Positions 1 to 64,000 of a stretch of 64,000 bases of DNA are shown here, one piece after another. A program made the translations under genes and the position numbers. The notes beneath the pieces are model-generated. The model ran no database searches and was not told the DNA's origin. It was given only the letters and a program-made list of their open reading frames with translations. Source of the stretch: Clostridiales bacterium (GTDB taxonomy: Bacteria; Bacillota; Clostridia; TANB77; CAG-508); NCBI GenBank assembly GCA_004554705.1, contig SFKS01000002.1, forward strand, positions 29,942-93,941, written 5' to 3'. Position 1 is the first letter of the stretch; each line of letters begins with the position of its first letter.

Positions 1-45
1 GTGTCTGGACGTTGTATAAAAAAGAATTATTAGAGGTTTAAAAGA

Positions 46-1497
46 ATGGTTGTATCTCAAAACAATAGAAATGAAACTAATAAAAAAAATCCAAGTGTTG
101 ATACTGGACTAACTACTGTTAATGCATATAATGTTTTAGCTAAAAAACGTGATGAGCAGGAAAATTATCATATGGCTTTAGAGCCAAATAAGAGTGAAAA
201 GGAATATGTTCATCGATGGAAGTATAGTCATAAAAATATGAATCGTAAAGTTCATATTAAGGCTTGGACTCAAGATGATAATCAGTATCATAATTATTTT
301 CATAGTTTGAATATTGATGTACAGGTTCAGGATTTTATGGGGACTGCTGAATTAAGATGCCCTTACGATTCTAGTTTAATGGAGTATTGGGAGCCTATTA
401 GGCAAAGTGTAGTGATTTATGGGGATAATGGTGGGCAATATAAGGATAAGAATGATATTTTGTTTGTTGGGCGTGTTCGTGAACTCCAACAAGATGGGTA
501 TGAGTTATCTATTACTTTTCAGAATTATGGTTGGAAATTTAAACAAAATGTATCTACTTCTTATGCGAATGATAATGTGTTAAATAAAAATGGGTATGCT
601 ATTATGTGTGCTATGTTTGAGGCTTTAAAGATTGATTCTTATGTGATTAGTCCTACTGCTGAAAAGCGTTTGCGTGAAGTAGGGATAGATAGTGATGGGA
701 ATCTTAAAGCTAATGGGGAGAAGATTGAGGAAATTCCTGATTTAATAGAGCGTTTAAAACAGACTGATTTAAGTGAAGTAGATAGCGAAAAAGCAGTTTC
801 TGCTCATTTAAAAGAGGATACATTAGCGAATATTAAAGATATTAATTATACATTAAAATATGAAGAACCTACCGAGGCAATGAAAAATATTACTGGAGGA
901 GATAGTGGAGGTTTCACCCCATCTGGAGGGGGAATATATCCAACACAATGGAGTGGGGGTGGTGGAGGCAGTGCTGTTGGTGCAGTTTCTGGTGTTGGTA
1001 ATGCTCTTGGTGGAGGTTCTACTAAAAATTGTAATCCCCCTAATAAACCATGTGCTAGTATTAAGGAGGAATATTTGCAGGCAACTGCTCGTGAATTGTG
1101 GAAGTATCAGCGTGGGTGTGGAAATAATTATCATACTTATATTAAACGTTGGGATGCTGTAAAAAGAAAAGACCCTAAAAAATATAGTAAACAAATCGCA
1201 CCATGTATTCAGACTGTGAGTAAGGTTAATACTCGTGGGAATGATGCTAAATGGATGAGTGAAAGGCATAGTGGTGTAGCTTATAATGCGAATAAGGCTT
1301 TTAATAGTTTTACTAAGGCTTTATCTGGTGGGATTAAAACAGTTGGAAAGGCAATTGGAGGGGCTGTAACTGGTGGTTTTAATAGATTGGATTGTTGGGG
1401 ATGTAAACTTAGATATGGGGGGAAATATAAAGGAAAAGGGGATAGTCACTGTAATAAGTTTAGATATCAAAACGGAAAAGGGTATTTTAAATGTTAA
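46..1497 (+). CDS. virion/tail-associated protein of unknown function (Gly-rich linker, Cys/Lys-rich C-terminus)
   Basis: 483-aa ORF with an AGAGGT SD about 8 nt upstream of ATG 46. It is the first gene of a tightly packed co-directional tail/baseplate block. It has an internal GGDSGG...GGGGGSAVGAVSGVG linker. No family recognised. Confidence 0.65.
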   Translation: MVVSQNNRNETNKKNPSVDTGLTTVNAYNVLAKKRDEQENYHMALEPNKSEKEYVHRWKYSHKNMNRKVHIKAWTQDDNQYHNYFHSLNIDVQVQDFMGTAELRCPYDSSLMEYWEPIRQSVVIYGDNGGQYKDKNDILFVGRVRELQQDGYELSITFQNYGWKFKQNVSTSYANDNVLNKNGYAIMCAMFEALKIDSYVISPTAEKRLREVGIDSDGNLKANGEKIEEIPDLIERLKQTDLSEVDSEKAVSAHLKEDTLANIKDINYTLKYEEPTEAMKNITGGDSGGFTPSGGGIYPTQWSGGGGGSAVGAVSGVGNALGGGSTKNCNPPNKPCASIKEEYLQATARELWKYQRGCGNNYHTYIKRWDAVKRKDPKKYSKQIAPCIQTVSKVNTRGNDAKWMSERHSGVAYNANKAFNSFTKALSGGIKTVGKAIGGAVTGGFNRLDCWGCKLRYGGKYKGKGDSHCNKFRYQNGKGYFKC

Positions 1498-1509
1498 GAG
1501 GTTTTATTT

Positions 1510-3003
1510 ATGGGTTTATTTGGGAATATTTTTAGTGTTAAAGGACTTAAAAAAGCAGCAGCTACTTTAAAAAAGATTGACCATAAGGTAAACTCTCTAG
1601 TTCATGAGGCTACACATCTTCCAACATATAAGAAAAGAAATACAAATAAGGTTCCTACTTTGGATGAACGTTGTAAAAAAAATCCTATTAGTCTTGATTG
1701 TCAGCTTTATAATAAAAAAAAGAAAGAATTAAATGCAAGAAAAGGGAAAGCGTCACAATTAGCGAAAGAACTAAAAAATGGGGTTGCTAAACCGGGGCAA
1801 ACTGCTAGTTCCAGTTCTAGCTCTGGGAGTGGTATTATTGGAGGAGACACAGCAGCTATGGATGCATTAGGTGTAGGTGCAGATGCTGGTACGGGAACTG
1901 GAGGAACTGGAGGAACTGGTGGTGGTGGGGCATCATCACCATTAACTACCGGGGATATGACATTTGAACAATTAGTTGGGGAAATATGTAATGGAATTGA
2001 TTTAGTTTTCGCAGTAAAAAGAAATACTGTCGTTATTACTGATTATGAATCATTATATGCTGAGGCTAAATATATTCGTGATTATGGTGGGTCAAATTTA
2101 AGCGAAGATATATCATTATGGCAATTAGAAGACGGAAGCTATGAATTAGATGTTACAGAATATGGTTTTTATAATACAGTAAAAGTAAAATATAATAATG
2201 GTACAGTTACTGAATCATATTCTGATTATGTTCGTGTTTTTGGAGAAGTACCTATTGAATATGATGAACCAGAAATCGATAAAACTACAGCTATAATGAA
2301 AGCCAAAGCCTATTTAGCAGCTCACATCAGAGATTTCGATATGACAGTCAAAGGAACAATATTACACAAAGCAGGCATTGATATTGGAGATATCGTTACA
2401 CTTGATAACCCATTAACATTAAGAGATGAAATTCATAAAGGAGAAAAAAAAGACCCAGAGTTCCTATTTGTAGTTGGGAATAGTATTTCTTGGGATAATG
2501 ATACTGGAATGATTTTAAACGATATCGAGTTAAGATATGGTCCAGAATCCCCAGAAAAATTAGATGTCCCAGAAGCTGGAGGGGGTTATAGTAAAACTGG
2601 GAACGGAAATATTGATTCAGCTATCGCAGAAGTTGCACAAATGGGGGCAAAATACAGTTACTGTCATAGTTGCCAAACTCATGATTGTGTAGTTTCTACT
2701 GGATGTGGAGATTGTTTTGGAATGAGTGATTTCCTATGTTGTGAATTAAATAGTCGTGGGGTAACCAATAAAGTTGTTGGGTATCCTACAAGCGTTCCAG
2801 AGCATAGAAGTGTTTTATATCAAGATTCAACAGGGCAATGGGTTGATTTCCCGTATCGTGAATATGGATTTCAAACATTATTTAATAATACAGCTGGAAG
2901 TAAAACCAGTACAAAGGTAGTTCCTTGCTCATGTGGAGCAAATTCTACTACTGTATCTACAAGTGTATCAACACAAACAACAAGCAATAATACTCAAATT
3001 TAA
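1510..3003 (+). CDS. tail/baseplate hub-like protein with C-terminal transglutaminase-like (Pei-type) cysteine peptidase domain
   Basis: 497-aa ORF with a GAGGT SD. It has a Ser/Gly linker, and aa 144-356 are paralogous to ORF 3216..4631. The C-terminus (GCGDCFGMSDFLCCELNSRGV...EHRSVLYQDSTGQWVDFPY) has Cys/His/Asp spacing typical of transglutaminase-core peptidases. Confidence 0.7.
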   Translation: MGLFGNIFSVKGLKKAAATLKKIDHKVNSLVHEATHLPTYKKRNTNKVPTLDERCKKNPISLDCQLYNKKKKELNARKGKASQLAKELKNGVAKPGQTASSSSSSGSGIIGGDTAAMDALGVGADAGTGTGGTGGTGGGGASSPLTTGDMTFEQLVGEICNGIDLVFAVKRNTVVITDYESLYAEAKYIRDYGGSNLSEDISLWQLEDGSYELDVTEYGFYNTVKVKYNNGTVTESYSDYVRVFGEVPIEYDEPEIDKTTAIMKAKAYLAAHIRDFDMTVKGTILHKAGIDIGDIVTLDNPLTLRDEIHKGEKKDPEFLFVVGNSISWDNDTGMILNDIELRYGPESPEKLDVPEAGGGYSKTGNGNIDSAIAEVAQMGAKYSYCHSCQTHDCVVSTGCGDCFGMSDFLCCELNSRGVTNKVVGYPTSVPEHRSVLYQDSTGQWVDFPYREYGFQTLFNNTAGSKTSTKVVPCSCGANSTTVSTSVSTQTTSNNTQI

Positions 3004-3215
3004 TTTTTGGTGGTGTTAAAATAGCAGATTATATTTTATGGGCTGATAGAGGAACAGGAGCTTCAGATATTTATACTGTTGCTGAAGCTTTAAAAACATG
3101 TAGTGGGGCAGGGTCAGTTGAGGTAGCTGGAATTGGACCAAATATAGGACAATCAACTGGATTATCCAGTAGGTCTAGTGGGAAAATTGGAGTTTTTCAA
3201 ACAAACGGGGTTGGG

Positions 3216-4631
3216 GTGCAAACTCCATTTGATTTTGAAACCGGGATTAAAAAGGGATATTATCATTTTTCCAAGGTCATTTTCCTATGGCCCCAATGGA
3301 TTGGGAACCAATGGATGACGGATGAGCAGATTCAATCACATAAGATAGGCGATGAATGGGATTGGAACAGGCAATCTGGTTATGGAGATTTAAATAGAAA
3401 GTATACAGCAGCTGAATTTTTTTCTGATAGTGTTACAACAAACATAGATTTAGTTACTGCTCCTACTCCTGAGGAAGCTGCTCAAAAAATCTGTAATGGT
3501 AACTTTGTTGGTAAAAGTGGAGGTACTCAATCACAGGGTGGGCAATCAAATACTTCTCCATTGTTAACTGGGGATATGACTTTCGAGGAATTAGTTGGGG
3601 AGATTTGTAATGGTATAGATTTATTGTTTTTGGTTAAAAGAAATGTTGTTGTGGTTGATGATTTTGAATCTATTTTCGCAGAGGCTAAATACATTAGAGA
3701 TGGTAATACATCGTCATCACCGATTAGTGAGGATATTTCATTATGGGAGATGGAAGAAGACTCCTATGAATTAGAAATTAATCAACATGGTTTTTATAAT
3801 ACGGTTATTGTTGAGTATAAGGATGGGACTGTTAAGGAATCTTTTGATGATTTTGTTCGTGTGTATGGGGAGGTTCCGATTACTTATCATGAGCCTACGA
3901 TTGATAAGACTACTGCGATTATGAAAGCTAAAGCTTATTTGGCAGCTCATTTAAGGGATTTAGAGATGATGGTTACAACTACAATGTTAACTAAAGCAGG
4001 AATTGATATTGGGGATATTGTTACTATTGAAAATCCATTAACCATGAAGGATAAGAATAGGGTAGCTGAGGGAAGAGACCCAGAGTTTTTATTTGTTACT
4101 GGGGTGAATACGAGCTGGGAGGGGGACGATTTGTTAACTACTGATATTGAGTGTAAGTTTGCTCCGACTTCTCCGAATAAGTTAGATGTTCCTACTAGTG
4201 GGGCTGGTAGTGGGCAGGCTCCTAATAGTAGTGGGGGTGGGAGTTTTGGCAGTAATGGGGTAAGTGCTGACGGCACTCAAATTTGTGCGATTGGAAAACC
4301 ATCTGCTGCTGGGGAGTCACACTATGGATATAGTTTTTACAAATCTGTGTTTGCGAATAAGTGTCCTTTTTGTGGAAAAAATACTTTAGTGTGGGCATGG
4401 AATTGGGCTAATGGAGCAAACTACGGATATTGCCCAGAAACACAATCTAACGAAGGAGGAAGCGTTGAGGGGCATATCTTCTGTGGACCTGGGGGCTGTG
4501 ATAGTGATTTTTCTTGTATAGACGGTAAAGACCATATGAACCCACCTCGTGCTACCTTAACGAGAATCAGTGGTCCTACTCCGTCAAGTGAAGCAGAAGC
4601 TCTAAAACTAAAAAATGGAGAAATGAAATAA
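3216..4631 (+). CDS. paralogous hub-like protein with Cys-rich zinc-ribbon-like C-terminal module; true start probably upstream (about 3021)
   Basis: 471-aa ORF from GTG 3216. Its core, aa 115-327, is colinear with 1510..3003. The C-terminus reads CPFCGK...C...CGPGGC...C. The frame stays open and coding-like back to 2991 with no ATG/GTG/TTG, and GGTGGTG followed by ATA lies at 3021. Confidence 0.7.
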   Translation: MQTPFDFETGIKKGYYHFSKVIFLWPQWIGNQWMTDEQIQSHKIGDEWDWNRQSGYGDLNRKYTAAEFFSDSVTTNIDLVTAPTPEEAAQKICNGNFVGKSGGTQSQGGQSNTSPLLTGDMTFEELVGEICNGIDLLFLVKRNVVVVDDFESIFAEAKYIRDGNTSSSPISEDISLWEMEEDSYELEINQHGFYNTVIVEYKDGTVKESFDDFVRVYGEVPITYHEPTIDKTTAIMKAKAYLAAHLRDLEMMVTTTMLTKAGIDIGDIVTIENPLTMKDKNRVAEGRDPEFLFVTGVNTSWEGDDLLTTDIECKFAPTSPNKLDVPTSGAGSGQAPNSSGGGSFGSNGVSADGTQICAIGKPSAAGESHYGYSFYKSVFANKCPFCGKNTLVWAWNWANGANYGYCPETQSNEGGSVEGHIFCGPGGCDSDFSCIDGKDHMNPPRATLTRISGPTPSSEAEALKLKNGEMK

Positions 4632-4641
4632 ATTTTGATAT

Positions 4642-4908
4642 TTATTGCTGTATTTTTCTCCAAACCAATCCTCTTTTTTTCACCTCTTGTTCTAATTTTT
4701 TTATATCTACATTATCAATCATTTTTTGTTTTCCATTTTGCTTGTAGGTATACCTAAAAGTAAACCCTTGTTTTGTTCGTTTTCGCTTTATTTTAGATAC
4801 ACGATAATATCCTGTAATGTTTTTTTCATATGGAATGTATTTCTCTATTTCTTCATACTGAGGTATTCCTCTCCATGGTAACTTTTTTGCTTTTACTTTT
4901 TTCTCCAA
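4642..4908 (-). CDS. repeat-module protein (last of three tandem modules), unknown function
   Basis: ORF from TTG 4908, on the strand opposite the surrounding structural genes. The same frame is open up to 5250 and encodes two further copies of the module. Confidence 0.45.
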   Translation of the reverse strand: MEKKVKAKKLPWRGIPQYEEIEKYIPYEKNITGYYRVSKIKRKRTKQGFTFRYTYKQNGKQKMIDNVDIKKLEQEVKKRGLVWRKIQQ

Positions 4909-5250
4909 TTTTTCTAAATCAACACTACTAATCGTTTTACGTTCTTTATTTTTATCATTATAACAATAGGTAAAAATAAAACCTCTTTTGCATTTTGAAC
5001 ACTTATGTTTATAAATATAAGCGGAGTTAATGCTTATATGCGATTTACTATCAAAAAAAATTTTGTTTTTACTTTCTTCTTTTTTATACGGTGGGATACT
5101 GTCGTATTCTCCGGGAAGCTTTTCCCATGGTAGATTCTTTTGTTTAACTTTTATTTCTAGTTTTTGAATATCAACACTGGTTATTACTTTCTGTTTTCCG
5201 TCTTCTTGATAAAAATAAATAAAATAATACCCCTGCGAATATTTGTCACT
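4642..5250 (-). repeat. open frame of 202 codons made of three tandem copies of a 60-70-aa module; no canonical start in the first 114 codons (possible 5'-truncated gene)
   Basis: Hand translation gives three units: QGYYFIYFYQEDGKQKVITSVDIQKLEIKVKQKNLPW, KRGFIFTYCYNDKNKERKTISSVDLEKLEKKVKAKKLPW and KQGFTFRYTYKQNGKQKMIDNVDIKKLEQEVKKRGLVW. Confidence 0.6.
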
Positions 5251-5285
5251 TTATATGTTTAATAATAATGTATTTTTTCGGTGAA
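5250..5285 (+). promoter_or_regulatory. candidate archaeal-type promoter for the 5342.. gene block
   Basis: TTTATATG at 5250-5257, about 85 nt upstream of ATG 5342. AT-rich background makes this weak. Confidence 0.3.
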
Positions 5286-5341
5286 ACAACTTATTTAAGA
5301 GTATAAAGATAAAAAATTTTATATTAAGGAGTTGTCTTTCT

Positions 5342-6031
5342 ATGGTTAAAACAACAAGTTATTCTCCAACTAATAAACGATTTAAAAAACATTTTGAGGA
5401 TTTTGCATCACCTAAGGCTAAAAAAGGCCACTTGAATAACAATGAAAGAGATACAGATGAAATAAAACATGAAAGAGGAGTCTTAGTTAAAATCGAAAAA
5501 AACAAAATCGACTCTAATGGATGGATAGTAGAAGTAGGACAAGGGGAAAATAAAAAAACATATGAATGCTCAAACGTTACCGGAGTATTATCCGTTCCAG
5601 ACAGTACCGAAACAGACCTATATTATATCCCAACATATACAGTCGACGTTGATATAACCATCGACACAGTATCAGCTATATACCAAATAACAAGAATAAA
5701 ATCAGTAAATAATCATGTAGCATACCAAAAAGACGGAGAACTAGTTCTAACCAACTCCGACAATATGTTAGGCGAAGAAGAAGATGAAGAATCCAGTAAA
5801 CTAACTATCGCCAAAAAGGGAGTAACAATCGACGGAGACAACATTGTAAACGGGGACATAACAGCAAACAACCTATCTGTTGGAAGAACATTTAAAGTTG
5901 GAAAACTTGATGTAGGAATAACTATAGAAAGATTAGAAAAAGAAAACCAAACACTCACACAACAAAACAAACAAATGCAAGAAGACATAGAAAAACTTAA
6001 AAGCCAAATTAAACCATTGGTGGGAGAATAA
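5342..6031 (+). CDS. baseplate spike/needle-like protein with C-terminal coiled coil (function tentative)
   Basis: 229-aa ORF with an AAGGAG SD. The beta-rich N-terminal half is followed by the heptad-like ERLEKENQTLTQQNKQMQEDIEKLKSQI. The position immediately upstream of the tail fiber supports a baseplate role. Confidence 0.6.
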   Translation: MVKTTSYSPTNKRFKKHFEDFASPKAKKGHLNNNERDTDEIKHERGVLVKIEKNKIDSNGWIVEVGQGENKKTYECSNVTGVLSVPDSTETDLYYIPTYTVDVDITIDTVSAIYQITRIKSVNNHVAYQKDGELVLTNSDNMLGEEEDEESSKLTIAKKGVTIDGDNIVNGDITANNLSVGRTFKVGKLDVGITIERLEKENQTLTQQNKQMQEDIEKLKSQIKPLVGE

Positions 6032-7789
6032 ATGCCAGAGCAAGGAAATAAAAAAATTTATATTGGTGATGTTGTCGTTAACGAAGATAACGAAAAATAT
6101 CAAAAACAATTTTTCGAAGATATTATCAAAACTTTTTTTGGACATGGGAACGGATTAGATGCTGATACAGTAGATGGATACCATGCTTATTGTTTTGCTA
6201 CAGCAGAACAAGGAAAAAAAGCAGATAATGCACTACAATCACCATTGTTAGTTGGAACAGAAACAGAATTAAGGAATGTTACAGAAACCGGATATCAATG
6301 GATTTTTGATGAAGGAATAAAAGTCAATAATGATTTCATACAGGAAATTTTAAAATTCTTCGGAGATGATATTGAACAAATTCCTGACTATTTCAGTGGA
6401 AACACAAAAGATGATTTAACAGAAGATAGAGGAACTGCTTTCAAAAGTAACCTTGCGATTATTCTTCCGGGTATTTGGAGAATATTACAAAAACAGTTAG
6501 AAAATAAAGTTGATAAACGCCCCGGTTATGATTTATCTCAAAATGATTTTACTAATGAATATAAAGAGAAAATTGACACCTTTGGGAGTAAAATTAAAAC
6601 CATTGAATGTGAGGAAGGGATTCAGAAGCAAATTCTTGACGCCGATATGGTTAATGGATTACAATTTATCCTTGTAACGCAGGAACAATACGATGCATTA
6701 AGTGATAAACAAAAAAATAATTGGCAAAATGTTTATATACTTGTAGATGAAACTCCTACTGGATATGAGTCTCCTGCTTTATGTACTTTTAAATCTGGAT
6801 ATCTTTTTGAGGTTAGAGATTGTCAGTTATATTATAAACCTATACAAGCTAAAGAATGGAGTGTAATGTATGATTTTGAAGCTTTACAGACATTATTCCA
6901 TTGCCATGTAATGAGAAGTTTAGAGGGAGATGAGGCTCCTAGTTTTGCGGATAATGCATATTTAAATTATCCTTTTATTAGTTCAAACTTGATATCAAAA
7001 TTTATAAACACAATTGACTGTGAGGGAACATATGGGACTGAAGATATTAATATTGATTTTCCACAATCAACTGACAGTACATCAATGTTAACAAAAATAA
7101 ATATTTTCCCACTATATAATGCTTTTATGGGGAAAATAGAGAATGTAAAAGAACAGATTAACAACCTTACGGAATCATTTAACACATTTAAAGGTGAAAT
7201 TAGTACAGAATTCTCGAACTTTAAAAACACTATTGCAAATGATTTAAAAACATTCAAACAAGAAGTTAGCTCCACATATGTTACTAAAACAGATTTTAAT
7301 GAAAAATATAACTCTTTATTGGCAAATATTAATGTGGTTAAAAAACAATTAAATGATTTAAATAATAATTTTGATGAAAAAACTAAAAAAGTTATTGAAG
7401 CAGAAGACAAAAAACACACTTTAGTTTTTAATATCCCATTAGACTCTGTTTCTGGAGAACCTAACACATATCGTGTACACCAATACAATACGGGAAATGG
7501 GTATGTTGGGACACTTCCATTAAGAATTACTGATGGGAATAATGAGGTTGATTCAGCGATGGGGCATGCTATAGAAAAACATTATGCTCTGGTTTGTTTA
7601 AATGGAGTGTGGTATAGGCAAAAGTTAATATATCAAACTGATAGTCGGCATTATGGTTTTAATATAAATATTAAGCTTGACCCGGGAACATATGAGCATT
7701 GTTGTATTATTGTCCCCGGTTTTGATGGAGAATGGAGATGGTTCCGTACTCAATCAGAGTTCTTTAATTTAAAAGTGACAAGAAATTAA
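6032..7789 (+). CDS. tail fiber protein
   Basis: 585-aa ORF whose ATG directly follows the preceding TAA. The N-terminal GLDADTVDGYHA motif is typical of phage tail fiber proteins, and the middle is a coiled coil. Confidence 0.65.
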   Translation: MPEQGNKKIYIGDVVVNEDNEKYQKQFFEDIIKTFFGHGNGLDADTVDGYHAYCFATAEQGKKADNALQSPLLVGTETELRNVTETGYQWIFDEGIKVNNDFIQEILKFFGDDIEQIPDYFSGNTKDDLTEDRGTAFKSNLAIILPGIWRILQKQLENKVDKRPGYDLSQNDFTNEYKEKIDTFGSKIKTIECEEGIQKQILDADMVNGLQFILVTQEQYDALSDKQKNNWQNVYILVDETPTGYESPALCTFKSGYLFEVRDCQLYYKPIQAKEWSVMYDFEALQTLFHCHVMRSLEGDEAPSFADNAYLNYPFISSNLISKFINTIDCEGTYGTEDINIDFPQSTDSTSMLTKINIFPLYNAFMGKIENVKEQINNLTESFNTFKGEISTEFSNFKNTIANDLKTFKQEVSSTYVTKTDFNEKYNSLLANINVVKKQLNDLNNNFDEKTKKVIEAEDKKHTLVFNIPLDSVSGEPNTYRVHQYNTGNGYVGTLPLRITDGNNEVDSAMGHAIEKHYALVCLNGVWYRQKLIYQTDSRHYGFNINIKLDPGTYEHCCIIVPGFDGEWRWFRTQSEFFNLKVTRN

Positions 7790-7807
7790 AAAAAAGGAGA
7801 AGATATA

Positions 7808-8626
7808 ATGACAAGAGAACATATATCATTTACAGAATATACAATTAATAATAATAAAATAGCTTGGTGGCTTGTAAAAAATAATAAGAAATTCAATGTA
7901 AGACAAGTGTACAATTATGGGAATCGTGTAGCAGATTATGGAACCATAATAAAAGTTATTAAAGAAAGAAGAGATAATGTCCAAGCAGATGCATTAATAT
8001 CTGAGTTTGTTGAATGTGCTATTTTTGATAACAAAGACTTAAGTTTCCTCCCTAATTATGTAACTGGAACAAATGGGGTAAAATATTATACAAACACCAT
8101 TGTTTCAATGAATAATCGTGTATCCGCTTATGAGGTTTTGCATGGGGAAAGTCCTAAAATTGTATATATAACTGATATTCATGGGAATGGAACTACCAAT
8201 ATTTCTGCTGATGCTACATTAGAAAAATGTTATAAAGCGTTTGGAAAATTCTCCACTATTGATGGGTTTTTATCCAAAATACAAGGAAGAGGATATTCAT
8301 ATTATTTTAATAGTATATATAATACTGATGCAACTATTGATAGGATTAAAAATCGTAAAGGAGTTAACTGTACAGATAGTTCACAATTAACATATCGAGT
8401 AGGGAAAGGATTAGGTTATGATGTGCAATTTATTCATGTTAAATGTAAATCTGGAACTGGACATGTAAGAGTTAGATTAAAACATCCCAAACATACTGAT
8501 AATGCATGGATTTATCGTGACCCAGCTGCTGTTTTAAAAGGAAATGGAGTAAGGTCTAATTGGTGTATGAATGGGCGTGTAATTGCTTATAACCCAAAAT
8601 GGATTCTCAGCGACACTTATATTTAA
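7808..8626 (+). CDS. pseudomurein endoisopeptidase-like protein (PMBR-like N-terminus + transglutaminase-like Cys-His-Asp domain)
   Basis: 272-aa ORF with an AGGAGA SD. The N-terminus contains KDLSFLPNYVTGTNGVKYY, which resembles the pseudomurein-binding repeat. The C-terminus reads GVNCTDSSQL...GTGHVRV...WIYRDPAA, giving candidate C188/H219/D238. Confidence 0.6.
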   Translation: MTREHISFTEYTINNNKIAWWLVKNNKKFNVRQVYNYGNRVADYGTIIKVIKERRDNVQADALISEFVECAIFDNKDLSFLPNYVTGTNGVKYYTNTIVSMNNRVSAYEVLHGESPKIVYITDIHGNGTTNISADATLEKCYKAFGKFSTIDGFLSKIQGRGYSYYFNSIYNTDATIDRIKNRKGVNCTDSSQLTYRVGKGLGYDVQFIHVKCKSGTGHVRVRLKHPKHTDNAWIYRDPAAVLKGNGVRSNWCMNGRVIAYNPKWILSDTYI

Positions 8627-8668
8627 TAATCTGTAATTTATATCAATAAAAAGGAGTTTTGTATCTTT

Positions 8669-8863
8669 ATGAAAGCTAATAATAATTTTAATAAAAAAAT
8701 ATATGAAGCGGTTTTAGCAAACCAAAAAAAAAATGAGACACCAGATAAAACAGAACAAAAACCACCAAAAGATGAGAATTCAACAGAAAATCCATCTGGT
8801 GATGGTGGAAAACCTAACGAAAATGAACCTAAAACACCAGAAGAAGATTCTCCATTAAAATAA
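8669..8863 (+). CDS. small low-complexity Pro/Glu/Lys-rich protein
   Basis: 64-aa ORF with an AAGGAG SD. It is followed by T-runs. Confidence 0.45.
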   Translation: MKANNNFNKKIYEAVLANQKKNETPDKTEQKPPKDENSTENPSGDGGKPNENEPKTPEEDSPLK

Positions 8864-8915
8864 GAATAGTTTTCTTTTTTTTTAATATTTTTTTTAATAA
8901 GGAGGTAAGAATATA

Positions 8916-10076
8916 ATGGCAGAATCTAGTTATATATCATCATTAATGTTGTTAGATGAGAATAAAATTCTTGCGGATTTAAATAAAATAGCTATTGAAT
9001 TGGGTTTAATAAGAAAAATTAACGAAACCTCTCGTATTTATGTTTACTATGCTGTTTTTGCAAGGGTTTTCGGAACTCTAACTCAAACTATAGCTCAATA
9101 CTTAAATGCTATTGATATTGAAACAACAACAGACGAAGCACTATTAGAACAATTAATTAAACCTTTTGTGAAAAAACAAAACGCTAAAGTAGCAAAAGTT
9201 ATTCTCGAGTTCTCAAGAAGAAACAATGATGATAATGCTGTAGATGTATTTATTCCCAGAAATTTCGAGGTAATGACAGAGGGAAGTAACCCTATTATTT
9301 TCAGAACAGCTGAATCTAAAATCTTATGGAAAGACTCATATAAGATAAAAGTTCCTGCTTACAGTGTTGAATTTGGAAGTTTAAATAATTTAGCTGCTAA
9401 CACATTAACATATTTTAATGATTCTCATTTTAGCAGTGTATCCGTAACAAACCCAGAACCAGCATATGGTGGGAGAAACGAAGAAACTGCTTTTGACACC
9501 AGAAACAGATTATCTACATTCCGTTATGGTAGAGATGGGTCTAAAAACCATATTATGAATATCTTATATGACAATGGAATTGGATATTATAATTTTAATG
9601 TGGTAGAATACTGGGATGGATTTGGAAGTGTTTTAATAGCTATTGATGTTGATTCTGAACAAGAATATTATGATGTCATCAATATGGTTGAAGCTAGTAA
9701 AGTAGCTGGAATTAAATATCATTATTGTAGAGTAAATTATGTTTATGCTGATTTAACAGTTACAGCTAAAGTAACTGGAGACAGAATGTATAGTGAATAT
9801 GATTTAAACGACATTGAACAAACCATTAAAACAGCAGTTGAAGTGTATTTCGGAAAGCAAATTTATGTTGGTAGGCAATTATCAGTTAAAAGGTTAGAGG
9901 CTTTTGTTTTACAGTATCTGGTTGATGAGACTTATGATGTTTATGAAATGGATATTGAAGTAGGGGCTAATAAAGATTTAAACATCGACCCTGAAACTGG
10001 GTATTTTATTGTTAATGAATTTGAAAAATTATTACCAAATAAAATCACTACTATGGTAGAGTATAATTTTGAATAA
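8916..10076 (+). CDS. baseplate J-like protein
   Basis: 386-aa ORF with an AAGGAGGT SD. It contains NPEPAYGGRNEETAFDTRNRL, matching the GG-x-x-E-x-x-x-x-R-x-R signature region of the baseplate J (gpJ/gp6) family. Gene order supports the call. Confidence 0.7.
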   Translation: MAESSYISSLMLLDENKILADLNKIAIELGLIRKINETSRIYVYYAVFARVFGTLTQTIAQYLNAIDIETTTDEALLEQLIKPFVKKQNAKVAKVILEFSRRNNDDNAVDVFIPRNFEVMTEGSNPIIFRTAESKILWKDSYKIKVPAYSVEFGSLNNLAANTLTYFNDSHFSSVSVTNPEPAYGGRNEETAFDTRNRLSTFRYGRDGSKNHIMNILYDNGIGYYNFNVVEYWDGFGSVLIAIDVDSEQEYYDVINMVEASKVAGIKYHYCRVNYVYADLTVTAKVTGDRMYSEYDLNDIEQTIKTAVEVYFGKQIYVGRQLSVKRLEAFVLQYLVDETYDVYEMDIEVGANKDLNIDPETGYFIVNEFEKLLPNKITTMVEYNFE

Positions 10077-10088
10077 GAGGTATTTTAT

Positions 10089-10529
10089 ATGAATGATGAG
10101 GTATTAGGAGATATTCAAGATATTTTATGTGATATTGGAGACGGTCCATATGTTGAAGGAGCACATGACTTTGCACAACAATGGGTAATAGAAAATGATG
10201 ATATGGTAATCATTAATGATGCAGAAGCTTTATGGGAGTGTATCACTGGGGTTTTACACACTCCGTTGGGGAAAATTGATGGTGTTGGTTTAGAGGGATA
10301 TGGAAGTGAATTGTTAACACTTAGGGGGCAAGTATTAAATTATCATATTAAAGAATTGGCTAAAGTATATATAAAGAATACTATTCCTCAGTTTAAGGGA
10401 AGAGTGAAAGATTTCCCAGTAATTAAAATTGATGAGGTTACTGATAAGATTAACAGGAGAACAAAGCTTAGGATTTTTTTGACGGTTGATTCGATTTATG
10501 GAAGATTTTCTAGGACAACGTATATTTGA
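10089..10529 (+). CDS. baseplate wedge protein, gp25/XkdS-like
   Basis: 146-aa ORF with a GAGGT SD. The pattern EALWECITGVLHTPLGK...YGSELLTLRGQ...RVKDF fits the small GPW/gp25-like baseplate protein pattern. Confidence 0.5.
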   Translation: MNDEVLGDIQDILCDIGDGPYVEGAHDFAQQWVIENDDMVIINDAEALWECITGVLHTPLGKIDGVGLEGYGSELLTLRGQVLNYHIKELAKVYIKNTIPQFKGRVKDFPVIKIDEVTDKINRRTKLRIFLTVDSIYGRFSRTTYI

Positions 10530-10540
10530 GGTTTAAAAAA

Positions 10541-12793
10541 ATGGCTGATTTTGATAAATATGATTATGAAATAAATAAAAGGCTTCCTGAGTGGTATAAA
10601 CATGTTAATGGGTTAGAACCTATTAATAGGTATACTCAAGAGTTATTAATTAGTATACTTGAGAGTTTTTTAAAAAATTTGGGGCTTGTTCAACCTATAC
10701 AAGTGTGGAAGACTCTTCCAGAGGAGTATAATTGGGAGCATAAATATTATAATAAAGATATATGGGTGGGGAATACAACATTAAATGAAAAAGCTGATTT
10801 GAAGATTTCAAATGATAAACCATTATTTTTAAAGATTCCTAATACTAAAAGACCTACTGATGCCGTTATTGATATACATTTTACTGGGAATAAGAATAAT
10901 CAGACTAAACCCATTAAGAAGTTGTTGATTAAGAACGCTGACCAGATGATTCTTTTCAAAAACATAACTACTAAAACTTCTATTAAAATTAATACAGATG
11001 GTAATATTTTAATAGATGGAGTAAATAAAGATGATTTAATTGATGGGAAAATCTATAAAATTAAACCTATAGCAAGAGATGACAAATATGATAATGTTTC
11101 TATAGATGATGAGAATAAAAAAACACAACTCGAGTTATATGTAGACATCCCCCCAATCACCATTAATGGACAAGATACTCCTGACGAGGTAAAAGTAGAA
11201 GCAAAAATAACCAACAAAAAACCAATATATGTAACAGAACAAAATGTCAGATTATACACAGTATCAGCATTCCCATTAAAAAGCGTTAAATTATATGGAT
11301 TTTTCTGTCATGATTTTAATAATAAACAAGAATGGAAATTATTATGGGAAAAAGAATATTCAGAGAACACCAGAACCGTCTATGATAGAATAACTAAACA
11401 ATATGATTGTGAAAGATTTTATGTACAGGTTCAATATTATGGGTTAGGACTTCCTATTAGTATTGGTTTTCCACAGGAACAATATAGTTCAGATGTTAGT
11501 TTTCAGATTAATGACAGGCTAGATTATTGGGGAGCAATATATGGACTTCCAAGAAGACATTATAAACCTCATATTACAGAAGATGAAGAGCCATATACTT
11601 TCCCGAAATATTATGCATATCCAATAGAGCAGGATTATTGGTATGAGGAAAGATTAGTGAGTGAATATCGTAGAAATATTAATGCAAAAGATATAGATTT
11701 TCTGAAAGATTCAGAAGATAACAATATAGCTTTAATGAAAAATATTGACCCGTATTTAAATGATGTATGGATATATACAGAAACAATTACTCCAACTATT
11801 GATATGAGCGCAGAAACAAAAGGAATTCTCCCATGTAGTGTTAAACAAGATGAAACTACAGATGGAGTGAGTTGGAAGAATGAGCAGAGAGTTGGGGATA
11901 CTCAATTATTAACTAGTGATTTGCATTTAGAGCCACAAAATGCTAAAAATTATAATAATCGTAGTTTTATGGGGAAAGTTTTGCAATTGAAATTTAAAGT
12001 TCCAGAGCTTCCTAAAGATATTGAGATTACCGGTTTAGAGTTAAAACTTAAGGGAGTAACTGATTTACATTCTGATACTATAATTTTGGATAATAGGTCA
12101 AATTTTAAACTCCCATTCAAATATGAAAAAGCTAATGGAGATAAGTTTGTTAAAAAAGAAACCTTTTTGTTGAATATGTTTGATGGTAAAGAATGGCAAA
12201 AAGGACAAAAATATTTTACATTCGGAGGGAAGAATAATCTATTAGGTTTGGATAAAATAGAAAGATATCAATTAGAGGACCCTATCGAATTCAATATTGG
12301 TTTAACGAATCAAAGTAACTTTTTAATGGCTAATATATCGTTATATAATATTAAGTTATATGTATACTATAAAACTTTAACAGAGGAATTTACAATAAGT
12401 GAAAAATTAAGTAACAGAAAAATGTTTTTATATGATGATAATGATAACCCAAACATTACTATAAATCAGGAAACAAATAAACCCGTATATAATGAATCTG
12501 CTTATTGTGATATTGTATTAACATTAGAAAATACTGGGGTTGTTCCAGTTACAGATAAGACTGTTTATATTGTCCCACCTTATGAATTAGAGGTTTTAAA
12601 TGGAAATGATAGTTTTTCATTTGATTTAGATGTTGGAGAAAAATTAATTATTGGTAATGATGATAGTACAAGAATAAGAGTAGTTCCGAGAGATAAGTTA
12701 AATACTCCGACCGGTTTATTTGATGTTCTTATATTTTGTGATGATAAGGTGTTAAAAAATGAGATTATATTGAGGAGGAAAAATAAATGGTAA
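10541..12793 (+). CDS. baseplate/tail protein, gpI/XkdU-like N-terminus fused to a large beta-rich C-terminal region (CARDB-like end)
   Basis: ATG 10541 is preceded by a GAGGT SD; the ORF-track TTG 10526 overlaps the upstream stop. Motifs are RLPEWYK...LDYWGAIYGLPRR and a C-terminal LENTGVVPVTDKTVYIVPP beta-sandwich-like segment. Confidence 0.6.
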   Translation: MADFDKYDYEINKRLPEWYKHVNGLEPINRYTQELLISILESFLKNLGLVQPIQVWKTLPEEYNWEHKYYNKDIWVGNTTLNEKADLKISNDKPLFLKIPNTKRPTDAVIDIHFTGNKNNQTKPIKKLLIKNADQMILFKNITTKTSIKINTDGNILIDGVNKDDLIDGKIYKIKPIARDDKYDNVSIDDENKKTQLELYVDIPPITINGQDTPDEVKVEAKITNKKPIYVTEQNVRLYTVSAFPLKSVKLYGFFCHDFNNKQEWKLLWEKEYSENTRTVYDRITKQYDCERFYVQVQYYGLGLPISIGFPQEQYSSDVSFQINDRLDYWGAIYGLPRRHYKPHITEDEEPYTFPKYYAYPIEQDYWYEERLVSEYRRNINAKDIDFLKDSEDNNIALMKNIDPYLNDVWIYTETITPTIDMSAETKGILPCSVKQDETTDGVSWKNEQRVGDTQLLTSDLHLEPQNAKNYNNRSFMGKVLQLKFKVPELPKDIEITGLELKLKGVTDLHSDTIILDNRSNFKLPFKYEKANGDKFVKKETFLLNMFDGKEWQKGQKYFTFGGKNNLLGLDKIERYQLEDPIEFNIGLTNQSNFLMANISLYNIKLYVYYKTLTEEFTISEKLSNRKMFLYDDNDNPNITINQETNKPVYNESAYCDIVLTLENTGVVPVTDKTVYIVPPYELEVLNGNDSFSFDLDVGEKLIIGNDDSTRIRVVPRDKLNTPTGLFDVLIFCDDKVLKNEIILRRKNKW

Positions 12794-13845
12794 GATATTT
12801 AAATACTGAAGCAAAAATTGAAATGTTAAAATCTGAATTTCATCCATTTTATATTATAAATATTGATTGTGACAGTATTGGGGAAAATGAACCTAGTGGG
12901 TCTGTAAATTTAACTATTAACATTGATGAGGTTAAAGATAAGCAATGGAAAGATTTTTATTATCATATAAAAGATTATATTAGTTATATAGAGGAGGATG
13001 GGAAAAAAATATTAACCTTTGAAAATTTACTTTTTACTGATGGGGATAATATATCAAATCTTTATAGTTATGAGTATTATAAAGGAATATTGTATATTAA
13101 AATGACTTCTTATACAAAAAAAGTAGCTATGCATGTTATTCCGAAAAGTTATTATAGTATGGATAAGGTATTGATTTTTAAGGATTCTGATGTGCAGGAT
13201 ATGAGTAAACATTTTTCGTGTACTGATGAGTTTTATAGTCGTCACGATAATAATCGTATTAATTTATATTATCAGAAAATTGATTTAGATAAACAACAAA
13301 AAGGAGATAGGAGTAGGCAAGATAGATGTCCGAATTTTGGTTTATATGATAAAACGAACCCACAGTCTTTGTTTCAAAAGATTCAGGACGGAAATTGGGT
13401 TAAAGAAAATTATAGAGATATGTATGGAGAATATATTTTTGACATTTCAACTCAAACTAAAAACATGAGGAATTTACAAATTAATACTGGATATTATTAT
13501 AATGATGCCTCCCCATACAATGCCATACATTATACAGGTGTGCAAGATGATACTAATAATGCTGTTGAGGATAAATGTGTTTTATTGGATACTAATTTCG
13601 ATGATATTCGCGATGATAATTATACAAATGTTATAAAACAAATGGAATACATAAAAGAAAATAATAGTATGAGTTGGCCGAAAACAAATAATATCATGGA
13701 AAATAAAGGATTTATAAATTCACATAGTCAAGACAAAGATATTGGAAATTTAAATCATAAAACTATAAAATATTTTAATGATGATTTATATGTAGAAGAA
13801 AAAAATAAATATATAGAAGTAAGCTGGGTTGACCAGAAATTATAA
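12787..13845 (+). CDS. virion protein of unknown function
   Basis: 352-aa ORF with an AGGAGG SD. It overlaps the preceding gene by 7 nt, consistent with translational coupling. Confidence 0.6.
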   Translation: MVRYLNTEAKIEMLKSEFHPFYIINIDCDSIGENEPSGSVNLTINIDEVKDKQWKDFYYHIKDYISYIEEDGKKILTFENLLFTDGDNISNLYSYEYYKGILYIKMTSYTKKVAMHVIPKSYYSMDKVLIFKDSDVQDMSKHFSCTDEFYSRHDNNRINLYYQKIDLDKQQKGDRSRQDRCPNFGLYDKTNPQSLFQKIQDGNWVKENYRDMYGEYIFDISTQTKNMRNLQINTGYYYNDASPYNAIHYTGVQDDTNNAVEDKCVLLDTNFDDIRDDNYTNVIKQMEYIKENNSMSWPKTNNIMENKGFINSHSQDKDIGNLNHKTIKYFNDDLYVEEKNKYIEVSWVDQKL

Positions 13846-13859
13846 GAGGTTTAAAAAAA

Positions 13860-16800
13860 ATGCAAAGACAAAAAATTACAATTTATCCATCAAAAATTGA
13901 GGATATTAATGCTAATAAAGAAATTTTAGAAATACCTAATCTTGGAAATCCTAAATGTATGAAAAGAGGATGTTGTGTTCATCCACGTGATAAAAGATAT
14001 TATCATTCATGGATGAATTTGAAAGAATTAAAAACAGGTGGTTTAGCTCAGTGTGGGTATCCGGCTACTCATAATTGTAATTATAATGTTTATTATGATA
14101 TTAAAGGATATAGGAATACATGTCCTATTGGTGGGTGTAATGGAACATTTCACACCCCAGCTTTGCTTAAATTAAGTAATTTTGATTTTAAAGAAAAAGG
14201 AATACAAAAAGGAGCTACTATACATAGTATTACTGTTAATTTTGAACATCGTTGTAATGGTGTTGATGTGGGGAATGGGAGACAACATTATAATTGGGGA
14301 CCAGATTTCTCCAGTATTAATATAAGCACCCCTCGTATATATTGCGCTAAAGGAAAAGATGTTTTAACACATGAATTTATTGGAAATAATCCTCCAGTAA
14401 GTAAGAAATTTAAAGGAACGGGAGCAATCTTAATTGGGGATAAACTGACCTCTGATAATTTATTAAGTGATGATTTTGGAATTTATATTAGATATGGGCC
14501 AAACCTTAGTACAAATCCGGGGATTCTTTTTTTAAAAGGACTTCAAATCATTATTGAGTTTACGAACATTAAACCAGCTCTTATGGGAACAGATGATAAA
14601 CAATCTGTATATGTAAATAATTCTAAACACTGTAGTTCAGTTTTAAAACAAACAGTCTTTGGAGGTTTTATTAATTTTGATGGAACTATTTCTCCGAACA
14701 CACCTCAAAATGGGTTAGGAAAATATATTAAAGTAGATGAAAAAACACTCCCTAATGGAGTTACAAAAATTGGGGAAACCTTAGTTAATGAATCATATAA
14801 AGAATTCTCTTTTAAGGATAATAGTGAGATAGTTGGAGAAAAGAGGATTAATTATTATTTAGAAAATTATCCAGAGGTAACAACTTCCGTCCCATTTGAT
14901 GGAAAAATTTTCCGCAAACCAAAAATCAAAATAGAAAAACAATACTTAAAAGATGATAAAAACCTTGAATTATATAAAGAAAAAGAAGAATATATTACAG
15001 CTTATGATGGATGTTGTGATTATCTTTATATATACTTTGATTCCGTGAAAAACACTCCAGATTTAAAACTAAATGTTATAGGGGATTCTATTGATAATAA
15101 TAATATTTTAATAGATAATAATAAAACTGATTTCACTAATATGAAAAAATGGTATAATGCTGTTGCTCAACAAGATTGTGGAACACATACAGCGTGGATT
15201 CAAAGATGTTATATTGGGAAAAATAATGAGGAAATACAAGAAGATATTTCACAGGCGATAACTGTAAATTATGAGGTTATAGGACAGCAAATTAAATTTA
15301 AAATATTTGATGAGAATAATCCAGAATTAAAATATCCCCAAAATAAAAACCCAAATGAACAATATCAAGAAATCAGTATTCAACGTATCGACAATCAACC
15401 ATTAACAAACGCTATTGTTACCATTTTTGATGAAACTAACCCACAAAAAACCATTGTTGTGGATGAATCCGGGGAAACGATTTCTTTTAAAAAACAAGAA
15501 ATAAAAAAGATAAAAATAAATAAATATTACTCCGGAAAATATCACATTAGAGTAGAAGTTCAAAATCAACAAGGATGTAAACTAACTCCAACGGAAGAGC
15601 TTATTACTATTACCCCTAATCATATACAATATCATGATAAAATAACTATTAGAGGAGAAGATAGTACCAGTTTCGATTATGAGTATCTTGTAGCATGGGA
15701 AGGAGACAATATTCATACTCCTATTAATATCAAATCAACAGAAATCGGGAGAACATTTGATGATATCCATTTATGTAGTGAAGATGCACAAACTGGTTTA
15801 TCTGAAATGGGAATAGCCATATTAAAAGTGTCAAACACAACTACAGATGAATTAAAAAATATTCGTATAGAATTAAACACATTAAAAGAAGAAGATAACG
15901 AAACTATACAAACTACTGACGAATGGGTTACAAGAAGTGGAGTTTTCTATAATTTCTATAATAATTTTAATAGTGTTAATAATGATATTATTGATATAGT
16001 AGATGTTGAAAATTTAACCCCTGATAATGATTTAACTGGAGAGGAAAATGTATATTTGCATATTAAAAAAATACCTCCTAAACAACAATTGCATATTAAA
16101 ATTCCTTTCGTTAGCACAACTGAAAAACAGGTTTTTTTACAATATTTAATTTTTGAGGAACCTCAAACTATTTACCATCTTGATTGTCAAACTCCTCGTT
16201 TAAATGATTATATTACTTTAAGTGTTTATGATTCTATTTTAACTTCGTTAGATATTACAGGGGATAATGATTTATTATTCATGGATAAAGATTCTTGTCC
16301 TCAAAAATGCTATAAACATAAAGATGGGGAGAAAAATCCTAATAAACCTTTTGATAATCCATATGCTCCTTTAACTTATACAATCATGAATATAGATTCA
16401 AGTAATTTTGATGATGGGGAGTTAGCTCCATTTGTTATCAAGAATAGTATTGAAATGAATGCTTATCGTATATTAGATAAAAATAAAAAGGTTATATATG
16501 AGAAAGATGATTCAGGAAATGAGATTTTCTCATCAGATAAAATTAAAGTAGAGAGAGGACGTTCCATACAAAAGAAAAGTTTGGAGAATCAACTTATAAC
16601 TGCTTATGTTAATTATCCACAATTAGATGAAGAAATCATAAAAGGAAGAACAGATAAAAATGGAGAAATAACTTTTTATATAAATCTTCCAGATACTTTA
16701 GGAGAGAATTATTATACTATAGAGGAGTTATTTGATAATTTTATTCATATAGAATATGCTGGGAATTTAATATATAATTCTGCTGTTATACAAGGAAATA

Positions 16801-17963
16801 TCACTCCAATTGACACAATATTGAAATATACTGATTTTGTTTATCAAGAACAAAAATATGATTACACACAAAATAATAATATAACAATTAAAAGTGGAGA
16901 CACATTCAAAATAGTTGGTATTTTCGGATATGAAGATAAAGATACTATTAAATACATATATAATCGCCCATTATATTTGTATAGGAAAATTGATGGAACA
17001 TGGAGAAAAATACAAACACTAACAACAACCATGTACACAGATGAATCATATAATTTCGAGATAACAATTAAAAACACTTCAAAGTCAGATAAAAAAATAT
17101 CTGACATTATGAAAAACATTAGCCTTGTCTCTAAACAAGACACATTATACAACCCATCTGTAATTAACTACTCTGGGGAAGAAATAACTGATGATAAAAA
17201 ACAAACAGTATTAAAATATATTGACACATGGGAAAGCTATAAAGCTGGAACTGTAGCTATTATAAAAGTAAAATTAGAAGGATATGAGGAAACCATCACT
17301 AATGAAATTCTATTTAATGCTCTCATCACCAAACCCGGTGACACAGATAGCATTACCGTCTATTACAAAATGTGTAACTTAAAAAATTATAACTGTAATA
17401 TTAAAAAAGATAATTTTGACTTCATTAATAACTGTTTGGAGAACAAAGGCATTTTCTCAACCATTTTACAAACTAATTCATATACATTAATCCCAAACCA
17501 AATTACACTCCCTGTTTATTGTGGGATTGAAAGTAATTTTGATATTATAGCAAAAATACAGTCTAAAGTAATTGAACAAAATTACATTAATGTTTTATAT
17601 ATTAATGTTAATAATAAAATAAAATATAATAAAGATGTTACTATAGATATCAATTTAGGACAAGTATTGAACAATAATATGTCATATTTGGGAGATTATA
17701 CATTTTTATCCATTGAAAACGATGATGGAGATTATGTCATTAATCAAGAATTACAAGAAAATGGAAATGAAAACATAATTGTCACTTGGAAAATAGGAGA
17801 TATGGAACCATACACATCATCAAAGGCTATAATAAAAATAAAAGCTGATGATATAGGCTTATCCGATATTAAAATAATAGGATACGATTATTTACATACA
17901 AAAGACTCTACAGAGGAAATCATAGAAGTAGGCAAATCTCCATGTCCGAAAGACTGTGGATAA
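13860..17963 (+). CDS. giant tail/adhesin-like structural protein (Cys-rich N-terminus, repeated beta-sandwich-like segments)
   Basis: 1367-aa uninterrupted ORF with a GAGGT SD. It has no competing ORF. Confidence 0.75.
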   Translation: MQRQKITIYPSKIEDINANKEILEIPNLGNPKCMKRGCCVHPRDKRYYHSWMNLKELKTGGLAQCGYPATHNCNYNVYYDIKGYRNTCPIGGCNGTFHTPALLKLSNFDFKEKGIQKGATIHSITVNFEHRCNGVDVGNGRQHYNWGPDFSSINISTPRIYCAKGKDVLTHEFIGNNPPVSKKFKGTGAILIGDKLTSDNLLSDDFGIYIRYGPNLSTNPGILFLKGLQIIIEFTNIKPALMGTDDKQSVYVNNSKHCSSVLKQTVFGGFINFDGTISPNTPQNGLGKYIKVDEKTLPNGVTKIGETLVNESYKEFSFKDNSEIVGEKRINYYLENYPEVTTSVPFDGKIFRKPKIKIEKQYLKDDKNLELYKEKEEYITAYDGCCDYLYIYFDSVKNTPDLKLNVIGDSIDNNNILIDNNKTDFTNMKKWYNAVAQQDCGTHTAWIQRCYIGKNNEEIQEDISQAITVNYEVIGQQIKFKIFDENNPELKYPQNKNPNEQYQEISIQRIDNQPLTNAIVTIFDETNPQKTIVVDESGETISFKKQEIKKIKINKYYSGKYHIRVEVQNQQGCKLTPTEELITITPNHIQYHDKITIRGEDSTSFDYEYLVAWEGDNIHTPINIKSTEIGRTFDDIHLCSEDAQTGLSEMGIAILKVSNTTTDELKNIRIELNTLKEEDNETIQTTDEWVTRSGVFYNFYNNFNSVNNDIIDIVDVENLTPDNDLTGEENVYLHIKKIPPKQQLHIKIPFVSTTEKQVFLQYLIFEEPQTIYHLDCQTPRLNDYITLSVYDSILTSLDITGDNDLLFMDKDSCPQKCYKHKDGEKNPNKPFDNPYAPLTYTIMNIDSSNFDDGELAPFVIKNSIEMNAYRILDKNKKVIYEKDDSGNEIFSSDKIKVERGRSIQKKSLENQLITAYVNYPQLDEEIIKGRTDKNGEITFYINLPDTLGENYYTIEELFDNFIHIEYAGNLIYNSAVIQGNITPIDTILKYTDFVYQEQKYDYTQNNNITIKSGDTFKIVGIFGYEDKDTIKYIYNRPLYLYRKIDGTWRKIQTLTTTMYTDESYNFEITIKNTSKSDKKISDIMKNISLVSKQDTLYNPSVINYSGEEITDDKKQTVLKYIDTWESYKAGTVAIIKVKLEGYEETITNEILFNALITKPGDTDSITVYYKMCNLKNYNCNIKKDNFDFINNCLENKGIFSTILQTNSYTLIPNQITLPVYCGIESNFDIIAKIQSKVIEQNYINVLYINVNNKIKYNKDVTIDINLGQVLNNNMSYLGDYTFLSIENDDGDYVINQELQENGNENIIVTWKIGDMEPYTSSKAIIKIKADDIGLSDIKIIGYDYLHTKDSTEEIIEVGKSPCPKDCG

Positions 17964-17972
17964 AAATATCCA
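17955..17972 (+). terminator. short hairpin overlapping the stop codon, followed by T-rich sequence
   Basis: GTGGATA-aaaa-TATCCAC at about 17955-17972, followed by ctatttcttcatttt. Confidence 0.3.
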
Positions 17973-18048
17973 CCTATTTCTTCATTTTCTAAAGGAAAGA
18001 ATATTTAAAAGAATATCCGTCGAATATTTAATCAGTGAGGTAACATGA

Positions 18049-21000
18049 ATGGCTTATTTTAAAACAGTAGACTTGTATTCGGAAATTATTAACCAGAAAA
18101 AACAATTCATCTTCGAGGTTGAACAATCCCAAGATTCTATACTTCCTAATCAATTGTACAAATATCAAATTTATTGTAAAAACATTAGTGGAACTTTAAT
18201 AAAAGATGTTAAAATTCAAATTGCAAATCCAAATTCTATAATCATCGATGAACCAGATTTAATCCCATATATAGAAATCGGAGATATGGAAGACGGGGAA
18301 TCAAAATTATTATTTGTATCCAGTAGGTGTACTACAATAGGACAACACTCTGTACACTTTATATGTTATGGACATACTACTGGAATGTTTTACAAAACAT
18401 TAACAATAAACTGTTCATATGAAAAATATGTTCCCGAATTAGAACATAAAATCCACATCTATAACTTTTCTCCATATGAAGATACATATAGATTAGAGAG
18501 TAAAAATTATAGTAATAAGGTTACTCAACTACTTAAAAAACAAAAATTACCATATAAAGCAGGAAAACAACCATTCAATATATCCTCTAACATAGATGAG
18601 GGACAATCTTTTTTAAATCAATTATCTGAATGCAAAAACACTAACGAACACGCATACCAATATTTAAGTCGAGAAAATTACACAATAAACTTATTAGAAG
18701 AATATGTTGGAGAAAACCTTTTTGAATTACTACAAGAAATCAACGAACATTCACAATATGTTAATTTCGAACCATTAAGAACTGGGACAAACGAACTCAA
18801 AAACGAATTCAAGGAATTTGAATCTAATGGATTTATTAACAAATTTGGTTTATTAAATTCAGAAATCTTCCACCATATGGGAGTTATTCCCACCTATACA
18901 TATATGTCTGATTATTTATTCAGATGGGCTCCGTCTAATGAAAACCAGTTATTAAACTTATATCCACCGATTAAAGCAATGAACTGGAATACTAAGGCTT
19001 GGGCTGGACATATTTTTGAGGTTTTAGAGCATAGTTATGATGAAAAAACTGGAACCGAGAAAACTAAATTATTGTATACTTTTAAAAATAGGCAAGACGC
19101 AGAAACATATGTGAAAAGGACAAAAGAGTATAATGCCTTGGAAAATATTGATAAGTATACATATGAGATAAAAGAAAGGTTCTGGGATACTGGAGTATTC
19201 TTTATTAATATTCCATTGAAAGATATTCCGAGTAATTTTTTTATTATAGATAATTCGGAAATTAATGCTCTTATACAGAAAGCAAAACCATATGGAGCTA
19301 AATTTTTAATCAGGTATATTGTGGATACAACTTTTGACCATAATTTAGATTTTTATTTACATAAAACATATAAACCGTATATTCCTATTGATTTAGGAGA
19401 TTATGATAAAATAACTTACTTTATACAAAGTTTAAAATACCATGAAATAGAGGAAACAAATGAATGTGGAGATATATTAAAAAGTATTAGATTAGTTCCA
19501 AGTGGTTTAAGTGCCTATAATGGTTGTAATTTTAATTACAATCTTGATTTTTACTCATCATCACCACACCCAACCATTAAAGATGTTTCAGAAAACAATA
19601 ACTCCATAGATTTAGATATTACCCCAGAATATCTTTTATCTTACCAAAAACAACCAAAATCATTAAGTAGAATTAAAGATATAGAAAAATTACTATTCGA
19701 TTATGATTTCTCAAATATTTCTTTTAAAGAAACAATCAACTTTGAAGATATTAGAAAAATCAGTAACGAAGAAGCCGAAGTTACAAACACTGGGCATAAA
19801 CTATGGATTGATAGTTTAAAGGAAAAAAATAATAACCATCATAAAACATTCAATATTGAAACAACACAAGATGGAGTAAGACTAATAGAAGAAGGGAAAG
19901 ATTTTGACCTTTTCAGAGTTTTAATCCCAGAATTATTAAGAGAAACACCAAATTTAGAATTTGGAATCTCATTAAAAGATAATACCGGAAAATTACATGG
20001 TTTAAGTGTTGAATATGATACACATGTAGGAAAATATTATATAAAGTATGTAACCTCATATAATGATAATTATATATTACAAAAAGATGGATATACAAAT
20101 CTAAAAAGTATAGGAACAAAAATCCTAAAACATGATGATTTAAACTTATTAAACACTATTGTAATGTATTTCGAGAAGGACGATAATTCTGGAGATGATT
20201 TTGTTTTTGATTACTTTAATCATATTGTTATTCCATCTCCATCAGAAATTAGTGCTTTTGTTAGAAACGCTACTAATAAGACTTATATTCTTAATTGGGA
20301 CCGTATTATCCAATATACTTCTCCATTGAACAATTTGATAACATTTAACACTCCACAATTTTTTGAAGCTAATACATATAATGAATATATAAATTTATCC
20401 AAAAAAGATACAAATTGGGTTAATTTATACAGAATGGATTCAAAAGAAAATAGTTATAGTTATATTAAAAATACTGAAAATGATATATTAGGTGTTGATG
20501 ATATTACTGTGCATTTCGAAAACTTAAATATTCCCGAATCAGCTATAATAGAAAAAATGTATCTAAAATCAATTATAGAACCTAACACTTTAAAAGAGAT
20601 TCATTGTTCTTATGGAGTCCAAAATAATTATGTTGTAAATGAAGCTCAAAAAAATATAAAAGTTTTTGAACCCAACAAAATTGATGGTTTCCATCAAAAT
20701 GAAGAAGATTCTGATAGTATTTTGTTTAAATTAGATGAAGCAACACTTAATGAAAATACTAAATTGATTGAGTTTTGGAATAAAAAATCTATCGAAAATA
20801 TTATGTTTAATGATGCATTGGACTTATCATTAGATTATCTTGATAATTATGATGATTATTTAGAAATTCGTAAACCATATTGGGTTCAGTTATCTGATTT
20901 TTCAAATATAGCTTATGATTTTAATTCATTTAAATCATTCTCTTTTATAATAGAGGGGTATAATTCTGGGTCTCCTTTAGATATGATTGTGCAATGTGCT

Positions 21001-22101
21001 GATTATGTTGATTTAGCTGATTCTTTAACGGTTAAAATTGAATCTGGGTATTTCAAGAAAAAAATCCAATTACCATATAAGAATAGGTTCCGTTTAGATG
21101 AAGTAAAAGTAAGATTTAGGTTTGATGGTAACAATAATCCTGTCTATATTTTTGATAATTATATAGAGGTTGATTTTTCTAAAAAACAAGATGGAGAAAT
21201 TATATATACTGAATCTGACATAATTAACAGTGAGGATAAAAAACTTTTAAATATTAATATTTTGAATTCTCAGGAAAAAGCTTATATGTTTAATAATGGT
21301 TTGACTGTTAACTTAAGTTTTGATGATTTAAGTCCGGGAGAATTTTATAGGATTTATTCTGTAGAATTGGTTGTTTTATATAGAAACACTGATAGTAATA
21401 TTCTTGTAAATAATGCTTTTATGGGAACCAATAGTGAGTATACTAGTTTAATTGGAGATAAAAAAGACGCTTATCTTTCTGGGTCTTTTTATGATGATGT
21501 TACAACAATGTCTCAATTAAAAAGTGATATGAATGCTGGTGACGATGGTTTTGTTTTAGAGGATAAAATTTATCAGTCTTTTACTGCTCGTAGTTCTAAT
21601 ATTAGTAGTATTACTGTTTACCCTAATGGTTTTAGGGGAAATCCAAATAGTCTGATTAAAATTGGAATATATGAAAATCATGGGACAACTCCGGGACAAT
21701 TAATTAAAGAAATTTATGCTAATGGTTGGAATAAATCTAATGCTCAATTTAAAGATTTAGATGAGATTAAATATAATATTAATGTTGATAATTTAATTTC
21801 TGGACAAATTTATTGGTTTAAAATGGAAGTTGTTAACCCAACAAAGAATAATTATTATCTCCTTAAATATACCGATAAAAGCATAAAAGGGTTTAAATTA
21901 TTATATGAGGAAAATAAAAATCTTAAAAATGCTTTTAGTAGTTTAAGCTTTAAAATTAATAGTTCAAATATTAAAAAAAGTTTTAATAATCTTCCAGCTA
22001 TACAGAGTTATTTCCCTAACCCTTTTATCCAAATTGGATTACATAGGGGAGTGGGAGAATGTGAAAAGCTGAAAATCGTTAAAGGCAGAGGAGTTAAATA
22101 A
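18049..22101 (+). CDS. giant tail/adhesin-like structural protein with CARDB/DUF11-like N-terminal domain
   Basis: 1350-aa ORF with a GTGAGGTAA SD. The N-terminal segment YQIYCKNISGTLIKDVKIQIANP...GESKLLFVS fits a CARDB-like pattern. Confidence 0.75.
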   Translation: MAYFKTVDLYSEIINQKKQFIFEVEQSQDSILPNQLYKYQIYCKNISGTLIKDVKIQIANPNSIIIDEPDLIPYIEIGDMEDGESKLLFVSSRCTTIGQHSVHFICYGHTTGMFYKTLTINCSYEKYVPELEHKIHIYNFSPYEDTYRLESKNYSNKVTQLLKKQKLPYKAGKQPFNISSNIDEGQSFLNQLSECKNTNEHAYQYLSRENYTINLLEEYVGENLFELLQEINEHSQYVNFEPLRTGTNELKNEFKEFESNGFINKFGLLNSEIFHHMGVIPTYTYMSDYLFRWAPSNENQLLNLYPPIKAMNWNTKAWAGHIFEVLEHSYDEKTGTEKTKLLYTFKNRQDAETYVKRTKEYNALENIDKYTYEIKERFWDTGVFFINIPLKDIPSNFFIIDNSEINALIQKAKPYGAKFLIRYIVDTTFDHNLDFYLHKTYKPYIPIDLGDYDKITYFIQSLKYHEIEETNECGDILKSIRLVPSGLSAYNGCNFNYNLDFYSSSPHPTIKDVSENNNSIDLDITPEYLLSYQKQPKSLSRIKDIEKLLFDYDFSNISFKETINFEDIRKISNEEAEVTNTGHKLWIDSLKEKNNNHHKTFNIETTQDGVRLIEEGKDFDLFRVLIPELLRETPNLEFGISLKDNTGKLHGLSVEYDTHVGKYYIKYVTSYNDNYILQKDGYTNLKSIGTKILKHDDLNLLNTIVMYFEKDDNSGDDFVFDYFNHIVIPSPSEISAFVRNATNKTYILNWDRIIQYTSPLNNLITFNTPQFFEANTYNEYINLSKKDTNWVNLYRMDSKENSYSYIKNTENDILGVDDITVHFENLNIPESAIIEKMYLKSIIEPNTLKEIHCSYGVQNNYVVNEAQKNIKVFEPNKIDGFHQNEEDSDSILFKLDEATLNENTKLIEFWNKKSIENIMFNDALDLSLDYLDNYDDYLEIRKPYWVQLSDFSNIAYDFNSFKSFSFIIEGYNSGSPLDMIVQCADYVDLADSLTVKIESGYFKKKIQLPYKNRFRLDEVKVRFRFDGNNNPVYIFDNYIEVDFSKKQDGEIIYTESDIINSEDKKLLNINILNSQEKAYMFNNGLTVNLSFDDLSPGEFYRIYSVELVVLYRNTDSNILVNNAFMGTNSEYTSLIGDKKDAYLSGSFYDDVTTMSQLKSDMNAGDDGFVLEDKIYQSFTARSSNISSITVYPNGFRGNPNSLIKIGIYENHGTTPGQLIKEIYANGWNKSNAQFKDLDEIKYNINVDNLISGQIYWFKMEVVNPTKNNYYLLKYTDKSIKGFKLLYEENKNLKNAFSSLSFKINSSNIKKSFNNLPAIQSYFPNPFIQIGLHRGVGECEKLKIVKGRGVK

Positions 22102-22217
22102 TGATACTTAATGTTGATTTAGATAATGAAATGACTGTGAAATTAATTAAAAAAGATAAAAATGGAAACATTATACAAGAAACAAATAAAGAGGCTGATT
22201 TAGATGGTAGTGAGTAG
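22101..22217 (+). CDS. 38-aa micro-ORF (hypothetical)
   Basis: Its ATG overlaps the TAA of the upstream gene (TAATG). It ends 14 nt inside the next ORF. Hand translated. Confidence 0.25.
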   Translation: MILNVDLDNEMTVKLIKKDKNGNIIQETNKEADLDGSE

Positions 22218-22632
22218 TGACCAAATCGTATATATGAATGGGAAAGAAAAAGGTTTACAAAAACTTTTTTCTCAAGAAAACTTTGGATATTTAGCAATCG
22301 GATACAGTGACGACCCTGCTTTTAGTAACGACGACAACAATAATGGTTTTAATGAAATCAAATTAGCAGACGAGCCAACATACACACGTGTTCCTTTACA
22401 ATTACAAGGAAACACTATTAAAGATAATGATACTGGAAAAGTTAGTGTAAAATTTACTGCTGATTTAGATATTGATAATATTCAATACGGAAGCCAAATT
22501 AACCAATTAGCTATTGTTGACAGTTCTGACAGTACAGACCCAAACACTGTACATTATGCAGCTGCCGTATTCCCAAAGTTTACTAAAAATTCTGATATAG
22601 CGATAACTTTCCTTATTGAAATGAAAATATAA
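22204..22632 (+). CDS. tail-collar fiber N-terminal-domain-like protein
   Basis: 142 aa. The pattern YLAIGYS...FNEIKL..EPTYTRVPL...VSVKFTADLD...INQLAIVDS...AAAVFPKFTK resembles the phage tail-collar fibre N-terminal domain. Confidence 0.5.
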   Translation: MVVSSDQIVYMNGKEKGLQKLFSQENFGYLAIGYSDDPAFSNDDNNNGFNEIKLADEPTYTRVPLQLQGNTIKDNDTGKVSVKFTADLDIDNIQYGSQINQLAIVDSSDSTDPNTVHYAAAVFPKFTKNSDIAITFLIEMKI

Positions 22633-22650
22633 AAAGGTGGTTTGTTTTTT

Positions 22651-22989
22651 ATGGGAATACATATTGAAGCACAACATGAGGCAGAATATAATCAAATTAA
22701 AGCTAGAGAGAAACAACAAGAAAGCATCAATAAATTAAATGATATTATCCCAGTAGTTAGCGAAACACAAGATATATTGAATAATGTGGATTTAGAACAA
22801 GTATCTGCTGATAATAATATTATCAAAGATGTAGTGGTTCGTAATTTAGAAGAACAAACCGATATTGATGAGATTAAAGATGCAGTTGATTCTTTGACAA
22901 AAAAAATTAATACTCTTACAAAAAAAATGAATACATTGTTAAAAACTGTTAATGATATACATGAAAAGATAAATGATGGTGATAAATAA
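22651..22989 (+). CDS. coiled-coil protein (fiber assembly/structural?)
   Basis: ATG 22651 is preceded by an AAGGTGG SD. The sequence is heptad-rich (KINTLTKKMNTLLKTVNDIHEKI). Confidence 0.5.
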   Translation: MGIHIEAQHEAEYNQIKAREKQQESINKLNDIIPVVSETQDILNNVDLEQVSADNNIIKDVVVRNLEEQTDIDEIKDAVDSLTKKINTLTKKMNTLLKTVNDIHEKINDGDK

Positions 22990-25900
22990 TGCCTTCTTAT
23001 TATAATAGGGTTATTGGGCGTTTAAGACCCGGAGCAATAGCTGATGCTGATGATATTAATATGATACAGACTAATGTGTCTGATGCTCTAAGGGCTGTTA
23101 TCAATGACCATCATCAAAACGATGCATTCATTTTAGGAGAAGATAAAAATGCTTTTTTATTATCTCCTGCCCCTAAACGTTCTGGACGTTATATCGACAC
23201 TATGAATTTAGTTGATAAAGATAGAGAAAAATGGTTATCCATTAGAAGATATGGATACCGTCAAAAAATTAAAAAAAGTAAAACTTCCTTATATAGTATT
23301 ATAGCTAAATTTAGAAATACAAGTAAAAAACCAGTTACTGTTTGGTGTGAGTTAAGAGATGATACTGATTTTTTATTGAAAAGAACTAGTTTTGAGTTAC
23401 CAGCAAATACTTTAGCAAGTGAATTTGAAATTGTTTTTGATGAAACTTTTTGTAGTACTGCTCCGGGATTATCACATAAAGAGATTGAACCTTTCGATAC
23501 AAAATATATGGCTCCACCTAAAAATCAAGAATCATTTGATGATGGAGTAGACCATACTAATGAAATGAATGTGAATAATTTTACTGTCGGTGCCAGTGAA
23601 CTATATTTCGTTATTAAACCATTAAATATTAATCAATACGATGTTTCTGTCAATGGAGATGAGGATGAAATCATTAATGATGATACTTTTGCTGTATTGG
23701 CTGATAGAGACGGGAATTATGGTAAACTATTAGAGCAAACTGGGAACGATGGTTTGTATTATGATGAAACAGCATATGATTTGCACTTTAGAGATGTTTA
23801 CGCTAATAGCTCAACTTATCTTTGTGAAATGGGGGAAGCTGTGATTGATGGGCAAAAAGTAAAATGTATGGATACTCATATTAGTATTGATGGGGCAAGT
23901 GAGTTTGGAAATGTTAAAACATATGTTTATATGGATGTTGATGGGCATTTAAAGGCAATTAATTCTAAAGCTTATATGGAGGATAATGAAGCTGATTTAA
24001 CAGTACCTCTGCCCGGTGGTATGCTTCTTATTGGTATTATCACTACTTATTTAAATGATAATAAAGCTCCAACCATTAATCAAGATGATACATCTTTACA
24101 TGTTAGAATGCGTAGCCATCATGAAAGATTAAGAAGATTAGAGAAAGAATTATCTTATACTAAAGATATAGCGTTCCCTCCTCGTTTAAAATATACATTA
24201 ACTGGTGAGGATATTGTTGATAGTACTCCAGAGAAAGGTTATAATAGTTTAAATATTGAAACTAATATGCCGGATAATACTAATGGTACTAAAAATGCTA
24301 ATGAAATTGAAGGAAGTAAGTTTTATTTAACTACTGATTCTCAAGGAAATTTCGTTATTAGAACATCTAGTGCAGAAGTAATCACAATTCCCGTAACTTT
24401 ACTTGGAGAGAAATCTGTTAGTGTAGATACCACAGACAAAGATGAAAAGAAAACAGATGAAAAGAAAACAGATGAAAAAGAAAAGAAAACTGAAACTGTA
24501 GTATCTCAAGAGAATATTCTCACAAAAGAGGAATTAAAAGGAGAGGAAGCTGTAAAACATATTACAGAAAATGTTAATATGGAGGTTGATGGAGAAAAAG
24601 GAATAGTTAAATTAAAAAATAATAATAATGCTTCTGGAGTAGGTATGACAGATGAAGAAGCTAAAGCTACTACTTTCAATCCATGGGATGATGATGCCTC
24701 AAATAGACCGAAAAATAAAGATATTACTCCTACAGAGAGAGAATATTCTGTTACAAAAGGGAAAAATGGAAAAAATGATTGGTCGAGTGAATTCCCAGCA
24801 ATGACCTTCTATACTGATACAGATTATAAATTAGATGGAATACATATTCCTATAACTAAATTTAAAAATTGTGATTCAATAAAATTTGTAATTTGGAAAA
24901 GACAAGGACCAAACAATAAAACAAACACCGTATGGTTAGAGAAAAAAGTCTACACCAGTAAAGACTTTTCACTAGAAAATGCTAAAGAAAAAGATGGATA
25001 TCAAATCATGGAAGATGGGTTCACCATTAAAATCGAAGATGGTTTAAACTTACCTAAAGGACAATATGTAATAGTATGTATACATACTCCGAAAGAAGGT
25101 ACTGGGTCATGTTATGTGGAAACATATAAACCGGATAATCCTAAAGATTTCTGTATCAGATATTATGGTGCAGGAGATGCATCTCACTTTTTATTAAAAG
25201 AAAGATATTTAGAAATTTGGTATAATAGTGCTACTTTTACTGGAACAGAGAAAAAATACAGTAAAGAAGGACATATTATTAGTGGAACAGTCACATATGA
25301 AAACAAAGAACCAATTACTAAAATTTTAGCTACAGGAAACATTCAGGTTCCAGAAAAATGTGAATATCATTTATATGCAGATACTGGAGGAGGTTGGCAA
25401 GAATTAAAACTTGATAAATCTACCGCTATTACTGGTGGAGGAATCTCATTCAGATGGAAACTTGAGTTTAAAGGAGATTCAGACACTCCAGTCTTATCTT
25501 ATAGTGATGAAAAGAAATATGCCCTTAATTTCACATTAACCAGAAAACAGTCTAATGTTGGTGCAGGATATTCTGATGAAAATGTTTGTGTTACTAGTAA
25601 AACTATTAATGGTAATACTATACTCAAAGAATATATGGGTAATCCTAATTTAAAGACTGATAAATTTAGTAATTGGGAGTTTGCTCGTATTTGGGCTACC
25701 GATAACCCATCTAATAAAATGATTGTTGATATAGCTGGGTCTGATACACAAGCTTATATTAAAAACGATACTATCGTAACAGATAAATACACAATTCCAT
25801 CTCAAGAATCAACTTTCGATATATTCTCTTTATATTATTGTGATTTAACATTAGATGATTTTTCAAAAACAAGTGTAGATTATAGTCATTATGATGCTAC

Positions 25901-27698
25901 TACAGAATATGATGAGCATAATTTACGTTTAAAACTTGATTATGATTATTCATATAATGATAATGATATAGCTTTATTTGATATTAATAGTGGAGTTATT
26001 AATGAAAATAGTAATGTGGTTGTTAAAGATGGAGATGCATTGCATTTTACAGCTGGAGGAATTGGTGAGGAAAATGAGATTCTTTACAAAATCCAAGAGA
26101 AAGGCAATACATTAGATTTAACAAAGTACTCTGGTATTAAAATTGGTTTTAATGCTGGAGGTTTGAGTGGAGATAGTTCAGCTAATGATACTGAACTGAT
26201 TAAAGGTTTAGGATTATATATTAGTTCTTCTTATGAAGACGATGCTCCAACAAACAAGAATTTATCATTAGATGGGAAAGAAATATTAAAAAATACAGAT
26301 ACACTCCCTGATTTAAATAAGTCAAAACAAGAAATTATTAATCAATATTATGGTAAAATCATTCAACAAAATGTTGTATATAATAATGTAACTTATACAT
26401 TATATTACCAGTATGTTAAAAATTCTGAAGGAAAATATATTTTACAACAATTACATGATTTAAAATCTTATGAAATTTTTAAATTACCACCATTTGTGGT
26501 TAAAAAAGATTCTAAAGGAGATATTCAAACTCAATATGTGCAAGTAAGTATTGACGGAGCTAATAATCGCTTAAACAATGTTAAAGAGATTGGACTTGTA
26601 AGTTTAAGAGATGAGGATGAGTTTGAAGTAATTAGGTCATGTACTATAGAGTTGAAGAAAATTAGAGCTATAGAATCTGATTATTATCCTATGTATAATC
26701 CTCAGGATAACGAAAAACTGTTACCTTTCGACCCAACTTTAGTTGGAGATAAAAACCATTATGAAATTAAAATGCATACAGAAGGGACAGAAAAAGTTAG
26801 GACTGAAAAAGTTAAACAAAAAGTTAAAAAAACTGTTACTGAAAAACAACCAGTTAAAGTCCCTAAAAAAGATAAAGATGGGCATGATGTTACAGATGAC
26901 AAGGGTAATGTTGTAATGGAGGATAAAAAGGACGAGAAAGGAGAAATAGTCTATGAAGAGGTGCAAGTTGAAAGATTAGTTGATGAGGAAGTTGAAAAAA
27001 CTGTTAAAACTACAACTAAGTATACTGAACCTCAAAAAGTTTGTCAATGTAAAGTCTACTATAATAGGATTTCTAAAGATGGGGAAACCTTATTTTATTG
27101 GAAAAATGATTCAACAACTACTCACTTTAACCATGTAGGTTTGCAAATTGCTTGTGATAGTTGGATTCCTAAAAATAGTTTAAGGCTAAATCTTTGTAGC
27201 GATGATAGGGGGCGTAATGTTGTTTATAGTATGAATATTCCTACTTTGAATTATATTCATGACCCTGTAGCTTCTACTTTAAATTATGATGTTATTAAGG
27301 ATACTGATGGAAATGTAACTAGTACTACTGCTAAAGAAGATGGTTTTGTTAATTTAGCTGCTGTGTTTAAGAAGATTAAAGATGATGTGGCTATTAAGTC
27401 TATATCTATTTCTGCTACTGATAAGTTTAAAACTTATATGCAGAAAGCTAAGGGTGAAAAAACCGTCACTAAGGAAAGTGTTGATTCTACTACTGGTAAG
27501 ACAACTACTACTACTGAAGTTACTACTATTGGTGATTCTAGCATTAGCTTGTATATTGGTAAGATTTCCTTGTATAAGGCTCGTACTATTCCTATTTTTG
27601 AGAATGCGATAAGGTTTAAGTTTTATAATCAGTCTGATGATGCTTCTGAGGATTCTGCGAAAATCAGGAAGGTTGGTGTTGTGGCTGAATATAGGTAG
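22989..27698 (+). CDS. giant fiber/adhesin-like structural protein with two Lys/Glu-rich low-complexity segments
   Basis: 1569-aa ORF whose ATG overlaps the upstream TAA. It contains a tandem KKTDE repeat and a KVK/EKV-rich segment. Confidence 0.75.
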   Translation: MPSYYNRVIGRLRPGAIADADDINMIQTNVSDALRAVINDHHQNDAFILGEDKNAFLLSPAPKRSGRYIDTMNLVDKDREKWLSIRRYGYRQKIKKSKTSLYSIIAKFRNTSKKPVTVWCELRDDTDFLLKRTSFELPANTLASEFEIVFDETFCSTAPGLSHKEIEPFDTKYMAPPKNQESFDDGVDHTNEMNVNNFTVGASELYFVIKPLNINQYDVSVNGDEDEIINDDTFAVLADRDGNYGKLLEQTGNDGLYYDETAYDLHFRDVYANSSTYLCEMGEAVIDGQKVKCMDTHISIDGASEFGNVKTYVYMDVDGHLKAINSKAYMEDNEADLTVPLPGGMLLIGIITTYLNDNKAPTINQDDTSLHVRMRSHHERLRRLEKELSYTKDIAFPPRLKYTLTGEDIVDSTPEKGYNSLNIETNMPDNTNGTKNANEIEGSKFYLTTDSQGNFVIRTSSAEVITIPVTLLGEKSVSVDTTDKDEKKTDEKKTDEKEKKTETVVSQENILTKEELKGEEAVKHITENVNMEVDGEKGIVKLKNNNNASGVGMTDEEAKATTFNPWDDDASNRPKNKDITPTEREYSVTKGKNGKNDWSSEFPAMTFYTDTDYKLDGIHIPITKFKNCDSIKFVIWKRQGPNNKTNTVWLEKKVYTSKDFSLENAKEKDGYQIMEDGFTIKIEDGLNLPKGQYVIVCIHTPKEGTGSCYVETYKPDNPKDFCIRYYGAGDASHFLLKERYLEIWYNSATFTGTEKKYSKEGHIISGTVTYENKEPITKILATGNIQVPEKCEYHLYADTGGGWQELKLDKSTAITGGGISFRWKLEFKGDSDTPVLSYSDEKKYALNFTLTRKQSNVGAGYSDENVCVTSKTINGNTILKEYMGNPNLKTDKFSNWEFARIWATDNPSNKMIVDIAGSDTQAYIKNDTIVTDKYTIPSQESTFDIFSLYYCDLTLDDFSKTSVDYSHYDATTEYDEHNLRLKLDYDYSYNDNDIALFDINSGVINENSNVVVKDGDALHFTAGGIGEENEILYKIQEKGNTLDLTKYSGIKIGFNAGGLSGDSSANDTELIKGLGLYISSSYEDDAPTNKNLSLDGKEILKNTDTLPDLNKSKQEIINQYYGKIIQQNVVYNNVTYTLYYQYVKNSEGKYILQQLHDLKSYEIFKLPPFVVKKDSKGDIQTQYVQVSIDGANNRLNNVKEIGLVSLRDEDEFEVIRSCTIELKKIRAIESDYYPMYNPQDNEKLLPFDPTLVGDKNHYEIKMHTEGTEKVRTEKVKQKVKKTVTEKQPVKVPKKDKDGHDVTDDKGNVVMEDKKDEKGEIVYEEVQVERLVDEEVEKTVKTTTKYTEPQKVCQCKVYYNRISKDGETLFYWKNDSTTTHFNHVGLQIACDSWIPKNSLRLNLCSDDRGRNVVYSMNIPTLNYIHDPVASTLNYDVIKDTDGNVTSTTAKEDGFVNLAAVFKKIKDDVAIKSISISATDKFKTYMQKAKGEKTVTKESVDSTTGKTTTTTEVTTIGDSSISLYIGKISLYKARTIPIFENAIRFKFYNQSDDASEDSAKIRKVGVVAEYR
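24441..24490 (+). repeat. in-frame tandem 15-nt repeat (gatgaaaagaaaaca x2 plus a degenerate third copy)
   Basis: Read directly from the sequence. It encodes DEKKT DEKKT DEKEKKT. Confidence 0.8.
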
Positions 27699-27743
27699 AT
27701 TTTTTTACCTATATTTTTTTCATTATAATACTATAAATATAGG
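27689..27743. terminator. bidirectional terminator region between convergent genes
   Basis: ATATAGGTA (27689-27697) pairs with TACCTATAT (27707-27715) and is followed by a T-run. A third arm, AAATATAGG (27735-27743), is complementary to CCTATATTT (27708-27716). Confidence 0.5.
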
Positions 27744-27767
27744 ATATATTTAAAAAAATAAAAAAAA

Positions 27768-28094
27768 TTAAGAATAAATATGTTCATTATAATCTTCTTT
27801 TTCATGAGTATCAAGAAGCAATAACAATTCCTCATTATACACTACCTCAATACTACAAATATAATCTTTATTGACAACCCTAACTTTCTCAAAACCATCA
27901 TATGTTGTTTCAACGAAAGTAATCCATGTATCGTCCTCATCAATTAAAAAACATAAATCATAAGAGATTTCGTTTTGTAAAAGAATATTAAAACAAATTT
28001 TATCTATATCCTTTTTGATTCCCTGAGTTTGTAAAGAAAATTTGAGAATATTTTCAATAGAGTTATGATTGGTTAATTTTTGTTTTGAGTCCAT
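27768..28094 (-). CDS. small acidic cytoplasmic protein, unknown function
   Basis: 108-aa ORF. It is the first gene of the minus-strand block. Confidence 0.55.
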   Translation of the reverse strand: MDSKQKLTNHNSIENILKFSLQTQGIKKDIDKICFNILLQNEISYDLCFLIDEDDTWITFVETTYDGFEKVRVVNKDYICSIEVVYNEELLLLLDTHEKEDYNEHIYS

Positions 28095-28104
28095 TAAGTT
28101 TACC

Positions 28105-28530
28105 TCATTCTAATTCTTCAATTCTATCAGATAATATTATGCAACTGTACATTATGTATATATTTACAATGAATAAATAAAACAACATTATAAAAAATGT
28201 TAAAAATAATATATCTATTTCTCTAACAGGAGGGTATGCTATTAAAGATAATACTCCTTCTCCTAATGCTAAAATTCCCACTGTTAGTGATGCTTTATAG
28301 CATTGAAAGGAGATTTGTCTTATATCACTTTTGATATTATGTATATTCCTTAATGTAATATATAAAGTGACAATAATTATCAACATAATGTATGTGGTTA
28401 TCAAGATTAAGTGCATTATTGTTCCTTGGGGCAATGGATGTGAAAATCTTGATAAAAAAAGCATAATAAAAGCCAGAAATCCGATAACTAAACTGATTTG
28501 TATCTCTCTGATTTTTAACATTTGCTTCAT
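28105..28530 (-). CDS. integral membrane protein (about 4 TM segments), unknown function
   Basis: 141-aa ORF with four hydrophobic stretches. An AGGTG SD sits 8 nt before the ATG, and TTTAAATA lies about 40 nt upstream. Confidence 0.6.
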   Translation of the reverse strand: MKQMLKIREIQISLVIGFLAFIMLFLSRFSHPLPQGTIMHLILITTYIMLIIIVTLYITLRNIHNIKSDIRQISFQCYKASLTVGILALGEGVLSLIAYPPVREIDILFLTFFIMLFYLFIVNIYIMYSCIILSDRIEELE

Positions 28531-28581
28531 CTTGTATACACCTGTTTGTTATTTTTGTTTTAAGGTTATATTTAAACTTTT

Positions 28582-29175
28582 TTATAAACATTCATCAATA
28601 AGGGAGGAAATGAATTCTGGTGTGAATGGGTCATAGAAAAATTGTCCAATAGATACATCTTTATGGTTGTATCTGAGCATGAAACATTTTTTTGGATTAT
28701 CTCCTTTTTCATTATTATGGTATAGATGGTTTGGTAGATAATGGACTTTCGATGAATCAAATATCGTATATTTATTTTTTCGTGCATTTTTTGGATAGTT
28801 TGTTGTTCCACCTATCGTTAAATTAAACGCATCTTCATTTATTTTATGGTAGGTTTTACATTGCTTGATATAATATTTCTCCCAATAATTTAATTCATCA
28901 TGTGAAACATTATATGTAAAAAAAGATAATAATGGTATTAATTCATATTTATCTGGATGTTTTTGAAGTTTATTTTCAAAAAGATTATTCTTTTTAGACA
29001 CCAAATGTTGTTTATGTCGAATATTAAACGACTGTGTAGTCAATCCCACATAAACAATTTGGTTGGTATCAATATCTCGGTAAGCATATATGCCTTTTGC
29101 ATTTAACATAATTATTTTTCCCGAAAGGATATAAAGCGTTTTCTCCAACTTTATATTTTCTTGAATGATATTCAC
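28582..29175 (-). CDS. GIY-YIG homing endonuclease-like protein
   Basis: The KGIYAYRDIDTNQIVYVGLT...RHKQH module matches the GIY-(10-11 aa)-YVG motif plus the conserved Arg. It lies directly downstream of nrdD. Confidence 0.75.
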   Translation of the reverse strand: MNIIQENIKLEKTLYILSGKIIMLNAKGIYAYRDIDTNQIVYVGLTTQSFNIRHKQHLVSKKNNLFENKLQKHPDKYELIPLLSFFTYNVSHDELNYWEKYYIKQCKTYHKINEDAFNLTIGGTTNYPKNARKNKYTIFDSSKVHYLPNHLYHNNEKGDNPKKCFMLRYNHKDVSIGQFFYDPFTPEFISSLIDECL

Positions 29176-29261
29176 CAGTATCAGAATCGTACCAAAAAAT
29201 TGTATCTTGGTTAAAATAACGTTCCTTATGTTTGTATATCATTTTTCTTACATCGATATTT

Positions 29262-32200
29262 TTATAATTTGTGTCTATATCTATCTTTAAATTCTTGTTG
29301 TTTTCCGTTATTAAACCCAAGTGTTGGCAAATAGTAGCCCGTGCATCTGTCATAAGTCACTAAATCAGTAGACCCACAAATAGGACAAACGTTTATATTA
29401 TCATTAATAGTAAATTGACATTCTCGACAATAAGTAAATACTTTTGAATATGCCCAGAAAGTTACATCAGAATCTACAATTTTTTTATTTAAACTCCAAA
29501 TTGCTTCTGCATCACTCCAGACTTCTCCTAACCATAAATGAAGAATACTGCCTCCTAATGTGAGTTTATTATATTGTTGAGCGTTTTTAATATGTGCTAC
29601 TATATTTGAATCATCAGAAACGGGAATATGATTAGAGTTGGTTAAATAATAATTACCTTTTACACCTTGTACTATAGCATCTGGATATTTGTCCTTAATA
29701 ATTAGGGCAAACCGGTGAGCTGTAGATTCTGCAGCAGAGCCTATTACGCTCCAGCGAAGGTTATCACGCTCATGAAATTCTTCTTTTTTACTATTAAGTA
29801 ATTTAAGGATTTTTTCGCCTTCATTATCTGATATATTATTTAAAGACTCTAAACATTCATGCAAACCACAAAAACCTAATGTAATAGTAGTATTATCTAT
29901 ATCATACAATGGCTTTCCACTGTCTTTATCTTCCTGCAAAAGAAAATCAGACATATGTTTATTATAAATAGTATCTATAACACAGTTTCTACGATATATC
30001 AAACCATCATAAGCAATTTCACATACTTCATCTAATTTTTGATAAAATTTATTAACATCTCCATTACTATCTAAAGCAATTAATGGTAAATTTAATGTTG
30101 TATATGCAAAATTACCAGTATTTAAACAATCAACATCATAACTACCTGTCCAATTCATGGGGAGAGTAGTACGACAATTACCAGTTAAAATGAAGTCATC
30201 ACCAACAATAATTCTATCATTAACCTCAAAACAATAAGTATAATCAGTCTCATTTAATGGTATAATTTCTTTTACTGATTGACTTTTTGTTTCAGTAATA
30301 TGCCTATAATTATTATCTACTGACTGAACAATTTGATATTGTTTATCTCTTAAAGTTAATTGTTGTAAGATTCTAACACTCTCATAATTACAGCTAAGAT
30401 ATATCCTTTCAAAAGGTTGTCTATTCTTTTGATTCTTTGATGGTTGTATAATACGACTACTAAATTTAATACCTAAATTAAAACACGCCCATTTGAATAA
30501 TCGAGTATATTCCATATCAGTTGAAACAAATTCAGCAGCTAAACTTTTATTAAAACCACCATTAATCCTAATATAACCATTAGATGATAATAAACCGGAT
30601 AATAAGCCAGCTAAACAATTAATATCAGTTAAATCTGGTTTCTGTATTTCATCGCTACTAAAATAAAAAACAGTATAATTAACATCATCTCTAGAATGAT
30701 AAACAATTTTTTCTTTATATTTTATATTTAAATCATCTAATAATTTACGGGCATAATCAATCTTATCTTCTTTTAAAAGCATAAAATTAGCATGACCTTT
30801 ATCAAAATCATCACCTTTCTTTCCGTCTCCTAAATAAAATCCATATAACATAGCTCTTTTATCGGGGATTAAATGAGATTGTTCATCATTTAATATACAA
30901 GCGACATCCAATAAATTAGACTTACAACTTAAAATATTCTTTTTATTCATCGCACGATGTGTAATCATTGAATGATTTTTATCGCATATGAATGATTTAT
31001 TCCCTGCAAGTTTTATTTTATATAATTCTTGAGGTTTGTTTTTAATAAAATTCTTTGCTTTATGCCAAATAATATTTTTATCATCATCAACAGTCAATAC
31101 TTCAATATTATTAACTTTAGTTTTACCTATATCAGCATTAAGTAATTCATCTATTTCTTTAAAAGATAAATAACGTAATTGATTATCTATTTTTACCCAT
31201 AATGATGTATCTGGAGAAAAGCAGCCCATTACTGTTTTCTCTGATTCTGCGCAATTAACATAATATAATGTTGGATTATTAGCTCCTATCTCATGTACTA
31301 ATTTACAATTCCCACTATATTCATCTAAGTCTCCTTCTCTAATGTTAATCAAAATATTAGGGAAACGATGATATGCTCCTATTCCATCTTTTTCATTAGA
31401 TACTTCAAGTACAGCTCTAAAAATTAAATCAGCTTCTTTTTGATAATCGCCATAAACCCCGCTAACAATACCCCCTGGACCTATAGCTGGTTCATTTTTT
31501 AAAATCTCTGGCATAGACATATCTATTCCTATAGAGGAGAATAAACATTGCCCCCCGCGGCAAATTAAAGACATATTGCAATTAAAAATAAAGCCCTGAA
31601 TAGCTTGTTTAATTTCTTCATATGTTCTTCCACGTGCAAATACGGACAATAGAGAATTGAAGTTAGCATATCCCTGTCCACCACTAAATACGGTTGCTCC
31701 TGCCATAAAAGCTTGAAGCAAGTGATTTAAGAGCACCTCTAACGATTTAGCTGGTTTTGCGACAGAACCCATTAATCCATGACCATCAATCTTAAGTCCA
31801 TTCTTCGCAAAAAAACGTAAATCGTAATTCATACAATTAGGTCTTAAATGGAAATATTCCATATCATGCCAGTGAAGCAATCCTTCTTTATGTGCTTCAG
31901 AACAATGTTTAGGCATATCCATTAGTGCGTACTCTTTAGCTACACCATCATATGCATATTTTGCTATCATTTCAGGAGTGTATCCTATATTAGCGTTATC
32001 CTTACATCCATTTTGTAATAAATCTTCAAACTCTGATACACTCATTCCTAGTTTTCTATTTTGTTCTACAGCTTTAAAGTGACCCTCTTTTAATAATTGA
32101 GAAGAAACCTCAGCTCTAATATCAGAAGTAGATATCTCGGTAAGCCCGTCATTTTGTTTAAGTTTATATAATTTTTTAGCAATACGGTCTTGTATTCTTT

Positions 32201-32309
32201 CTGCAAGTTCCTTATCAGTTCCAGTTTCGGTTATAATTGTTTGTGAAATTAACCTTGGTTTGAAATCCTCTTTATTTCCATCTGTATGTATAACAGTAAT
32301 TTTATCCAT
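29262..32309 (-). CDS. nrdD: anaerobic (class III) ribonucleoside-triphosphate reductase, intein-containing
   Basis: There is an N-terminal ATP-cone. After intein removal the extein reads VMG-CRTTLPMNW...TTLNLPLIAL. The C-terminus has a CxxC...CPICG zinc ribbon and an RCTGYY glycyl-radical motif. Confidence 0.92.
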   Translation of the reverse strand: MDKITVIHTDGNKEDFKPRLISQTIITETGTDKELAERIQDRIAKKLYKLKQNDGLTEISTSDIRAEVSSQLLKEGHFKAVEQNRKLGMSVSEFEDLLQNGCKDNANIGYTPEMIAKYAYDGVAKEYALMDMPKHCSEAHKEGLLHWHDMEYFHLRPNCMNYDLRFFAKNGLKIDGHGLMGSVAKPAKSLEVLLNHLLQAFMAGATVFSGGQGYANFNSLLSVFARGRTYEEIKQAIQGFIFNCNMSLICRGGQCLFSSIGIDMSMPEILKNEPAIGPGGIVSGVYGDYQKEADLIFRAVLEVSNEKDGIGAYHRFPNILINIREGDLDEYSGNCKLVHEIGANNPTLYYVNCAESEKTVMGCFSPDTSLWVKIDNQLRYLSFKEIDELLNADIGKTKVNNIEVLTVDDDKNIIWHKAKNFIKNKPQELYKIKLAGNKSFICDKNHSMITHRAMNKKNILSCKSNLLDVACILNDEQSHLIPDKRAMLYGFYLGDGKKGDDFDKGHANFMLLKEDKIDYARKLLDDLNIKYKEKIVYHSRDDVNYTVFYFSSDEIQKPDLTDINCLAGLLSGLLSSNGYIRINGGFNKSLAAEFVSTDMEYTRLFKWACFNLGIKFSSRIIQPSKNQKNRQPFERIYLSCNYESVRILQQLTLRDKQYQIVQSVDNNYRHITETKSQSVKEIIPLNETDYTYCFEVNDRIIVGDDFILTGNCRTTLPMNWTGSYDVDCLNTGNFAYTTLNLPLIALDSNGDVNKFYQKLDEVCEIAYDGLIYRRNCVIDTIYNKHMSDFLLQEDKDSGKPLYDIDNTTITLGFCGLHECLESLNNISDNEGEKILKLLNSKKEEFHERDNLRWSVIGSAAESTAHRFALIIKDKYPDAIVQGVKGNYYLTNSNHIPVSDDSNIVAHIKNAQQYNKLTLGGSILHLWLGEVWSDAEAIWSLNKKIVDSDVTFWAYSKVFTYCRECQFTINDNINVCPICGSTDLVTYDRCTGYYLPTLGFNNGKQQEFKDRYRHKL
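30177..31223 (-). mobile_element. intein with LAGLIDADG homing endonuclease domain inside nrdD (aa 363-711)
   Basis: It starts with CFSPDTSLWV and ends with FILTGN followed by Cys. LAGLIDADG-like motifs are LYGFYLGDGKK and LAGLLSGLLSSNGYI. Codon coordinates were checked against the DNA. Confidence 0.85.
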
Positions 32310-32367
32310 TTCATATCATCTCTTTAAATCGTTACATATATGTTACATTTTTTTTTATGAAAAAACA

Positions 32368-32586
32368 TTATTCAAAAAAATTTTCACTTAATACTCTTGA
32401 AACAGTTTTACTTCTTTCATCAAGAAGATTGTCGACAATAGTTTTATGTCGATTAATAGTAGTTTTTTTCTCTATCTCATCTAAAATAAACTCTACTTGT
32501 TCACTATCTACATTACAGGAAACTTTCACCTCTTCGGCTTTAATCTCCTTACCAGCTATTTTTATAGTTCCACTCATAAAAATCAA
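32368..32586 (-). CDS. small hypothetical protein
   Basis: 72-aa ORF in the minus-strand operon. No motif recognised. Confidence 0.45.
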   Translation of the reverse strand: MIFMSGTIKIAGKEIKAEEVKVSCNVDSEQVEFILDEIEKKTTINRHKTIVDNLLDERSKTVSRVLSENFFE

Positions 32587-32603
32587 AAAAAAATAGAGGA
32601 AAT

Positions 32604-33113
32604 TTAATCCTCCTGATAATCTCCATCATACTTCTTCATAACACCGTCAGCTTGAAAATCTAATAATTGAGCAAAACGAACACCTTTCTCTAAATAAAAA
32701 GGCGCATCACTCTTATTTTCAACTAAAAAACTCAAATGCCCATTAAAACCAGCATCACCAACACAAGTCCTAACATCAATACAACTACGCAATAATGTAG
32801 AACGAGGGAAGTATAATTGAACATTATTATCTCCAATTTTAATCTTTTCTTCAGTCTCTACAATATATACACTATGTGGAGCTAAACAAAATACCTTACA
32901 AATACCTCCATTTACTAAAGTACTTACATGATTAACTTCTCTTAATTCAGGTTTAAGTTTAGCATCTTTGTATAACCCATACATTGTGTTTTCAATATGT
33001 TCTGGAGCAAATACTTTTCCTACGGTTAAATCAAGTCCATTTGGTTGGAATTGAGCATCATCTAAATCCAAATACTCATATTGTTTTCTTAAATACTCTT
33101 CTCCATTAATCAT
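32604..33113 (-). CDS. dcd: dCTP deaminase/dUTPase-superfamily protein
   Basis: Motifs are FQPNGLDLTVGKVF, GDAGFNGHLSFLVEN and GVRFAQL. ATG 33113 was chosen because it directly follows the upstream stop. Confidence 0.7.
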   Translation of the reverse strand: MINGEEYLRKQYEYLDLDDAQFQPNGLDLTVGKVFAPEHIENTMYGLYKDAKLKPELREVNHVSTLVNGGICKVFCLAPHSVYIVETEEKIKIGDNNVQLYFPRSTLLRSCIDVRTCVGDAGFNGHLSFLVENKSDAPFYLEKGVRFAQLLDFQADGVMKKYDGDYQED

Positions 33114-33114
33114 A

Positions 33115-33492
33115 TTAATCGTCTCTGAACAAATCAATAGCTGGGGAATTTTCTACACTAATTCTTTCCTCTTCTTCTGCCCTTATTCCTTTTTTATGTA
33201 AACGGTAGGTTCTTAATTCATCTACACTAATATCGAAATGTTTTGCGGTTTTTGTTAACCCATCTTCTTTAATGGATTTTTGAATATCATCCATTGTGTT
33301 AGTGGTTAAATCAACAACACCATCTTCCATCTCTTTAAGTACATTAACTAATTGTTTTTTTGACAAGGATTGTGTTTTTTGGTAGTCTTGTATTGCTTTA
33401 AAATCAATATCTGTATCAGCTAACACATCAATAAGTTCGACGACCTTGTTTATTCCATATCCTTTTTCATCTAAATACTCACTAAATTTCAT
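33115..33492 (-). CDS. hypothetical protein with C-terminal HTH-like segment
   Basis: ATG 33492 is preceded by AGAGGTAG. The segment LTKTAKHFDISVDELRTYRL looks like a helix-turn-helix. Confidence 0.5.
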   Translation of the reverse strand: MKFSEYLDEKGYGINKVVELIDVLADTDIDFKAIQDYQKTQSLSKKQLVNVLKEMEDGVVDLTTNTMDDIQKSIKEDGLTKTAKHFDISVDELRTYRLHKKGIRAEEEERISVENSPAIDLFRDD

Positions 33493-33505
33493 TTTATCTA
33501 CCTCT

Positions 33506-34075
33506 TTAGAAATCATTTATTTTATTCCAGCTAAAATACAAATTTTTTAAAAAACGTTTTACAACCATTCTCCTTGCTAAATTCTCAATATGTTTTTCAC
33601 TTCTGCGTGGGTATTTGTCTCGATATTTCTGACAGTTAATATCAAAAACAAATTTATATTGTTCATTTCTTTGCACAAGTTTATGTCCTATCCTTAACAA
33701 TAATTTATGGAAATTTTTATTATATGTTTTTGGATTTGGGATAAACCCAGCATATGAGATGAGGTTGTCAAAATGTTTAAAATTATTTATGTCTTTTATA
33801 ATACATATAAGTTGTGCTTTTTCGAACACATTAATGCCGTCAACTGATGACAAAAAAAAATTATAAATAGGAATTTTATTTAATGATTGAAATATTTGTG
33901 TGGTAATATATTTTAAAGCTTCATCTAATGGACCTATAATGTTTTCATGTAATGTATTTTTTGCATCATCGGTGAATCCGGAGCTTTGTATTCTTGCGAT
34001 ATTACTTCTTTTTGTTAAGTATATATTATCAGCTGTATCGCTTAATATCTTTAATACTTGTATGTCTTCATCCAT
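33506..34075 (-). CDS. IS110-family transposase C-terminal (Transposase_20/HhH)-like domain protein lacking the DEDD catalytic domain
   Basis: The pattern VDGINVFEKAQLICIIKDINNFKHFDNLISYAGFIPNP...LLLRIGHKLV...NLARRMVVKRFLKNLY resembles the IS110 C-terminal domain. The protein is only 189 aa. Confidence 0.4.
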   Translation of the reverse strand: MDEDIQVLKILSDTADNIYLTKRSNIARIQSSGFTDDAKNTLHENIIGPLDEALKYITTQIFQSLNKIPIYNFFLSSVDGINVFEKAQLICIIKDINNFKHFDNLISYAGFIPNPKTYNKNFHKLLLRIGHKLVQRNEQYKFVFDINCQKYRDKYPRRSEKHIENLARRMVVKRFLKNLYFSWNKINDF

Positions 34076-34090
34076 GTTTATTCAATCCTC

Positions 34091-34468
34091 CTATATAGAA
34101 TCATCGAGTGTATCAGTTTGTCCTATTGTAACTCCCTTGTTTAAATAGATAGTGTTAGAACTAATATTGTATAAGTAAATAATTCCATCATTAAAAAAGG
34201 TTAATAAACCTGCTTCGTAAAATTCTGGATTAGGAGCAAAAAAATATACATCATTCTCATCATCTGGTAATGGGGATTCTGGGATTACTTTATAATAACC
34301 ATTCCCCTCTATTGCAAATACATGTGTTCTTGTTTTCCCTCTTAAATGTCTTTCAATAGGGTCTATAGTTACATATTCTATTCTTGAGAAATTGTCATCA
34401 TTGAAAAAGATTTGTTGGTATTCATCTTTTAGTTCTTGTAAGCCTTTTAATCTAACTATGTCAATCAT
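34091..34468 (-). CDS. hypothetical protein
   Basis: 125-aa ORF overlapping the upstream gene by 4 nt. A weak dUTPase-fold-like tail (IYLYNISSNTIYLNKGVTIGQ) is not sufficient for a call. Confidence 0.5.
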   Translation of the reverse strand: MIDIVRLKGLQELKDEYQQIFFNDDNFSRIEYVTIDPIERHLRGKTRTHVFAIEGNGYYKVIPESPLPDDENDVYFFAPNPEFYEAGLLTFFNDGIIYLYNISSNTIYLNKGVTIGQTDTLDDSI

Positions 34469-34734
34469 CTTCTAACCTCACGATTTATTTTTTCATATAA
34501 TACATCTATGAATGGTCTGTTTTTCTTTTCTTTGTATCTTTGCCTCATTTTTTCTCGTCTACCGTCAATCTCTGATACTTTTATTCCATGTATTGTGCAA
34601 CATTCAGAGATGTAACTTCTGGACTTATGGTATTTTTCCCCGATATCATCTAATGTATAACCTTCCTCGAGTAGGGAAAGTAATTGTTTTTTGGGAATGA
34701 GTTTTCTTGGTTTGAAATTACGTTGATTACTCAT
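34465..34734 (-). CDS. small HTH DNA-binding protein
   Basis: 89 aa. YTLDDIGEKYHKSRSYISECC looks like an HTH and is followed by a basic tail. Confidence 0.5.
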   Translation of the reverse strand: MSNQRNFKPRKLIPKKQLLSLLEEGYTLDDIGEKYHKSRSYISECCTIHGIKVSEIDGRREKMRQRYKEKKNRPFIDVLYEKINREVRR

Positions 34735-34737
34735 TTT

Positions 34738-35418
34738 TTATACTCCCTCTTCAAATATTTTTTTTAATGCTTTTATTTCTTTTACTGCTCTATCCCCCAC
34801 TCCTTTAATATTTTTTAATTCATCTCTAGAAGCGTTTAATACTTTTTGTGGACTTCCAAATTCCTTTAATAATAGTAATGCCATTTTTTCTCCGATTCCT
34901 CTTTGGCATCGTAGGATATCGACATCGGGGCGTTTACTCATAGAGACTTTAGGTTTTGCAGTAACTTGTGCATTTGCCTTGGTAACGGTTTCTGCTATAT
35001 CCATTATTTTCATTAAGTATTGTACTTCGTTTTCAACAAAAAAGACAGGGCATTTGTATAGTATTTCAATGTTTTCTGTCATTTTATCTATACTTTTTTG
35101 TGTTATTCTCTTTAATGTTGGAATTCTTTTTAATGTTTTTACATCTCCATAAACAATTGTGGCATAATAATCATATTCATCATTCATTCTTATAGCTTGG
35201 TCTTGTAAGTGTCCTGTAATATATGACCCTGCGAAGTCAGCCATTGTTTTTCTTTCTATGAGTAAAATTTTTTTATTATTTAACATTAAAGAAACATCTC
35301 CGTCCTTTAATGTTGTAATTTGTGTATTTACTCCTTTTTGGTTAAAAAAGGCCTGTGTTTTCTTCCCCATTTTTTGTTCTCTGCTATCTATATACGCACT
35401 TAATATAACGGGTTTCAT
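34738..35418 (-). CDS. XPF/Mus81/Hef-type ERCC4 structure-specific nuclease with C-terminal (HhH)2
   Basis: IDSREQ and GDVSLM...LIERKTMADF match the ERCC4 GDx(n)ERKxxxD signature. The C-terminus reads RGIGEKMALLLLKEFGSPQKVLNASRDELKNIKGVGDRAVKEI. Confidence 0.8.
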   Translation of the reverse strand: MKPVILSAYIDSREQKMGKKTQAFFNQKGVNTQITTLKDGDVSLMLNNKKILLIERKTMADFAGSYITGHLQDQAIRMNDEYDYYATIVYGDVKTLKRIPTLKRITQKSIDKMTENIEILYKCPVFFVENEVQYLMKIMDIAETVTKANAQVTAKPKVSMSKRPDVDILRCQRGIGEKMALLLLKEFGSPQKVLNASRDELKNIKGVGDRAVKEIKALKKIFEEGV

Positions 35419-35825
35419 TCTTTATTCCTCATTTCTATGGTTTTTTTAAAATACTTGTCAAAAAAATATTTAAAGAAATTTATCGTATATCTACAATTTA
35501 TTAAAACTGGATAAATTCCCAAATCCCCACTCCATGGGTATGTTCTGCATAAATCCATTATTTGGTCATCATGGCGTGTGCAAAGGTTAGTTTTTGGATT
35601 ATGATGTGGGCATTGAAAGTCCCTACAACATAATCCACATTGTACACATCCATCATACGCCATTACGTATTCCTTCGTGAAGATTTGTGCATTGTTTTTA
35701 ATAATGTATTCTATTGAATCATCTTTAAATTTTTTAGATAATTCTGGAAACTCATGCATATAATATTCTTTAAAAAAGGATATTGCTGCCTGTGTTCCAG
35801 TATTTTTTAATTTGTCTATCGTCAT
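35415..35825 (-). CDS. YkgJ-family CxxCxxCC cysteine-cluster (Fe/Zn-binding) protein
   Basis: CVQCGLCCRDFQCPHH...C...C. Confidence 0.55.
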   Translation of the reverse strand: MTIDKLKNTGTQAAISFFKEYYMHEFPELSKKFKDDSIEYIIKNNAQIFTKEYVMAYDGCVQCGLCCRDFQCPHHNPKTNLCTRHDDQIMDLCRTYPWSGDLGIYPVLINCRYTINFFKYFFDKYFKKTIEMRNKE

Positions 35826-38248
35826 ATTAATTCCTCAATCTGTGGAAATGTTTCATTTAAACCCATATAAAAGAATACGAACATTCCTTCGAAAAGAACT
35901 TGGGTTTCAGAGCATAGTAGTCTGTCCTCAAGGATAGTATCTTCATCTATATAAATGGTGAACCATGAGCATTTGTTTCCGTTTTTTGATATGAATGGTT
36001 TAACTTTGTGAATCATTCCTACATTGATTTGTGGGTTTTGTTTTTGTAATTGTTTTAGTTTTTCTTTTCCTGCTTCTGTATAGAATAATTGTTCTCTTTG
36101 ATATCTATCTGGTTTTTGCAAGTTTATTAAAGACAATATACTATATTTATCTTGTTTTCCTTGTACATGGATAACTAATGGTGTCCCCACTTCATGTATA
36201 TCATCAATGTATCTTCCCCTGATAAAATCTGGGACAAATAGTGAAATACTATCTACTCCATCAGTTACATTCAGGAAAGCATAATCTTTTTTGGTTTCAA
36301 AGGTTGTTGTTAAAACTTTAATATAAAAGTCTTGATAATCTGCTGATGATTGTAATTCTTGGATTGTTGATATTTGTTTGTTTATTTTTAATTCGGATAA
36401 ATCATAAAGGTTTAATACATTATTTTCTGGGTTGATTTTTATTCTTTGGAATTCTCTGAATAATTTTTCTTTTTCTGTCCATGAATGTTGTTGTTCATCT
36501 ATAATTGAATACAATTCATCTCTGTTTTCATTAAACCTATCAAATGCTCCAGCTTCTATTAGAGCTTTAATTGTTGTTTTACTAATACTTCTGGGTTTTT
36601 TACAAAGGAAGTCTTCGAAAGATTCGTATGGTTGATTTTCTATTAAATCTTTAGTGGCCGCCGGGCCAACACCTTTTATTAATGGGAATGATAAGTATAT
36701 GATTCCATTTTGATTTGAACAAACCTCTTTACTAATATTAATATCCGGGTTATGTAATTCTCCGAGTGTTTGTATTTCACTATAGATTTTAACTCTTTTT
36801 TCTTCATTGCTTGTATTATTTAGTAAAGAAACATAAAATTCAATTGGATAATATGCTTTTAAGTATCCGGTTTTAAATGATAATAATGCATATCCTACGG
36901 AATGTGATTCATTAAATGAATAATTTCCTGCTGCATGTATTTTCTCCCATATAGTTTCTATAACATCATCGGAGATGTTATTGTTTCGACATCCATTTGT
37001 GAATTTGATTTTATATTCATCAAGGAGGTCTAATTTTTTCTTTCCTATTGCTTTTCTGATTTTATCTGCTTCGGCATCAGAAAACCCTGCTAATGTTTTT
37101 GTGATTTGCATTAATTGTTCTTGGTAGAGTATACATCCCTGTGTTCTTTCTAATATTGGTTTTAGTAATGGGTGGTCGTATTCTATTTGTTGTTGTCCGA
37201 ATTTTCTTTGTATGTATCTGTCTGTGTCTCCACAGTCCATTGCTCCGGGTCTAATTAATGCAAGTGATGCTGATAGTTCAGAGAAGTTTTTAGGTTGCAT
37301 TTTTTTTACAAATTCTTCTCCAGCTGCCCCCTCTAATTGGAATATCCCTAATGGATTTTTGTTTATAGTTTTATAAACATTTGGGTCATCGAGGTCGGCT
37401 TTTTTGAATATTGATTCGTCTTCTCCTATTAGGTTTAAGCATTCTGCTATGATGTCTAATGTGTTTAATCCTAATAGGTCGTTTTTTAGTAATCCGAGTG
37501 TGTCTTCGCATATGGTTTTATCATAGCATATTAGGTTTGATTGTCCTTGTTTTAATGTTGATGCTATGTTTTCTATATCATATGGGAGTGTTAGCACTGC
37601 TCCTGCATGTTTTCCATAGGTGTATAGTTCTCCTATGAGTTGTTCCCATGTTTTTATGAATTGGGGGTTTTTTTGGAAGAATGCTTTAATTTCTGGGATT
37701 TGTTTTATTTTGTCTGTGTTTTCTTCGTCTCCCATGAGTTTTGTTAGTTTGTTTATGTATTGGAAGTCTAAATCGTATATTCTTTGTATTGCTTTTAATG
37801 CTGTTTTTGGGGAGTATCTCATTAAATTAGGGACTTGAAAAACTCTGTTTTCACCATAATCTTCTTTTATGAGTTCTATTGCATGTTCTCTTTTTGTTCC
37901 CTGTATATCTGTGTCGATATCCGGCATTGATTGTTTTGCTCTTTCCGGATTTAAAAACCTTGCAAAGCTTAAATTAAATTTTAATGGGTCTACCTGTGTA
38001 ATATTAAGTACATATGATACAAGGCTTCCTCCGGCAGACCCTCTTGAGTCCGCAAGTATAATATCGTTTGCTCTTAACAAACAGCAAATATAACTTGTAT
38101 TTAAAAAAAAGTCTTCTAAATTTGCATCTAAAATTACATTAAGTTCTTCATCTAATCTTTCTTGATGAGGTTTATCATTAATTCCTCTTCTAATTAAACC
38201 TTCTTCACATTTCTCTCTTAAATATTGTTTATTGTCCATTTTACACAC
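35822..38248 (-). CDS. dnaE: DNA polymerase III alpha (DnaE-type, family C) polymerase core, lacking the PHP domain
   Basis: Motifs are ARFLNPERAKQSMPDIDTDI, GLLKNDLLGLNTLD, IFQLEGAAG...ALIRPGAM, ILYQEQLMQI and IRKAIGKKK. It is in frame with the upstream PHP ORF across one TAA. Confidence 0.88.
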   Translation of the reverse strand: MCKMDNKQYLREKCEEGLIRRGINDKPHQERLDEELNVILDANLEDFFLNTSYICCLLRANDIILADSRGSAGGSLVSYVLNITQVDPLKFNLSFARFLNPERAKQSMPDIDTDIQGTKREHAIELIKEDYGENRVFQVPNLMRYSPKTALKAIQRIYDLDFQYINKLTKLMGDEENTDKIKQIPEIKAFFQKNPQFIKTWEQLIGELYTYGKHAGAVLTLPYDIENIASTLKQGQSNLICYDKTICEDTLGLLKNDLLGLNTLDIIAECLNLIGEDESIFKKADLDDPNVYKTINKNPLGIFQLEGAAGEEFVKKMQPKNFSELSASLALIRPGAMDCGDTDRYIQRKFGQQQIEYDHPLLKPILERTQGCILYQEQLMQITKTLAGFSDAEADKIRKAIGKKKLDLLDEYKIKFTNGCRNNNISDDVIETIWEKIHAAGNYSFNESHSVGYALLSFKTGYLKAYYPIEFYVSLLNNTSNEEKRVKIYSEIQTLGELHNPDINISKEVCSNQNGIIYLSFPLIKGVGPAATKDLIENQPYESFEDFLCKKPRSISKTTIKALIEAGAFDRFNENRDELYSIIDEQQHSWTEKEKLFREFQRIKINPENNVLNLYDLSELKINKQISTIQELQSSADYQDFYIKVLTTTFETKKDYAFLNVTDGVDSISLFVPDFIRGRYIDDIHEVGTPLVIHVQGKQDKYSILSLINLQKPDRYQREQLFYTEAGKEKLKQLQKQNPQINVGMIHKVKPFISKNGNKCSWFTIYIDEDTILEDRLLCSETQVLFEGMFVFFYMGLNETFPQIEELI

Positions 38249-39151
38249 TTACCATATTTGTTGAGCTAATAATTCTTCATAACGAGTATATTTGTCAAAT
38301 ACAGGGATTTCTCTTTTTGGAGTAGGAAGTTTTCCATTGCATGTTTTAGCTATTTTATCTGTTTGTTTAATAGCTTTTTCAACTATATCTGTTTCTCTAA
38401 AATGAGCTTCAACAGCGTTTTGTTTTACGATTTCATCGTTTCCTACACAGTTTGATTTTAAAGTTTCCTGTATTTCTGTGTATAATTTATGCCAAGCTGA
38501 TGCCTGTACAACTCGTCTCAAGTCTCGATTTTCTTCATTAATAAAATGAGCGTCTGTACTGACAGTCAATGGGATTCCGGTTTCGTCATGTAATCTTAAT
38601 AACTCAAAATTTATGATACGTTGGTCAGCATATCCGGGGTGCATTTGTAGTTCAAGACTGAAATCTTTATTGAATGCATCATATAATGTTCCGGCGAAAT
38701 CATATGCTTTTTCGTAATTGTTGTTTAAAAGTAGTTTTGATATGGTTCCTAATGAACATGCTGATGTACAGTATAATCCATCTGTGTTTTGTAGAAGTGT
38801 TTCGTAAGAGAGTATGGGTTTGTAGTAGAAATTTTCTACGGCGATTTTTTGTAGTTCTCTTATTCTTTTAACTCCTTCGTCTGTTTTAGCTAAGACGACT
38901 AAATGGTCTCTGTCTTTTGTTTTTTTTTCGTAGTTGGGTTGGCAGTAGAATTCGTTTCCGAATATGGGTTTGATGTTGTTTTTTTCACATTCTTGGTTGA
39001 ATTCTATCCATCCGGCGCATGATGAGTGGTCTGTGATTGCGCATGTATCTTGTTTATATTCTTTTAATGTTTTTACTAACTGTGGGATTCTGATGACAGA
39101 ATCATTTAGTGAGTATTCTGTGTGTAAATGTAAGTTTTTGAATTTATTCAT
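38249..39151 (-). CDS. PHP-domain protein corresponding to the N-terminal domain of DnaE
   Basis: Motifs are LHLHTEYSLNDS, CAITDHSSCAGW, IKPIFGNEFY and VSTDAH. ATG 39151 is preceded by AGAGGTGGA. Confidence 0.85.
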   Translation of the reverse strand: MNKFKNLHLHTEYSLNDSVIRIPQLVKTLKEYKQDTCAITDHSSCAGWIEFNQECEKNNIKPIFGNEFYCQPNYEKKTKDRDHLVVLAKTDEGVKRIRELQKIAVENFYYKPILSYETLLQNTDGLYCTSACSLGTISKLLLNNNYEKAYDFAGTLYDAFNKDFSLELQMHPGYADQRIINFELLRLHDETGIPLTVSTDAHFINEENRDLRRVVQASAWHKLYTEIQETLKSNCVGNDEIVKQNAVEAHFRETDIVEKAIKQTDKIAKTCNGKLPTPKREIPVFDKYTRYEELLAQQIW

Positions 39152-39188
39152 AATAAAATCCACCTCTATATTTATATATGATATCCCA

Positions 39189-39611
39189 TTATAAATACAT
39201 ATCGTTTTCGTCTTTATCTATTAAAATTTGTTTCAAAAAAGCAGTCTTATTAATTAATAAAAAACCTTCATTATTATAAGTATAAAGCCCCTCAATCACC
39301 TCAAAATCATCTGGGAACTCATACCTTAAATTAATTTTAGTATTTAACTCTTTAACAATTTTCTCCATTTTCATAGTACGAGTTCTTTCTTTATCAAGTT
39401 TTAAGAAATCCTCAATGTTTGGTTGTTTTAACTCAAAATAAATAGCAATAATCTTTAATAAACTTCCAAGGTTTAATAAAGCAAAATTAAACTCTTTATG
39501 TGTTAATTTTCCTAATACTGTGTATAATTTATCATCGTCTTCAATTTGTTCGAAATTAAGTTTTTTAAATGTGTCTTCTGTAACCATATGTTTATAAAAC
39601 ATCTTCTTCAT
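39189..39611 (-). CDS. hypothetical protein
   Basis: 140-aa ORF within the operon. Confidence 0.5.
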   Translation of the reverse strand: MKKMFYKHMVTEDTFKKLNFEQIEDDDKLYTVLGKLTHKEFNFALLNLGSLLKIIAIYFELKQPNIEDFLKLDKERTRTMKMEKIVKELNTKINLRYEFPDDFEVIEGLYTYNNEGFLLINKTAFLKQILIDKDENDMYL

Positions 39612-39840
39612 CTCCTGTTTCGAATAATTTTTGTAAGTTTAAATCATCTCTCATGAGTTTAAAATATTCTATTTTTAAGTTTGTATATGTTTTTTGAGCG
39701 TATCCTAAAACTTCAGGGTCGTTAATGTTTAGTAAATCTAATTGTAATTCTTTTAATCTCTTTTTCATTTCCTCTAATAAAATTTCATAATTACGATTAG
39801 GGTCTATAAATTCTGCTTCATATATATCCTCATTATCCAT
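39592..39840 (-). CDS. hypothetical coiled-coil protein
   Basis: 82-aa ORF. It overlaps its neighbours at both ends. Confidence 0.5.
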   Translation of the reverse strand: MDNEDIYEAEFIDPNRNYEILLEEMKKRLKELQLDLLNINDPEVLGYAQKTYTNLKIEYFKLMRDDLNLQKLFETGDEEDVL

Positions 39841-40448
39841 TATTTTCCCTCAATTTTATTTGTGTCTATGAGTTCATCGTCTATATCATCATCGTCTATA
39901 ATGTCATCGATTCCGTCTATATCCATGTCAAGGATAAGGTTAGACAGTGAACCGTCTACTTTTATATCGAGTTTTTTACCGTTTATAATGTCATTTCCAA
40001 CTTTAATGATGTTTACAAGGTTGCTCATGCATGCTTCTGTTTCTGCATTTACTCCTAAACCTACATCGTTCTCATATTCTATTCCTTTTCTTAGTCTTGT
40101 TGTTTGTATAGCGAAAAGGTCTTTTATTACAAATAGTGGGTCGAATTCGTTTCTGGCTATTTCTATTGCTGCTCTGTATGGTTCCTCTCCCATTTGCCCT
40201 AATACTGCGTCTATAATACTGATTGTTGGCCCTGCTGGGGAGACATCTTTTCCGGTTACGAAGTCTCTTTTTTTTATTAGTGATACATCGTCTTGGGCGG
40301 CTCTTTCTTTAAAGTCTGTTAGTTCTCCTACTGTTTTTAGGAATCTTTTTGATGCTTTGTCATTTTCCCATAGTTGATGGTTTGCTTTGTATGGGTATTC
40401 TGAAGCAATTAGTTGTTTTTGTTTTCTGTTTAGTTCATCGTATTTCAT
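39840..40448 (-). CDS. hypothetical protein with poly-Asp C-terminal tail
   Basis: ATG 40448 is preceded by GAGAGGTG. The ORF-track start at 40520 lies inside the structured intergenic insert. The C-terminus reads DMDIDGIDDIIDDDDIDDELID. Confidence 0.55.
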   Translation of the reverse strand: MKYDELNRKQKQLIASEYPYKANHQLWENDKASKRFLKTVGELTDFKERAAQDDVSLIKKRDFVTGKDVSPAGPTISIIDAVLGQMGEEPYRAAIEIARNEFDPLFVIKDLFAIQTTRLRKGIEYENDVGLGVNAETEACMSNLVNIIKVGNDIINGKKLDIKVDGSLSNLILDMDIDGIDDIIDDDDIDDELIDTNKIEGK

Positions 40449-40468
40449 GTGTATTAAAACACCTCTCT

Positions 40469-40490
40469 TTTTTTTTAATCTAGCATGTAT
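40469..40490. repeat. 22-nt direct repeat, copy 1 (ttttttttaatctagcatgtat)
   Basis: It matches 40591-40612 with one mismatch. Confidence 0.85.
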
Positions 40491-40590
40491 TGATAAGTAA
40501 TAGGAGAACCCATATACCACCTAATTCGCCCCTCGTCGAGACAAGGATATATGGGCTGAATTTCAAAGAAGTTTTTACCTCCTATAATCG

Positions 40591-40612
40591 TTTTTTTTAA
40601 TCTAACATGTAT
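40591..40612. repeat. 22-nt direct repeat, copy 2 (ttttttttaatctaacatgtat), containing the 3' end and stop of gene 40597..40800
   Basis: Read directly from the sequence. Confidence 0.85.
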
Positions 40613-40800
40613 CTTAAAATCATCTCTTTGAATTGTTTGTCGTCGTCTTCGTTTAGTAGTTGTTTTACTACTCCTGAGAAGTAAAATAGTGTTGAGATGA
40701 AACTTATGCTGTTTTCTTTTAATTTTTGTTCTACAAATGGAGATATTTCCTTTTGTATTATTTTCATTTCTTTTAGGAATTCCTCGTTAATTTTATCCAT
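40597..40800 (-). CDS. small hypothetical protein
   Basis: 67-aa ORF. TTTAAATA lies 24 nt upstream of the ATG, so the transcript may be leaderless. Confidence 0.5.
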   Translation of the reverse strand: MDKINEEFLKEMKIIQKEISPFVEQKLKENSISFISTLFYFSGVVKQLLNEDDDKQFKEMILRYMLD

Positions 40801-40877
40801 AGTATTTTATATATGTTTCTATTATATTTAAATATTACTAACCTATAAATATATATATTAAAGAAAAAAAATAAAAT

Positions 40878-41228
40878 TTAATTAATAAGCATAATCACCT
40901 GCTCTATAAAAAAAACTATTACAGCAATAACAACACCATAAATCACCTGCTGATAACGACGCATCTCACGCTCCAAATTATCAACAACAACAGTCTCCTT
41001 TTCAAGCTTGGTACATAACTTATTTAAAAAAATATTCATGTCTGAAATCGTTTCAGTATTTTTATTTATAGCTTTAATCATATATTCATAATCATGACGC
41101 AAAGCCAATAAATCCTTATCCATATTGTTTAGCTTAAGCTCCTTGTCCATCTGAATCAGGCTCATTAATTGGGTAGCAAACCTCATCTGGGTTCTGTTTG
41201 GTGAAATATTTACTAGTCCATCTTTCAT
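40878..41228 (-). CDS. coiled-coil protein with C-terminal transmembrane anchor (start uncertain, possibly 41150 or 41123)
   Basis: 116-aa ORF. The C-terminus IYGVVIAVIVFFIEQVIMLI is hydrophobic. The N-terminal 30 codons overlap the holin-like gene. Confidence 0.5.
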   Translation of the reverse strand: MKDGLVNISPNRTQMRFATQLMSLIQMDKELKLNNMDKDLLALRHDYEYMIKAINKNTETISDMNIFLNKLCTKLEKETVVVDNLEREMRRYQQVIYGVVIAVIVFFIEQVIMLIN

Positions 41229-41382
41229 TTAAAACCTGTACAACCCCAACTAAAACTAAAGCTATAATCCCAATGATTATATTAGCAGTAGCTTCTGTAA
41301 AGCCAGCTCCAACTAAAATTGGAATGAGAATTACTGATAAATAAGTGGTTATTTTAGCTTTTGTATCGTATGGAATTTCCAT
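41134..41382 (-). CDS. holin-like small membrane protein (2 TM, charged C-terminus)
   Basis: 82 aa, with hydrophobic segments TTYLSVILIPILVGAGF and IIIGIIALVLVGVV followed by an acidic tail. SD is AAGGAAG. Confidence 0.5.
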   Translation of the reverse strand: MEIPYDTKAKITTYLSVILIPILVGAGFTEATANIIIGIIALVLVGVVQVLNERWTSKYFTKQNPDEVCYPINEPDSDGQGA

Positions 41383-41413
41383 ATTATCTACTTCCTTTTT
41401 TATATATAAAAAA

Positions 41414-41451
41414 TGAGTAATATCATGTATTTATTTAACATTTTTAAATGT
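41414..41451 (-). promoter_or_regulatory. archaeal-type promoter (ACA-TTTAAAAA, 22 nt, ACTCA)
   Basis: The minus-strand TATA-like box is at 41448..41441. The predicted start near 41418 is about 36 nt upstream of ATG 41382. Confidence 0.4.
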
Positions 41452-41539
41452 AAGAGGTGGATAGATATTACTCGTTAATATTTATATCTTATGAAAATTT
41501 ATATAACTTCTTTAACATTCGCTTAAAGATGAAAAAATA

Positions 41540-41580
41540 TTTATATAATGTTGAATATAGATTTAAATATTATTAAATGC
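41540..41580 (+). promoter_or_regulatory. archaeal-type promoter for the plus-strand island
   Basis: TTTATATA lies at 41540-41547, and ATGCA at 41577 follows 29 nt downstream. Additional TTTATAT(A/C) boxes lie at 41481 and 41498. Confidence 0.4.
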
Positions 41581-42569
41581 ATTTAAAGGAGATATTGTTC
41601 TTGATAGACGAAAAACTACTAAATACTATAATATCAAGGTTCAAGGACCCGTCCTATTCTGTTTGTATTACTGGTTTTAAACAAAAACAAGAATGCGGAA
41701 AGGGAACATTAATTCTTGACCTCGAACAATCAAATCCTAATTTTTGGAAATTATTATCAGTTAAAGATGAAAGAATTACAGAATTAGAGGATTTATTAAA
41801 ACAAAACAACATCGATATTCCAGACACTATTACAAAAAATGAAAATATCAACAATATAATAAATAAAAAATTAATAATAGACACTGAATTAGCTTATAGT
41901 GATGATAAGAATGTTGTTTTTGAGTCAAAATTAACTGGAAATGTTGATATTTTAGGATTACAAAAAGAACCTAAAAAAGAATTAACCGGATATATACAAA
42001 ACTTTTTCACAACCATAACCTCAAAAGATAACCCGGTTCGTATTACTCCAGATAAAATTAGATTCCATAAAAAAAATGGACAAATTGTAATCAACACTCC
42101 AAAAGACATTACAAAAATAAATATTTCTTTATATAATAAAAACCCGAATGACTTAAATAATCCACCTCGTAAATACATTGAAGGTGAAGATTATACAGTT
42201 ACACATGGTGATAATACTGTTATTGACATTTTAAATTCTGATTTAAAGAAAAATACGAAACCATTATGGTTTTATATCTCCTATGAATATAAAATGGATA
42301 TTTTTTACGGTTATGTTGAATTATGTGAAACACCTATGTCATCAGAAATTAAAATTAGTTTTAATAAAAAATTTATAACACTTCCTACTGTTATTATAAC
42401 AGATGATATAAAAAATGGAAAATTTTTTTCTGGATATAATTGTGAATTTATTCAAGATGTTAATACGAAATTATATACAGGTGTGATTATTTCATTGTTA
42501 AATTTAAAACCAAAAAGTACTTATCCTAATGTATCTATCGCTATTCTCGGGGGAGATGTAGTTGATTAA
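41577..42569 (+). CDS. hypothetical protein, possible H-type-lectin-like C-terminal domain (start may be TTG 41601)
   Basis: 330-aa ORF. An AGGAGA SD at 41587 fits TTG 41601. The C-terminal pattern is ISFNKKFITLPTVIITDD...YTGVIISL. Confidence 0.55.
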   Translation: MHLKEILFLIDEKLLNTIISRFKDPSYSVCITGFKQKQECGKGTLILDLEQSNPNFWKLLSVKDERITELEDLLKQNNIDIPDTITKNENINNIINKKLIIDTELAYSDDKNVVFESKLTGNVDILGLQKEPKKELTGYIQNFFTTITSKDNPVRITPDKIRFHKKNGQIVINTPKDITKINISLYNKNPNDLNNPPRKYIEGEDYTVTHGDNTVIDILNSDLKKNTKPLWFYISYEYKMDIFYGYVELCETPMSSEIKISFNKKFITLPTVIITDDIKNGKFFSGYNCEFIQDVNTKLYTGVIISLLNLKPKSTYPNVSIAILGGDVVD

Positions 42570-45009
42570 AATTTTTCAACCTGATTTATGGGTTACTGAA
42601 TCAAATGATGATTGTATATGTTCTGTAACAAGTAATGACGATGAAGTTTTTTTACATTTTTACCCAACAAATAATGATGCGAGGCCGAGTATTGTTTGGA
42701 ATTGTGTAGATATTTTTCCAAATAGTTATTGTAAATATACATCTAAACAGTTTTTTGATAATGATTTGAAATTCGAAACAGAAGCTCCGGTTAATGGAAT
42801 TATATTAGAGTTCGATGATAACACTACAATAAACCTCGTAGAATCAGCTACAAAACAAAATAACTTGTATACTGTTGATTTAAGACAAAACAAGAAAATT
42901 ATAAGAATCAAAATTATTTTTGGGGAATATACTAAAAATACTATTCCTATTAAAATATTAAATAAAGAAATTCTTTGTGAAGAAAACAAGATTCAAGAGC
43001 AATCTAATATAGGAATGTGCCTTGATGTAACAGAGTTTCACAACTATACCCCACAAAGATTGGTTCGAGAGTTTGTTAAAATTGGTGTTTATAAAAAATG
43101 TTGTTTAAATTTAAACGATTATATTCATTATTTTGAAACATACAAAAAAGACAATATTAGATATTGTAAAAACCCAATTACTTTAAACCATCCTACTAAA
43201 AAATGGTTACAAAATATACAAGAAGAATTCTCCAAAATACATATAAAAAATTTCACTATTATAGCTAGCAATAACCTTTGTGTTGAGAACTTTATGCAAG
43301 AGTTTTTAATTACAAAAGAAAAGAAAATAACTTCTTCTAGTTACCATAATAATGAATTTTTAGAATATAAATACATAGATGAATTAGTAGAGATTTTTGG
43401 GAAATTTATATTTAATTATAACTTTGTTTTTCATAAATACATTAAAGGGGATATATATACTTATTATTATCCAGTTACAGATGCTGACTTTAATGAAGAA
43501 ACCGGAGAATATGACAGGGTTTGGAGCAATGAGGATATTTATCAAACCAAATTCGAAGAGAGACTTTCTAATTTAATTGAAGAATTTTTTGAAAAATTAT
43601 CAAATAAAATTCCACCATCTGTTACCCTTGGAACTACAGTATCTCCATTAAATAGTTTCTTTGATTTTAAAAAAGATACAATGATGGAGGATAAAAAAGA
43701 TTATTCTTTATTTAATTTTGAAAATAATTGTTATAATGATTATAAATTATATATTGAGTTTTCAGTCCCAGTCAAAGGTGATGTTTTTTTATATGTAGAA
43801 GATAAAGTATTCCAATCCGATATTATTAATAATATCGCTACTATTAGATTAAGCGGATTAAATGGAGGAACACATACTGGTCGTGTTGTACTTAAAAAAC
43901 GTGATAAAACAACAATGGAATGGAATATTGAATTTAATGTTGTCCAAGACAACAATTATGTACAGCATATAGAACCATTAATAAAAATTTCAAACAGAAT
44001 TATCGTTCCTATAATTCAAGACATCAAAAACCTTTTAACCTTATCCATTATTGGAAAGGATTATAGTTTTTCAGAAGCAAGGCTTCCAGAAAATGATAAA
44101 ATTATTTTCACTCCTCCTAGTCTGCCAAATGGAGAATATAATTTTAAACTTTCATATACAGGGGATTCCCAATACGATGAAATGGTTCTTCAAAAAAATT
44201 TAACAGTTGTACATAGTGATATAGATATCGAAGTATATAGTGACTTATTTTTTAATAAAAAAGATATTCCTTCCCGTCCTATTATTAGATATATAGACTC
44301 TTGTTTAATTCCTAAAAATCAAATTAAAAAAAATCATGTAAGTGAAATATTCTTCACAATAAAAGATTTTGGAAAAGACGAGGATATTTATAAGATTAGT
44401 AATTTTTTATATAATTGTCGTATTGTGTTAAATAAAAGTGTTGAGCATTCTCATGGTTTATTTAATGTTAGTCGTGAAAACTGGAGTGATTATAGGAAAT
44501 TAATTAAACTTAGTGGGAATAATCTTAATTTTAAGTTTATTGAGAATTTTTATGATTTTTTATATTTACAATTAAAGGTACAAAATTTTATTACTCCGGT
44601 TAGTTATTTTATTTATGGGGATAATATTTATTTCCATTATGAAGGTAGTGATGATGTGATTTATAAGACTAAAAAGAATTTAATCATTAAAAATGAGGGT
44701 ATTGTTGTTAAAAATCCTCAAACAGATATTCCGGCATATGTTGTTAATTTAAATGTTTATGGGGAAGAATTATTATGTGGAAACATTATCGAAAATCTTA
44801 CTGCTATGTTAAAATTACATGATATAGATGATGTGGTTTTAATTATTGATTTTGATGGTGTTAATGAGATTTCTGAACATTTTTGTGAATCTTATTTTAA
44901 ATTCCTATTAGAATCAAAATGCAAGATTACAACTTTGAATATGGGTTTGGATGTTAGTAATATTTTTGCTAGTTATGTTTATGATGTTATTAGTGTTCAG
45001 GAACCATAA
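42562..45009 (+). CDS. large hypothetical protein with Ig-like segments and a STAS-like (DUF4325-like) C-terminus
   Basis: 815-aa ORF overlapping the upstream gene by 8 nt. It contains GEYNFKLSYTGDSQYDEMVLQKNLTVV and a C-terminal VVLIIDFDGVNEISEHFCESYF. Confidence 0.6.
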   Translation: MIKIFQPDLWVTESNDDCICSVTSNDDEVFLHFYPTNNDARPSIVWNCVDIFPNSYCKYTSKQFFDNDLKFETEAPVNGIILEFDDNTTINLVESATKQNNLYTVDLRQNKKIIRIKIIFGEYTKNTIPIKILNKEILCEENKIQEQSNIGMCLDVTEFHNYTPQRLVREFVKIGVYKKCCLNLNDYIHYFETYKKDNIRYCKNPITLNHPTKKWLQNIQEEFSKIHIKNFTIIASNNLCVENFMQEFLITKEKKITSSSYHNNEFLEYKYIDELVEIFGKFIFNYNFVFHKYIKGDIYTYYYPVTDADFNEETGEYDRVWSNEDIYQTKFEERLSNLIEEFFEKLSNKIPPSVTLGTTVSPLNSFFDFKKDTMMEDKKDYSLFNFENNCYNDYKLYIEFSVPVKGDVFLYVEDKVFQSDIINNIATIRLSGLNGGTHTGRVVLKKRDKTTMEWNIEFNVVQDNNYVQHIEPLIKISNRIIVPIIQDIKNLLTLSIIGKDYSFSEARLPENDKIIFTPPSLPNGEYNFKLSYTGDSQYDEMVLQKNLTVVHSDIDIEVYSDLFFNKKDIPSRPIIRYIDSCLIPKNQIKKNHVSEIFFTIKDFGKDEDIYKISNFLYNCRIVLNKSVEHSHGLFNVSRENWSDYRKLIKLSGNNLNFKFIENFYDFLYLQLKVQNFITPVSYFIYGDNIYFHYEGSDDVIYKTKKNLIIKNEGIVVKNPQTDIPAYVVNLNVYGEELLCGNIIENLTAMLKLHDIDDVVLIIDFDGVNEISEHFCESYFKFLLESKCKITTLNMGLDVSNIFASYVYDVISVQEP

Positions 45010-45024
45010 TGGTGGTGTTTGTTT

Positions 45025-45534
45025 ATGAATTATGTTATTTTAAATGGGCATGATTTTTTTGATGGTAGAATTGATATAGAGAGTTTTCATGAGGTGAATA
45101 TTGATGGAGAGGACAGAGTTGATGTTATTTTTGGAGAATTTAGTATTGGATTATTGGAAAGTTCCTATGAAGGACAAGGAGACGGAGTTGAGGTTTTTCC
45201 TGAACAATGGCTTCTCAGCGATAGAGGAGTCAAAATTTTATGCTTTAGAATCCCCCAAGATATATTATATCAGGGACGTACAGAACTTATCAAGGAATTA
45301 TTTGGGTTTTTCTGCGAGGATAGTCATTATATTGAAATACGGGGCTTTAGTTGCAAAGCATTTGGATTAGAAAAAGATGTATATGATTATTATTTAATTG
45401 CAACTCATAAGTCATTAGATACTCCATTATTGATTAATGAGAGTGTTGGCTTAATTAATAGTGATAAATCTGGAGAAAAATATAAAAATAGTCTGTCTTT
45501 TGTTTTAAAAAAAATTAAAGAAAGATTATTATAA
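45025..45534 (+). CDS. hypothetical protein
   Basis: ATG 45025 is preceded by GGTGGTG. It is followed by a T10 run at 45538-45547. Confidence 0.55.
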   Translation: MNYVILNGHDFFDGRIDIESFHEVNIDGEDRVDVIFGEFSIGLLESSYEGQGDGVEVFPEQWLLSDRGVKILCFRIPQDILYQGRTELIKELFGFFCEDSHYIEIRGFSCKAFGLEKDVYDYYLIATHKSLDTPLLINESVGLINSDKSGEKYKNSLSFVLKKIKERLL

Positions 45535-45545
45535 ATCTTTTTTTT

Positions 45546-45989
45546 TTAAACAATAATTTGTTCAAATAGGTTTTCGTCTTCAACAGAGACTGTGCATAAT
45601 GCGTCTCCATCAAAATATGAAAAATGATATAATCCATTATCAGGGTCTCTTTCAACTAAACCTTCATGTCCATTTATTGTTTCTTTTGTTTGTGTGTCGT
45701 TTATTATATCATCTACGGTAACTGTTTTCCATCCATCATAAATAAATACACTTATATGTATTATATGCATAGATGAATCGTAGTATCCTCGTGTATATGA
45801 TATGACACCGTCTGGTTCTATTACTCCATTATCCCCGTAAGTAGTGTCTTCTGTGAAGCCATTAGGGATGTTGAAATTTATTCCTCCAACATTAGTGTTT
45901 TGTGTTGCATAGATGGAGGTTATGGTTACGGATAGGATACAGAGTATCACTAATCCGATTAGTATTCTTTTGATGTTTTTAGATTTCAT
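45546..45989 (-). CDS. exported or membrane-anchored protein with N-terminal signal/anchor
   Basis: 147 aa. The N-terminus is KRILIGLVILCILSVTITSIYA. Confidence 0.6.
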   Translation of the reverse strand: MKSKNIKRILIGLVILCILSVTITSIYATQNTNVGGINFNIPNGFTEDTTYGDNGVIEPDGVISYTRGYYDSSMHIIHISVFIYDGWKTVTVDDIINDTQTKETINGHEGLVERDPDNGLYHFSYFDGDALCTVSVEDENLFEQIIV

Positions 45990-45994
45990 TGCTC

Positions 45995-46555
45995 TTAGAT
46001 GAAATTTTGTATTATTTGTTTTTTGGTTGTTTTTCCACCGAATGATGTGAATTCTGTTTTTATCATTACTTGATGTTTTTCATTCATAAAGTTGAAAAAG
46101 TCTTGGAATGTTTGTACTTTATCATCGTGTTGTTGGACCTTGTATAAGAGTTTTGCGAACGCTGATGCTGTATCTTTTGACCCATCTGCTGTCCACAATC
46201 TTTCAAGTACTGGTTGTCCGTTATTCATTACTACTGTTCCATCTGGATTCATAAGTGGATAGAAACGTAATCCTCCGTATCTGTCTAATGATTTGACTTC
46301 TTCGCCTTCGTGGGTGAATTTTGTTTCTACTGTGAATGATGTGTTAAAGTATTTTTTGCTTGGGTCTTCTCTGTTTGATTTTAAGTCATTTGTCATTACT
46401 CTGAGTGTACAACTTTCTGTTGTTGCGATTACTGGTTTTTCGAGTAATGGTTTTTCTTGTTGTTCTCCATTGATGCTTTGATTTGCTGCTTCTCCTAATG
46501 CTGAAAGGTCTAATACGACGTTATTGCTTTGTTGAGTTTTTAAATCTTGTACCAT
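45995..46555 (-). CDS. hypothetical protein
   Basis: ATG 46555 is preceded by GAGGTG. A promoter-like box overlaps the upstream gene's stop codon. Confidence 0.6.
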   Translation of the reverse strand: MVQDLKTQQSNNVVLDLSALGEAANQSINGEQQEKPLLEKPVIATTESCTLRVMTNDLKSNREDPSKKYFNTSFTVETKFTHEGEEVKSLDRYGGLRFYPLMNPDGTVVMNNGQPVLERLWTADGSKDTASAFAKLLYKVQQHDDKVQTFQDFFNFMNEKHQVMIKTEFTSFGGKTTKKQIIQNFI

Positions 46556-46583
46556 ATGTATGCACCTCATTATTTTTTTTGTA

Positions 46584-46618
46584 TCTATATTTATATATTT
46601 TCTAGTATTTAAATGTTA
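46584..46618 (-). promoter_or_regulatory. archaeal-type promoter (AACA-TTTAAATA)
   Basis: The minus-strand TATA box is at 46613..46606. The predicted start is near 46583, about 28 nt upstream of ATG 46555. Confidence 0.45.
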
Positions 46619-47007
46619 TTCTTCATTTCACTCATCATTTTCAAAATATTTAATAGCATTTCGTCAGAAAATGGGTCTTCATCAATTTCATCAGAATCAG
46701 CGTCATAATATAAAACTGATACATTATCAAGGTTTCCTGATGAAAATCCCCTGTTGAGACAAAAATTACATAAAGCTAAACCTAATTCATCAATACACTT
46801 GTTAATTTCTGAATGGAAATTAACAATGTATTGATTATGGTGTTTTTCAATCATATTTAAATAAAGTAATGCTTTTAAAATTTTATCCATGTCGTCTTTT
46901 TCTGTGTTTGTTCTTTCACAGAGTTCTTTTGCTGTAAATGGTTCTCCTTCTAGGAATTCGTCCATTACTGCTAATTGTTTTTCATGTACTATAAATTGTC
47001 TTAACAT
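46609..47007 (-). CDS. winged-helix-like DNA-binding protein (tentative)
   Basis: 132 aa. FTAKELCERTNTEKDDMDKILKALLYLNMIEK resembles a MarR/ArsR-type wHTH. SD is AAGGAG. Confidence 0.5.
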   Translation of the reverse strand: MLRQFIVHEKQLAVMDEFLEGEPFTAKELCERTNTEKDDMDKILKALLYLNMIEKHHNQYIVNFHSEINKCIDELGLALCNFCLNRGFSSGNLDNVSVLYYDADSDEIDEDPFSDEMLLNILKMMSEMKNNI

Positions 47008-47074
47008 TTTTGTTTTTCTCCTTGTTTATTATTCTGTTTTCACCTATATTTAAAGGTTTCGGTGGAAAAGAAAA

Positions 47075-47099
47075 AAGAGAAAAATAATTTTTTTCTCTT
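47075..47099 (-). terminator. 10-bp perfect hairpin followed (minus strand) by a T-rich tract, inside the leader of gene 46609..47007
   Basis: AAGAGAAAAA-taatt-TTTTTCTCTT. On the minus strand it is followed by TTTTCTTTTCC. Confidence 0.45.
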
Positions 47100-47134
47100 A
47101 AATTTTTCCTATATACCTACACAGCAGTTTTCAA

Positions 47135-47176
47135 CTGCACATTATACTATATACATTATACTATATAAATGTTTTT
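47135..47176 (-). promoter_or_regulatory. archaeal-type promoter: AAAAACA-TTTATATA, 22 nt, TGCAG
   Basis: The TATA box is at 47169..47162 and TGCAG at 47139..47135 on the minus strand. The spacer contains the tandem 12-mer ATTATACTATAT x2. The architecture is near-identical at 54923-54962. Confidence 0.6.
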
Positions 47177-48410
47177 ATTTTTCCTCAAAATACGCAACAA
47201 TCTCATCCAACTCTGGGTCACAAAAAGGCTCAACCTCTATAGGAGGATACAACTTTTTAAATAAATCATCAGCCACCTTCTGTAAATCATCATCGGGAGA
47301 TACAGCTGAATCATATAAATCTAGCACAGATTCATCAAGCCCATCTGATTTTATCGCCTCTTTTAAAGCTTCCCTTGCAGATGGGAGCTCTTTATCCTGA
47401 TAATCTTTTAAATATAAAGTATCTTGAGAATTTAAATCATAGTAAGTAAATTTTGTCATTAAACTGTCATCGTTAATCCTATCCACTTGTTCTGCAATAA
47501 GGTTATAGGAATTAGTTTCATCTTCAATCGTTAAAAAAACAACTGGTTTTAGGTCAAGACTTTGCAGTTTTCTTTTTAATGTATCAAAAGTTGGAATTAT
47601 ATCCTTGCCGTTATTCTCTTTCGTAAAAGCATATTCTCTTATTAGATACTTTCTTTCTGGTGGAATATTAATAATTTTTTCACGTGATAAAATATCTAAA
47701 TTTTTTCTAGTGTCAATAATTGTTATCCCTTTTCCATTGTAAAATTCATTTAGGGCTTCACTACTGTTTAATCTTTCTATGCTTCCCGGTTGTATATAGA
47801 AGGTTTTTGTCCCGTCTATAAGTGTACTTTTTCTTTCATGTATGTGTCCACATATGATTATATCGAATTCTTGTACTGGGATATCATGTATGGATAATTT
47901 TGCTCCGGAAAATCCACAATATTCTTGGAATTCTTGGTGTAGGACTAAGATTTTTAATCTGTAGTTTTTTATTTCTTTTGCGAGTTTATGGATTTTTTCT
48001 TTTAATTCGGGGAGTTTATTGTTATTGTGGTATGGTAGTCCGACTATAGCGATATCGTCTTGTATGTATTTGTTGTTTTCGTTTAATAGTTGGTAGTCGA
48101 ATTCATTTGTGAAGAGTTCATCTGCAGGGATGTGGTGGGGTGTTTGTAGCATTGTGTGGTTTCCGATGATGTTTAGTACGTTGATGTTGTTTTTGTTTAA
48201 TTGTCTGATTCCTTCTTGGAATTGTGATATTGCTAGTGCTGATGGTTTGGGGGTGTCGAATATGTCTCCTGCTATGATTACTGTGTTTACTTTGTTTTTT
48301 ATTAGTTCTTGTATGTTTTTGTGGTATTGTGCATAGAAATCGTTTTCTAGTTCTATTATTCCGTAGTTTCTTTTGCCTAGGTGTAGGTCTGATATTATTC
48401 CTATTTTCAT
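47175..48410 (-). CDS. Mre11/SbcD-family calcineurin-like phosphoesterase nuclease
   Basis: Motifs are ISDLHLG, IIAGDIFD, GNHT, LVLHQEF and CGHIHE. The C-terminal extension is acidic. Confidence 0.82.
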   Translation of the reverse strand: MKIGIISDLHLGKRNYGIIELENDFYAQYHKNIQELIKNKVNTVIIAGDIFDTPKPSALAISQFQEGIRQLNKNNINVLNIIGNHTMLQTPHHIPADELFTNEFDYQLLNENNKYIQDDIAIVGLPYHNNNKLPELKEKIHKLAKEIKNYRLKILVLHQEFQEYCGFSGAKLSIHDIPVQEFDIIICGHIHERKSTLIDGTKTFYIQPGSIERLNSSEALNEFYNGKGITIIDTRKNLDILSREKIINIPPERKYLIREYAFTKENNGKDIIPTFDTLKRKLQSLDLKPVVFLTIEDETNSYNLIAEQVDRINDDSLMTKFTYYDLNSQDTLYLKDYQDKELPSAREALKEAIKSDGLDESVLDLYDSAVSPDDDLQKVADDLFKKLYPPIEVEPFCDPELDEIVAYFEEK

Positions 48411-48446
48411 AATAAAATACTCCTATAAATATAGTTAGTTTTTGTT

Positions 48447-48478
48447 AAAAAAAAGAAAACATCTAAAAAAGATGTTTC
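48447..48478 (-). terminator. hairpin plus T8 terminator (minus strand)
   Basis: On the minus strand, GAAACATC-tttttta-GATGTTTC is followed by TTTTTTTT. Confidence 0.5.
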
Positions 48479-48528
48479 CTTTTTAACATGAGCAACATAT
48501 ATAATATTAAACATAAACATATATATAC

Positions 48529-48765
48529 TTATCGATTCCTATCAGGAGTCACATACTGTACGAAAAACATATCAAAATCCTCCCTAGTCATCTCAGCAAC
48601 ACGCTCAGGAGGCAAAACACTATCAAAATTCTCCAATAAATGTTTTGCCCTAGCCCTACTATATTTCATATCATCAAACAATTCCAAAGACTCCTCAACC
48701 TCCTTCAAACAAGCATCAGCCTCATCTATGAAATCATTAACATCTTCTTTCCAATCTTCAATCAT
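48529..48765 (-). CDS. small acidic hypothetical protein
   Basis: 78-aa ORF overlapping the upstream gene by 4 nt. Confidence 0.5.
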   Translation of the reverse strand: MIEDWKEDVNDFIDEADACLKEVEESLELFDDMKYSRARAKHLLENFDSVLPPERVAEMTREDFDMFFVQYVTPDRNR

Positions 48766-49076
48766 TCACAAAACTCCTTAAAAAATAAAATTTTATTTTC
48801 TATATAATTTATCATACTTTTAGTATAATGAATATCCTTTTCTAAAGATTCCTTGTCTGCTAAATCATCAAGTAATTTTGATTTAACATAAGCGTCTCTT
48901 TGGTCTTTATTTGTTAAACCATGTCCTTTAAAATCTGTATTTAATATTAAATCACATTCTTTAACATAAATTTTATGTTTTACCGAAGCATACAAATCCT
49001 GTAATTCATAAAGTGTGTCCATCATTTTTTGTTGTTCCTCGAAAAGGTCTGTAATCGTTTCAGGTTTAATTTCCAT
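48762..49076 (-). CDS. hypothetical coiled-coil protein
   Basis: 104-aa ORF. Confidence 0.5.
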   Translation of the reverse strand: MEIKPETITDLFEEQQKMMDTLYELQDLYASVKHKIYVKECDLILNTDFKGHGLTNKDQRDAYVKSKLLDDLADKESLEKDIHYTKSMINYIENKILFFKEFCE

Positions 49077-49078
49077 TT

Positions 49079-50332
49079 TTAATCCTCTCCTTTTATTTTT
49101 TTACATATACTATAAACCATTCTTGCTTGGTTTTTCTTTTGTGGGTATTGTTGAGAAAAAATATTCATTATCTCTGATAAAGATAACTTTGGGTTTTCCT
49201 CGCATAATGTTCTCGCTATTTCTTGAATCCCAATTGGGACGGTTTTCGCATCCCATATTGCAAAGAATATTTTTTCTATTCTTTTTTTGGTTTTATTGGA
49301 TTCAACTATATCAATAGGGAAATCTTCTGCTAAATTTTCTTTAACATAATTTAAATAATGTTTTTTGTCTTGTTTATAAATAGCTTCTATTTTACTTCCG
49401 TATTCATCCCAATACTTTCTTACCTCTTTTTTTATTTCAACAGTCGGGATTCCTTTGTGTTTTAATTCTATTTCCTCTGGTTTTACTTTTAGGTATCCTC
49501 CTATTTGTTTCTGCATATTAGCTACAACACCTTCAGTTAGTACGAAACCATTAATATTATAACTTTCTTGGTTAACTTGAGATAATATTTTTTTTATTTT
49601 TTGAGTAAGCTCCGATAAAGATGTGAACAAACATGTGTTTAGTGAGATTTTGTTTTTCTCGAGATACTTATATAAGTATGGGGATATAGATGCTATCATG
49701 TAGAGTCCTTCATGTCCTTTAACATGTATTAATTTTTTTGGTCTTTTTAGTTCGTATTTTTGGGCGAGAGCGTCTAATGTGGAATTAGAACACATATGGT
49801 CTATGTTTATAGAATAAGCCCCGATTAGGGCTAAACTACAATATGCGTCTGGGTTATATATTTCATGTTGATTTAATACCCCATATAACTCAAACATTAA
49901 TACTATGTTATATTCTTTAACGATTTCTTCGATAGGGTATGTGATAGCTTTTTTTAATAAATTGAATATAAAATCATCCGCTATGACTGTGTTTCTTGTT
50001 TTTGGGATTACTTCTATAACCTCCCCATCCTGATACAAGGGATAATAAATAATACAACTACCATCTAATTTTTCATGGAATATTATTTCTTCTGTTTCAA
50101 TACCCTCTATTTTTTTTGAGTAGTAATGAATTTTTGGCATACTGTGTATGAATTGTGGATTATCCTCGTTGTTTACTTTTTCGATAAACATACTACCTAA
50201 ATATTCATTTGGTTTTCTACAAATATATCCCTCTATTATGTTTCCCTTTTTTGTTTTTTGTTTGAATTGATATAGGTCTTTTTTTTTAACTTTATCGTCA
50301 AAATATGTTTCTATTATGTGTTTTATTCTCAT
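49079..50332 (-). CDS. ATP-dependent RNA ligase-like nucleotidyltransferase (Rnl1/T4 RnlA-like)
   Basis: Covalent nucleotidyltransferase motifs are present: HEKLDGS (motif I, KxDG), MFELYG, TEGVVA (motif IV) and YLKVKPEEIELKH (motif V). Confidence 0.55.
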   Translation of the reverse strand: MRIKHIIETYFDDKVKKKDLYQFKQKTKKGNIIEGYICRKPNEYLGSMFIEKVNNEDNPQFIHSMPKIHYYSKKIEGIETEEIIFHEKLDGSCIIYYPLYQDGEVIEVIPKTRNTVIADDFIFNLLKKAITYPIEEIVKEYNIVLMFELYGVLNQHEIYNPDAYCSLALIGAYSINIDHMCSNSTLDALAQKYELKRPKKLIHVKGHEGLYMIASISPYLYKYLEKNKISLNTCLFTSLSELTQKIKKILSQVNQESYNINGFVLTEGVVANMQKQIGGYLKVKPEEIELKHKGIPTVEIKKEVRKYWDEYGSKIEAIYKQDKKHYLNYVKENLAEDFPIDIVESNKTKKRIEKIFFAIWDAKTVPIGIQEIARTLCEENPKLSLSEIMNIFSQQYPQKKNQARMVYSICKKIKGED

Positions 50333-50356
50333 TTCTCCACCTCTTATTTTTATTTT

Positions 50357-50743
50357 TTAACAAATAATAAAGATATTGCTTTCTTTTTTAGTTGTATTTG
50401 AATACATATTAAGTGGGATTTTAGATAATAATCTTTTAAATTCTCGTTCTTTTGATAAGAATTCTGTTTTTTTGCCTCTTGGGATTGTGACCAAAATTGT
50501 ATGGTTGTGATGGGTGATTGAAACTTTTATTTTTTTTCGGGTTAGGTAGTAGTTTCTGGGGAGTGTTGTTTCGAAGATTTTTTGTAGGTCTTTTTGTAAG
50601 CTTTTTTCTATTGTATGTAGCCTAAGGTATAAATAATTGAGTTTATCTTCATTGTCTTCGAGTTTTGCTGCTTCACAGTCTATATCTTCTATGGTTTTTG
50701 TAGCAGAATCAAGGTCAATTTTGATATTGGTCCAGTTTATCAT
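50357..50743 (-). CDS. hypothetical protein
   Basis: 128-aa ORF. Confidence 0.5.
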   Translation of the reverse strand: MINWTNIKIDLDSATKTIEDIDCEAAKLEDNEDKLNYLYLRLHTIEKSLQKDLQKIFETTLPRNYYLTRKKIKVSITHHNHTILVTIPRGKKTEFLSKEREFKRLLSKIPLNMYSNTTKKESNIFIIC

Positions 50744-50759
50744 TTGTTTCCCCTTTGTT

Positions 50760-51248
50760 TTAGTCTTCGTAGTCTTTTACGTAGAGTAGGTATGGGCGTG
50801 GGCCTGTGAGTTCTAATTGTGATTTTGCTCCGATGATTTTGTCTACTTCCTGTAATGCATCAAGTTGAATGTTGGGTTTGTCTATATAGAATTTTATATA
50901 GTTTTTTGTTATGGTTGCTTCTAGGCTTGGGCATGTGCATACTTTTTCTGCGAGTGCGTTTATTAGTTGTAGGAATGGTTTGAATTTGTTGTCAGGTTTA
51001 TCTATGTTTTCTTGTGAGTTTTCTAGGTCTCTGAATGTTAGTATGATTGAGTCGTCGTAGGTTGTTACGTCTGTTGCTATGGTGTAGTTTACGTGGGCTT
51101 CGATTGCTAGTATGTCTTTGATTGATAGTATTTTCCCATTTAGGAATGTGAATTGGATTTGTGGTTGTTTTATGCTGATTTCGTCTATTTCGTTGTCTGT
51201 TATTTTTTCGTTTAGTTCGTTGAATGTTTTAAATAATTTTTTCATCAT
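50760..51248 (-). CDS. hypothetical protein
   Basis: 162-aa ORF. Confidence 0.55.
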   Translation of the reverse strand: MMKKLFKTFNELNEKITDNEIDEISIKQPQIQFTFLNGKILSIKDILAIEAHVNYTIATDVTTYDDSIILTFRDLENSQENIDKPDNKFKPFLQLINALAEKVCTCPSLEATITKNYIKFYIDKPNIQLDALQEVDKIIGAKSQLELTGPRPYLLYVKDYED

Positions 51249-51549
51249 TTATGAGCTCTCCTATTTCGTTTTGTTTGATTATTTGGTCTACTGCTTGTAT
51301 CCATATGTCTCTGATTTTTGTGTTGTTTTCGTAGGCGTGTTGTTTTATTTTTGCTTTTAGTGTTGCGTCTACGTCTATGATTAGTGATTCTCTGTTTCTG
51401 GTTGTTGTGTGTTCTGTGATTGGGGTATTGTTTTCGAGTATGTTTGTTATTTCTTGTAGCACTATTTGTTTTATTGTTGTGTCTTTTAGTGCTGTGATTA
51501 TTTTTAGTTTTGCTTTTTTCTTTTTGTCTATTTCTATGTTTTCTAGCAT
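51229..51549 (-). CDS. possible tandem ribbon-helix-helix DNA-binding protein
   Basis: There are two RHH-like segments: KLKIITALKDTTIKQIVLQEITNILE and IDVDATLKAKIKQHAYENNTKIRDIWIQAVDQII. Confidence 0.45.
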   Translation of the reverse strand: MLENIEIDKKKKAKLKIITALKDTTIKQIVLQEITNILENNTPITEHTTTRNRESLIIDVDATLKAKIKQHAYENNTKIRDIWIQAVDQIIKQNEIGELINDEKII

Positions 51550-51603
51550 TTTTATGTCACCTTTATTTATTTATAGTATCTTGTTATATATATTTATTTC
51601 CTT

Positions 51604-53427
51604 TCATTCATATACTAAAGCCCCATTCTCTAACAAACGATTAACAATTGGGATTATTTCTGCATATGAGTCTGAATCAAGTTTTTTATATTCCCTTCTT
51701 ATTTTCTCTAATGTGTTAAGGTTCTCTGTTTGTATATCATTAAGTATTTGTTTTTCTTGTTCTCTTTCTATAGCATATGATTTAATTTTATCTTTTGATA
51801 ATTTTTGATATGCATTAGATGCAAGTTTAAATGGTTTTGTGTAATTTAATCCATCTAATGCTTCGAGGAAGTAGTCTGTTACGAGTGTTTTTGCTCCTAA
51901 TATTCTTTCTATGTCTTGGTCTAATAGGTATGTGATTGAAAAGTCGTCTGGAGCTCTGTTTGTTCTTCCATACATTTGTGAGAGTACGAGGCATTGTTGT
52001 CTGTATAGCCAGCCGAAATCTATTCTGTCTCTTTCTTTGACTTGTTTATCTCCAATATTGGGGAATGGGTTCTTACAGATTACTTGAAATCTTGCTTCAT
52101 CATATGGAAAGTCTACCCCCTCCCATGCATATGCTGATACGAGTATTTTATTTCCTTTGCTTTGTTTGAATAATTGTATTTTTTCCTCTCTGTCATGTGA
52201 ATCATGGAAGATAAATCTTGGATTATCTTTAAATTCTTGTCTAATCATATTACTAATCTTATAAGTATAGGTATGTATAACCCCCTTTTCATTAGGGTGT
52301 TGTTTTTGAATATTATCAATATGTGCAAATAATTGTTGTTTGTTGCTTTCTATGTTTCGTGAACTCATTGAACCTGCATAGTATTTTTTTACTGGTCTGT
52401 TTTCTGGGGGGATAATTGATGGTGTTTCTATGTATGTGTCAATTGTGATTCCTAATTCATCTGCGAGGATTTTTGGTTTTAGTATACTTCCGCTCATGAT
52501 AATGTTGTATGTTGATTGTGAGAAGAATGTGTCTGTGTATTGTTTTATCATGATTGGTTTGAAGACTATGTATTTGTATTGTTTGAATTGTTCTTGTTTG
52601 CATACCCAGTTGCTGGTGTCGAGTTGTATGTATTGTACTGTAGAGTTTATGGTTTGTGCTCTTCTTAAGTATCTGTCTGCTTTTTCTTTGTCTATTTTTT
52701 TGTATTTTTTTGCTTCTTGTTCGTATCTTTTTGCTATGTTTTCGAGTTCATCTATCCATGTGTAGATGTTTTCTGTGTAGTTTAGTTTGTAGTTTATGTC
52801 TTTTTTGAGTTGTTGTTGTGAGAGTTTGAGTTCTAGGAAGCTCATTATTTCTTTTTCTATGTTGTGTCCTTCGTCATATATTGTTATGTCTCTGTTTGGG
52901 AAGTGGTGTACGTATTTTTTATCTGTTAATGCATATGTGTAGTTGAGTAGTGTGACTGGTTCTTGTATTGCTTTTACTTTTTGTTCCCAGTATGGGCATG
53001 GTGTGTCTGTGTCTTTGAGTTGGAGTTTGTCTTCTGGGTTCGTTGAGTTTTTGTCAATTGTGATTCCATATGGGCATTTGAATCCGATTTCTTTTTTGCA
53101 TCTGCCTTCTTCGCAGGTGTTTTTTTCTGCGTGCATTATGCAGTTGAAGTTGGTTCTTCCTTTTCCTGTTTGTATGTTTTTGAAGTCTTTAGTATATTGG
53201 TCTTGTAGAAATTTTGTACTTGTATAAATATAGGTTTTGTATTGTTTTTTTTCGAGGAAATATTGGCTTAATACATATGCGATTAATGATTTTCCTAATC
53301 CCACACAGGCGTTTAATACAATGTTTTTGTGTCCTGCTTCGATTGCTTCTATGATTTTGATTATTGCTTCTTTTTGATGTGGTCTGAATTGTTTGTTTGC
53401 GAATGGTATGTATTGTTCTAAATTCAT
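51604..53427 (-). CDS. XPD/Rad3/DinG-family superfamily-2 helicase with Cys cluster
   Basis: Motifs are FRPHQKEAI, NACVGLGKS (Walker A), YDEGHN (DEAH-like) and YGRTNR. The Cys cluster is NCIMHAEKNTCEEGRCKKEIGFKCPYG. Confidence 0.8.
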   Translation of the reverse strand: MNLEQYIPFANKQFRPHQKEAIIKIIEAIEAGHKNIVLNACVGLGKSLIAYVLSQYFLEKKQYKTYIYTSTKFLQDQYTKDFKNIQTGKGRTNFNCIMHAEKNTCEEGRCKKEIGFKCPYGITIDKNSTNPEDKLQLKDTDTPCPYWEQKVKAIQEPVTLLNYTYALTDKKYVHHFPNRDITIYDEGHNIEKEIMSFLELKLSQQQLKKDINYKLNYTENIYTWIDELENIAKRYEQEAKKYKKIDKEKADRYLRRAQTINSTVQYIQLDTSNWVCKQEQFKQYKYIVFKPIMIKQYTDTFFSQSTYNIIMSGSILKPKILADELGITIDTYIETPSIIPPENRPVKKYYAGSMSSRNIESNKQQLFAHIDNIQKQHPNEKGVIHTYTYKISNMIRQEFKDNPRFIFHDSHDREEKIQLFKQSKGNKILVSAYAWEGVDFPYDEARFQVICKNPFPNIGDKQVKERDRIDFGWLYRQQCLVLSQMYGRTNRAPDDFSITYLLDQDIERILGAKTLVTDYFLEALDGLNYTKPFKLASNAYQKLSKDKIKSYAIEREQEKQILNDIQTENLNTLEKIRREYKKLDSDSYAEIIPIVNRLLENGALVYE

Positions 53428-53687
53428 TATTGTTCCTCCTCTGTGACTTTGACTATAATGGAGGTTCTTCCTCCGCCTTTTCTTTTTACTCCTTCTTCTT
53501 CTTTTATTCTTTTAACGAAGCTTCGTTGTTGTCCTCTTGTTATATTTAGTTTTTTTATAATTTGTGGGACACTGGTGTCTGTATGGTTGATATAGTAATG
53601 TTTGAATTGTGTGTAGAGTTGTTGTTCGTTTACGTTTGTCCCCTCTATTATGTGAAAGTTTGGTCTTGTTATTTTAATTCCCCCCAT
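53427..53687 (-). CDS. small HTH protein
   Basis: 86 aa. VPQIIKKLNITRGQQRSFVKRI is followed by a basic tail. Confidence 0.5.
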   Translation of the reverse strand: MGGIKITRPNFHIIEGTNVNEQQLYTQFKHYYINHTDTSVPQIIKKLNITRGQQRSFVKRIKEEEGVKRKGGGRTSIIVKVTEEEQ

Positions 53688-53696
53688 TTTTTTATA

Positions 53697-53894
53697 TTAT
53701 TCACCGAAATTTCCAAGTATGTACCTGTATGCGTCTCTTTCAGCTTCTAATAGTTTTATTTCTTCAATTATTTCTTCCATTCTACTTATGCATGGATAAT
53801 CGCTATTTATTTCGTCTTTGAGTTTTTGCATGAGTCTGAGTTTTACTGCTCCAGTTACGCCTAATGATTCTTTAACTGTGTTTTCGCTTAACAT
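53697..53894 (-). CDS. small hypothetical protein
   Basis: 65-aa ORF. Confidence 0.45.
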   Translation of the reverse strand: MLSENTVKESLGVTGAVKLRLMQKLKDEINSDYPCISRMEEIIEEIKLLEAERDAYRYILGNFGE

Positions 53895-54028
53895 GTTTTT
53901 TCCTTTTCTTTTTGTTTTCTTTTATAGTCTTTTTCTGCTTGTTTGATTTTGATTATGAATTCATTTATTTGTGTTTCTGGTAGGTCTACATTGATTATGT
54001 TTTTGTGTGTTGCGATTTGTAATTTCAT
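53888..54028 (-). CDS. small hypothetical protein
   Basis: ATG 54028 is preceded by AAGGAG. The ORF-track start at 54103 overlaps the upstream gene. Confidence 0.4.
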   Translation of the reverse strand: MKLQIATHKNIINVDLPETQINEFIIKIKQAEKDYKRKQKEKEKTC

Positions 54029-54033
54029 ATTTT

Positions 54034-54228
54034 TTATACTCCTTTTAATAGTGTTGGGTTGTTGTATACTTTTGCTGTTTCGTTGCCCCCTACTTTGAAG
54101 CATAGTAGGAGGAAAATCATTATGAGTATGATTGTTATTATAATGGGTAAGTATGGATTTATTTTTTCTATGGTTTTTTGTATTTTATTTTTGGGTTTTT
54201 GTTTGTTTAGTCTTACTGGTTTTTGCAT
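54034..54228 (-). CDS. small single-pass membrane protein
   Basis: 64 aa. The hydrophobic core is YLPIIITIILIMIFLLLCF. Confidence 0.5.
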   Translation of the reverse strand: MQKPVRLNKQKPKNKIQKTIEKINPYLPIIITIILIMIFLLLCFKVGGNETAKVYNNPTLLKGV

Positions 54229-54293
54229 TCTATTTCAACTCCGAATCCTTTTGTTAGTAGTGTTATTACTTGTATGAGTTCGTCTGGTGTCAT
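54213..54293 (-). CDS. 26-aa micro-ORF (hypothetical)
   Basis: Hand translation gives MTPDELIQVITLLTKGFGVEIECKNQ. AAGGAGG lies 12 nt upstream. Confidence 0.3.
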   Translation of the reverse strand: MTPDELIQVITLLTKGFGVEIECKNQ

Positions 54294-54297
54294 TTTT

Positions 54298-54477
54298 TTA
54301 TTTTGCCTCCTTTCTATGTAGTTTTTTTAGTTCTTTGTTTATTAGGTTGTTTGTTTTTTTCATGCATTTTTTCCAGTTTTTGCATTGGAATAGTTTGCAT
54401 TGTTGTAGTGGTATTGTTTGGTTGTTTTTTTTGATGCATGTGCATTTGTTTTGTTGTAGTTGTTTTAGTGTTGTCAT
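54298..54477 (-). CDS. 59-aa Cys-rich micro-protein (hypothetical)
   Basis: Hand translation gives MTTLKQLQQNKCTCIKKNNQTIPLQQCKLFQCKNWKKCMKK... It is below the ORF-track size cutoff. Confidence 0.35.
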   Translation of the reverse strand: MTTLKQLQQNKCTCIKKNNQTIPLQQCKLFQCKNWKKCMKKTNNLINKELKKLHRKEAK

Positions 54478-54483
54478 TTTTTA

Positions 54484-54792
54484 TCAGATTTGTTTTGCTT
54501 TGTTTTGTTGTATGTTTATTGTTTGTTGGTCTTGGTTGATTAGGTTGCATATTTGTTGTATTGTCTCTTCTGTTATGTCGTTTGTGTTTATTGTGAAGAG
54601 TGTGTGTATTCCTCTTTTTATGTTGTATACGTCTTGTTCTTGTTCGTATGTGCATTTGTTTTTTTCTGTGATTTCGAATTTTGCGAATACGTTTTGGTTT
54701 TTTGTTATGTCTATTACGTTTAGTTGGTCTTTTTGTATTATTGTGTAGTTGTTATCATCTATGTATTTTTTGAAGTTGTCGTATTTTGTCAT
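54484..54792 (-). CDS. hypothetical protein
   Basis: 102-aa ORF with an AGGAGGGG SD. Confidence 0.55.
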   Translation of the reverse strand: MTKYDNFKKYIDDNNYTIIQKDQLNVIDITKNQNVFAKFEITEKNKCTYEQEQDVYNIKRGIHTLFTINTNDITEETIQQICNLINQDQQTINIQQNKAKQI

Positions 54793-54839
54793 GGGTTTTT
54801 CCCCTCCTATTATATATAAATATAGTTTGTCGTTTTTTT

Positions 54840-54871
54840 AAAAAACCACACCCCCACACATGAGGGTGTGG
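54840..54871 (-). terminator. GC-rich 8-bp hairpin plus T6 (minus strand) inside a 5' leader
   Basis: On the minus strand, CCACACCC-tcatgtgtgg-GGGTGTGG is followed by TTTTTT. Confidence 0.45.
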
Positions 54872-54922
54872 CATTCCTCTTTCAAATTTCTAGGAGAAAA
54901 TCTAAAAGTAAAAAATTTCAAA

Positions 54923-54962
54923 CTGCATACTATACTATATCATAACAATTATATAAATGTTT
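54923..54962 (-). promoter_or_regulatory. archaeal-type promoter: CGAAACA-TTTATATA, 22 nt, TGCAG
   Basis: The TATA box is at 54957..54950 and TGCAG at 54927..54923. The TATACTATAT block sits at the same spacer offset as in the 47.1-kb copy. Confidence 0.6.
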
Positions 54963-54985
54963 CGCTATTTAGGTGCAAAAAAAAC

Positions 54986-55195
54986 TCACCATTTATGATA
55001 TAAAAAACCCATCAAAACATAAAGGGAAATCATAAAAAGAAGGACAAAACTCCACCAAACAAAACCAGTGAAACCCAATACTGTAGCCAAATATGTTCCT
55101 AAAACAACAGTCCAAATAAAAGGTAATAACACTATAAAAATCATTATAAGTACAACAATAAAAAATCCAAATATCTTAACATAATCTCCTCTCAT
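54986..55195 (-). CDS. small two-pass membrane protein
   Basis: 69 aa and almost entirely hydrophobic. Confidence 0.55.
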   Translation of the reverse strand: MRGDYVKIFGFFIVVLIMIFIVLLPFIWTVVLGTYLATVLGFTGFVWWSFVLLFMISLYVLMGFLYHKW

Positions 55196-55207
55196 ACAGG
55201 GTCCTCC

Positions 55208-55486
55208 TTATTGTATCTCATCGTAGTATGTATCTACAATGTCCTCTGCTACAACATAAACGACACGTTGGTCTTCTGGGGCGAAAAATACATAGTCAGA
55301 GAGTTCTATTTTTAAGTCTGGGTTTTCTGCTCTTGCTATAATTATAACATTATCCTCTGGTGGTATAATTGAAATTTTCTCCATATCCTCAATATATAAT
55401 GCTATGTTTTTTATTATTTCATCAAAATTATCATCTACATATTGTATTCCTGAAACAGGTTCTGTTTTTCTCATATATTGTTTCAT
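55208..55486 (-). CDS. hypothetical protein
   Basis: ATG 55486 overlaps the upstream TAA (TAATG). SD is AAGGAGAG. Confidence 0.5.
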   Translation of the reverse strand: MKQYMRKTEPVSGIQYVDDNFDEIIKNIALYIEDMEKISIIPPEDNVIIIARAENPDLKIELSDYVFFAPEDQRVVYVVAEDIVDTYYDEIQ

Positions 55487-55896
55487 TATATCTCTCCTTG
55501 TTGTTGTGCTATTTGAACCATTCTGTGTGATAATGGAAAAAGGTCTTGGAAGCATAGTTTTGCGTATCCTTTTATTATGATTTCATCTTTTTTGTTTATT
55601 GGTTCATTATTGTTTTTTTTGAATGAGAATGATATGGAACTGTCGAAGTTTCCATTCTCTTTTACTTCTGGGAGTATGTGTGTTTCTATGTAATATTCGT
55701 CTCCCAATTTTTTTTTAACCATTAAGTTTAATTTTTCATCTCTTTCGTAACATTCAGTTGCATATTGATTATATGCTTCGTAGATTTTTGCTGTTGTAAT
55801 GTTGTATGCTTCTTGCGAAAGTAAGTATTTGATTTGTTTTAAATCCTCTTTATTCCATATATAGAGTTGTGTATCGTCTGTTGTCATTACTAACAT
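55486..55896 (-). CDS. hypothetical protein
   Basis: 136-aa ORF. Confidence 0.55.
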   Translation of the reverse strand: MLVMTTDDTQLYIWNKEDLKQIKYLLSQEAYNITTAKIYEAYNQYATECYERDEKLNLMVKKKLGDEYYIETHILPEVKENGNFDSSISFSFKKNNNEPINKKDEIIIKGYAKLCFQDLFPLSHRMVQIAQQQGEI

Positions 55897-55904
55897 TTTG
55901 TTTT

Positions 55905-56267
55905 TTACTCCTCGGGGATTATTGCTATTTTATTCATTTTTGTGTTGAGTTCTTGTTGCCAGATTTCAGTGTTGATTTTTGTAAAAACTTTTTGTACTGG
56001 TATTAGGTGGTCTTGTGCCGTGTAGAGTAATGCATCTATTTTGTCTATAATGCTTTGTAGTTGTGTTTCTGTTATGTATTGTTGTTGGTAGTGTCTGATT
56101 GTTTCTAGTATGGTTAGGTTGCAGTGTGTGATGAGGTTTTGTAGTGTGATTTTTTGTATTTGTGGTATGATGAGGTAGTATTTTGTCATTTCTTGTTTTA
56201 GTTTTTGTGGTTGTAGCGTGTATGTTTTTATTTGTTGTGTGGTGTATTGTTTTTGATTGGTTTGCAT
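55905..56267 (-). CDS. hypothetical Gln/Thr/Ile-rich protein
   Basis: 120-aa ORF with a GAGGAGG SD. The coding strand is almost devoid of G. Confidence 0.5.
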   Translation of the reverse strand: MQTNQKQYTTQQIKTYTLQPQKLKQEMTKYYLIIPQIQKITLQNLITHCNLTILETIRHYQQQYITETQLQSIIDKIDALLYTAQDHLIPVQKVFTKINTEIWQQELNTKMNKIAIIPEE

Positions 56268-56359
56268 GTTAGTATTTTATCCTCCTCTGGGTTGTGTGTT
56301 ATGTTGAATTTGTCTATTGCTTGGAAGAAGTCTTCGGCTGTTATTGTTTGTGTTTTCAT
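56228..56359 (-). CDS. 43-aa micro-ORF (hypothetical)
   Basis: Its ATG overlaps the upstream TAA (TAATG). Hand translation gives MKTQTITAEDFFQAIDKFNITHNPEEDKIL... It fills an otherwise empty 91-nt gap. Confidence 0.35.
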   Translation of the reverse strand: MKTQTITAEDFFQAIDKFNITHNPEEDKILTCKPIKNNTPHNK

Positions 56360-56739
56360 TATGTTGTGTTGTGTTCTGTACAGTATATTAAATTGCATGT
56401 TTTTTGTTCCTTTGTTTTTTCATGGGAACAATTACATTTTCCGTTTTTTAGTTCTATATAGTAGTATAGTTTTTTTGTGTTTTGTAATCCCATATCTGTT
56501 TTTAGGATTTCTTTACTTGTATATCCGAGTTTTTGTGCCATTTTTTGTGTTATTTCATCTACTCGGATTCTTTTTACATTTTTTACTATATATGTTCCAT
56601 ACATAGGGGGTTCGGGTTTTTGTACTCGTATTTCGTCTCCAGCTTCTATGTTTTGTTCTAGTTCATCAGTTATTAATGCTGTTATTTCTTTTTGTTTTAA
56701 TGCTGTATAATAGCATTCTTCTAAATGTATTGTTTCCAT
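56359..56739 (-). CDS. ASCH/PUA-like domain protein (tentative)
   Basis: 126 aa. The pattern IHLEECYYTALKQKEITALI...AGDEIRV...YIVKNVKRIRVDEI is ASCH-like. Confidence 0.45.
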   Translation of the reverse strand: METIHLEECYYTALKQKEITALITDELEQNIEAGDEIRVQKPEPPMYGTYIVKNVKRIRVDEITQKMAQKLGYTSKEILKTDMGLQNTKKLYYYIELKNGKCNCSHEKTKEQKTCNLIYCTEHNTT

Positions 56740-56741
56740 GT

Positions 56742-57350
56742 TTATTCTCCTTTTTTATTGTTTTTGTTTTTTAAATGATTATTCAGAACATGATTGATTA
56801 GGATATCATATTTTTTATCTCGTATTTTTTGCAGGTCCTGTTCGTATAGTTTTATTGCTTTAATGACTAGTTGTGTTTGTTTTTTCAGGTTTTCGATTGT
56901 GGAGTTGTTATTGATGATGTAATTGTATTTGATATTGTTATCCCATTCGGTGTGTCTTTTTCTTTGTGTTCTTGGTGTTTTTTTATTATTTTGGCGTTCA
57001 ATTAGTATTTTAAAACATGTATGGTGTGTTTTCTCCATATCTGTTACACCTTTAGAATCAACAACATATATATTATAATCATGGTTGAATTGTTTTTTTG
57101 TCGTCCAGTAATAATTATTTGCTATTTGCGTTTCTGCAAGTATTTGTTGGTCTAAAAAATCAATTTGATATTCAAGTTTATCTGTGAAAATATGTGTGTT
57201 TTCATCTTTGTATCGTGGATTTCTTGTTGTTTTTGATAAAATTTTATGAGAATCCATGCCTCTATAATGCATTTGGGTGGTTAATTCATCTGCAAAAGTG
57301 TCTTTTCCTACTGCGAAGTCGCCAGCTATTAATATTATCATGTTAATCAT
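56742..57350 (-). CDS. deoxynucleoside monophosphate kinase-like P-loop protein (T4 gp1-like)
   Basis: The N-terminal ILIAGDFAVGKDTFADEL resembles the GxxxSGKDTxAD P-loop of T4 gp1. Confidence 0.55.
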   Translation of the reverse strand: MINMIILIAGDFAVGKDTFADELTTQMHYRGMDSHKILSKTTRNPRYKDENTHIFTDKLEYQIDFLDQQILAETQIANNYYWTTKKQFNHDYNIYVVDSKGVTDMEKTHHTCFKILIERQNNKKTPRTQRKRHTEWDNNIKYNYIINNNSTIENLKKQTQLVIKAIKLYEQDLQKIRDKKYDILINHVLNNHLKNKNNKKGE

Positions 57351-57379
57351 TAATGTTTTAAAAAAAAGAGTGAAGATGT

Positions 57380-57646
57380 TTATTCTTCTGTTTTTTGTTT
57401 AGTTAAATTTAATTCCTCAATAAGATAGTCTGTGATTGCTAATAATTCATCACTTGTAACTCCTAACATTGATGCGAGTAATAAGCCTTCTATGACAAAT
57501 AATGGGATATACAAGAGTGCTCTATTTTCTGTACAGTCTGGGGTATTTATGTCTTCATCATAGAGTTTTTTTAGTTTTTCTATACTTAATCCGATTTGTT
57601 CTTTTACTGCCGTGTTTAGTAATTCATCTGATGTTTCGAGTGTCAT
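57380..57646 (-). CDS. hypothetical protein
   Basis: 88-aa ORF with a GAGGAGG SD. Confidence 0.5.
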   Translation of the reverse strand: MTLETSDELLNTAVKEQIGLSIEKLKKLYDEDINTPDCTENRALLYIPLFVIEGLLLASMLGVTSDELLAITDYLIEELNLTKQKTEE

Positions 57647-57769
57647 TTTTTTTTATTCCTCCTCTTGTATGGTATAGGTTTTTTCTTCGAGTTGGGTTTC
57701 TATTAGTAGTAGGTTTTTTAGAAATGTTGTCATGTGTTTTATTTTAGTATGTTATGCATATATATAGTT

Positions 57770-58096
57770 TTAGTATGTTGGGATATAAGTATCGATTGAT
57801 TCTACGTCTATTTCTCTTGATAGTTTAATGATTAAGGAAATAGGGAAAGTCACGCTTTTTTCTAATATTGATGTCGCTTTGTATTCTATTTTAATTTTAT
57901 CGTCATCATTTTTATTGTTTAACATAATAATGTCTATTAATTCATCTGATGTGCATAAAAATTCAATTTTATGGCATGCTATTTTAAATGAAAAATTTAA
58001 ATTATTTTTTTTCATTTTTTGTATATCATCTATAAAGTATTGTATTGCTTGTCTTTTAATATTATTTTTTTTGGTTGGTTTTTCTAATTCTGTCAT
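57770..58096 (-). CDS. hypothetical protein
   Basis: 108-aa ORF. Confidence 0.5.
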   Translation of the reverse strand: MTELEKPTKKNNIKRQAIQYFIDDIQKMKKNNLNFSFKIACHKIEFLCTSDELIDIIMLNNKNDDDKIKIEYKATSILEKSVTFPISLIIKLSREIDVESIDTYIPTY

Positions 58097-58103
58097 TTTT
58101 TTT

Positions 58104-58289
58104 TCAGTCCTTATCTTGTTTTATTTTAGTATTAATTTCAATAATTCCATCATGAATCATTTCTACTGTTTTTAGGCGGGCTTTAATTATATGAGTTTCA
58201 TAAGGATTAGCATTTCCATCTTCATGATTCATGAGTTCAATTTGTAAAGATAAATATAGGTGCCCTAAATAACGATTTATGTCCTGCAT
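58104..58289 (-). CDS. small hypothetical protein
   Basis: 61-aa ORF. Confidence 0.45.
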   Translation of the reverse strand: MQDINRYLGHLYLSLQIELMNHEDGNANPYETHIIKARLKTVEMIHDGIIEINTKIKQDKD

Positions 58290-58349
58290 TTGTTCTTTTT
58301 TTTGTAGCTAATTCATTTTTTGTTTTAAATAATTCTTTTCTTAAATCAT

Positions 58350-58559
58350 TTATAGGTGTTTCTTGTGGTTGAATAATAGTATATCTCCGGGATACAACAT
58401 ATGCATTTCTTCTTTGAGGGTAAGTACGCCCCCACCTCCATATTTTTGATTTATATTTAGATTTATAAAGTTAGGAGCGTTCATAATCATTTCTATCGAT
58501 TTGTGTTCAGAATTTGGGAAAAACAGTATCGCAGAATATACTTCATCAGGCTCCATCAT
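58350..58559 (-). CDS. truncated third copy of the 58546-59631 paralog family
   Basis: 69 aa. It aligns to roughly aa 82-150 of ORF 58546..59064 (MIMNAPNFI.L, LLFN). Confidence 0.45.
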   Translation of the reverse strand: MMEPDEVYSAILFFPNSEHKSIEMIMNAPNFINLNINQKYGGGGVLTLKEEMHMLYPGDILLFNHKKHL

Positions 58560-59064
58560 TTAAAACTCTCCCATGAAATCCATTATGAAGTAGTGTTTGT
58601 AGTGTTGGGTTTTGTAAAACATGTGTGAGTTCCTTTGCTTCATTGAATAATAATATATCTTCGGGGCGTAACATATATGTTTTCCCCTCAAGAGTAAGTT
58701 TACTAAAAACCCCATATTTATCATAGTTTGTGTCCAATCGTATAAAGTTAGGGGCGTTCATAATCATCCCCATTGACTCACTTTCAGGTTTTGGAGAAAA
58801 TATTGTTGCATAATATGTATTGTTAGTTGGAGCCATGTACATTGATATTAATATTTCTCCGGTATCTTTTATTTTAAACCATGTGTCGGGGTGGTTATTA
58901 AAGCGAAGGCCCTTGTTATCACGACATAAGTTGAAAGTTATGCAATTTTCAGCCTCAGAAACCTCCCATTCATCGTAATATTTATTATTAAGTAATGCTT
59001 TTATAATTTTGTCCTCGTTTCCTTTTACTTGAGCAAGTCCATCGTTTTTAATACATTTAATCAT
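58546..59064 (-). CDS. paralog family protein, copy 2
   Basis: 172 aa. It shares N- and C-terminal blocks with 59065..59631. Confidence 0.6.
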   Translation of the reverse strand: MIKCIKNDGLAQVKGNEDKIIKALLNNKYYDEWEVSEAENCITFNLCRDNKGLRFNNHPDTWFKIKDTGEILISMYMAPTNNTYYATIFSPKPESESMGMIMNAPNFIRLDTNYDKYGVFSKLTLEGKTYMLRPEDILLFNEAKELTHVLQNPTLQTLLHNGFHGRVLNDGA

Positions 59065-59631
59065 TTATCCTCTCTCCTTTTGAATTGGTTGGTATCCATT
59101 TTTAACCAAGGTTTTTTTAAAACCATCTCCGTCTGCATCATTAAAAATTGTTTTAATATTTTTATATTCATTGAATATTATAACTCCACCTTCAAATAAT
59201 GGGTATGCTTTTTGTTTCTTATCAGTCACTGTATGTACAACGTATTCATGTTCAGGGGTGATTGTTTGTAGACTGTTAAAGTTTGGTGCTTGTAATAGTA
59301 GGTCTGCCCATGCAAGGTCATCAAATTTTCCTTTTTCTTTATGTATAGTGAAAAGAACTGCTGTATATACTGGGTTTTCTTCTCTTTCTTCTATTAGGAT
59401 TTCACCCTTTGGTGTTAATCTATAGTATGTTTCTGGGGTGTTTTTGAATGTTTTTGTTTGTAGTGTGACTGGATGTGTTAATGCAAATTTTGAACCATAA
59501 AATTTGTCCTTTTCATATGTGTAACTCCATTTTAAGTAAAATGAATGGTCTTTTAGGAAGTCTACTATAGTATCTTCATGTCCCCGTACCTGTGTGTAGT
59601 CGTCACCGAATTTCTTACATCTTATTTTCAT
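59065..59631 (-). CDS. paralog family protein, copy 1
   Basis: 188 aa. Its stop is directly adjacent to the start of the next copy. Confidence 0.6.
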   Translation of the reverse strand: MKIRCKKFGDDYTQVRGHEDTIVDFLKDHSFYLKWSYTYEKDKFYGSKFALTHPVTLQTKTFKNTPETYYRLTPKGEILIEEREENPVYTAVLFTIHKEKGKFDDLAWADLLLQAPNFNSLQTITPEHEYVVHTVTDKKQKAYPLFEGGVIIFNEYKNIKTIFNDADGDGFKKTLVKNGYQPIQKERG

Positions 59632-59939
59632 TTCATCTCCTCCTCTATGAGTTTTAAACTGTAATCCATTATTTTCTCTGCAATATCATCAGGCAAGTCA
59701 CATACCATTACAATTCGATTTCCATTGTTTAATCTGTCTTTTATTTCCCATCTTTCTAACCCCCTATATTTTTTTTCGTACCTATCTATCTTACACTTTT
59801 CAACCCGGTCACCCCATCGTGCTACTTCTTTATTTGTCTGATAAGTAGCATACCAATTCAAGAATAGTATTATACTGAAAATGCTTACAAGTATTAATAT
59901 GCAGATAATTAAATTACAATTATTATTAACTTTTATCAT
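59628..59939 (-). CDS. membrane-anchored protein (N-terminal TM)
   Basis: 103 aa. The hydrophobic segment is LIICILILVSIFSIILFL. Confidence 0.55.
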   Translation of the reverse strand: MIKVNNNCNLIICILILVSIFSIILFLNWYATYQTNKEVARWGDRVEKCKIDRYEKKYRGLERWEIKDRLNNGNRIVMVCDLPDDIAEKIMDYSLKLIEEEMK

Positions 59940-59967
59940 ATTTTCTTTACCTCATCAAGTATTTTTG

Positions 59968-60240
59968 TTATTTCTTTAATTGTAAATAATAATGTAGTGG
60001 TTGATTAGAATGTTTTCTAACTCCAAATAAACCAAAATCATCTTTATATTCATTTGATTGAGCTTCTAATAATTTTTCGATTTGTGAATCTGTAAGATTA
60101 AGAAAATGTATTTCTTTTCTTGCGAAACGAACAAAATCTTTAATTCCTAATTTATTTAATAAATTAATTATTTTTTGCATTTTATCCTCATCCACCTCTG
60201 CATCATACAATGGAAGAAAAGTATACCCCTCATCAGTCAT
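59968..60240 (-). CDS. hypothetical protein
   Basis: 90-aa ORF. Confidence 0.5.
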   Translation of the reverse strand: MTDEGYTFLPLYDAEVDEDKMQKIINLLNKLGIKDFVRFARKEIHFLNLTDSQIEKLLEAQSNEYKDDFGLFGVRKHSNQPLHYYLQLKK

Positions 60241-60596
60241 TTTAACGCCTCTTTATCTTTATAATCTTCTTTTTTAGTAATTAAGGAAATAATTTTATTT
60301 AAAGGTTTTATACTTTTTTCTGCAGAATGACGAGCATAATTTTGTGGAAGAGTGTATGTTGATAAATTGTTCTTTTTTACTTTGTCGAATTCTCCATTTT
60401 CTATTTTTTCGATTAAATTTTCATAAATACGAATAACATTCATCATAGACTCATACATGAGATTTTTAATTATATACTCTTGTCTATGATTATACATTAA
60501 GGAACTGATTAATTCTTTTTGTAGAATAACAACCTGTTCGTTATATTCTCTTTTTTGTTTTTTTAGGTAGGATATTAATAATTTTTCTTCAATCAT
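60237..60596 (-). CDS. hypothetical protein
   Basis: 119-aa ORF. Confidence 0.5.
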   Translation of the reverse strand: MIEEKLLISYLKKQKREYNEQVVILQKELISSLMYNHRQEYIIKNLMYESMMNVIRIYENLIEKIENGEFDKVKKNNLSTYTLPQNYARHSAEKSIKPLNKIISLITKKEDYKDKEALK

Positions 60597-60749
60597 TTAT
60601 TTTTTCACCTCTTTCAGTTTATCATGAATCCAACTCTTATCCCTTTCTTTTTTTAATTCATTACAAATATATTTAAGCACCTCACAATTCATACGACCTG
60701 CTATCTCTTCAGGGTGTTCTTCAAAATATTTCTCCCAATTATCTATCAT
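60597..60749 (-). CDS. 50-aa micro-ORF (hypothetical)
   Basis: Hand translation gives MIDNWEKYFEEHPEEIAGRMNCEVLKYICNELKKERDKSWIHDKLKEVKK. Its TAA abuts the next ATG. Confidence 0.4.
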   Translation of the reverse strand: MIDNWEKYFEEHPEEIAGRMNCEVLKYICNELKKERDKSWIHDKLKEVKK

Positions 60750-60858
60750 TCTATCTAATGCTCATGCACTTTCACTTTGTTTTTGTTTTGTGTGGGGGTT
60801 GTTTTTCTTTTTGTAGTATATTATATCATTTCCTATATTTATAGTTTTTGATTTTTTT

Positions 60859-60892
60859 AAAAAAAAACCAACAACATCTGTTGGTTTTTTTT
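60859..60892. terminator. long perfect palindromic hairpin (A9-CCAACA / TGTTGG-T8) acting on either strand
   Basis: The sequence is aaaaaaaaaccaaca-acatc-tgttggtttttttt. Confidence 0.55.
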
Positions 60893-60908
60893 AAAATGTT
60901 ATTCCAAT

Positions 60909-60950
60909 CACAATACTATATTTATACATTCATGGTATTTAAATGTTACG
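60909..60950 (-). promoter_or_regulatory. archaeal-type promoter (CGTAACA-TTTAAATA, 22 nt, TTGTG)
   Basis: The TATA box is at 60943..60936 on the minus strand. The hairpin begins about 20 nt after the predicted start. Confidence 0.45.
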
Positions 60951-60954
60951 ATTA

Positions 60955-61008
60955 TTAAGAAGAAAAAATAATAAAAAGTAAGAACCTAACAAAGTTAAGA
61001 AGAAAAAA
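60955..61008. repeat. 14-nt perfect direct repeat TTAAGAAGAAAAAA (60955-60968 and 60995-61008)
   Basis: Read directly from the sequence. It lies in the longest non-coding stretch of the window. Confidence 0.8.
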
Positions 61009-61027
61009 ATATTTAAAGTGAAATACA

Positions 61028-61051
61028 GGGGGGAGGGATAAATGTGGGGGG
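61028..61051 (+). other. G-tract element GGGGGGAGGG-ataaatgt-GGGGGG
   Basis: 15 of 24 nt are G in an otherwise AT-rich intergenic region. Confidence 0.7.
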
Positions 61052-61187
61052 TTGTTGTATTTTTTTTTAAATAAATATATTCTTCTGAGTGTTAGGTATG
61101 TAATAGGTATTAATAATTTTACTTATAAAGGTTTTTTCAAAAAAAATATATAACGGGTGTTATAAAAAAAACCCATCATAAAATACA

Positions 61188-64000
61188 TTATTGAGGGAAT
61201 TCTTTTTCATTAGACTCTGGTAACTCGCCCGTATTAATCCATGTGAAGAAGTTATCCATATCAAAGAGTATAAATCTTTTTTGTGTCCCTCCATTTATTC
61301 TCATTCTAACATATTGTCTATTTAATAGTCCAGCTATTGCTTCTACGTTCATTTTTACGGGGCTTCTTTGTTTTCTTGCTTCGTTTTTTATTCTGGCAGT
61401 TATTCCGACGATTTGTTTTTCTTCGTCGTATACGATGTAGTCTAGTATTCCTTCGTCGCTTAATCCTTTTATCCATTCTTCGTTGGTTAATTCTGGTTTG
61501 GAGAAGCGTCCCATGCTTTCGTTGTTTTTCATTATGAGTTTATCTTCTATGTTTTTAGATTTGTATTGATTTATTGTGGTTAGTATTATGTTTCTAATGT
61601 CTTCTACGATGTCTTGGTCTGCTTCCTCCATAGTTCTTGCGTCTTCATATGGTTGTAGGAACCATGTGTAGTCTTGTATGTTGAGTTGTGCGTATTCTGT
61701 TAATTGTTTGATGAATATGTTTCGTAGGTCTTCGATTGGGGTTAGTAGTAGTTTTTGTATTGGGATAGTGGTACTGTAGTATGTTATGTAGTCTCCGATT
61801 GCGTGGAGTATTTTGAATTTTGATGTGTTGATATTTCCGTTGAAATTGTATCTTTCGTTGAATAGGTTGTAGTCTGTGTTGTTGAATCTTTCTTGGCTTG
61901 TCATTGTTATGAGTGTGCTTCTACGGACGATTGCTGCGTCTTCGGGGAGTGTTACGTTACTGGTGTAGATTACATTACTGTACCCATATACATCGTAGCC
62001 GGGTTTTCTGATGATTTTGTTGTCTACATTGATTTTTATTAAATCTTCGACTTCGGAGTGTGGTCCTACTAGGCTTTCACATTCATTTATTATGATGCCT
62101 GTTCCTGTTTGTGATACTGCTCTTCCGTATTGTGCTGGTGTTTTGCATGTGCTTCCGGGTTTTTCTGTGAGTTCGTTTATTGGTGTCCATATGAGCATGC
62201 CTATTTGGGAGAGTGTTGTTTTTGCTGTTCTTGATGCTCCATGTATGAATAGGCTTGGTATTGGTTCTCCGTCTTCTTTTCTGATGAAGCTGTATGGGCT
62301 GGTTAGACAGTATCGTAGGATTCCTGTTATTTTTGTTTTATCTCCTTTGTACCATTCATAAAGGTCTTTTAATAGTTGTAATGCTTTTTGTACTTGTTCA
62401 GGGGCTGGTTTATCTTCTTCGATATTTATGCTTCCTTCTCCTTTACTTCTTACTATTTCGTGTTTTTCCGGGTGTATGAATATGCCGGGTACGGGTACAT
62501 CTATTTTGAAGTTTATAAGGTTGTTTTCTCTGAAATAATGTGTTATTTTATTCATTAAGTCGGGGAAAATATTTTGGGTAAGTACTGCTCCAGCGTCTTT
62601 TCTAATTTGAGCTACACATGTAGGGAAGCCTTTAACGTCAGCGTTTTTGTCTGTTGCTATGTGTTGTATTTTTTTATTGTTTGTGTTTATAGTGTATTTG
62701 ATTTCGCAGATACTTGAGGCTTTTTTGTCCATTATATTATCACGTAGGTTGATTTCGTCTATTACGAATCCCGTTATGATTTTTTGTGTTTTTCGTGTGG
62801 GTTGTCCTTGCCAGTGATGTTCTGCGTTAAATTCATAGTATCCTTCTTTTGCTGCTTTATTTAATGTTTTGTATCCGGGAATTTGTAGTTTGTTTTCTTT
62901 AGCATAATTTATAAGGTCCATTTTGATATCATTGAGTGTAGATAATACTTCTTTTTCAGTTCTCATTGTGCAGGTGTTGTAGTCTAGTATGATTGTTTCG
63001 TCCTTGTTTTTGAATTGGTATTCATTATGTAAGGCTTTTTCTAGTTGGAATGCCCATTTGTTTCCGTAGCCCGGTTCTACTGTCTCGTTTAGTTTTTGTA
63101 TGAGTGTGGGTAGGCCGGTTTTGTTGGTTTGTGTTCTGTATTGTGGGTTCCATTCTCGTAGGAAGTCTTTTTTTGTTTTTGTATTGTTTTTGAATTGTAT
63201 TGTTTCGGTGATTTTGTTTATGATTGTTTCTGCTGTTTCTATGTCTATGTGTTGGCTGAGGTAGTGTGATAGTGGTAGTAGTACGTTTGTGTGTTTGCTG
63301 TTTTGGAGTTTTTGGAATGCCGTTTGTATTAGTTGTGTTATTTGTTGTATATTATTTGGAGTATTACTTTTTACGGTTTTAGTATTACTTCGTGTGGGTG
63401 CATCCTGAATCCATGTGAAGCCAGATTCTAAAAGGACTTTTTTAACCCACTCGTTAATATCTTCTATAGCATTGTTGAAATCTGGGTTGAATATTACTCC
63501 AGTTTGAAGTATTTCATATTCGAATCCATCGACTGTACTTCCCCCTAATACGATTTGTCTGTTTTGGTGTGTGAATATTTCTATGCTGTTTTCCAGTTTG
63601 TGGTTACTGTATTCTTTTAATTCATCAGGTAGGTGTTCTTCGGATGGGAGTTTTAAGTGTGTGCTGGTGTAGTGGTCGTTATCGTTAGTGTAGTTTGCTT
63701 GTGTTTTGTTCCAGCAGAATATATGGTATCCATTAGGTGATTTGTGTATTTCGAAGCGTTTGTCGTTTTTTATGTATTGGTAGAGTGTTTGGAATAAGTA
63801 TTCGGTGGAACCGGGGATTTTTTGGTTTTGTATTGTTAGGCCGTCTATGTCTATGCAGGCGAGACTGTATCCATGTGTGTCGTGGTTCCAGCCGGTCATT
63901 ATTCCGTAGTTTCCTTGGTGTGTTGTTAGTTGTTCTGGTGTTTGTATTGTTGTGCTCCAGTTTTTTGTTTGTGGGTATTTTTGGTTGGGTGGTATTGGTA
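61188..64000 (-). CDS. bifunctional primase-polymerase (PrimPol) fused to a D5-like SF3 helicase; 5' end beyond the window
   Basis: Motifs are ACIDIDG (DxD), NGYHIFCW, HGASRTAKT (Walker A) and IIINECE (Walker B). The frame stays open from ATG 63899 to position 64000 and reads like the conserved PrimPol N-terminus. Confidence 0.8.
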   Translation of the reverse strand, partial: PIPPNQKYPQTKNWSTTIQTPEQLTTHQGNYGIMTGWNHDTHGYSLACIDIDGLTIQNQKIPGSTEYLFQTLYQYIKNDKRFEIHKSPNGYHIFCWNKTQANYTNDNDHYTSTHLKLPSEEHLPDELKEYSNHKLENSIEIFTHQNRQIVLGGSTVDGFEYEILQTGVIFNPDFNNAIEDINEWVKKVLLESGFTWIQDAPTRSNTKTVKSNTPNNIQQITQLIQTAFQKLQNSKHTNVLLPLSHYLSQHIDIETAETIINKITETIQFKNNTKTKKDFLREWNPQYRTQTNKTGLPTLIQKLNETVEPGYGNKWAFQLEKALHNEYQFKNKDETIILDYNTCTMRTEKEVLSTLNDIKMDLINYAKENKLQIPGYKTLNKAAKEGYYEFNAEHHWQGQPTRKTQKIITGFVIDEINLRDNIMDKKASSICEIKYTINTNNKKIQHIATDKNADVKGFPTCVAQIRKDAGAVLTQNIFPDLMNKITHYFRENNLINFKIDVPVPGIFIHPEKHEIVRSKGEGSINIEEDKPAPEQVQKALQLLKDLYEWYKGDKTKITGILRYCLTSPYSFIRKEDGEPIPSLFIHGASRTAKTTLSQIGMLIWTPINELTEKPGSTCKTPAQYGRAVSQTGTGIIINECESLVGPHSEVEDLIKINVDNKIIRKPGYDVYGYSNVIYTSNVTLPEDAAIVRRSTLITMTSQERFNNTDYNLFNERYNFNGNINTSKFKILHAIGDYITYYSTTIPIQKLLLTPIEDLRNIFIKQLTEYAQLNIQDYTWFLQPYEDARTMEEADQDIVEDIRNIILTTINQYKSKNIEDKLIMKNNESMGRFSKPELTNEEWIKGLSDEGILDYIVYDEEKQIVGITARIKNEARKQRSPVKMNVEAIAGLLNRQYVRMRINGGTQKRFILFDMDNFFTWINTGELPESNEKEFPQ

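Follow-up and report, generated by a model that had tools for sequence, protein, structure and literature searches.

A probable two-subunit C-family DNA polymerase, with separate PHP and polymerase genes, in a tailed virus of gut methanogens

The window, a stretch of 64,000 nucleotides from contig SFKS01000002.1 (assembly GCA_004554705.1), encodes the PHP domain and the polymerase core of a DnaE-type alpha subunit as adjacent genes (Table 1). The corresponding open reading frames, 38249..39163 (304 aa) and 35822..38248 (808 aa), are in the same frame with a TAA as their sole separator, and the minus-strand junction reads CAA ATA TGG TAA GTG TGT AAA ATG GAC, exactly as in the preliminary description. 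For the PHP gene, ATG 39151 is the most likely start, and GTG 39163, the start of the 304-aa frame, falls within the Shine-Dalgarno motif of this gene. The core gene starts at ATG 38239, which opens the clade-conserved N-terminus MDNK-YL and was the called start in all 15 members listed for the 353-member 90% cluster to which the viral protein belongs, each of them 805 aa long. No Shine-Dalgarno-like motif was found in the spacer between stop and core start, whereas such motifs preceded 36 of the 54 window genes (67%, against a background of 8.8%). Forty-three of these genes end in TAA, nine in TGA and two in TAG, so TAA serves as the predominant stop and has not been reassigned; that global reassignment is unlikely had been argued from the sequence before.

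Table 1. Features of the polymerase locus and of the lysin gene in the window
Feature	Position	Strand	Details
Pseudomurein endoisopeptidase Pei (Peptidase_C71)	7808..8626	plus	Pfam PF12386 34.1 bits, cut-off 22
ERCC4/XPF-type nuclease with (HhH)2 domain	34738..35418	minus	226 aa; Pfam ERCC4 1.4e-16, HHH_5 7e-10
Conserved downstream gene	35415..35825	minus	136 aa, Cys-rich, CxxCGxCC...C...C..H
ATGA overlap, core TGA stop and next gene's ATG	35822..35825	minus	
DnaE core gene	35825..38239	minus	805 aa, without PHP domain
Spacer GTGTGTAAA, stop to core start	38240..38248	minus	9 nt
PHP-gene stop TAA	38249..38251	minus	read from sequence and ORF listing
PHP gene	38252..39151	minus	300 aa, stand-alone PHP protein
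Shine-Dalgarno-like GAGGTGG before PHP start	39160..39166	minus	read from sequence
Conserved upstream gene	39189..39611	minus	140 aa

The earlier assignment of the two frames to the PHP and DnaE families was borne out by Pfam, NCBIfam, PDB phmmer and Foldseek. The 300-aa protein matched the Pfam PHP model over positions 2-164 of 164 (E = 1.2e-38), and its best PDB match was residues 6-288 of the Thermus aquaticus alpha subunit. Its AlphaFold2 model (pLDDT 88.5) aligned with T. aquaticus alpha (2hpi) at a TM-score of 0.82 and an rmsd of 2.2 A, compared with at most 0.48 for stand-alone PHP enzymes. The protein corresponds to about residues 1-285 of Escherichia coli alpha and has in addition a C-terminal tail of about 11 residues that is specific to the clade (...YEELLAQQIW); residues 280-300, which include the tail, were modelled as a low-confidence helix. 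The nine canonical PHP ligands together with H171 are in place (H8, H10, D17, H42, E67, H83, C132, H171, D200 and H202 in the 300-aa numbering), and the ligands were invariant in sets of 14 and of 22 homologues, in which pairwise identity went down to 33%. The stand-alone PHP protein is predicted to be a 3'-5' proofreading exonuclease subunit, on the precedent of T. aquaticus Pol III and Mycobacterium tuberculosis DnaE1.

The core protein contains palm, thumb, fingers, a helix-hairpin-helix (HhH) domain of the beta-binding type, and a C-terminal region with two beta-rich OB-like domains. It matched DNA_pol3_alpha (PF07733; E = 2.4e-55, model positions 1-260 of 260), DNA_pol3_finger (PF17657; E = 1.1e-48) and HHH_6 (PF14579; E = 2.8e-17), and T. 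aquaticus alpha in the PDB (phmmer, 1e-87). Its score against NCBIfam TIGR00594 was 491.7 bits (cut-off 434), and none of the NCBIfam equivalog cut-offs was reached by the split polymerase. Although the PHP domain was absent, the core was modelled with confidence (pLDDT 88), and the model matched 4iqj_D at a TM-score of 0.73 over 809 columns. D107, D109 and D254 align with the E. coli residues D401, D403 and D555 and are invariant among the homologues. The linker that bears E. coli QADMF 920-924 is deleted, and the canonical internal beta-clamp motif was absent from the core. No intein Pfam match was found in the PHP or core protein of the window. Ordinary inteins occur inside the core of some clade members.

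Taken together, the two proteins account for a single alpha subunit. NCBIfam PRK05673 was covered from position 5 to 294 by the PHP protein and from 293 to 907 by the core, and pairwise alignment with E. coli alpha placed the break at about 285/286, between ...FLPQFPTGD and MSTEDYLVKRAKEGL. Homology to alpha thus appears seamless in the alignments, with no residues missing at the junction, and both models can be superimposed on the alpha subunits of T. aquaticus and M. tuberculosis.

A lone in-frame stop in a gene that is usually uninterrupted is the textbook sign of an error, and faulty sequencing or assembly, or else a recent mutation inactivating a gene in decay, had been among the three explanations offered at the outset. 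The identical junction was present in 12 independent assemblies of the virus from different runs. The split was found in every clade locus examined, covering 16 distinct junctions and core identities down to 38%; elsewhere in the clade the stop was TAA, TAG or TGA. The best core homologues (about 120, 41-99% identical) were about 800 aa long and without a PHP domain, the exceptions being intein carriers, and the best PHP homologues were stand-alone proteins of about 300 aa, with one 233-aa fragment as the exception. Both genes are under purifying selection: dN/dS lay between 0.06 and 0.15, with values for PHP and core of 0.14 and 0.15 when viral relatives were compared and of 0.068 and 0.064 for a pair of chromosomal copies. 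With the active sites of both proteins invariant as well, an artefact or a decaying gene is refuted; the stop is real, old and conserved. The PHP domain was fused to the polymerase in 75 of 80 loci from GTDB genomes, 68 of 80 from IMG/VR and 71 of 80 from metagenomes, and the split is specific to the clade, which is monophyletic and sits on a long branch.

The arrangement of the 16 junctions bears on how the two proteins would be made. All three relative frames were represented, and the stop-to-start distance was -4 (ATGA), -1 (TAATG), 0, +1, +3, +5, +6 or +9 nt. A Shine-Dalgarno-like motif preceded the core start at 12 of the 16 junctions, again against a background of 8.8%, and in every lineage the core's conserved N-terminal Met/Val coincided with a start codon. 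The use of three stops and three frames, the range of distances and the frequent Shine-Dalgarno motifs indicate two coupled genes rather than conserved readthrough. In programmed readthrough, a leaky TAA would yield a relevant full-length alpha of about 1,108 aa, and the separate proteins would be by-products or be made in a regulated ratio. This is suggested by the layout of the window and of seven other lineages, where both genes share a frame, a single stop lies between them and the spacer of 0-9 nt is free of further stops. A naturally fused relative also exists, so a fused chain is viable. However, in the other eight lineages the genes are out of frame or overlap as TAATG or ATGA, which makes a readthrough fusion impossible there and the in-frame layout of the window incidental. 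The stop in the window is the usual terminator, and the RNA at and after it showed no structure, being less structured than 199 of 200 shuffles (z = +2.19), with no Rfam match at the junction. Readthrough is therefore quite improbable as the source of the relevant product, and as a conserved mechanism it is refuted; a low level of fusion by this route may still occur in the window.

The remaining one of the three initial explanations, a genuine two-subunit polymerase, is supported. An ancestral single-chain alpha was probably cut exactly at the PHP/palm boundary to give two adjacent genes, the upstream one for a PHP protein that retains the complete set of metal ligands seen in catalytically active PHP domains, and the downstream one for the polymerase proper, from palm to OB-like C-terminus. 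The genes would be co-transcribed and translated as separate polypeptides. In the window, ribosomes would stop at the TAA and restart 9 nt on at an ATG without a Shine-Dalgarno motif (termination-reinitiation); in most relatives the core start overlaps or abuts the stop, a Shine-Dalgarno motif is embedded in the last PHP codons, or both. Termination-reinitiation needs short overlaps or distances, gene pairs arranged in this way are enriched among subunits of heteromeric complexes, and reinitiation is nearly abolished at about 20 nt (PMC10666635). The gap in the window is close to the upper limit for efficient reinitiation, and this counts against the proposed coupling. The two proteins would then re-associate non-covalently into the architecture of the single-chain alpha.

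Alternatively, the PHP protein might act apart from the polymerase as a phosphoesterase or nuclease, with a role in repair or nucleotide metabolism for instance, leaving the core to work alone without proofreading. Stand-alone enzymes of the PHP family do exist (RNase AM and PHP phosphoesterases, both weaker structural matches), the core model is confident without PHP, and in one viral contig (L144) the two genes lie 3.9 kb apart. Against this, fold and sequence are specifically those of a DnaE PHP domain, and adjacency was strict in all 16 lineages. The PHP protein is also more conserved than the core (52-57% versus 47-50% identity), and the two co-diverge (r = 0.88). In two Methanobrevibacter genomes (MAGs) the pair is in the chromosome, flanked by Methanobrevibacter housekeeping genes; into one Methanobrevibacter chromosome it moved jointly as a two-gene unit without the neighboring viral genes. 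In a nested lineage, known from a single 14.6-kb contig, the pair is re-fused into one 1128-aa protein in the same synteny. Co-divergence, joint transfer and re-fusion indicate that the pair behaves as a unit, and independent functions are unlikely.

Genes next to the pair were also conserved. Because the core stop overlaps the next ATG, the genes are linked in a series of coupled cistrons. Homologs of this 136-aa downstream gene (38-66% identity) were found directly 3' of or near the core in viral loci L005, L006, L262 and L265, and the gene was missing beside the chromosomal copy of the pair; its product is a candidate accessory factor. Homologs of the 140-aa upstream gene (33-67% identity) lay directly 5' of the PHP gene in L005, L262 and L265. 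Neither protein matched a family in Pfam, PHROGs or NCBIfam. The ERCC4/XPF-type gene was syntenic in L005, L006, L250-L266 and L343 and is part of a conserved replication module. The preliminary description had reported Hef/XPF- and XPD-like proteins; an ERCC4/XPF-like and a Rad3/XPD/DinG-like protein are indeed present, but bacterial DinG/YoaA models outscored rad3 for the helicase. Neither a sliding clamp (PCNA or DnaN) nor a clamp loader was recognized in the window and about 16 kb of flanking genome. Together with the missing beta-clamp motif of the core, this counts against the two-subunit reading, under which the enzyme would have to be processive in an archaeal cell without a bacterial beta-clamp.

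The evidence shows an archaeal host, with the virus being a tailed virus of gut methanogens (Methanobrevibacter). The Pei-like lysin noted earlier passed the Pfam threshold. In tblastn it shared 90% identity with an annotated Pei of Caudoviricetes sp. vir249, whose host is given as Methanobacteriales, and 69% with the Pei of MSTV1 (Methanobrevibacter smithii tailed virus 1), a virus available as an isolate. These matches, together with the ERCC4/XPF- and Rad3/XPD/DinG-like proteins, strengthen the original view of an archaeal virus. Relatives of the baseplate J protein were almost all from archaeal tailed viruses, the GC content of about 0.30 resembles that of Methanobrevibacter contigs, and Shine-Dalgarno use is heavy; the assignment rests on these features and the lysin. 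The archaeal-type promoters also proposed were not confirmed (TTTATATA occurred 27 times, versus 19.8 +/- 4.9 expected). A bacterial host such as Alistipes or another member of the Bacteroidota, which would remove the cross-domain aspect, could be argued from the frequency of DnaE among bacteriophages and from a 71%-identical relative, CAVFGN010000005.1, deposited in a MAG labelled Alistipes finegoldii. That label was rejected as mis-binning. The contig's GC content of 0.29 contrasts with about 0.57 for A. finegoldii, and another Bacteroidaceae record of the same "cleanbin" series (L326) contains a Methanobrevibacter-like contig, indicating that the series mislabels such contigs. Shine-Dalgarno-led initiation is largely missing from Bacteroidota, unlike the window. 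Since Pei is specific for pseudomurein walls, and given the archaeal baseplate relatives and the homologous pair among Methanobrevibacter housekeeping genes, a bacterial host is highly improbable.

Among known systems, T. aquaticus Pol III alpha (2hpi/4iqj) and M. tuberculosis DnaE1 (5lew/7pu7) were the best matches in sequence and structure. They share with the viral polymerase the domain order (PHP, palm/thumb, fingers, HhH domain, OB-containing C-terminus), the catalytic aspartates and the full nine PHP metal ligands. In contrast, the viral PHP is a separate polypeptide from its own gene, with the added tail, and the viral core is without the linker for the internal beta-clamp motif and ends in two OB-like beta domains. 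Archaeal host and unreached equivalog cut-offs also set it apart from bacterial DnaE1. Layout alone recalls archaeal PolD, in which a phosphoesterase-type exonuclease subunit (DP1) accompanies a catalytic subunit (DP2); both pair a small metallo-phosphoesterase proofreader with a large catalytic subunit, but folds and ancestry are unrelated to DnaE/PHP and the likeness is an analogy only.

In the E. coli Pol III core (alpha plus epsilon), polymerase and 3'-5' exonuclease are likewise on separate polypeptides that need assembly. There the exonuclease is the unrelated DnaQ-fold epsilon and PHP is still fused to alpha with some ligands lost (for example G134 and R203, which are C and H in the window), whereas the virus has the PHP domain itself split off as a subunit. 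The cyanobacterial dnaE gene is also naturally split (dnaE-n/dnaE-c), but at another site, with the genes far apart and the halves ligated by trans-splicing via a split intein, while the viral junction has no intein sequence. Among viruses, the closest relatives with an annotation were phage DnaE proteins with 30-35% identity (for example actinophage "DnaE-like DNA polymerase III alpha" and those of Bacillus, Geobacillus and Moorella phages), which are also virus-encoded C-family polymerases. In phage DnaE the region after the fingers departs from E. coli alpha (Kazlauskas & Venclovas 2011, PMC3201878), and the viral core diverges beyond the fingers in the same way; unlike phage DnaE, the clade described here is monophyletic, long-branched and split.

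These data make it very likely that the locus encodes a genuine two-subunit C-family (DnaE1-like) replicative polymerase of a tailed Methanobrevibacter virus. The cross-domain surprise voiced initially holds for the archaeal host of a DnaE and not for its carriage by a virus, which is common (1,419 phage records matched). No report of a two-gene PHP-plus-core C-family polymerase in archaeal viruses was found in the accessible literature, and this two-subunit variant of the C-family polymerase in archaeal viruses appears to be new.

The preliminary description had placed a PHP domain and a DnaE polymerase core on two open reading frames of the minus strand, 38249..39163 and 35822..38248, and both the ORF listing and a direct reading of the junction (CAA ATA TGG TAA GTG TGT AAA ATG GAC) bear out that they share one frame and are separated by a lone TAA. 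The likely true start of the PHP gene is the ATG at 39151, which has GAGGTG ahead of it and gives 300 aa, and that of the core gene is the ATG at 38239, which gives 805 aa and begins the N-terminus MDNK-YL that is conserved in the clade (DnaE homologues of the window type, with PHP and core split). The family assignment also held. The PHP ORF encodes a complete PHP domain (Pfam, E=1.2e-38), and the core matched DNA_pol3_alpha (PF07733), the fingers (PF17657) and HHH_6 (PF14579) above gathering thresholds, with the models covered end to end, as well as TIGR00594 (score 491.7; cut-off 434). Among solved structures, both halves come closest to the Pol III alpha subunits of T. aquaticus, E. coli and M. 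tuberculosis. No residues are missing at the break: the NCBIfam model PRK05673 is covered from 5 to 294 by the PHP protein and from 293 to 907 by the core, and in a pairwise alignment with E. coli alpha the split point falls between ...FLPQFPTGD and MSTEDYLVKRAKEGL, with about 11 additional residues at the C-terminus of the PHP protein. PRK05673 was the best equivalog (core, 508.8 bits; PHP protein, 166; cut-off, 1002), and no NCBIfam equivalog cut-off was reached that would assign the pair to a bacterial DnaE orthology group. DnaE-type polymerases are common in bacteriophages (1,419 phage records matched), so the family call alone is not novel.

The junction was read in 16 lineages of the clade. 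The split was kept in all clade loci examined, with the PHP gene ending in TAA, TAG or TGA and the core gene starting with ATG, GTG or TTG, invariably at the codon that is homologous to M in MDNK. Counted from stop to start, the spacing was -4 (ATGA), -1 (TAATG, four times), 0, +1, +3, +5, +6 or +9 nt. A Shine-Dalgarno (SD)-like motif lies before the core start in 12 of the 16 lineages, either within the final codons of PHP or within the spacer (background 8.8%); the window junction has none. Translational coupling requires overlap or a very short distance, and the genes for subunits of heteromeric complexes are enriched in pairs of this kind (PMC10666635). The two genes are co-directional, lie -4 to +9 nt apart and are kept together in 16 lineages, as expected of a coupled pair, and on this reading of the DNA the junction appears to be that of translationally coupled neighbouring genes. 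PHP and core would be made from one transcript by coupled translation, through termination-reinitiation in the window and with the assistance of an SD motif in most relatives.

The preliminary description had allowed for other explanations of the TAA. An assembly error is rejected because the same junction was found in 12 independent assemblies of the window virus, from different sequencing runs. An inactivating mutation likewise does not fit with a split that is clade-wide and with genes under purifying selection, for which dN/dS between the window and its 71% relative was 0.14 (PHP) and 0.15 (core). The virus's own cluster at 90% identity has 353 members, and all 15 of those listed are 805 aa. 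Readthrough would join the two halves across the single in-frame stop of the window. It cannot be the conserved mechanism, since the PHP and core frames differ in eight of the 16 lineages and no stimulatory context was found: of 200 shuffles of the window junction RNA, 199 were more structured than the original, which matched no Rfam family. A minor fusion product might arise by readthrough, in the in-frame lineages only. Global reassignment of the stop codon, already thought unlikely, is rejected because TAA terminates 43 of the 54 window genes. A split intein of the cyanobacterial type is also rejected, because homology is seamless over the junction; the ends of PHP and core meet within 1-2 residues on the DnaE models and on E. 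coli alpha, and there was no Pfam match to intein domains in either protein.

The residues expected of a working enzyme are in place in both genes. The three catalytic aspartates of the Pol-beta-like palm (E. coli D401, D403 and D555) align in the core with D107, D109 and D254, which did not vary among 20 clade sequences. The metal ligands of the PHP protein (H8, H10, D17, H42, E67, H83, C132, D200 and H202 in the 300-aa numbering) all align with those of T. aquaticus, and these nine, together with another histidine, did not vary among 14 sequences taken from loci (pairwise identity as low as 33%) or among 22 from databases. The PHP domain of E. coli, which is not the proofreader, is without some of these ligands (e.g. 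G134, R203). This ligand set would place the PHP protein with the "active proofreader" PHP domains, of which those of T. aquaticus and M. tuberculosis DnaE1 are examples. Polymerase activity and PHP 3'-5' exonuclease activity are predicted from the intact active-site residues and the purifying selection. AlphaFold2 models of the two proteins were confident (pLDDT 88; pTM 0.81 and 0.86). In Foldseek comparisons the PHP model matched the T. aquaticus alpha PHP domain (2hpi) with a TM of 0.82 and an rmsd of 2.2 A, and the core model, which spanned the remainder of alpha with its OB-containing C-terminus, matched 4iqj_D (TM 0.73 over 809 columns) and 7pu7 (E=5e-41). At its C-terminal end the PHP protein has ~20 residues that were modelled as a helix with low confidence and in which a pattern is conserved, ...IPVFDKH-x-E-[LF]-[DN]-x-[LI]-F-x-x-[VI]-x-W. 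Nothing in E. coli alpha corresponds to this tail, which is a candidate for what holds the subunits together.

The ~120 best homologues of the core (41-99% identity) are ~800 aa and without PHP, except for carriers of inteins, and the best PHP homologues are stand-alone proteins of ~300 aa, except for one 233-aa fragment. When other contigs and loci were examined with the same profile, PHP was fused to the core in 75 of 80 from bacterial genomes, 68 of 80 from other viruses and 71 of 80 from metagenomes. PHP was on a separate gene in the window and in every clade locus examined; the sole fused relative was P0282, a 1128-aa PHP-core protein encoded in the same synteny, which came from an exhaustive search of 1.84 billion representatives. 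In a bootstrapped neighbor-joining tree P0282 paired with a split member (98%), and the subclade of split members around them had 100% support. Because it is nested among split members, P0282 is most simply read as a secondary re-fusion, on the strength of one contig. A sister clade also has ~800-aa forms mixed with long forms. One of its proteins (P0285, 1271 aa) has an N-terminal domain resembling family-4 uracil-DNA glycosylases, called by eye from motifs (CxxCxL...GEAPG), followed by PHP and core. Independent splits at the same boundary were found in two unrelated viral contigs (L144 and L150), and a Patescibacteria MAG (L042) is perhaps a further one.

In IMG/VR a single-sequence scan yielded nothing, and an alignment-based scan was required; the metagenome scan contributed one further clade locus only. 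No clade member was present among 50,697 deposited phage and virus genomes, where all matches were below 60% identity and those listed were 29-35%. A long branch sets the clade apart in the tree, and the nearest sequences outside it, at ~35-37% identity, are from Patescibacteria and unrelated viral contigs. Neither the tree nor these nearest sequences allowed a donor lineage of the clade DnaE to be named.

PHP and core behave as a unit: their divergences from the window are correlated (r = 0.88), and in the viral loci they belong to a syntenic module comprising a ~140-aa gene, PHP, core, a Cys-rich ~136-aa gene, an ERCC4 nuclease, dCTP deaminase and the anaerobic ribonucleotide reductase NrdD. 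The two flanking proteins (140 and 136 aa) matched no known family and are candidates for polymerase accessory factors. Homing endonucleases (HNH, GIY-YIG and NUMOD3) and inteins are dispersed through the module; NrdD of relatives occurs with or without its intein (L262 versus L263, two related loci), and several clade members have an intein within the DnaE core (~1200-aa forms).

Two Methanobrevibacter MAGs contain the PHP-core pair alone, with no other viral gene. The pair lies between a conserved transporter gene and an ABC-ATPase/FmdE/NAC neighbourhood, with a DUF4145 gene next after it. The transporter gene is present in about 75 Methanobrevibacter species genomes and the pair in only two; at least five Methanobrevibacter genomes have the same flanks and no pair, and in one of these the spot is occupied by CMD, PNPOx, a binding protein and a FecCD permease. 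Between the two chromosomal copies dN/dS was 0.068 for PHP and 0.064 for core. The absence of the pair from genomes with the same flanks, together with a dN/dS of ~0.07, points to a lineage-specific insertion under maintenance, and the pair has the look of a C-family polymerase that an archaeon has domesticated.

Coordinates and accessions of the genes and loci discussed
Feature	Sequence	Position	Strand	Remark
PHP gene	window	38252..39151	-	TAA stop at 38251..38249
DnaE core gene	window	35825..38239	-	
140-aa gene	window	39189-39611	-	flanks pair in viral loci examined
Cys-rich 136-aa gene (CxxCGxCC...)	window	35415-35825	-	flanks pair in viral loci examined
NrdD	window	29262-32309	-	interrupted by intein with LAGLIDADG domain
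Pseudomurein endoisopeptidase (Pei)	window	7808-8626		
Three very large proteins (1367, 1350, 1569 aa)	window	13860-27698	+	downstream of baseplate genes; no family match
903-aa protein	window	61188-63899	-	head of early/replication region; no Pfam, PHROGs or NCBIfam match
Stretch of ~3 kb without called gene	L248, related contig	2581-5535		just past window 3' end; adjoins thymidylate synthase gene
P0282 fused gene	L343, Logan SRR27460153_3110	1721-5107		single 14.6-kb contig
Independent split	L144, IMGVR_UViG_3300014205_000177			PHP and core separated by three genes (3.9 kb)
Independent split	L150, IMGVR_UViG_3300014913_000022			PHP and core adjacent, 11-nt overlap
Possible independent split	L042, Colwellbacteria MAG			frame change between PHP and core; error possible
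Chromosomal pair	L001 = L268, GCA_050872065.1, JBNMGD010000003.1	L001 5092-8403 = L268 9929-13237		
Chromosomal pair	L008/L269, NZ_JBJEIO010000010.1			

The evidence for the host is indirect. The Pei-like lysin of the preliminary description was recovered as Peptidase_C71 (PF12386, 34.1 bits; cut-off 22); its identity to the annotated Pei of Caudoviricetes sp. vir249, whose host belongs to the Methanobacteriales, is 90%, and its identity to that of Methanobrevibacter smithii tailed virus 1, an isolated virus, is 69%. At the nucleotide level the match to vir249 was limited to the Pei gene (window 7785-8605 versus BK063678.1 26258-27076, 86%), and the rest of window positions 1-25000 matched no deposited phage or virus. 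That the Pei match alone is shared with vir249 suggests exchange of a lysin cassette between otherwise unrelated Methanobrevibacter viruses. The best relatives of the Baseplate_J protein are in Methanobacterium virus PhiF1 and haloarchaeal tailed viruses. GC is ~0.30 throughout, like that of Methanobrevibacter contigs, and SD-like motifs lie ahead of two thirds of the window genes. Pei, GC, SD use and the chromosomal homologue in Methanobrevibacter MAGs together point to a host in the Methanobacteriales. The archaeal-type promoters described earlier were not recovered, as the archaeal TATA consensus was not enriched in the window; the Hef/XPF- and XPD-like proteins were, as an ERCC4/XPF-like nuclease and a Rad3/XPD/DinG-family helicase.

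The 71% relative (CAVFGN010000005.1) was deposited in a cleanbin labelled Alistipes finegoldii, and it resembles a Methanobrevibacter virus, with a GC of ~0.29. Alistipes is rejected as host on Pei, GC and SD use, and the label is best explained by mis-binning. A contig labelled as a "Bacteroidaceae bacterium" cleanbin (CAVDAS010000021.1, L326) resembles a Methanobrevibacter chromosome (GC ~0.29; transporter gene 85% identical to that of Methanobrevibacter), and mis-binning is probable in this MAG series.

The core has lost the linker that, after the HhH, bears the internal beta-clamp motif of E. coli alpha (920-QADMF-924; pairwise alignment), and no conserved clamp motif of the beta or PIP type was found in the core, the PHP protein or the C-terminus of the XPF-like protein. 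No clamp gene was recognised in ~80 kb of viral genome, made up of the window and ~16 kb of flanking genome with a tape measure gene (directly upstream of the window), a transglutaminase-fold protein and thymidylate synthase. Among the larger unannotated window proteins, NCBIfam and Pfam recognised no clamp, clamp loader, primase or replicative helicase, and of 20 window proteins compared with PHROGs almost none was recognised. The 903-aa protein, which had no database record, is a candidate primase or helicase; its homologue in L248 is 969 aa. The genome is densely coded apart from one stretch in that contig. The window has no tRNA genes. The three very large proteins are probably tail fibres or adhesins.

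The best-supported model, and one that the preliminary description had offered, is a genuine two-subunit C-family polymerase in which a detached PHP proofreader and the DnaE core would re-assemble non-covalently. A bolder proposal, which we consider improbable, is that the fission is an adaptation fitting a bacterial-type C-family replicase to an archaeal cell. The free tail would dock the proofreader and/or link the enzyme to a partner from the archaeal cell, for example PCNA, replacing the lost beta-clamp motif, and the enzyme would have been domesticated as a cellular polymerase in some Methanobrevibacter. If true, this would be the first C-family polymerase at work in Archaea.

C-family polymerases are regarded as hallmark replicases of Bacteria and their phages. 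No report of DnaE in methanogen viruses was found in the literature covered; the main compendium (Medvedeva et al. 2023) lay outside this scope, so an earlier mention is possible. Relative to that literature, three observations are new: a C-family polymerase in archaeal viruses, a conserved fission that made PHP a subunit of its own and was apparently undone once by re-fusion, and the chromosomal copies in Methanobrevibacter. DnaE is borne by a large and widespread group of Methanobrevibacter viruses of ~100-150 kb, with hundreds of contigs in assemblies of gut and rumen type, and two Methanobrevibacter genomes retain the pair chromosomally under purifying selection. For annotation, such gene pairs should be read as two subunits rather than as pseudogenes or frameshifts, and the pair is a handy marker for this methanogen-virus group in gut and rumen metagenomes. 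The clade amounts to a natural experiment, in which a polymerase was divided where PHP meets palm, stayed divided through deep divergence and was apparently re-fused at least once. It bears on how proofreading subunits separate (cf. alpha-epsilon and DP1-DP2), on whether or not the PHP domain is a detachable module, and on how a bacterial-type replicase could run in a PCNA-containing cell without a beta-clamp.
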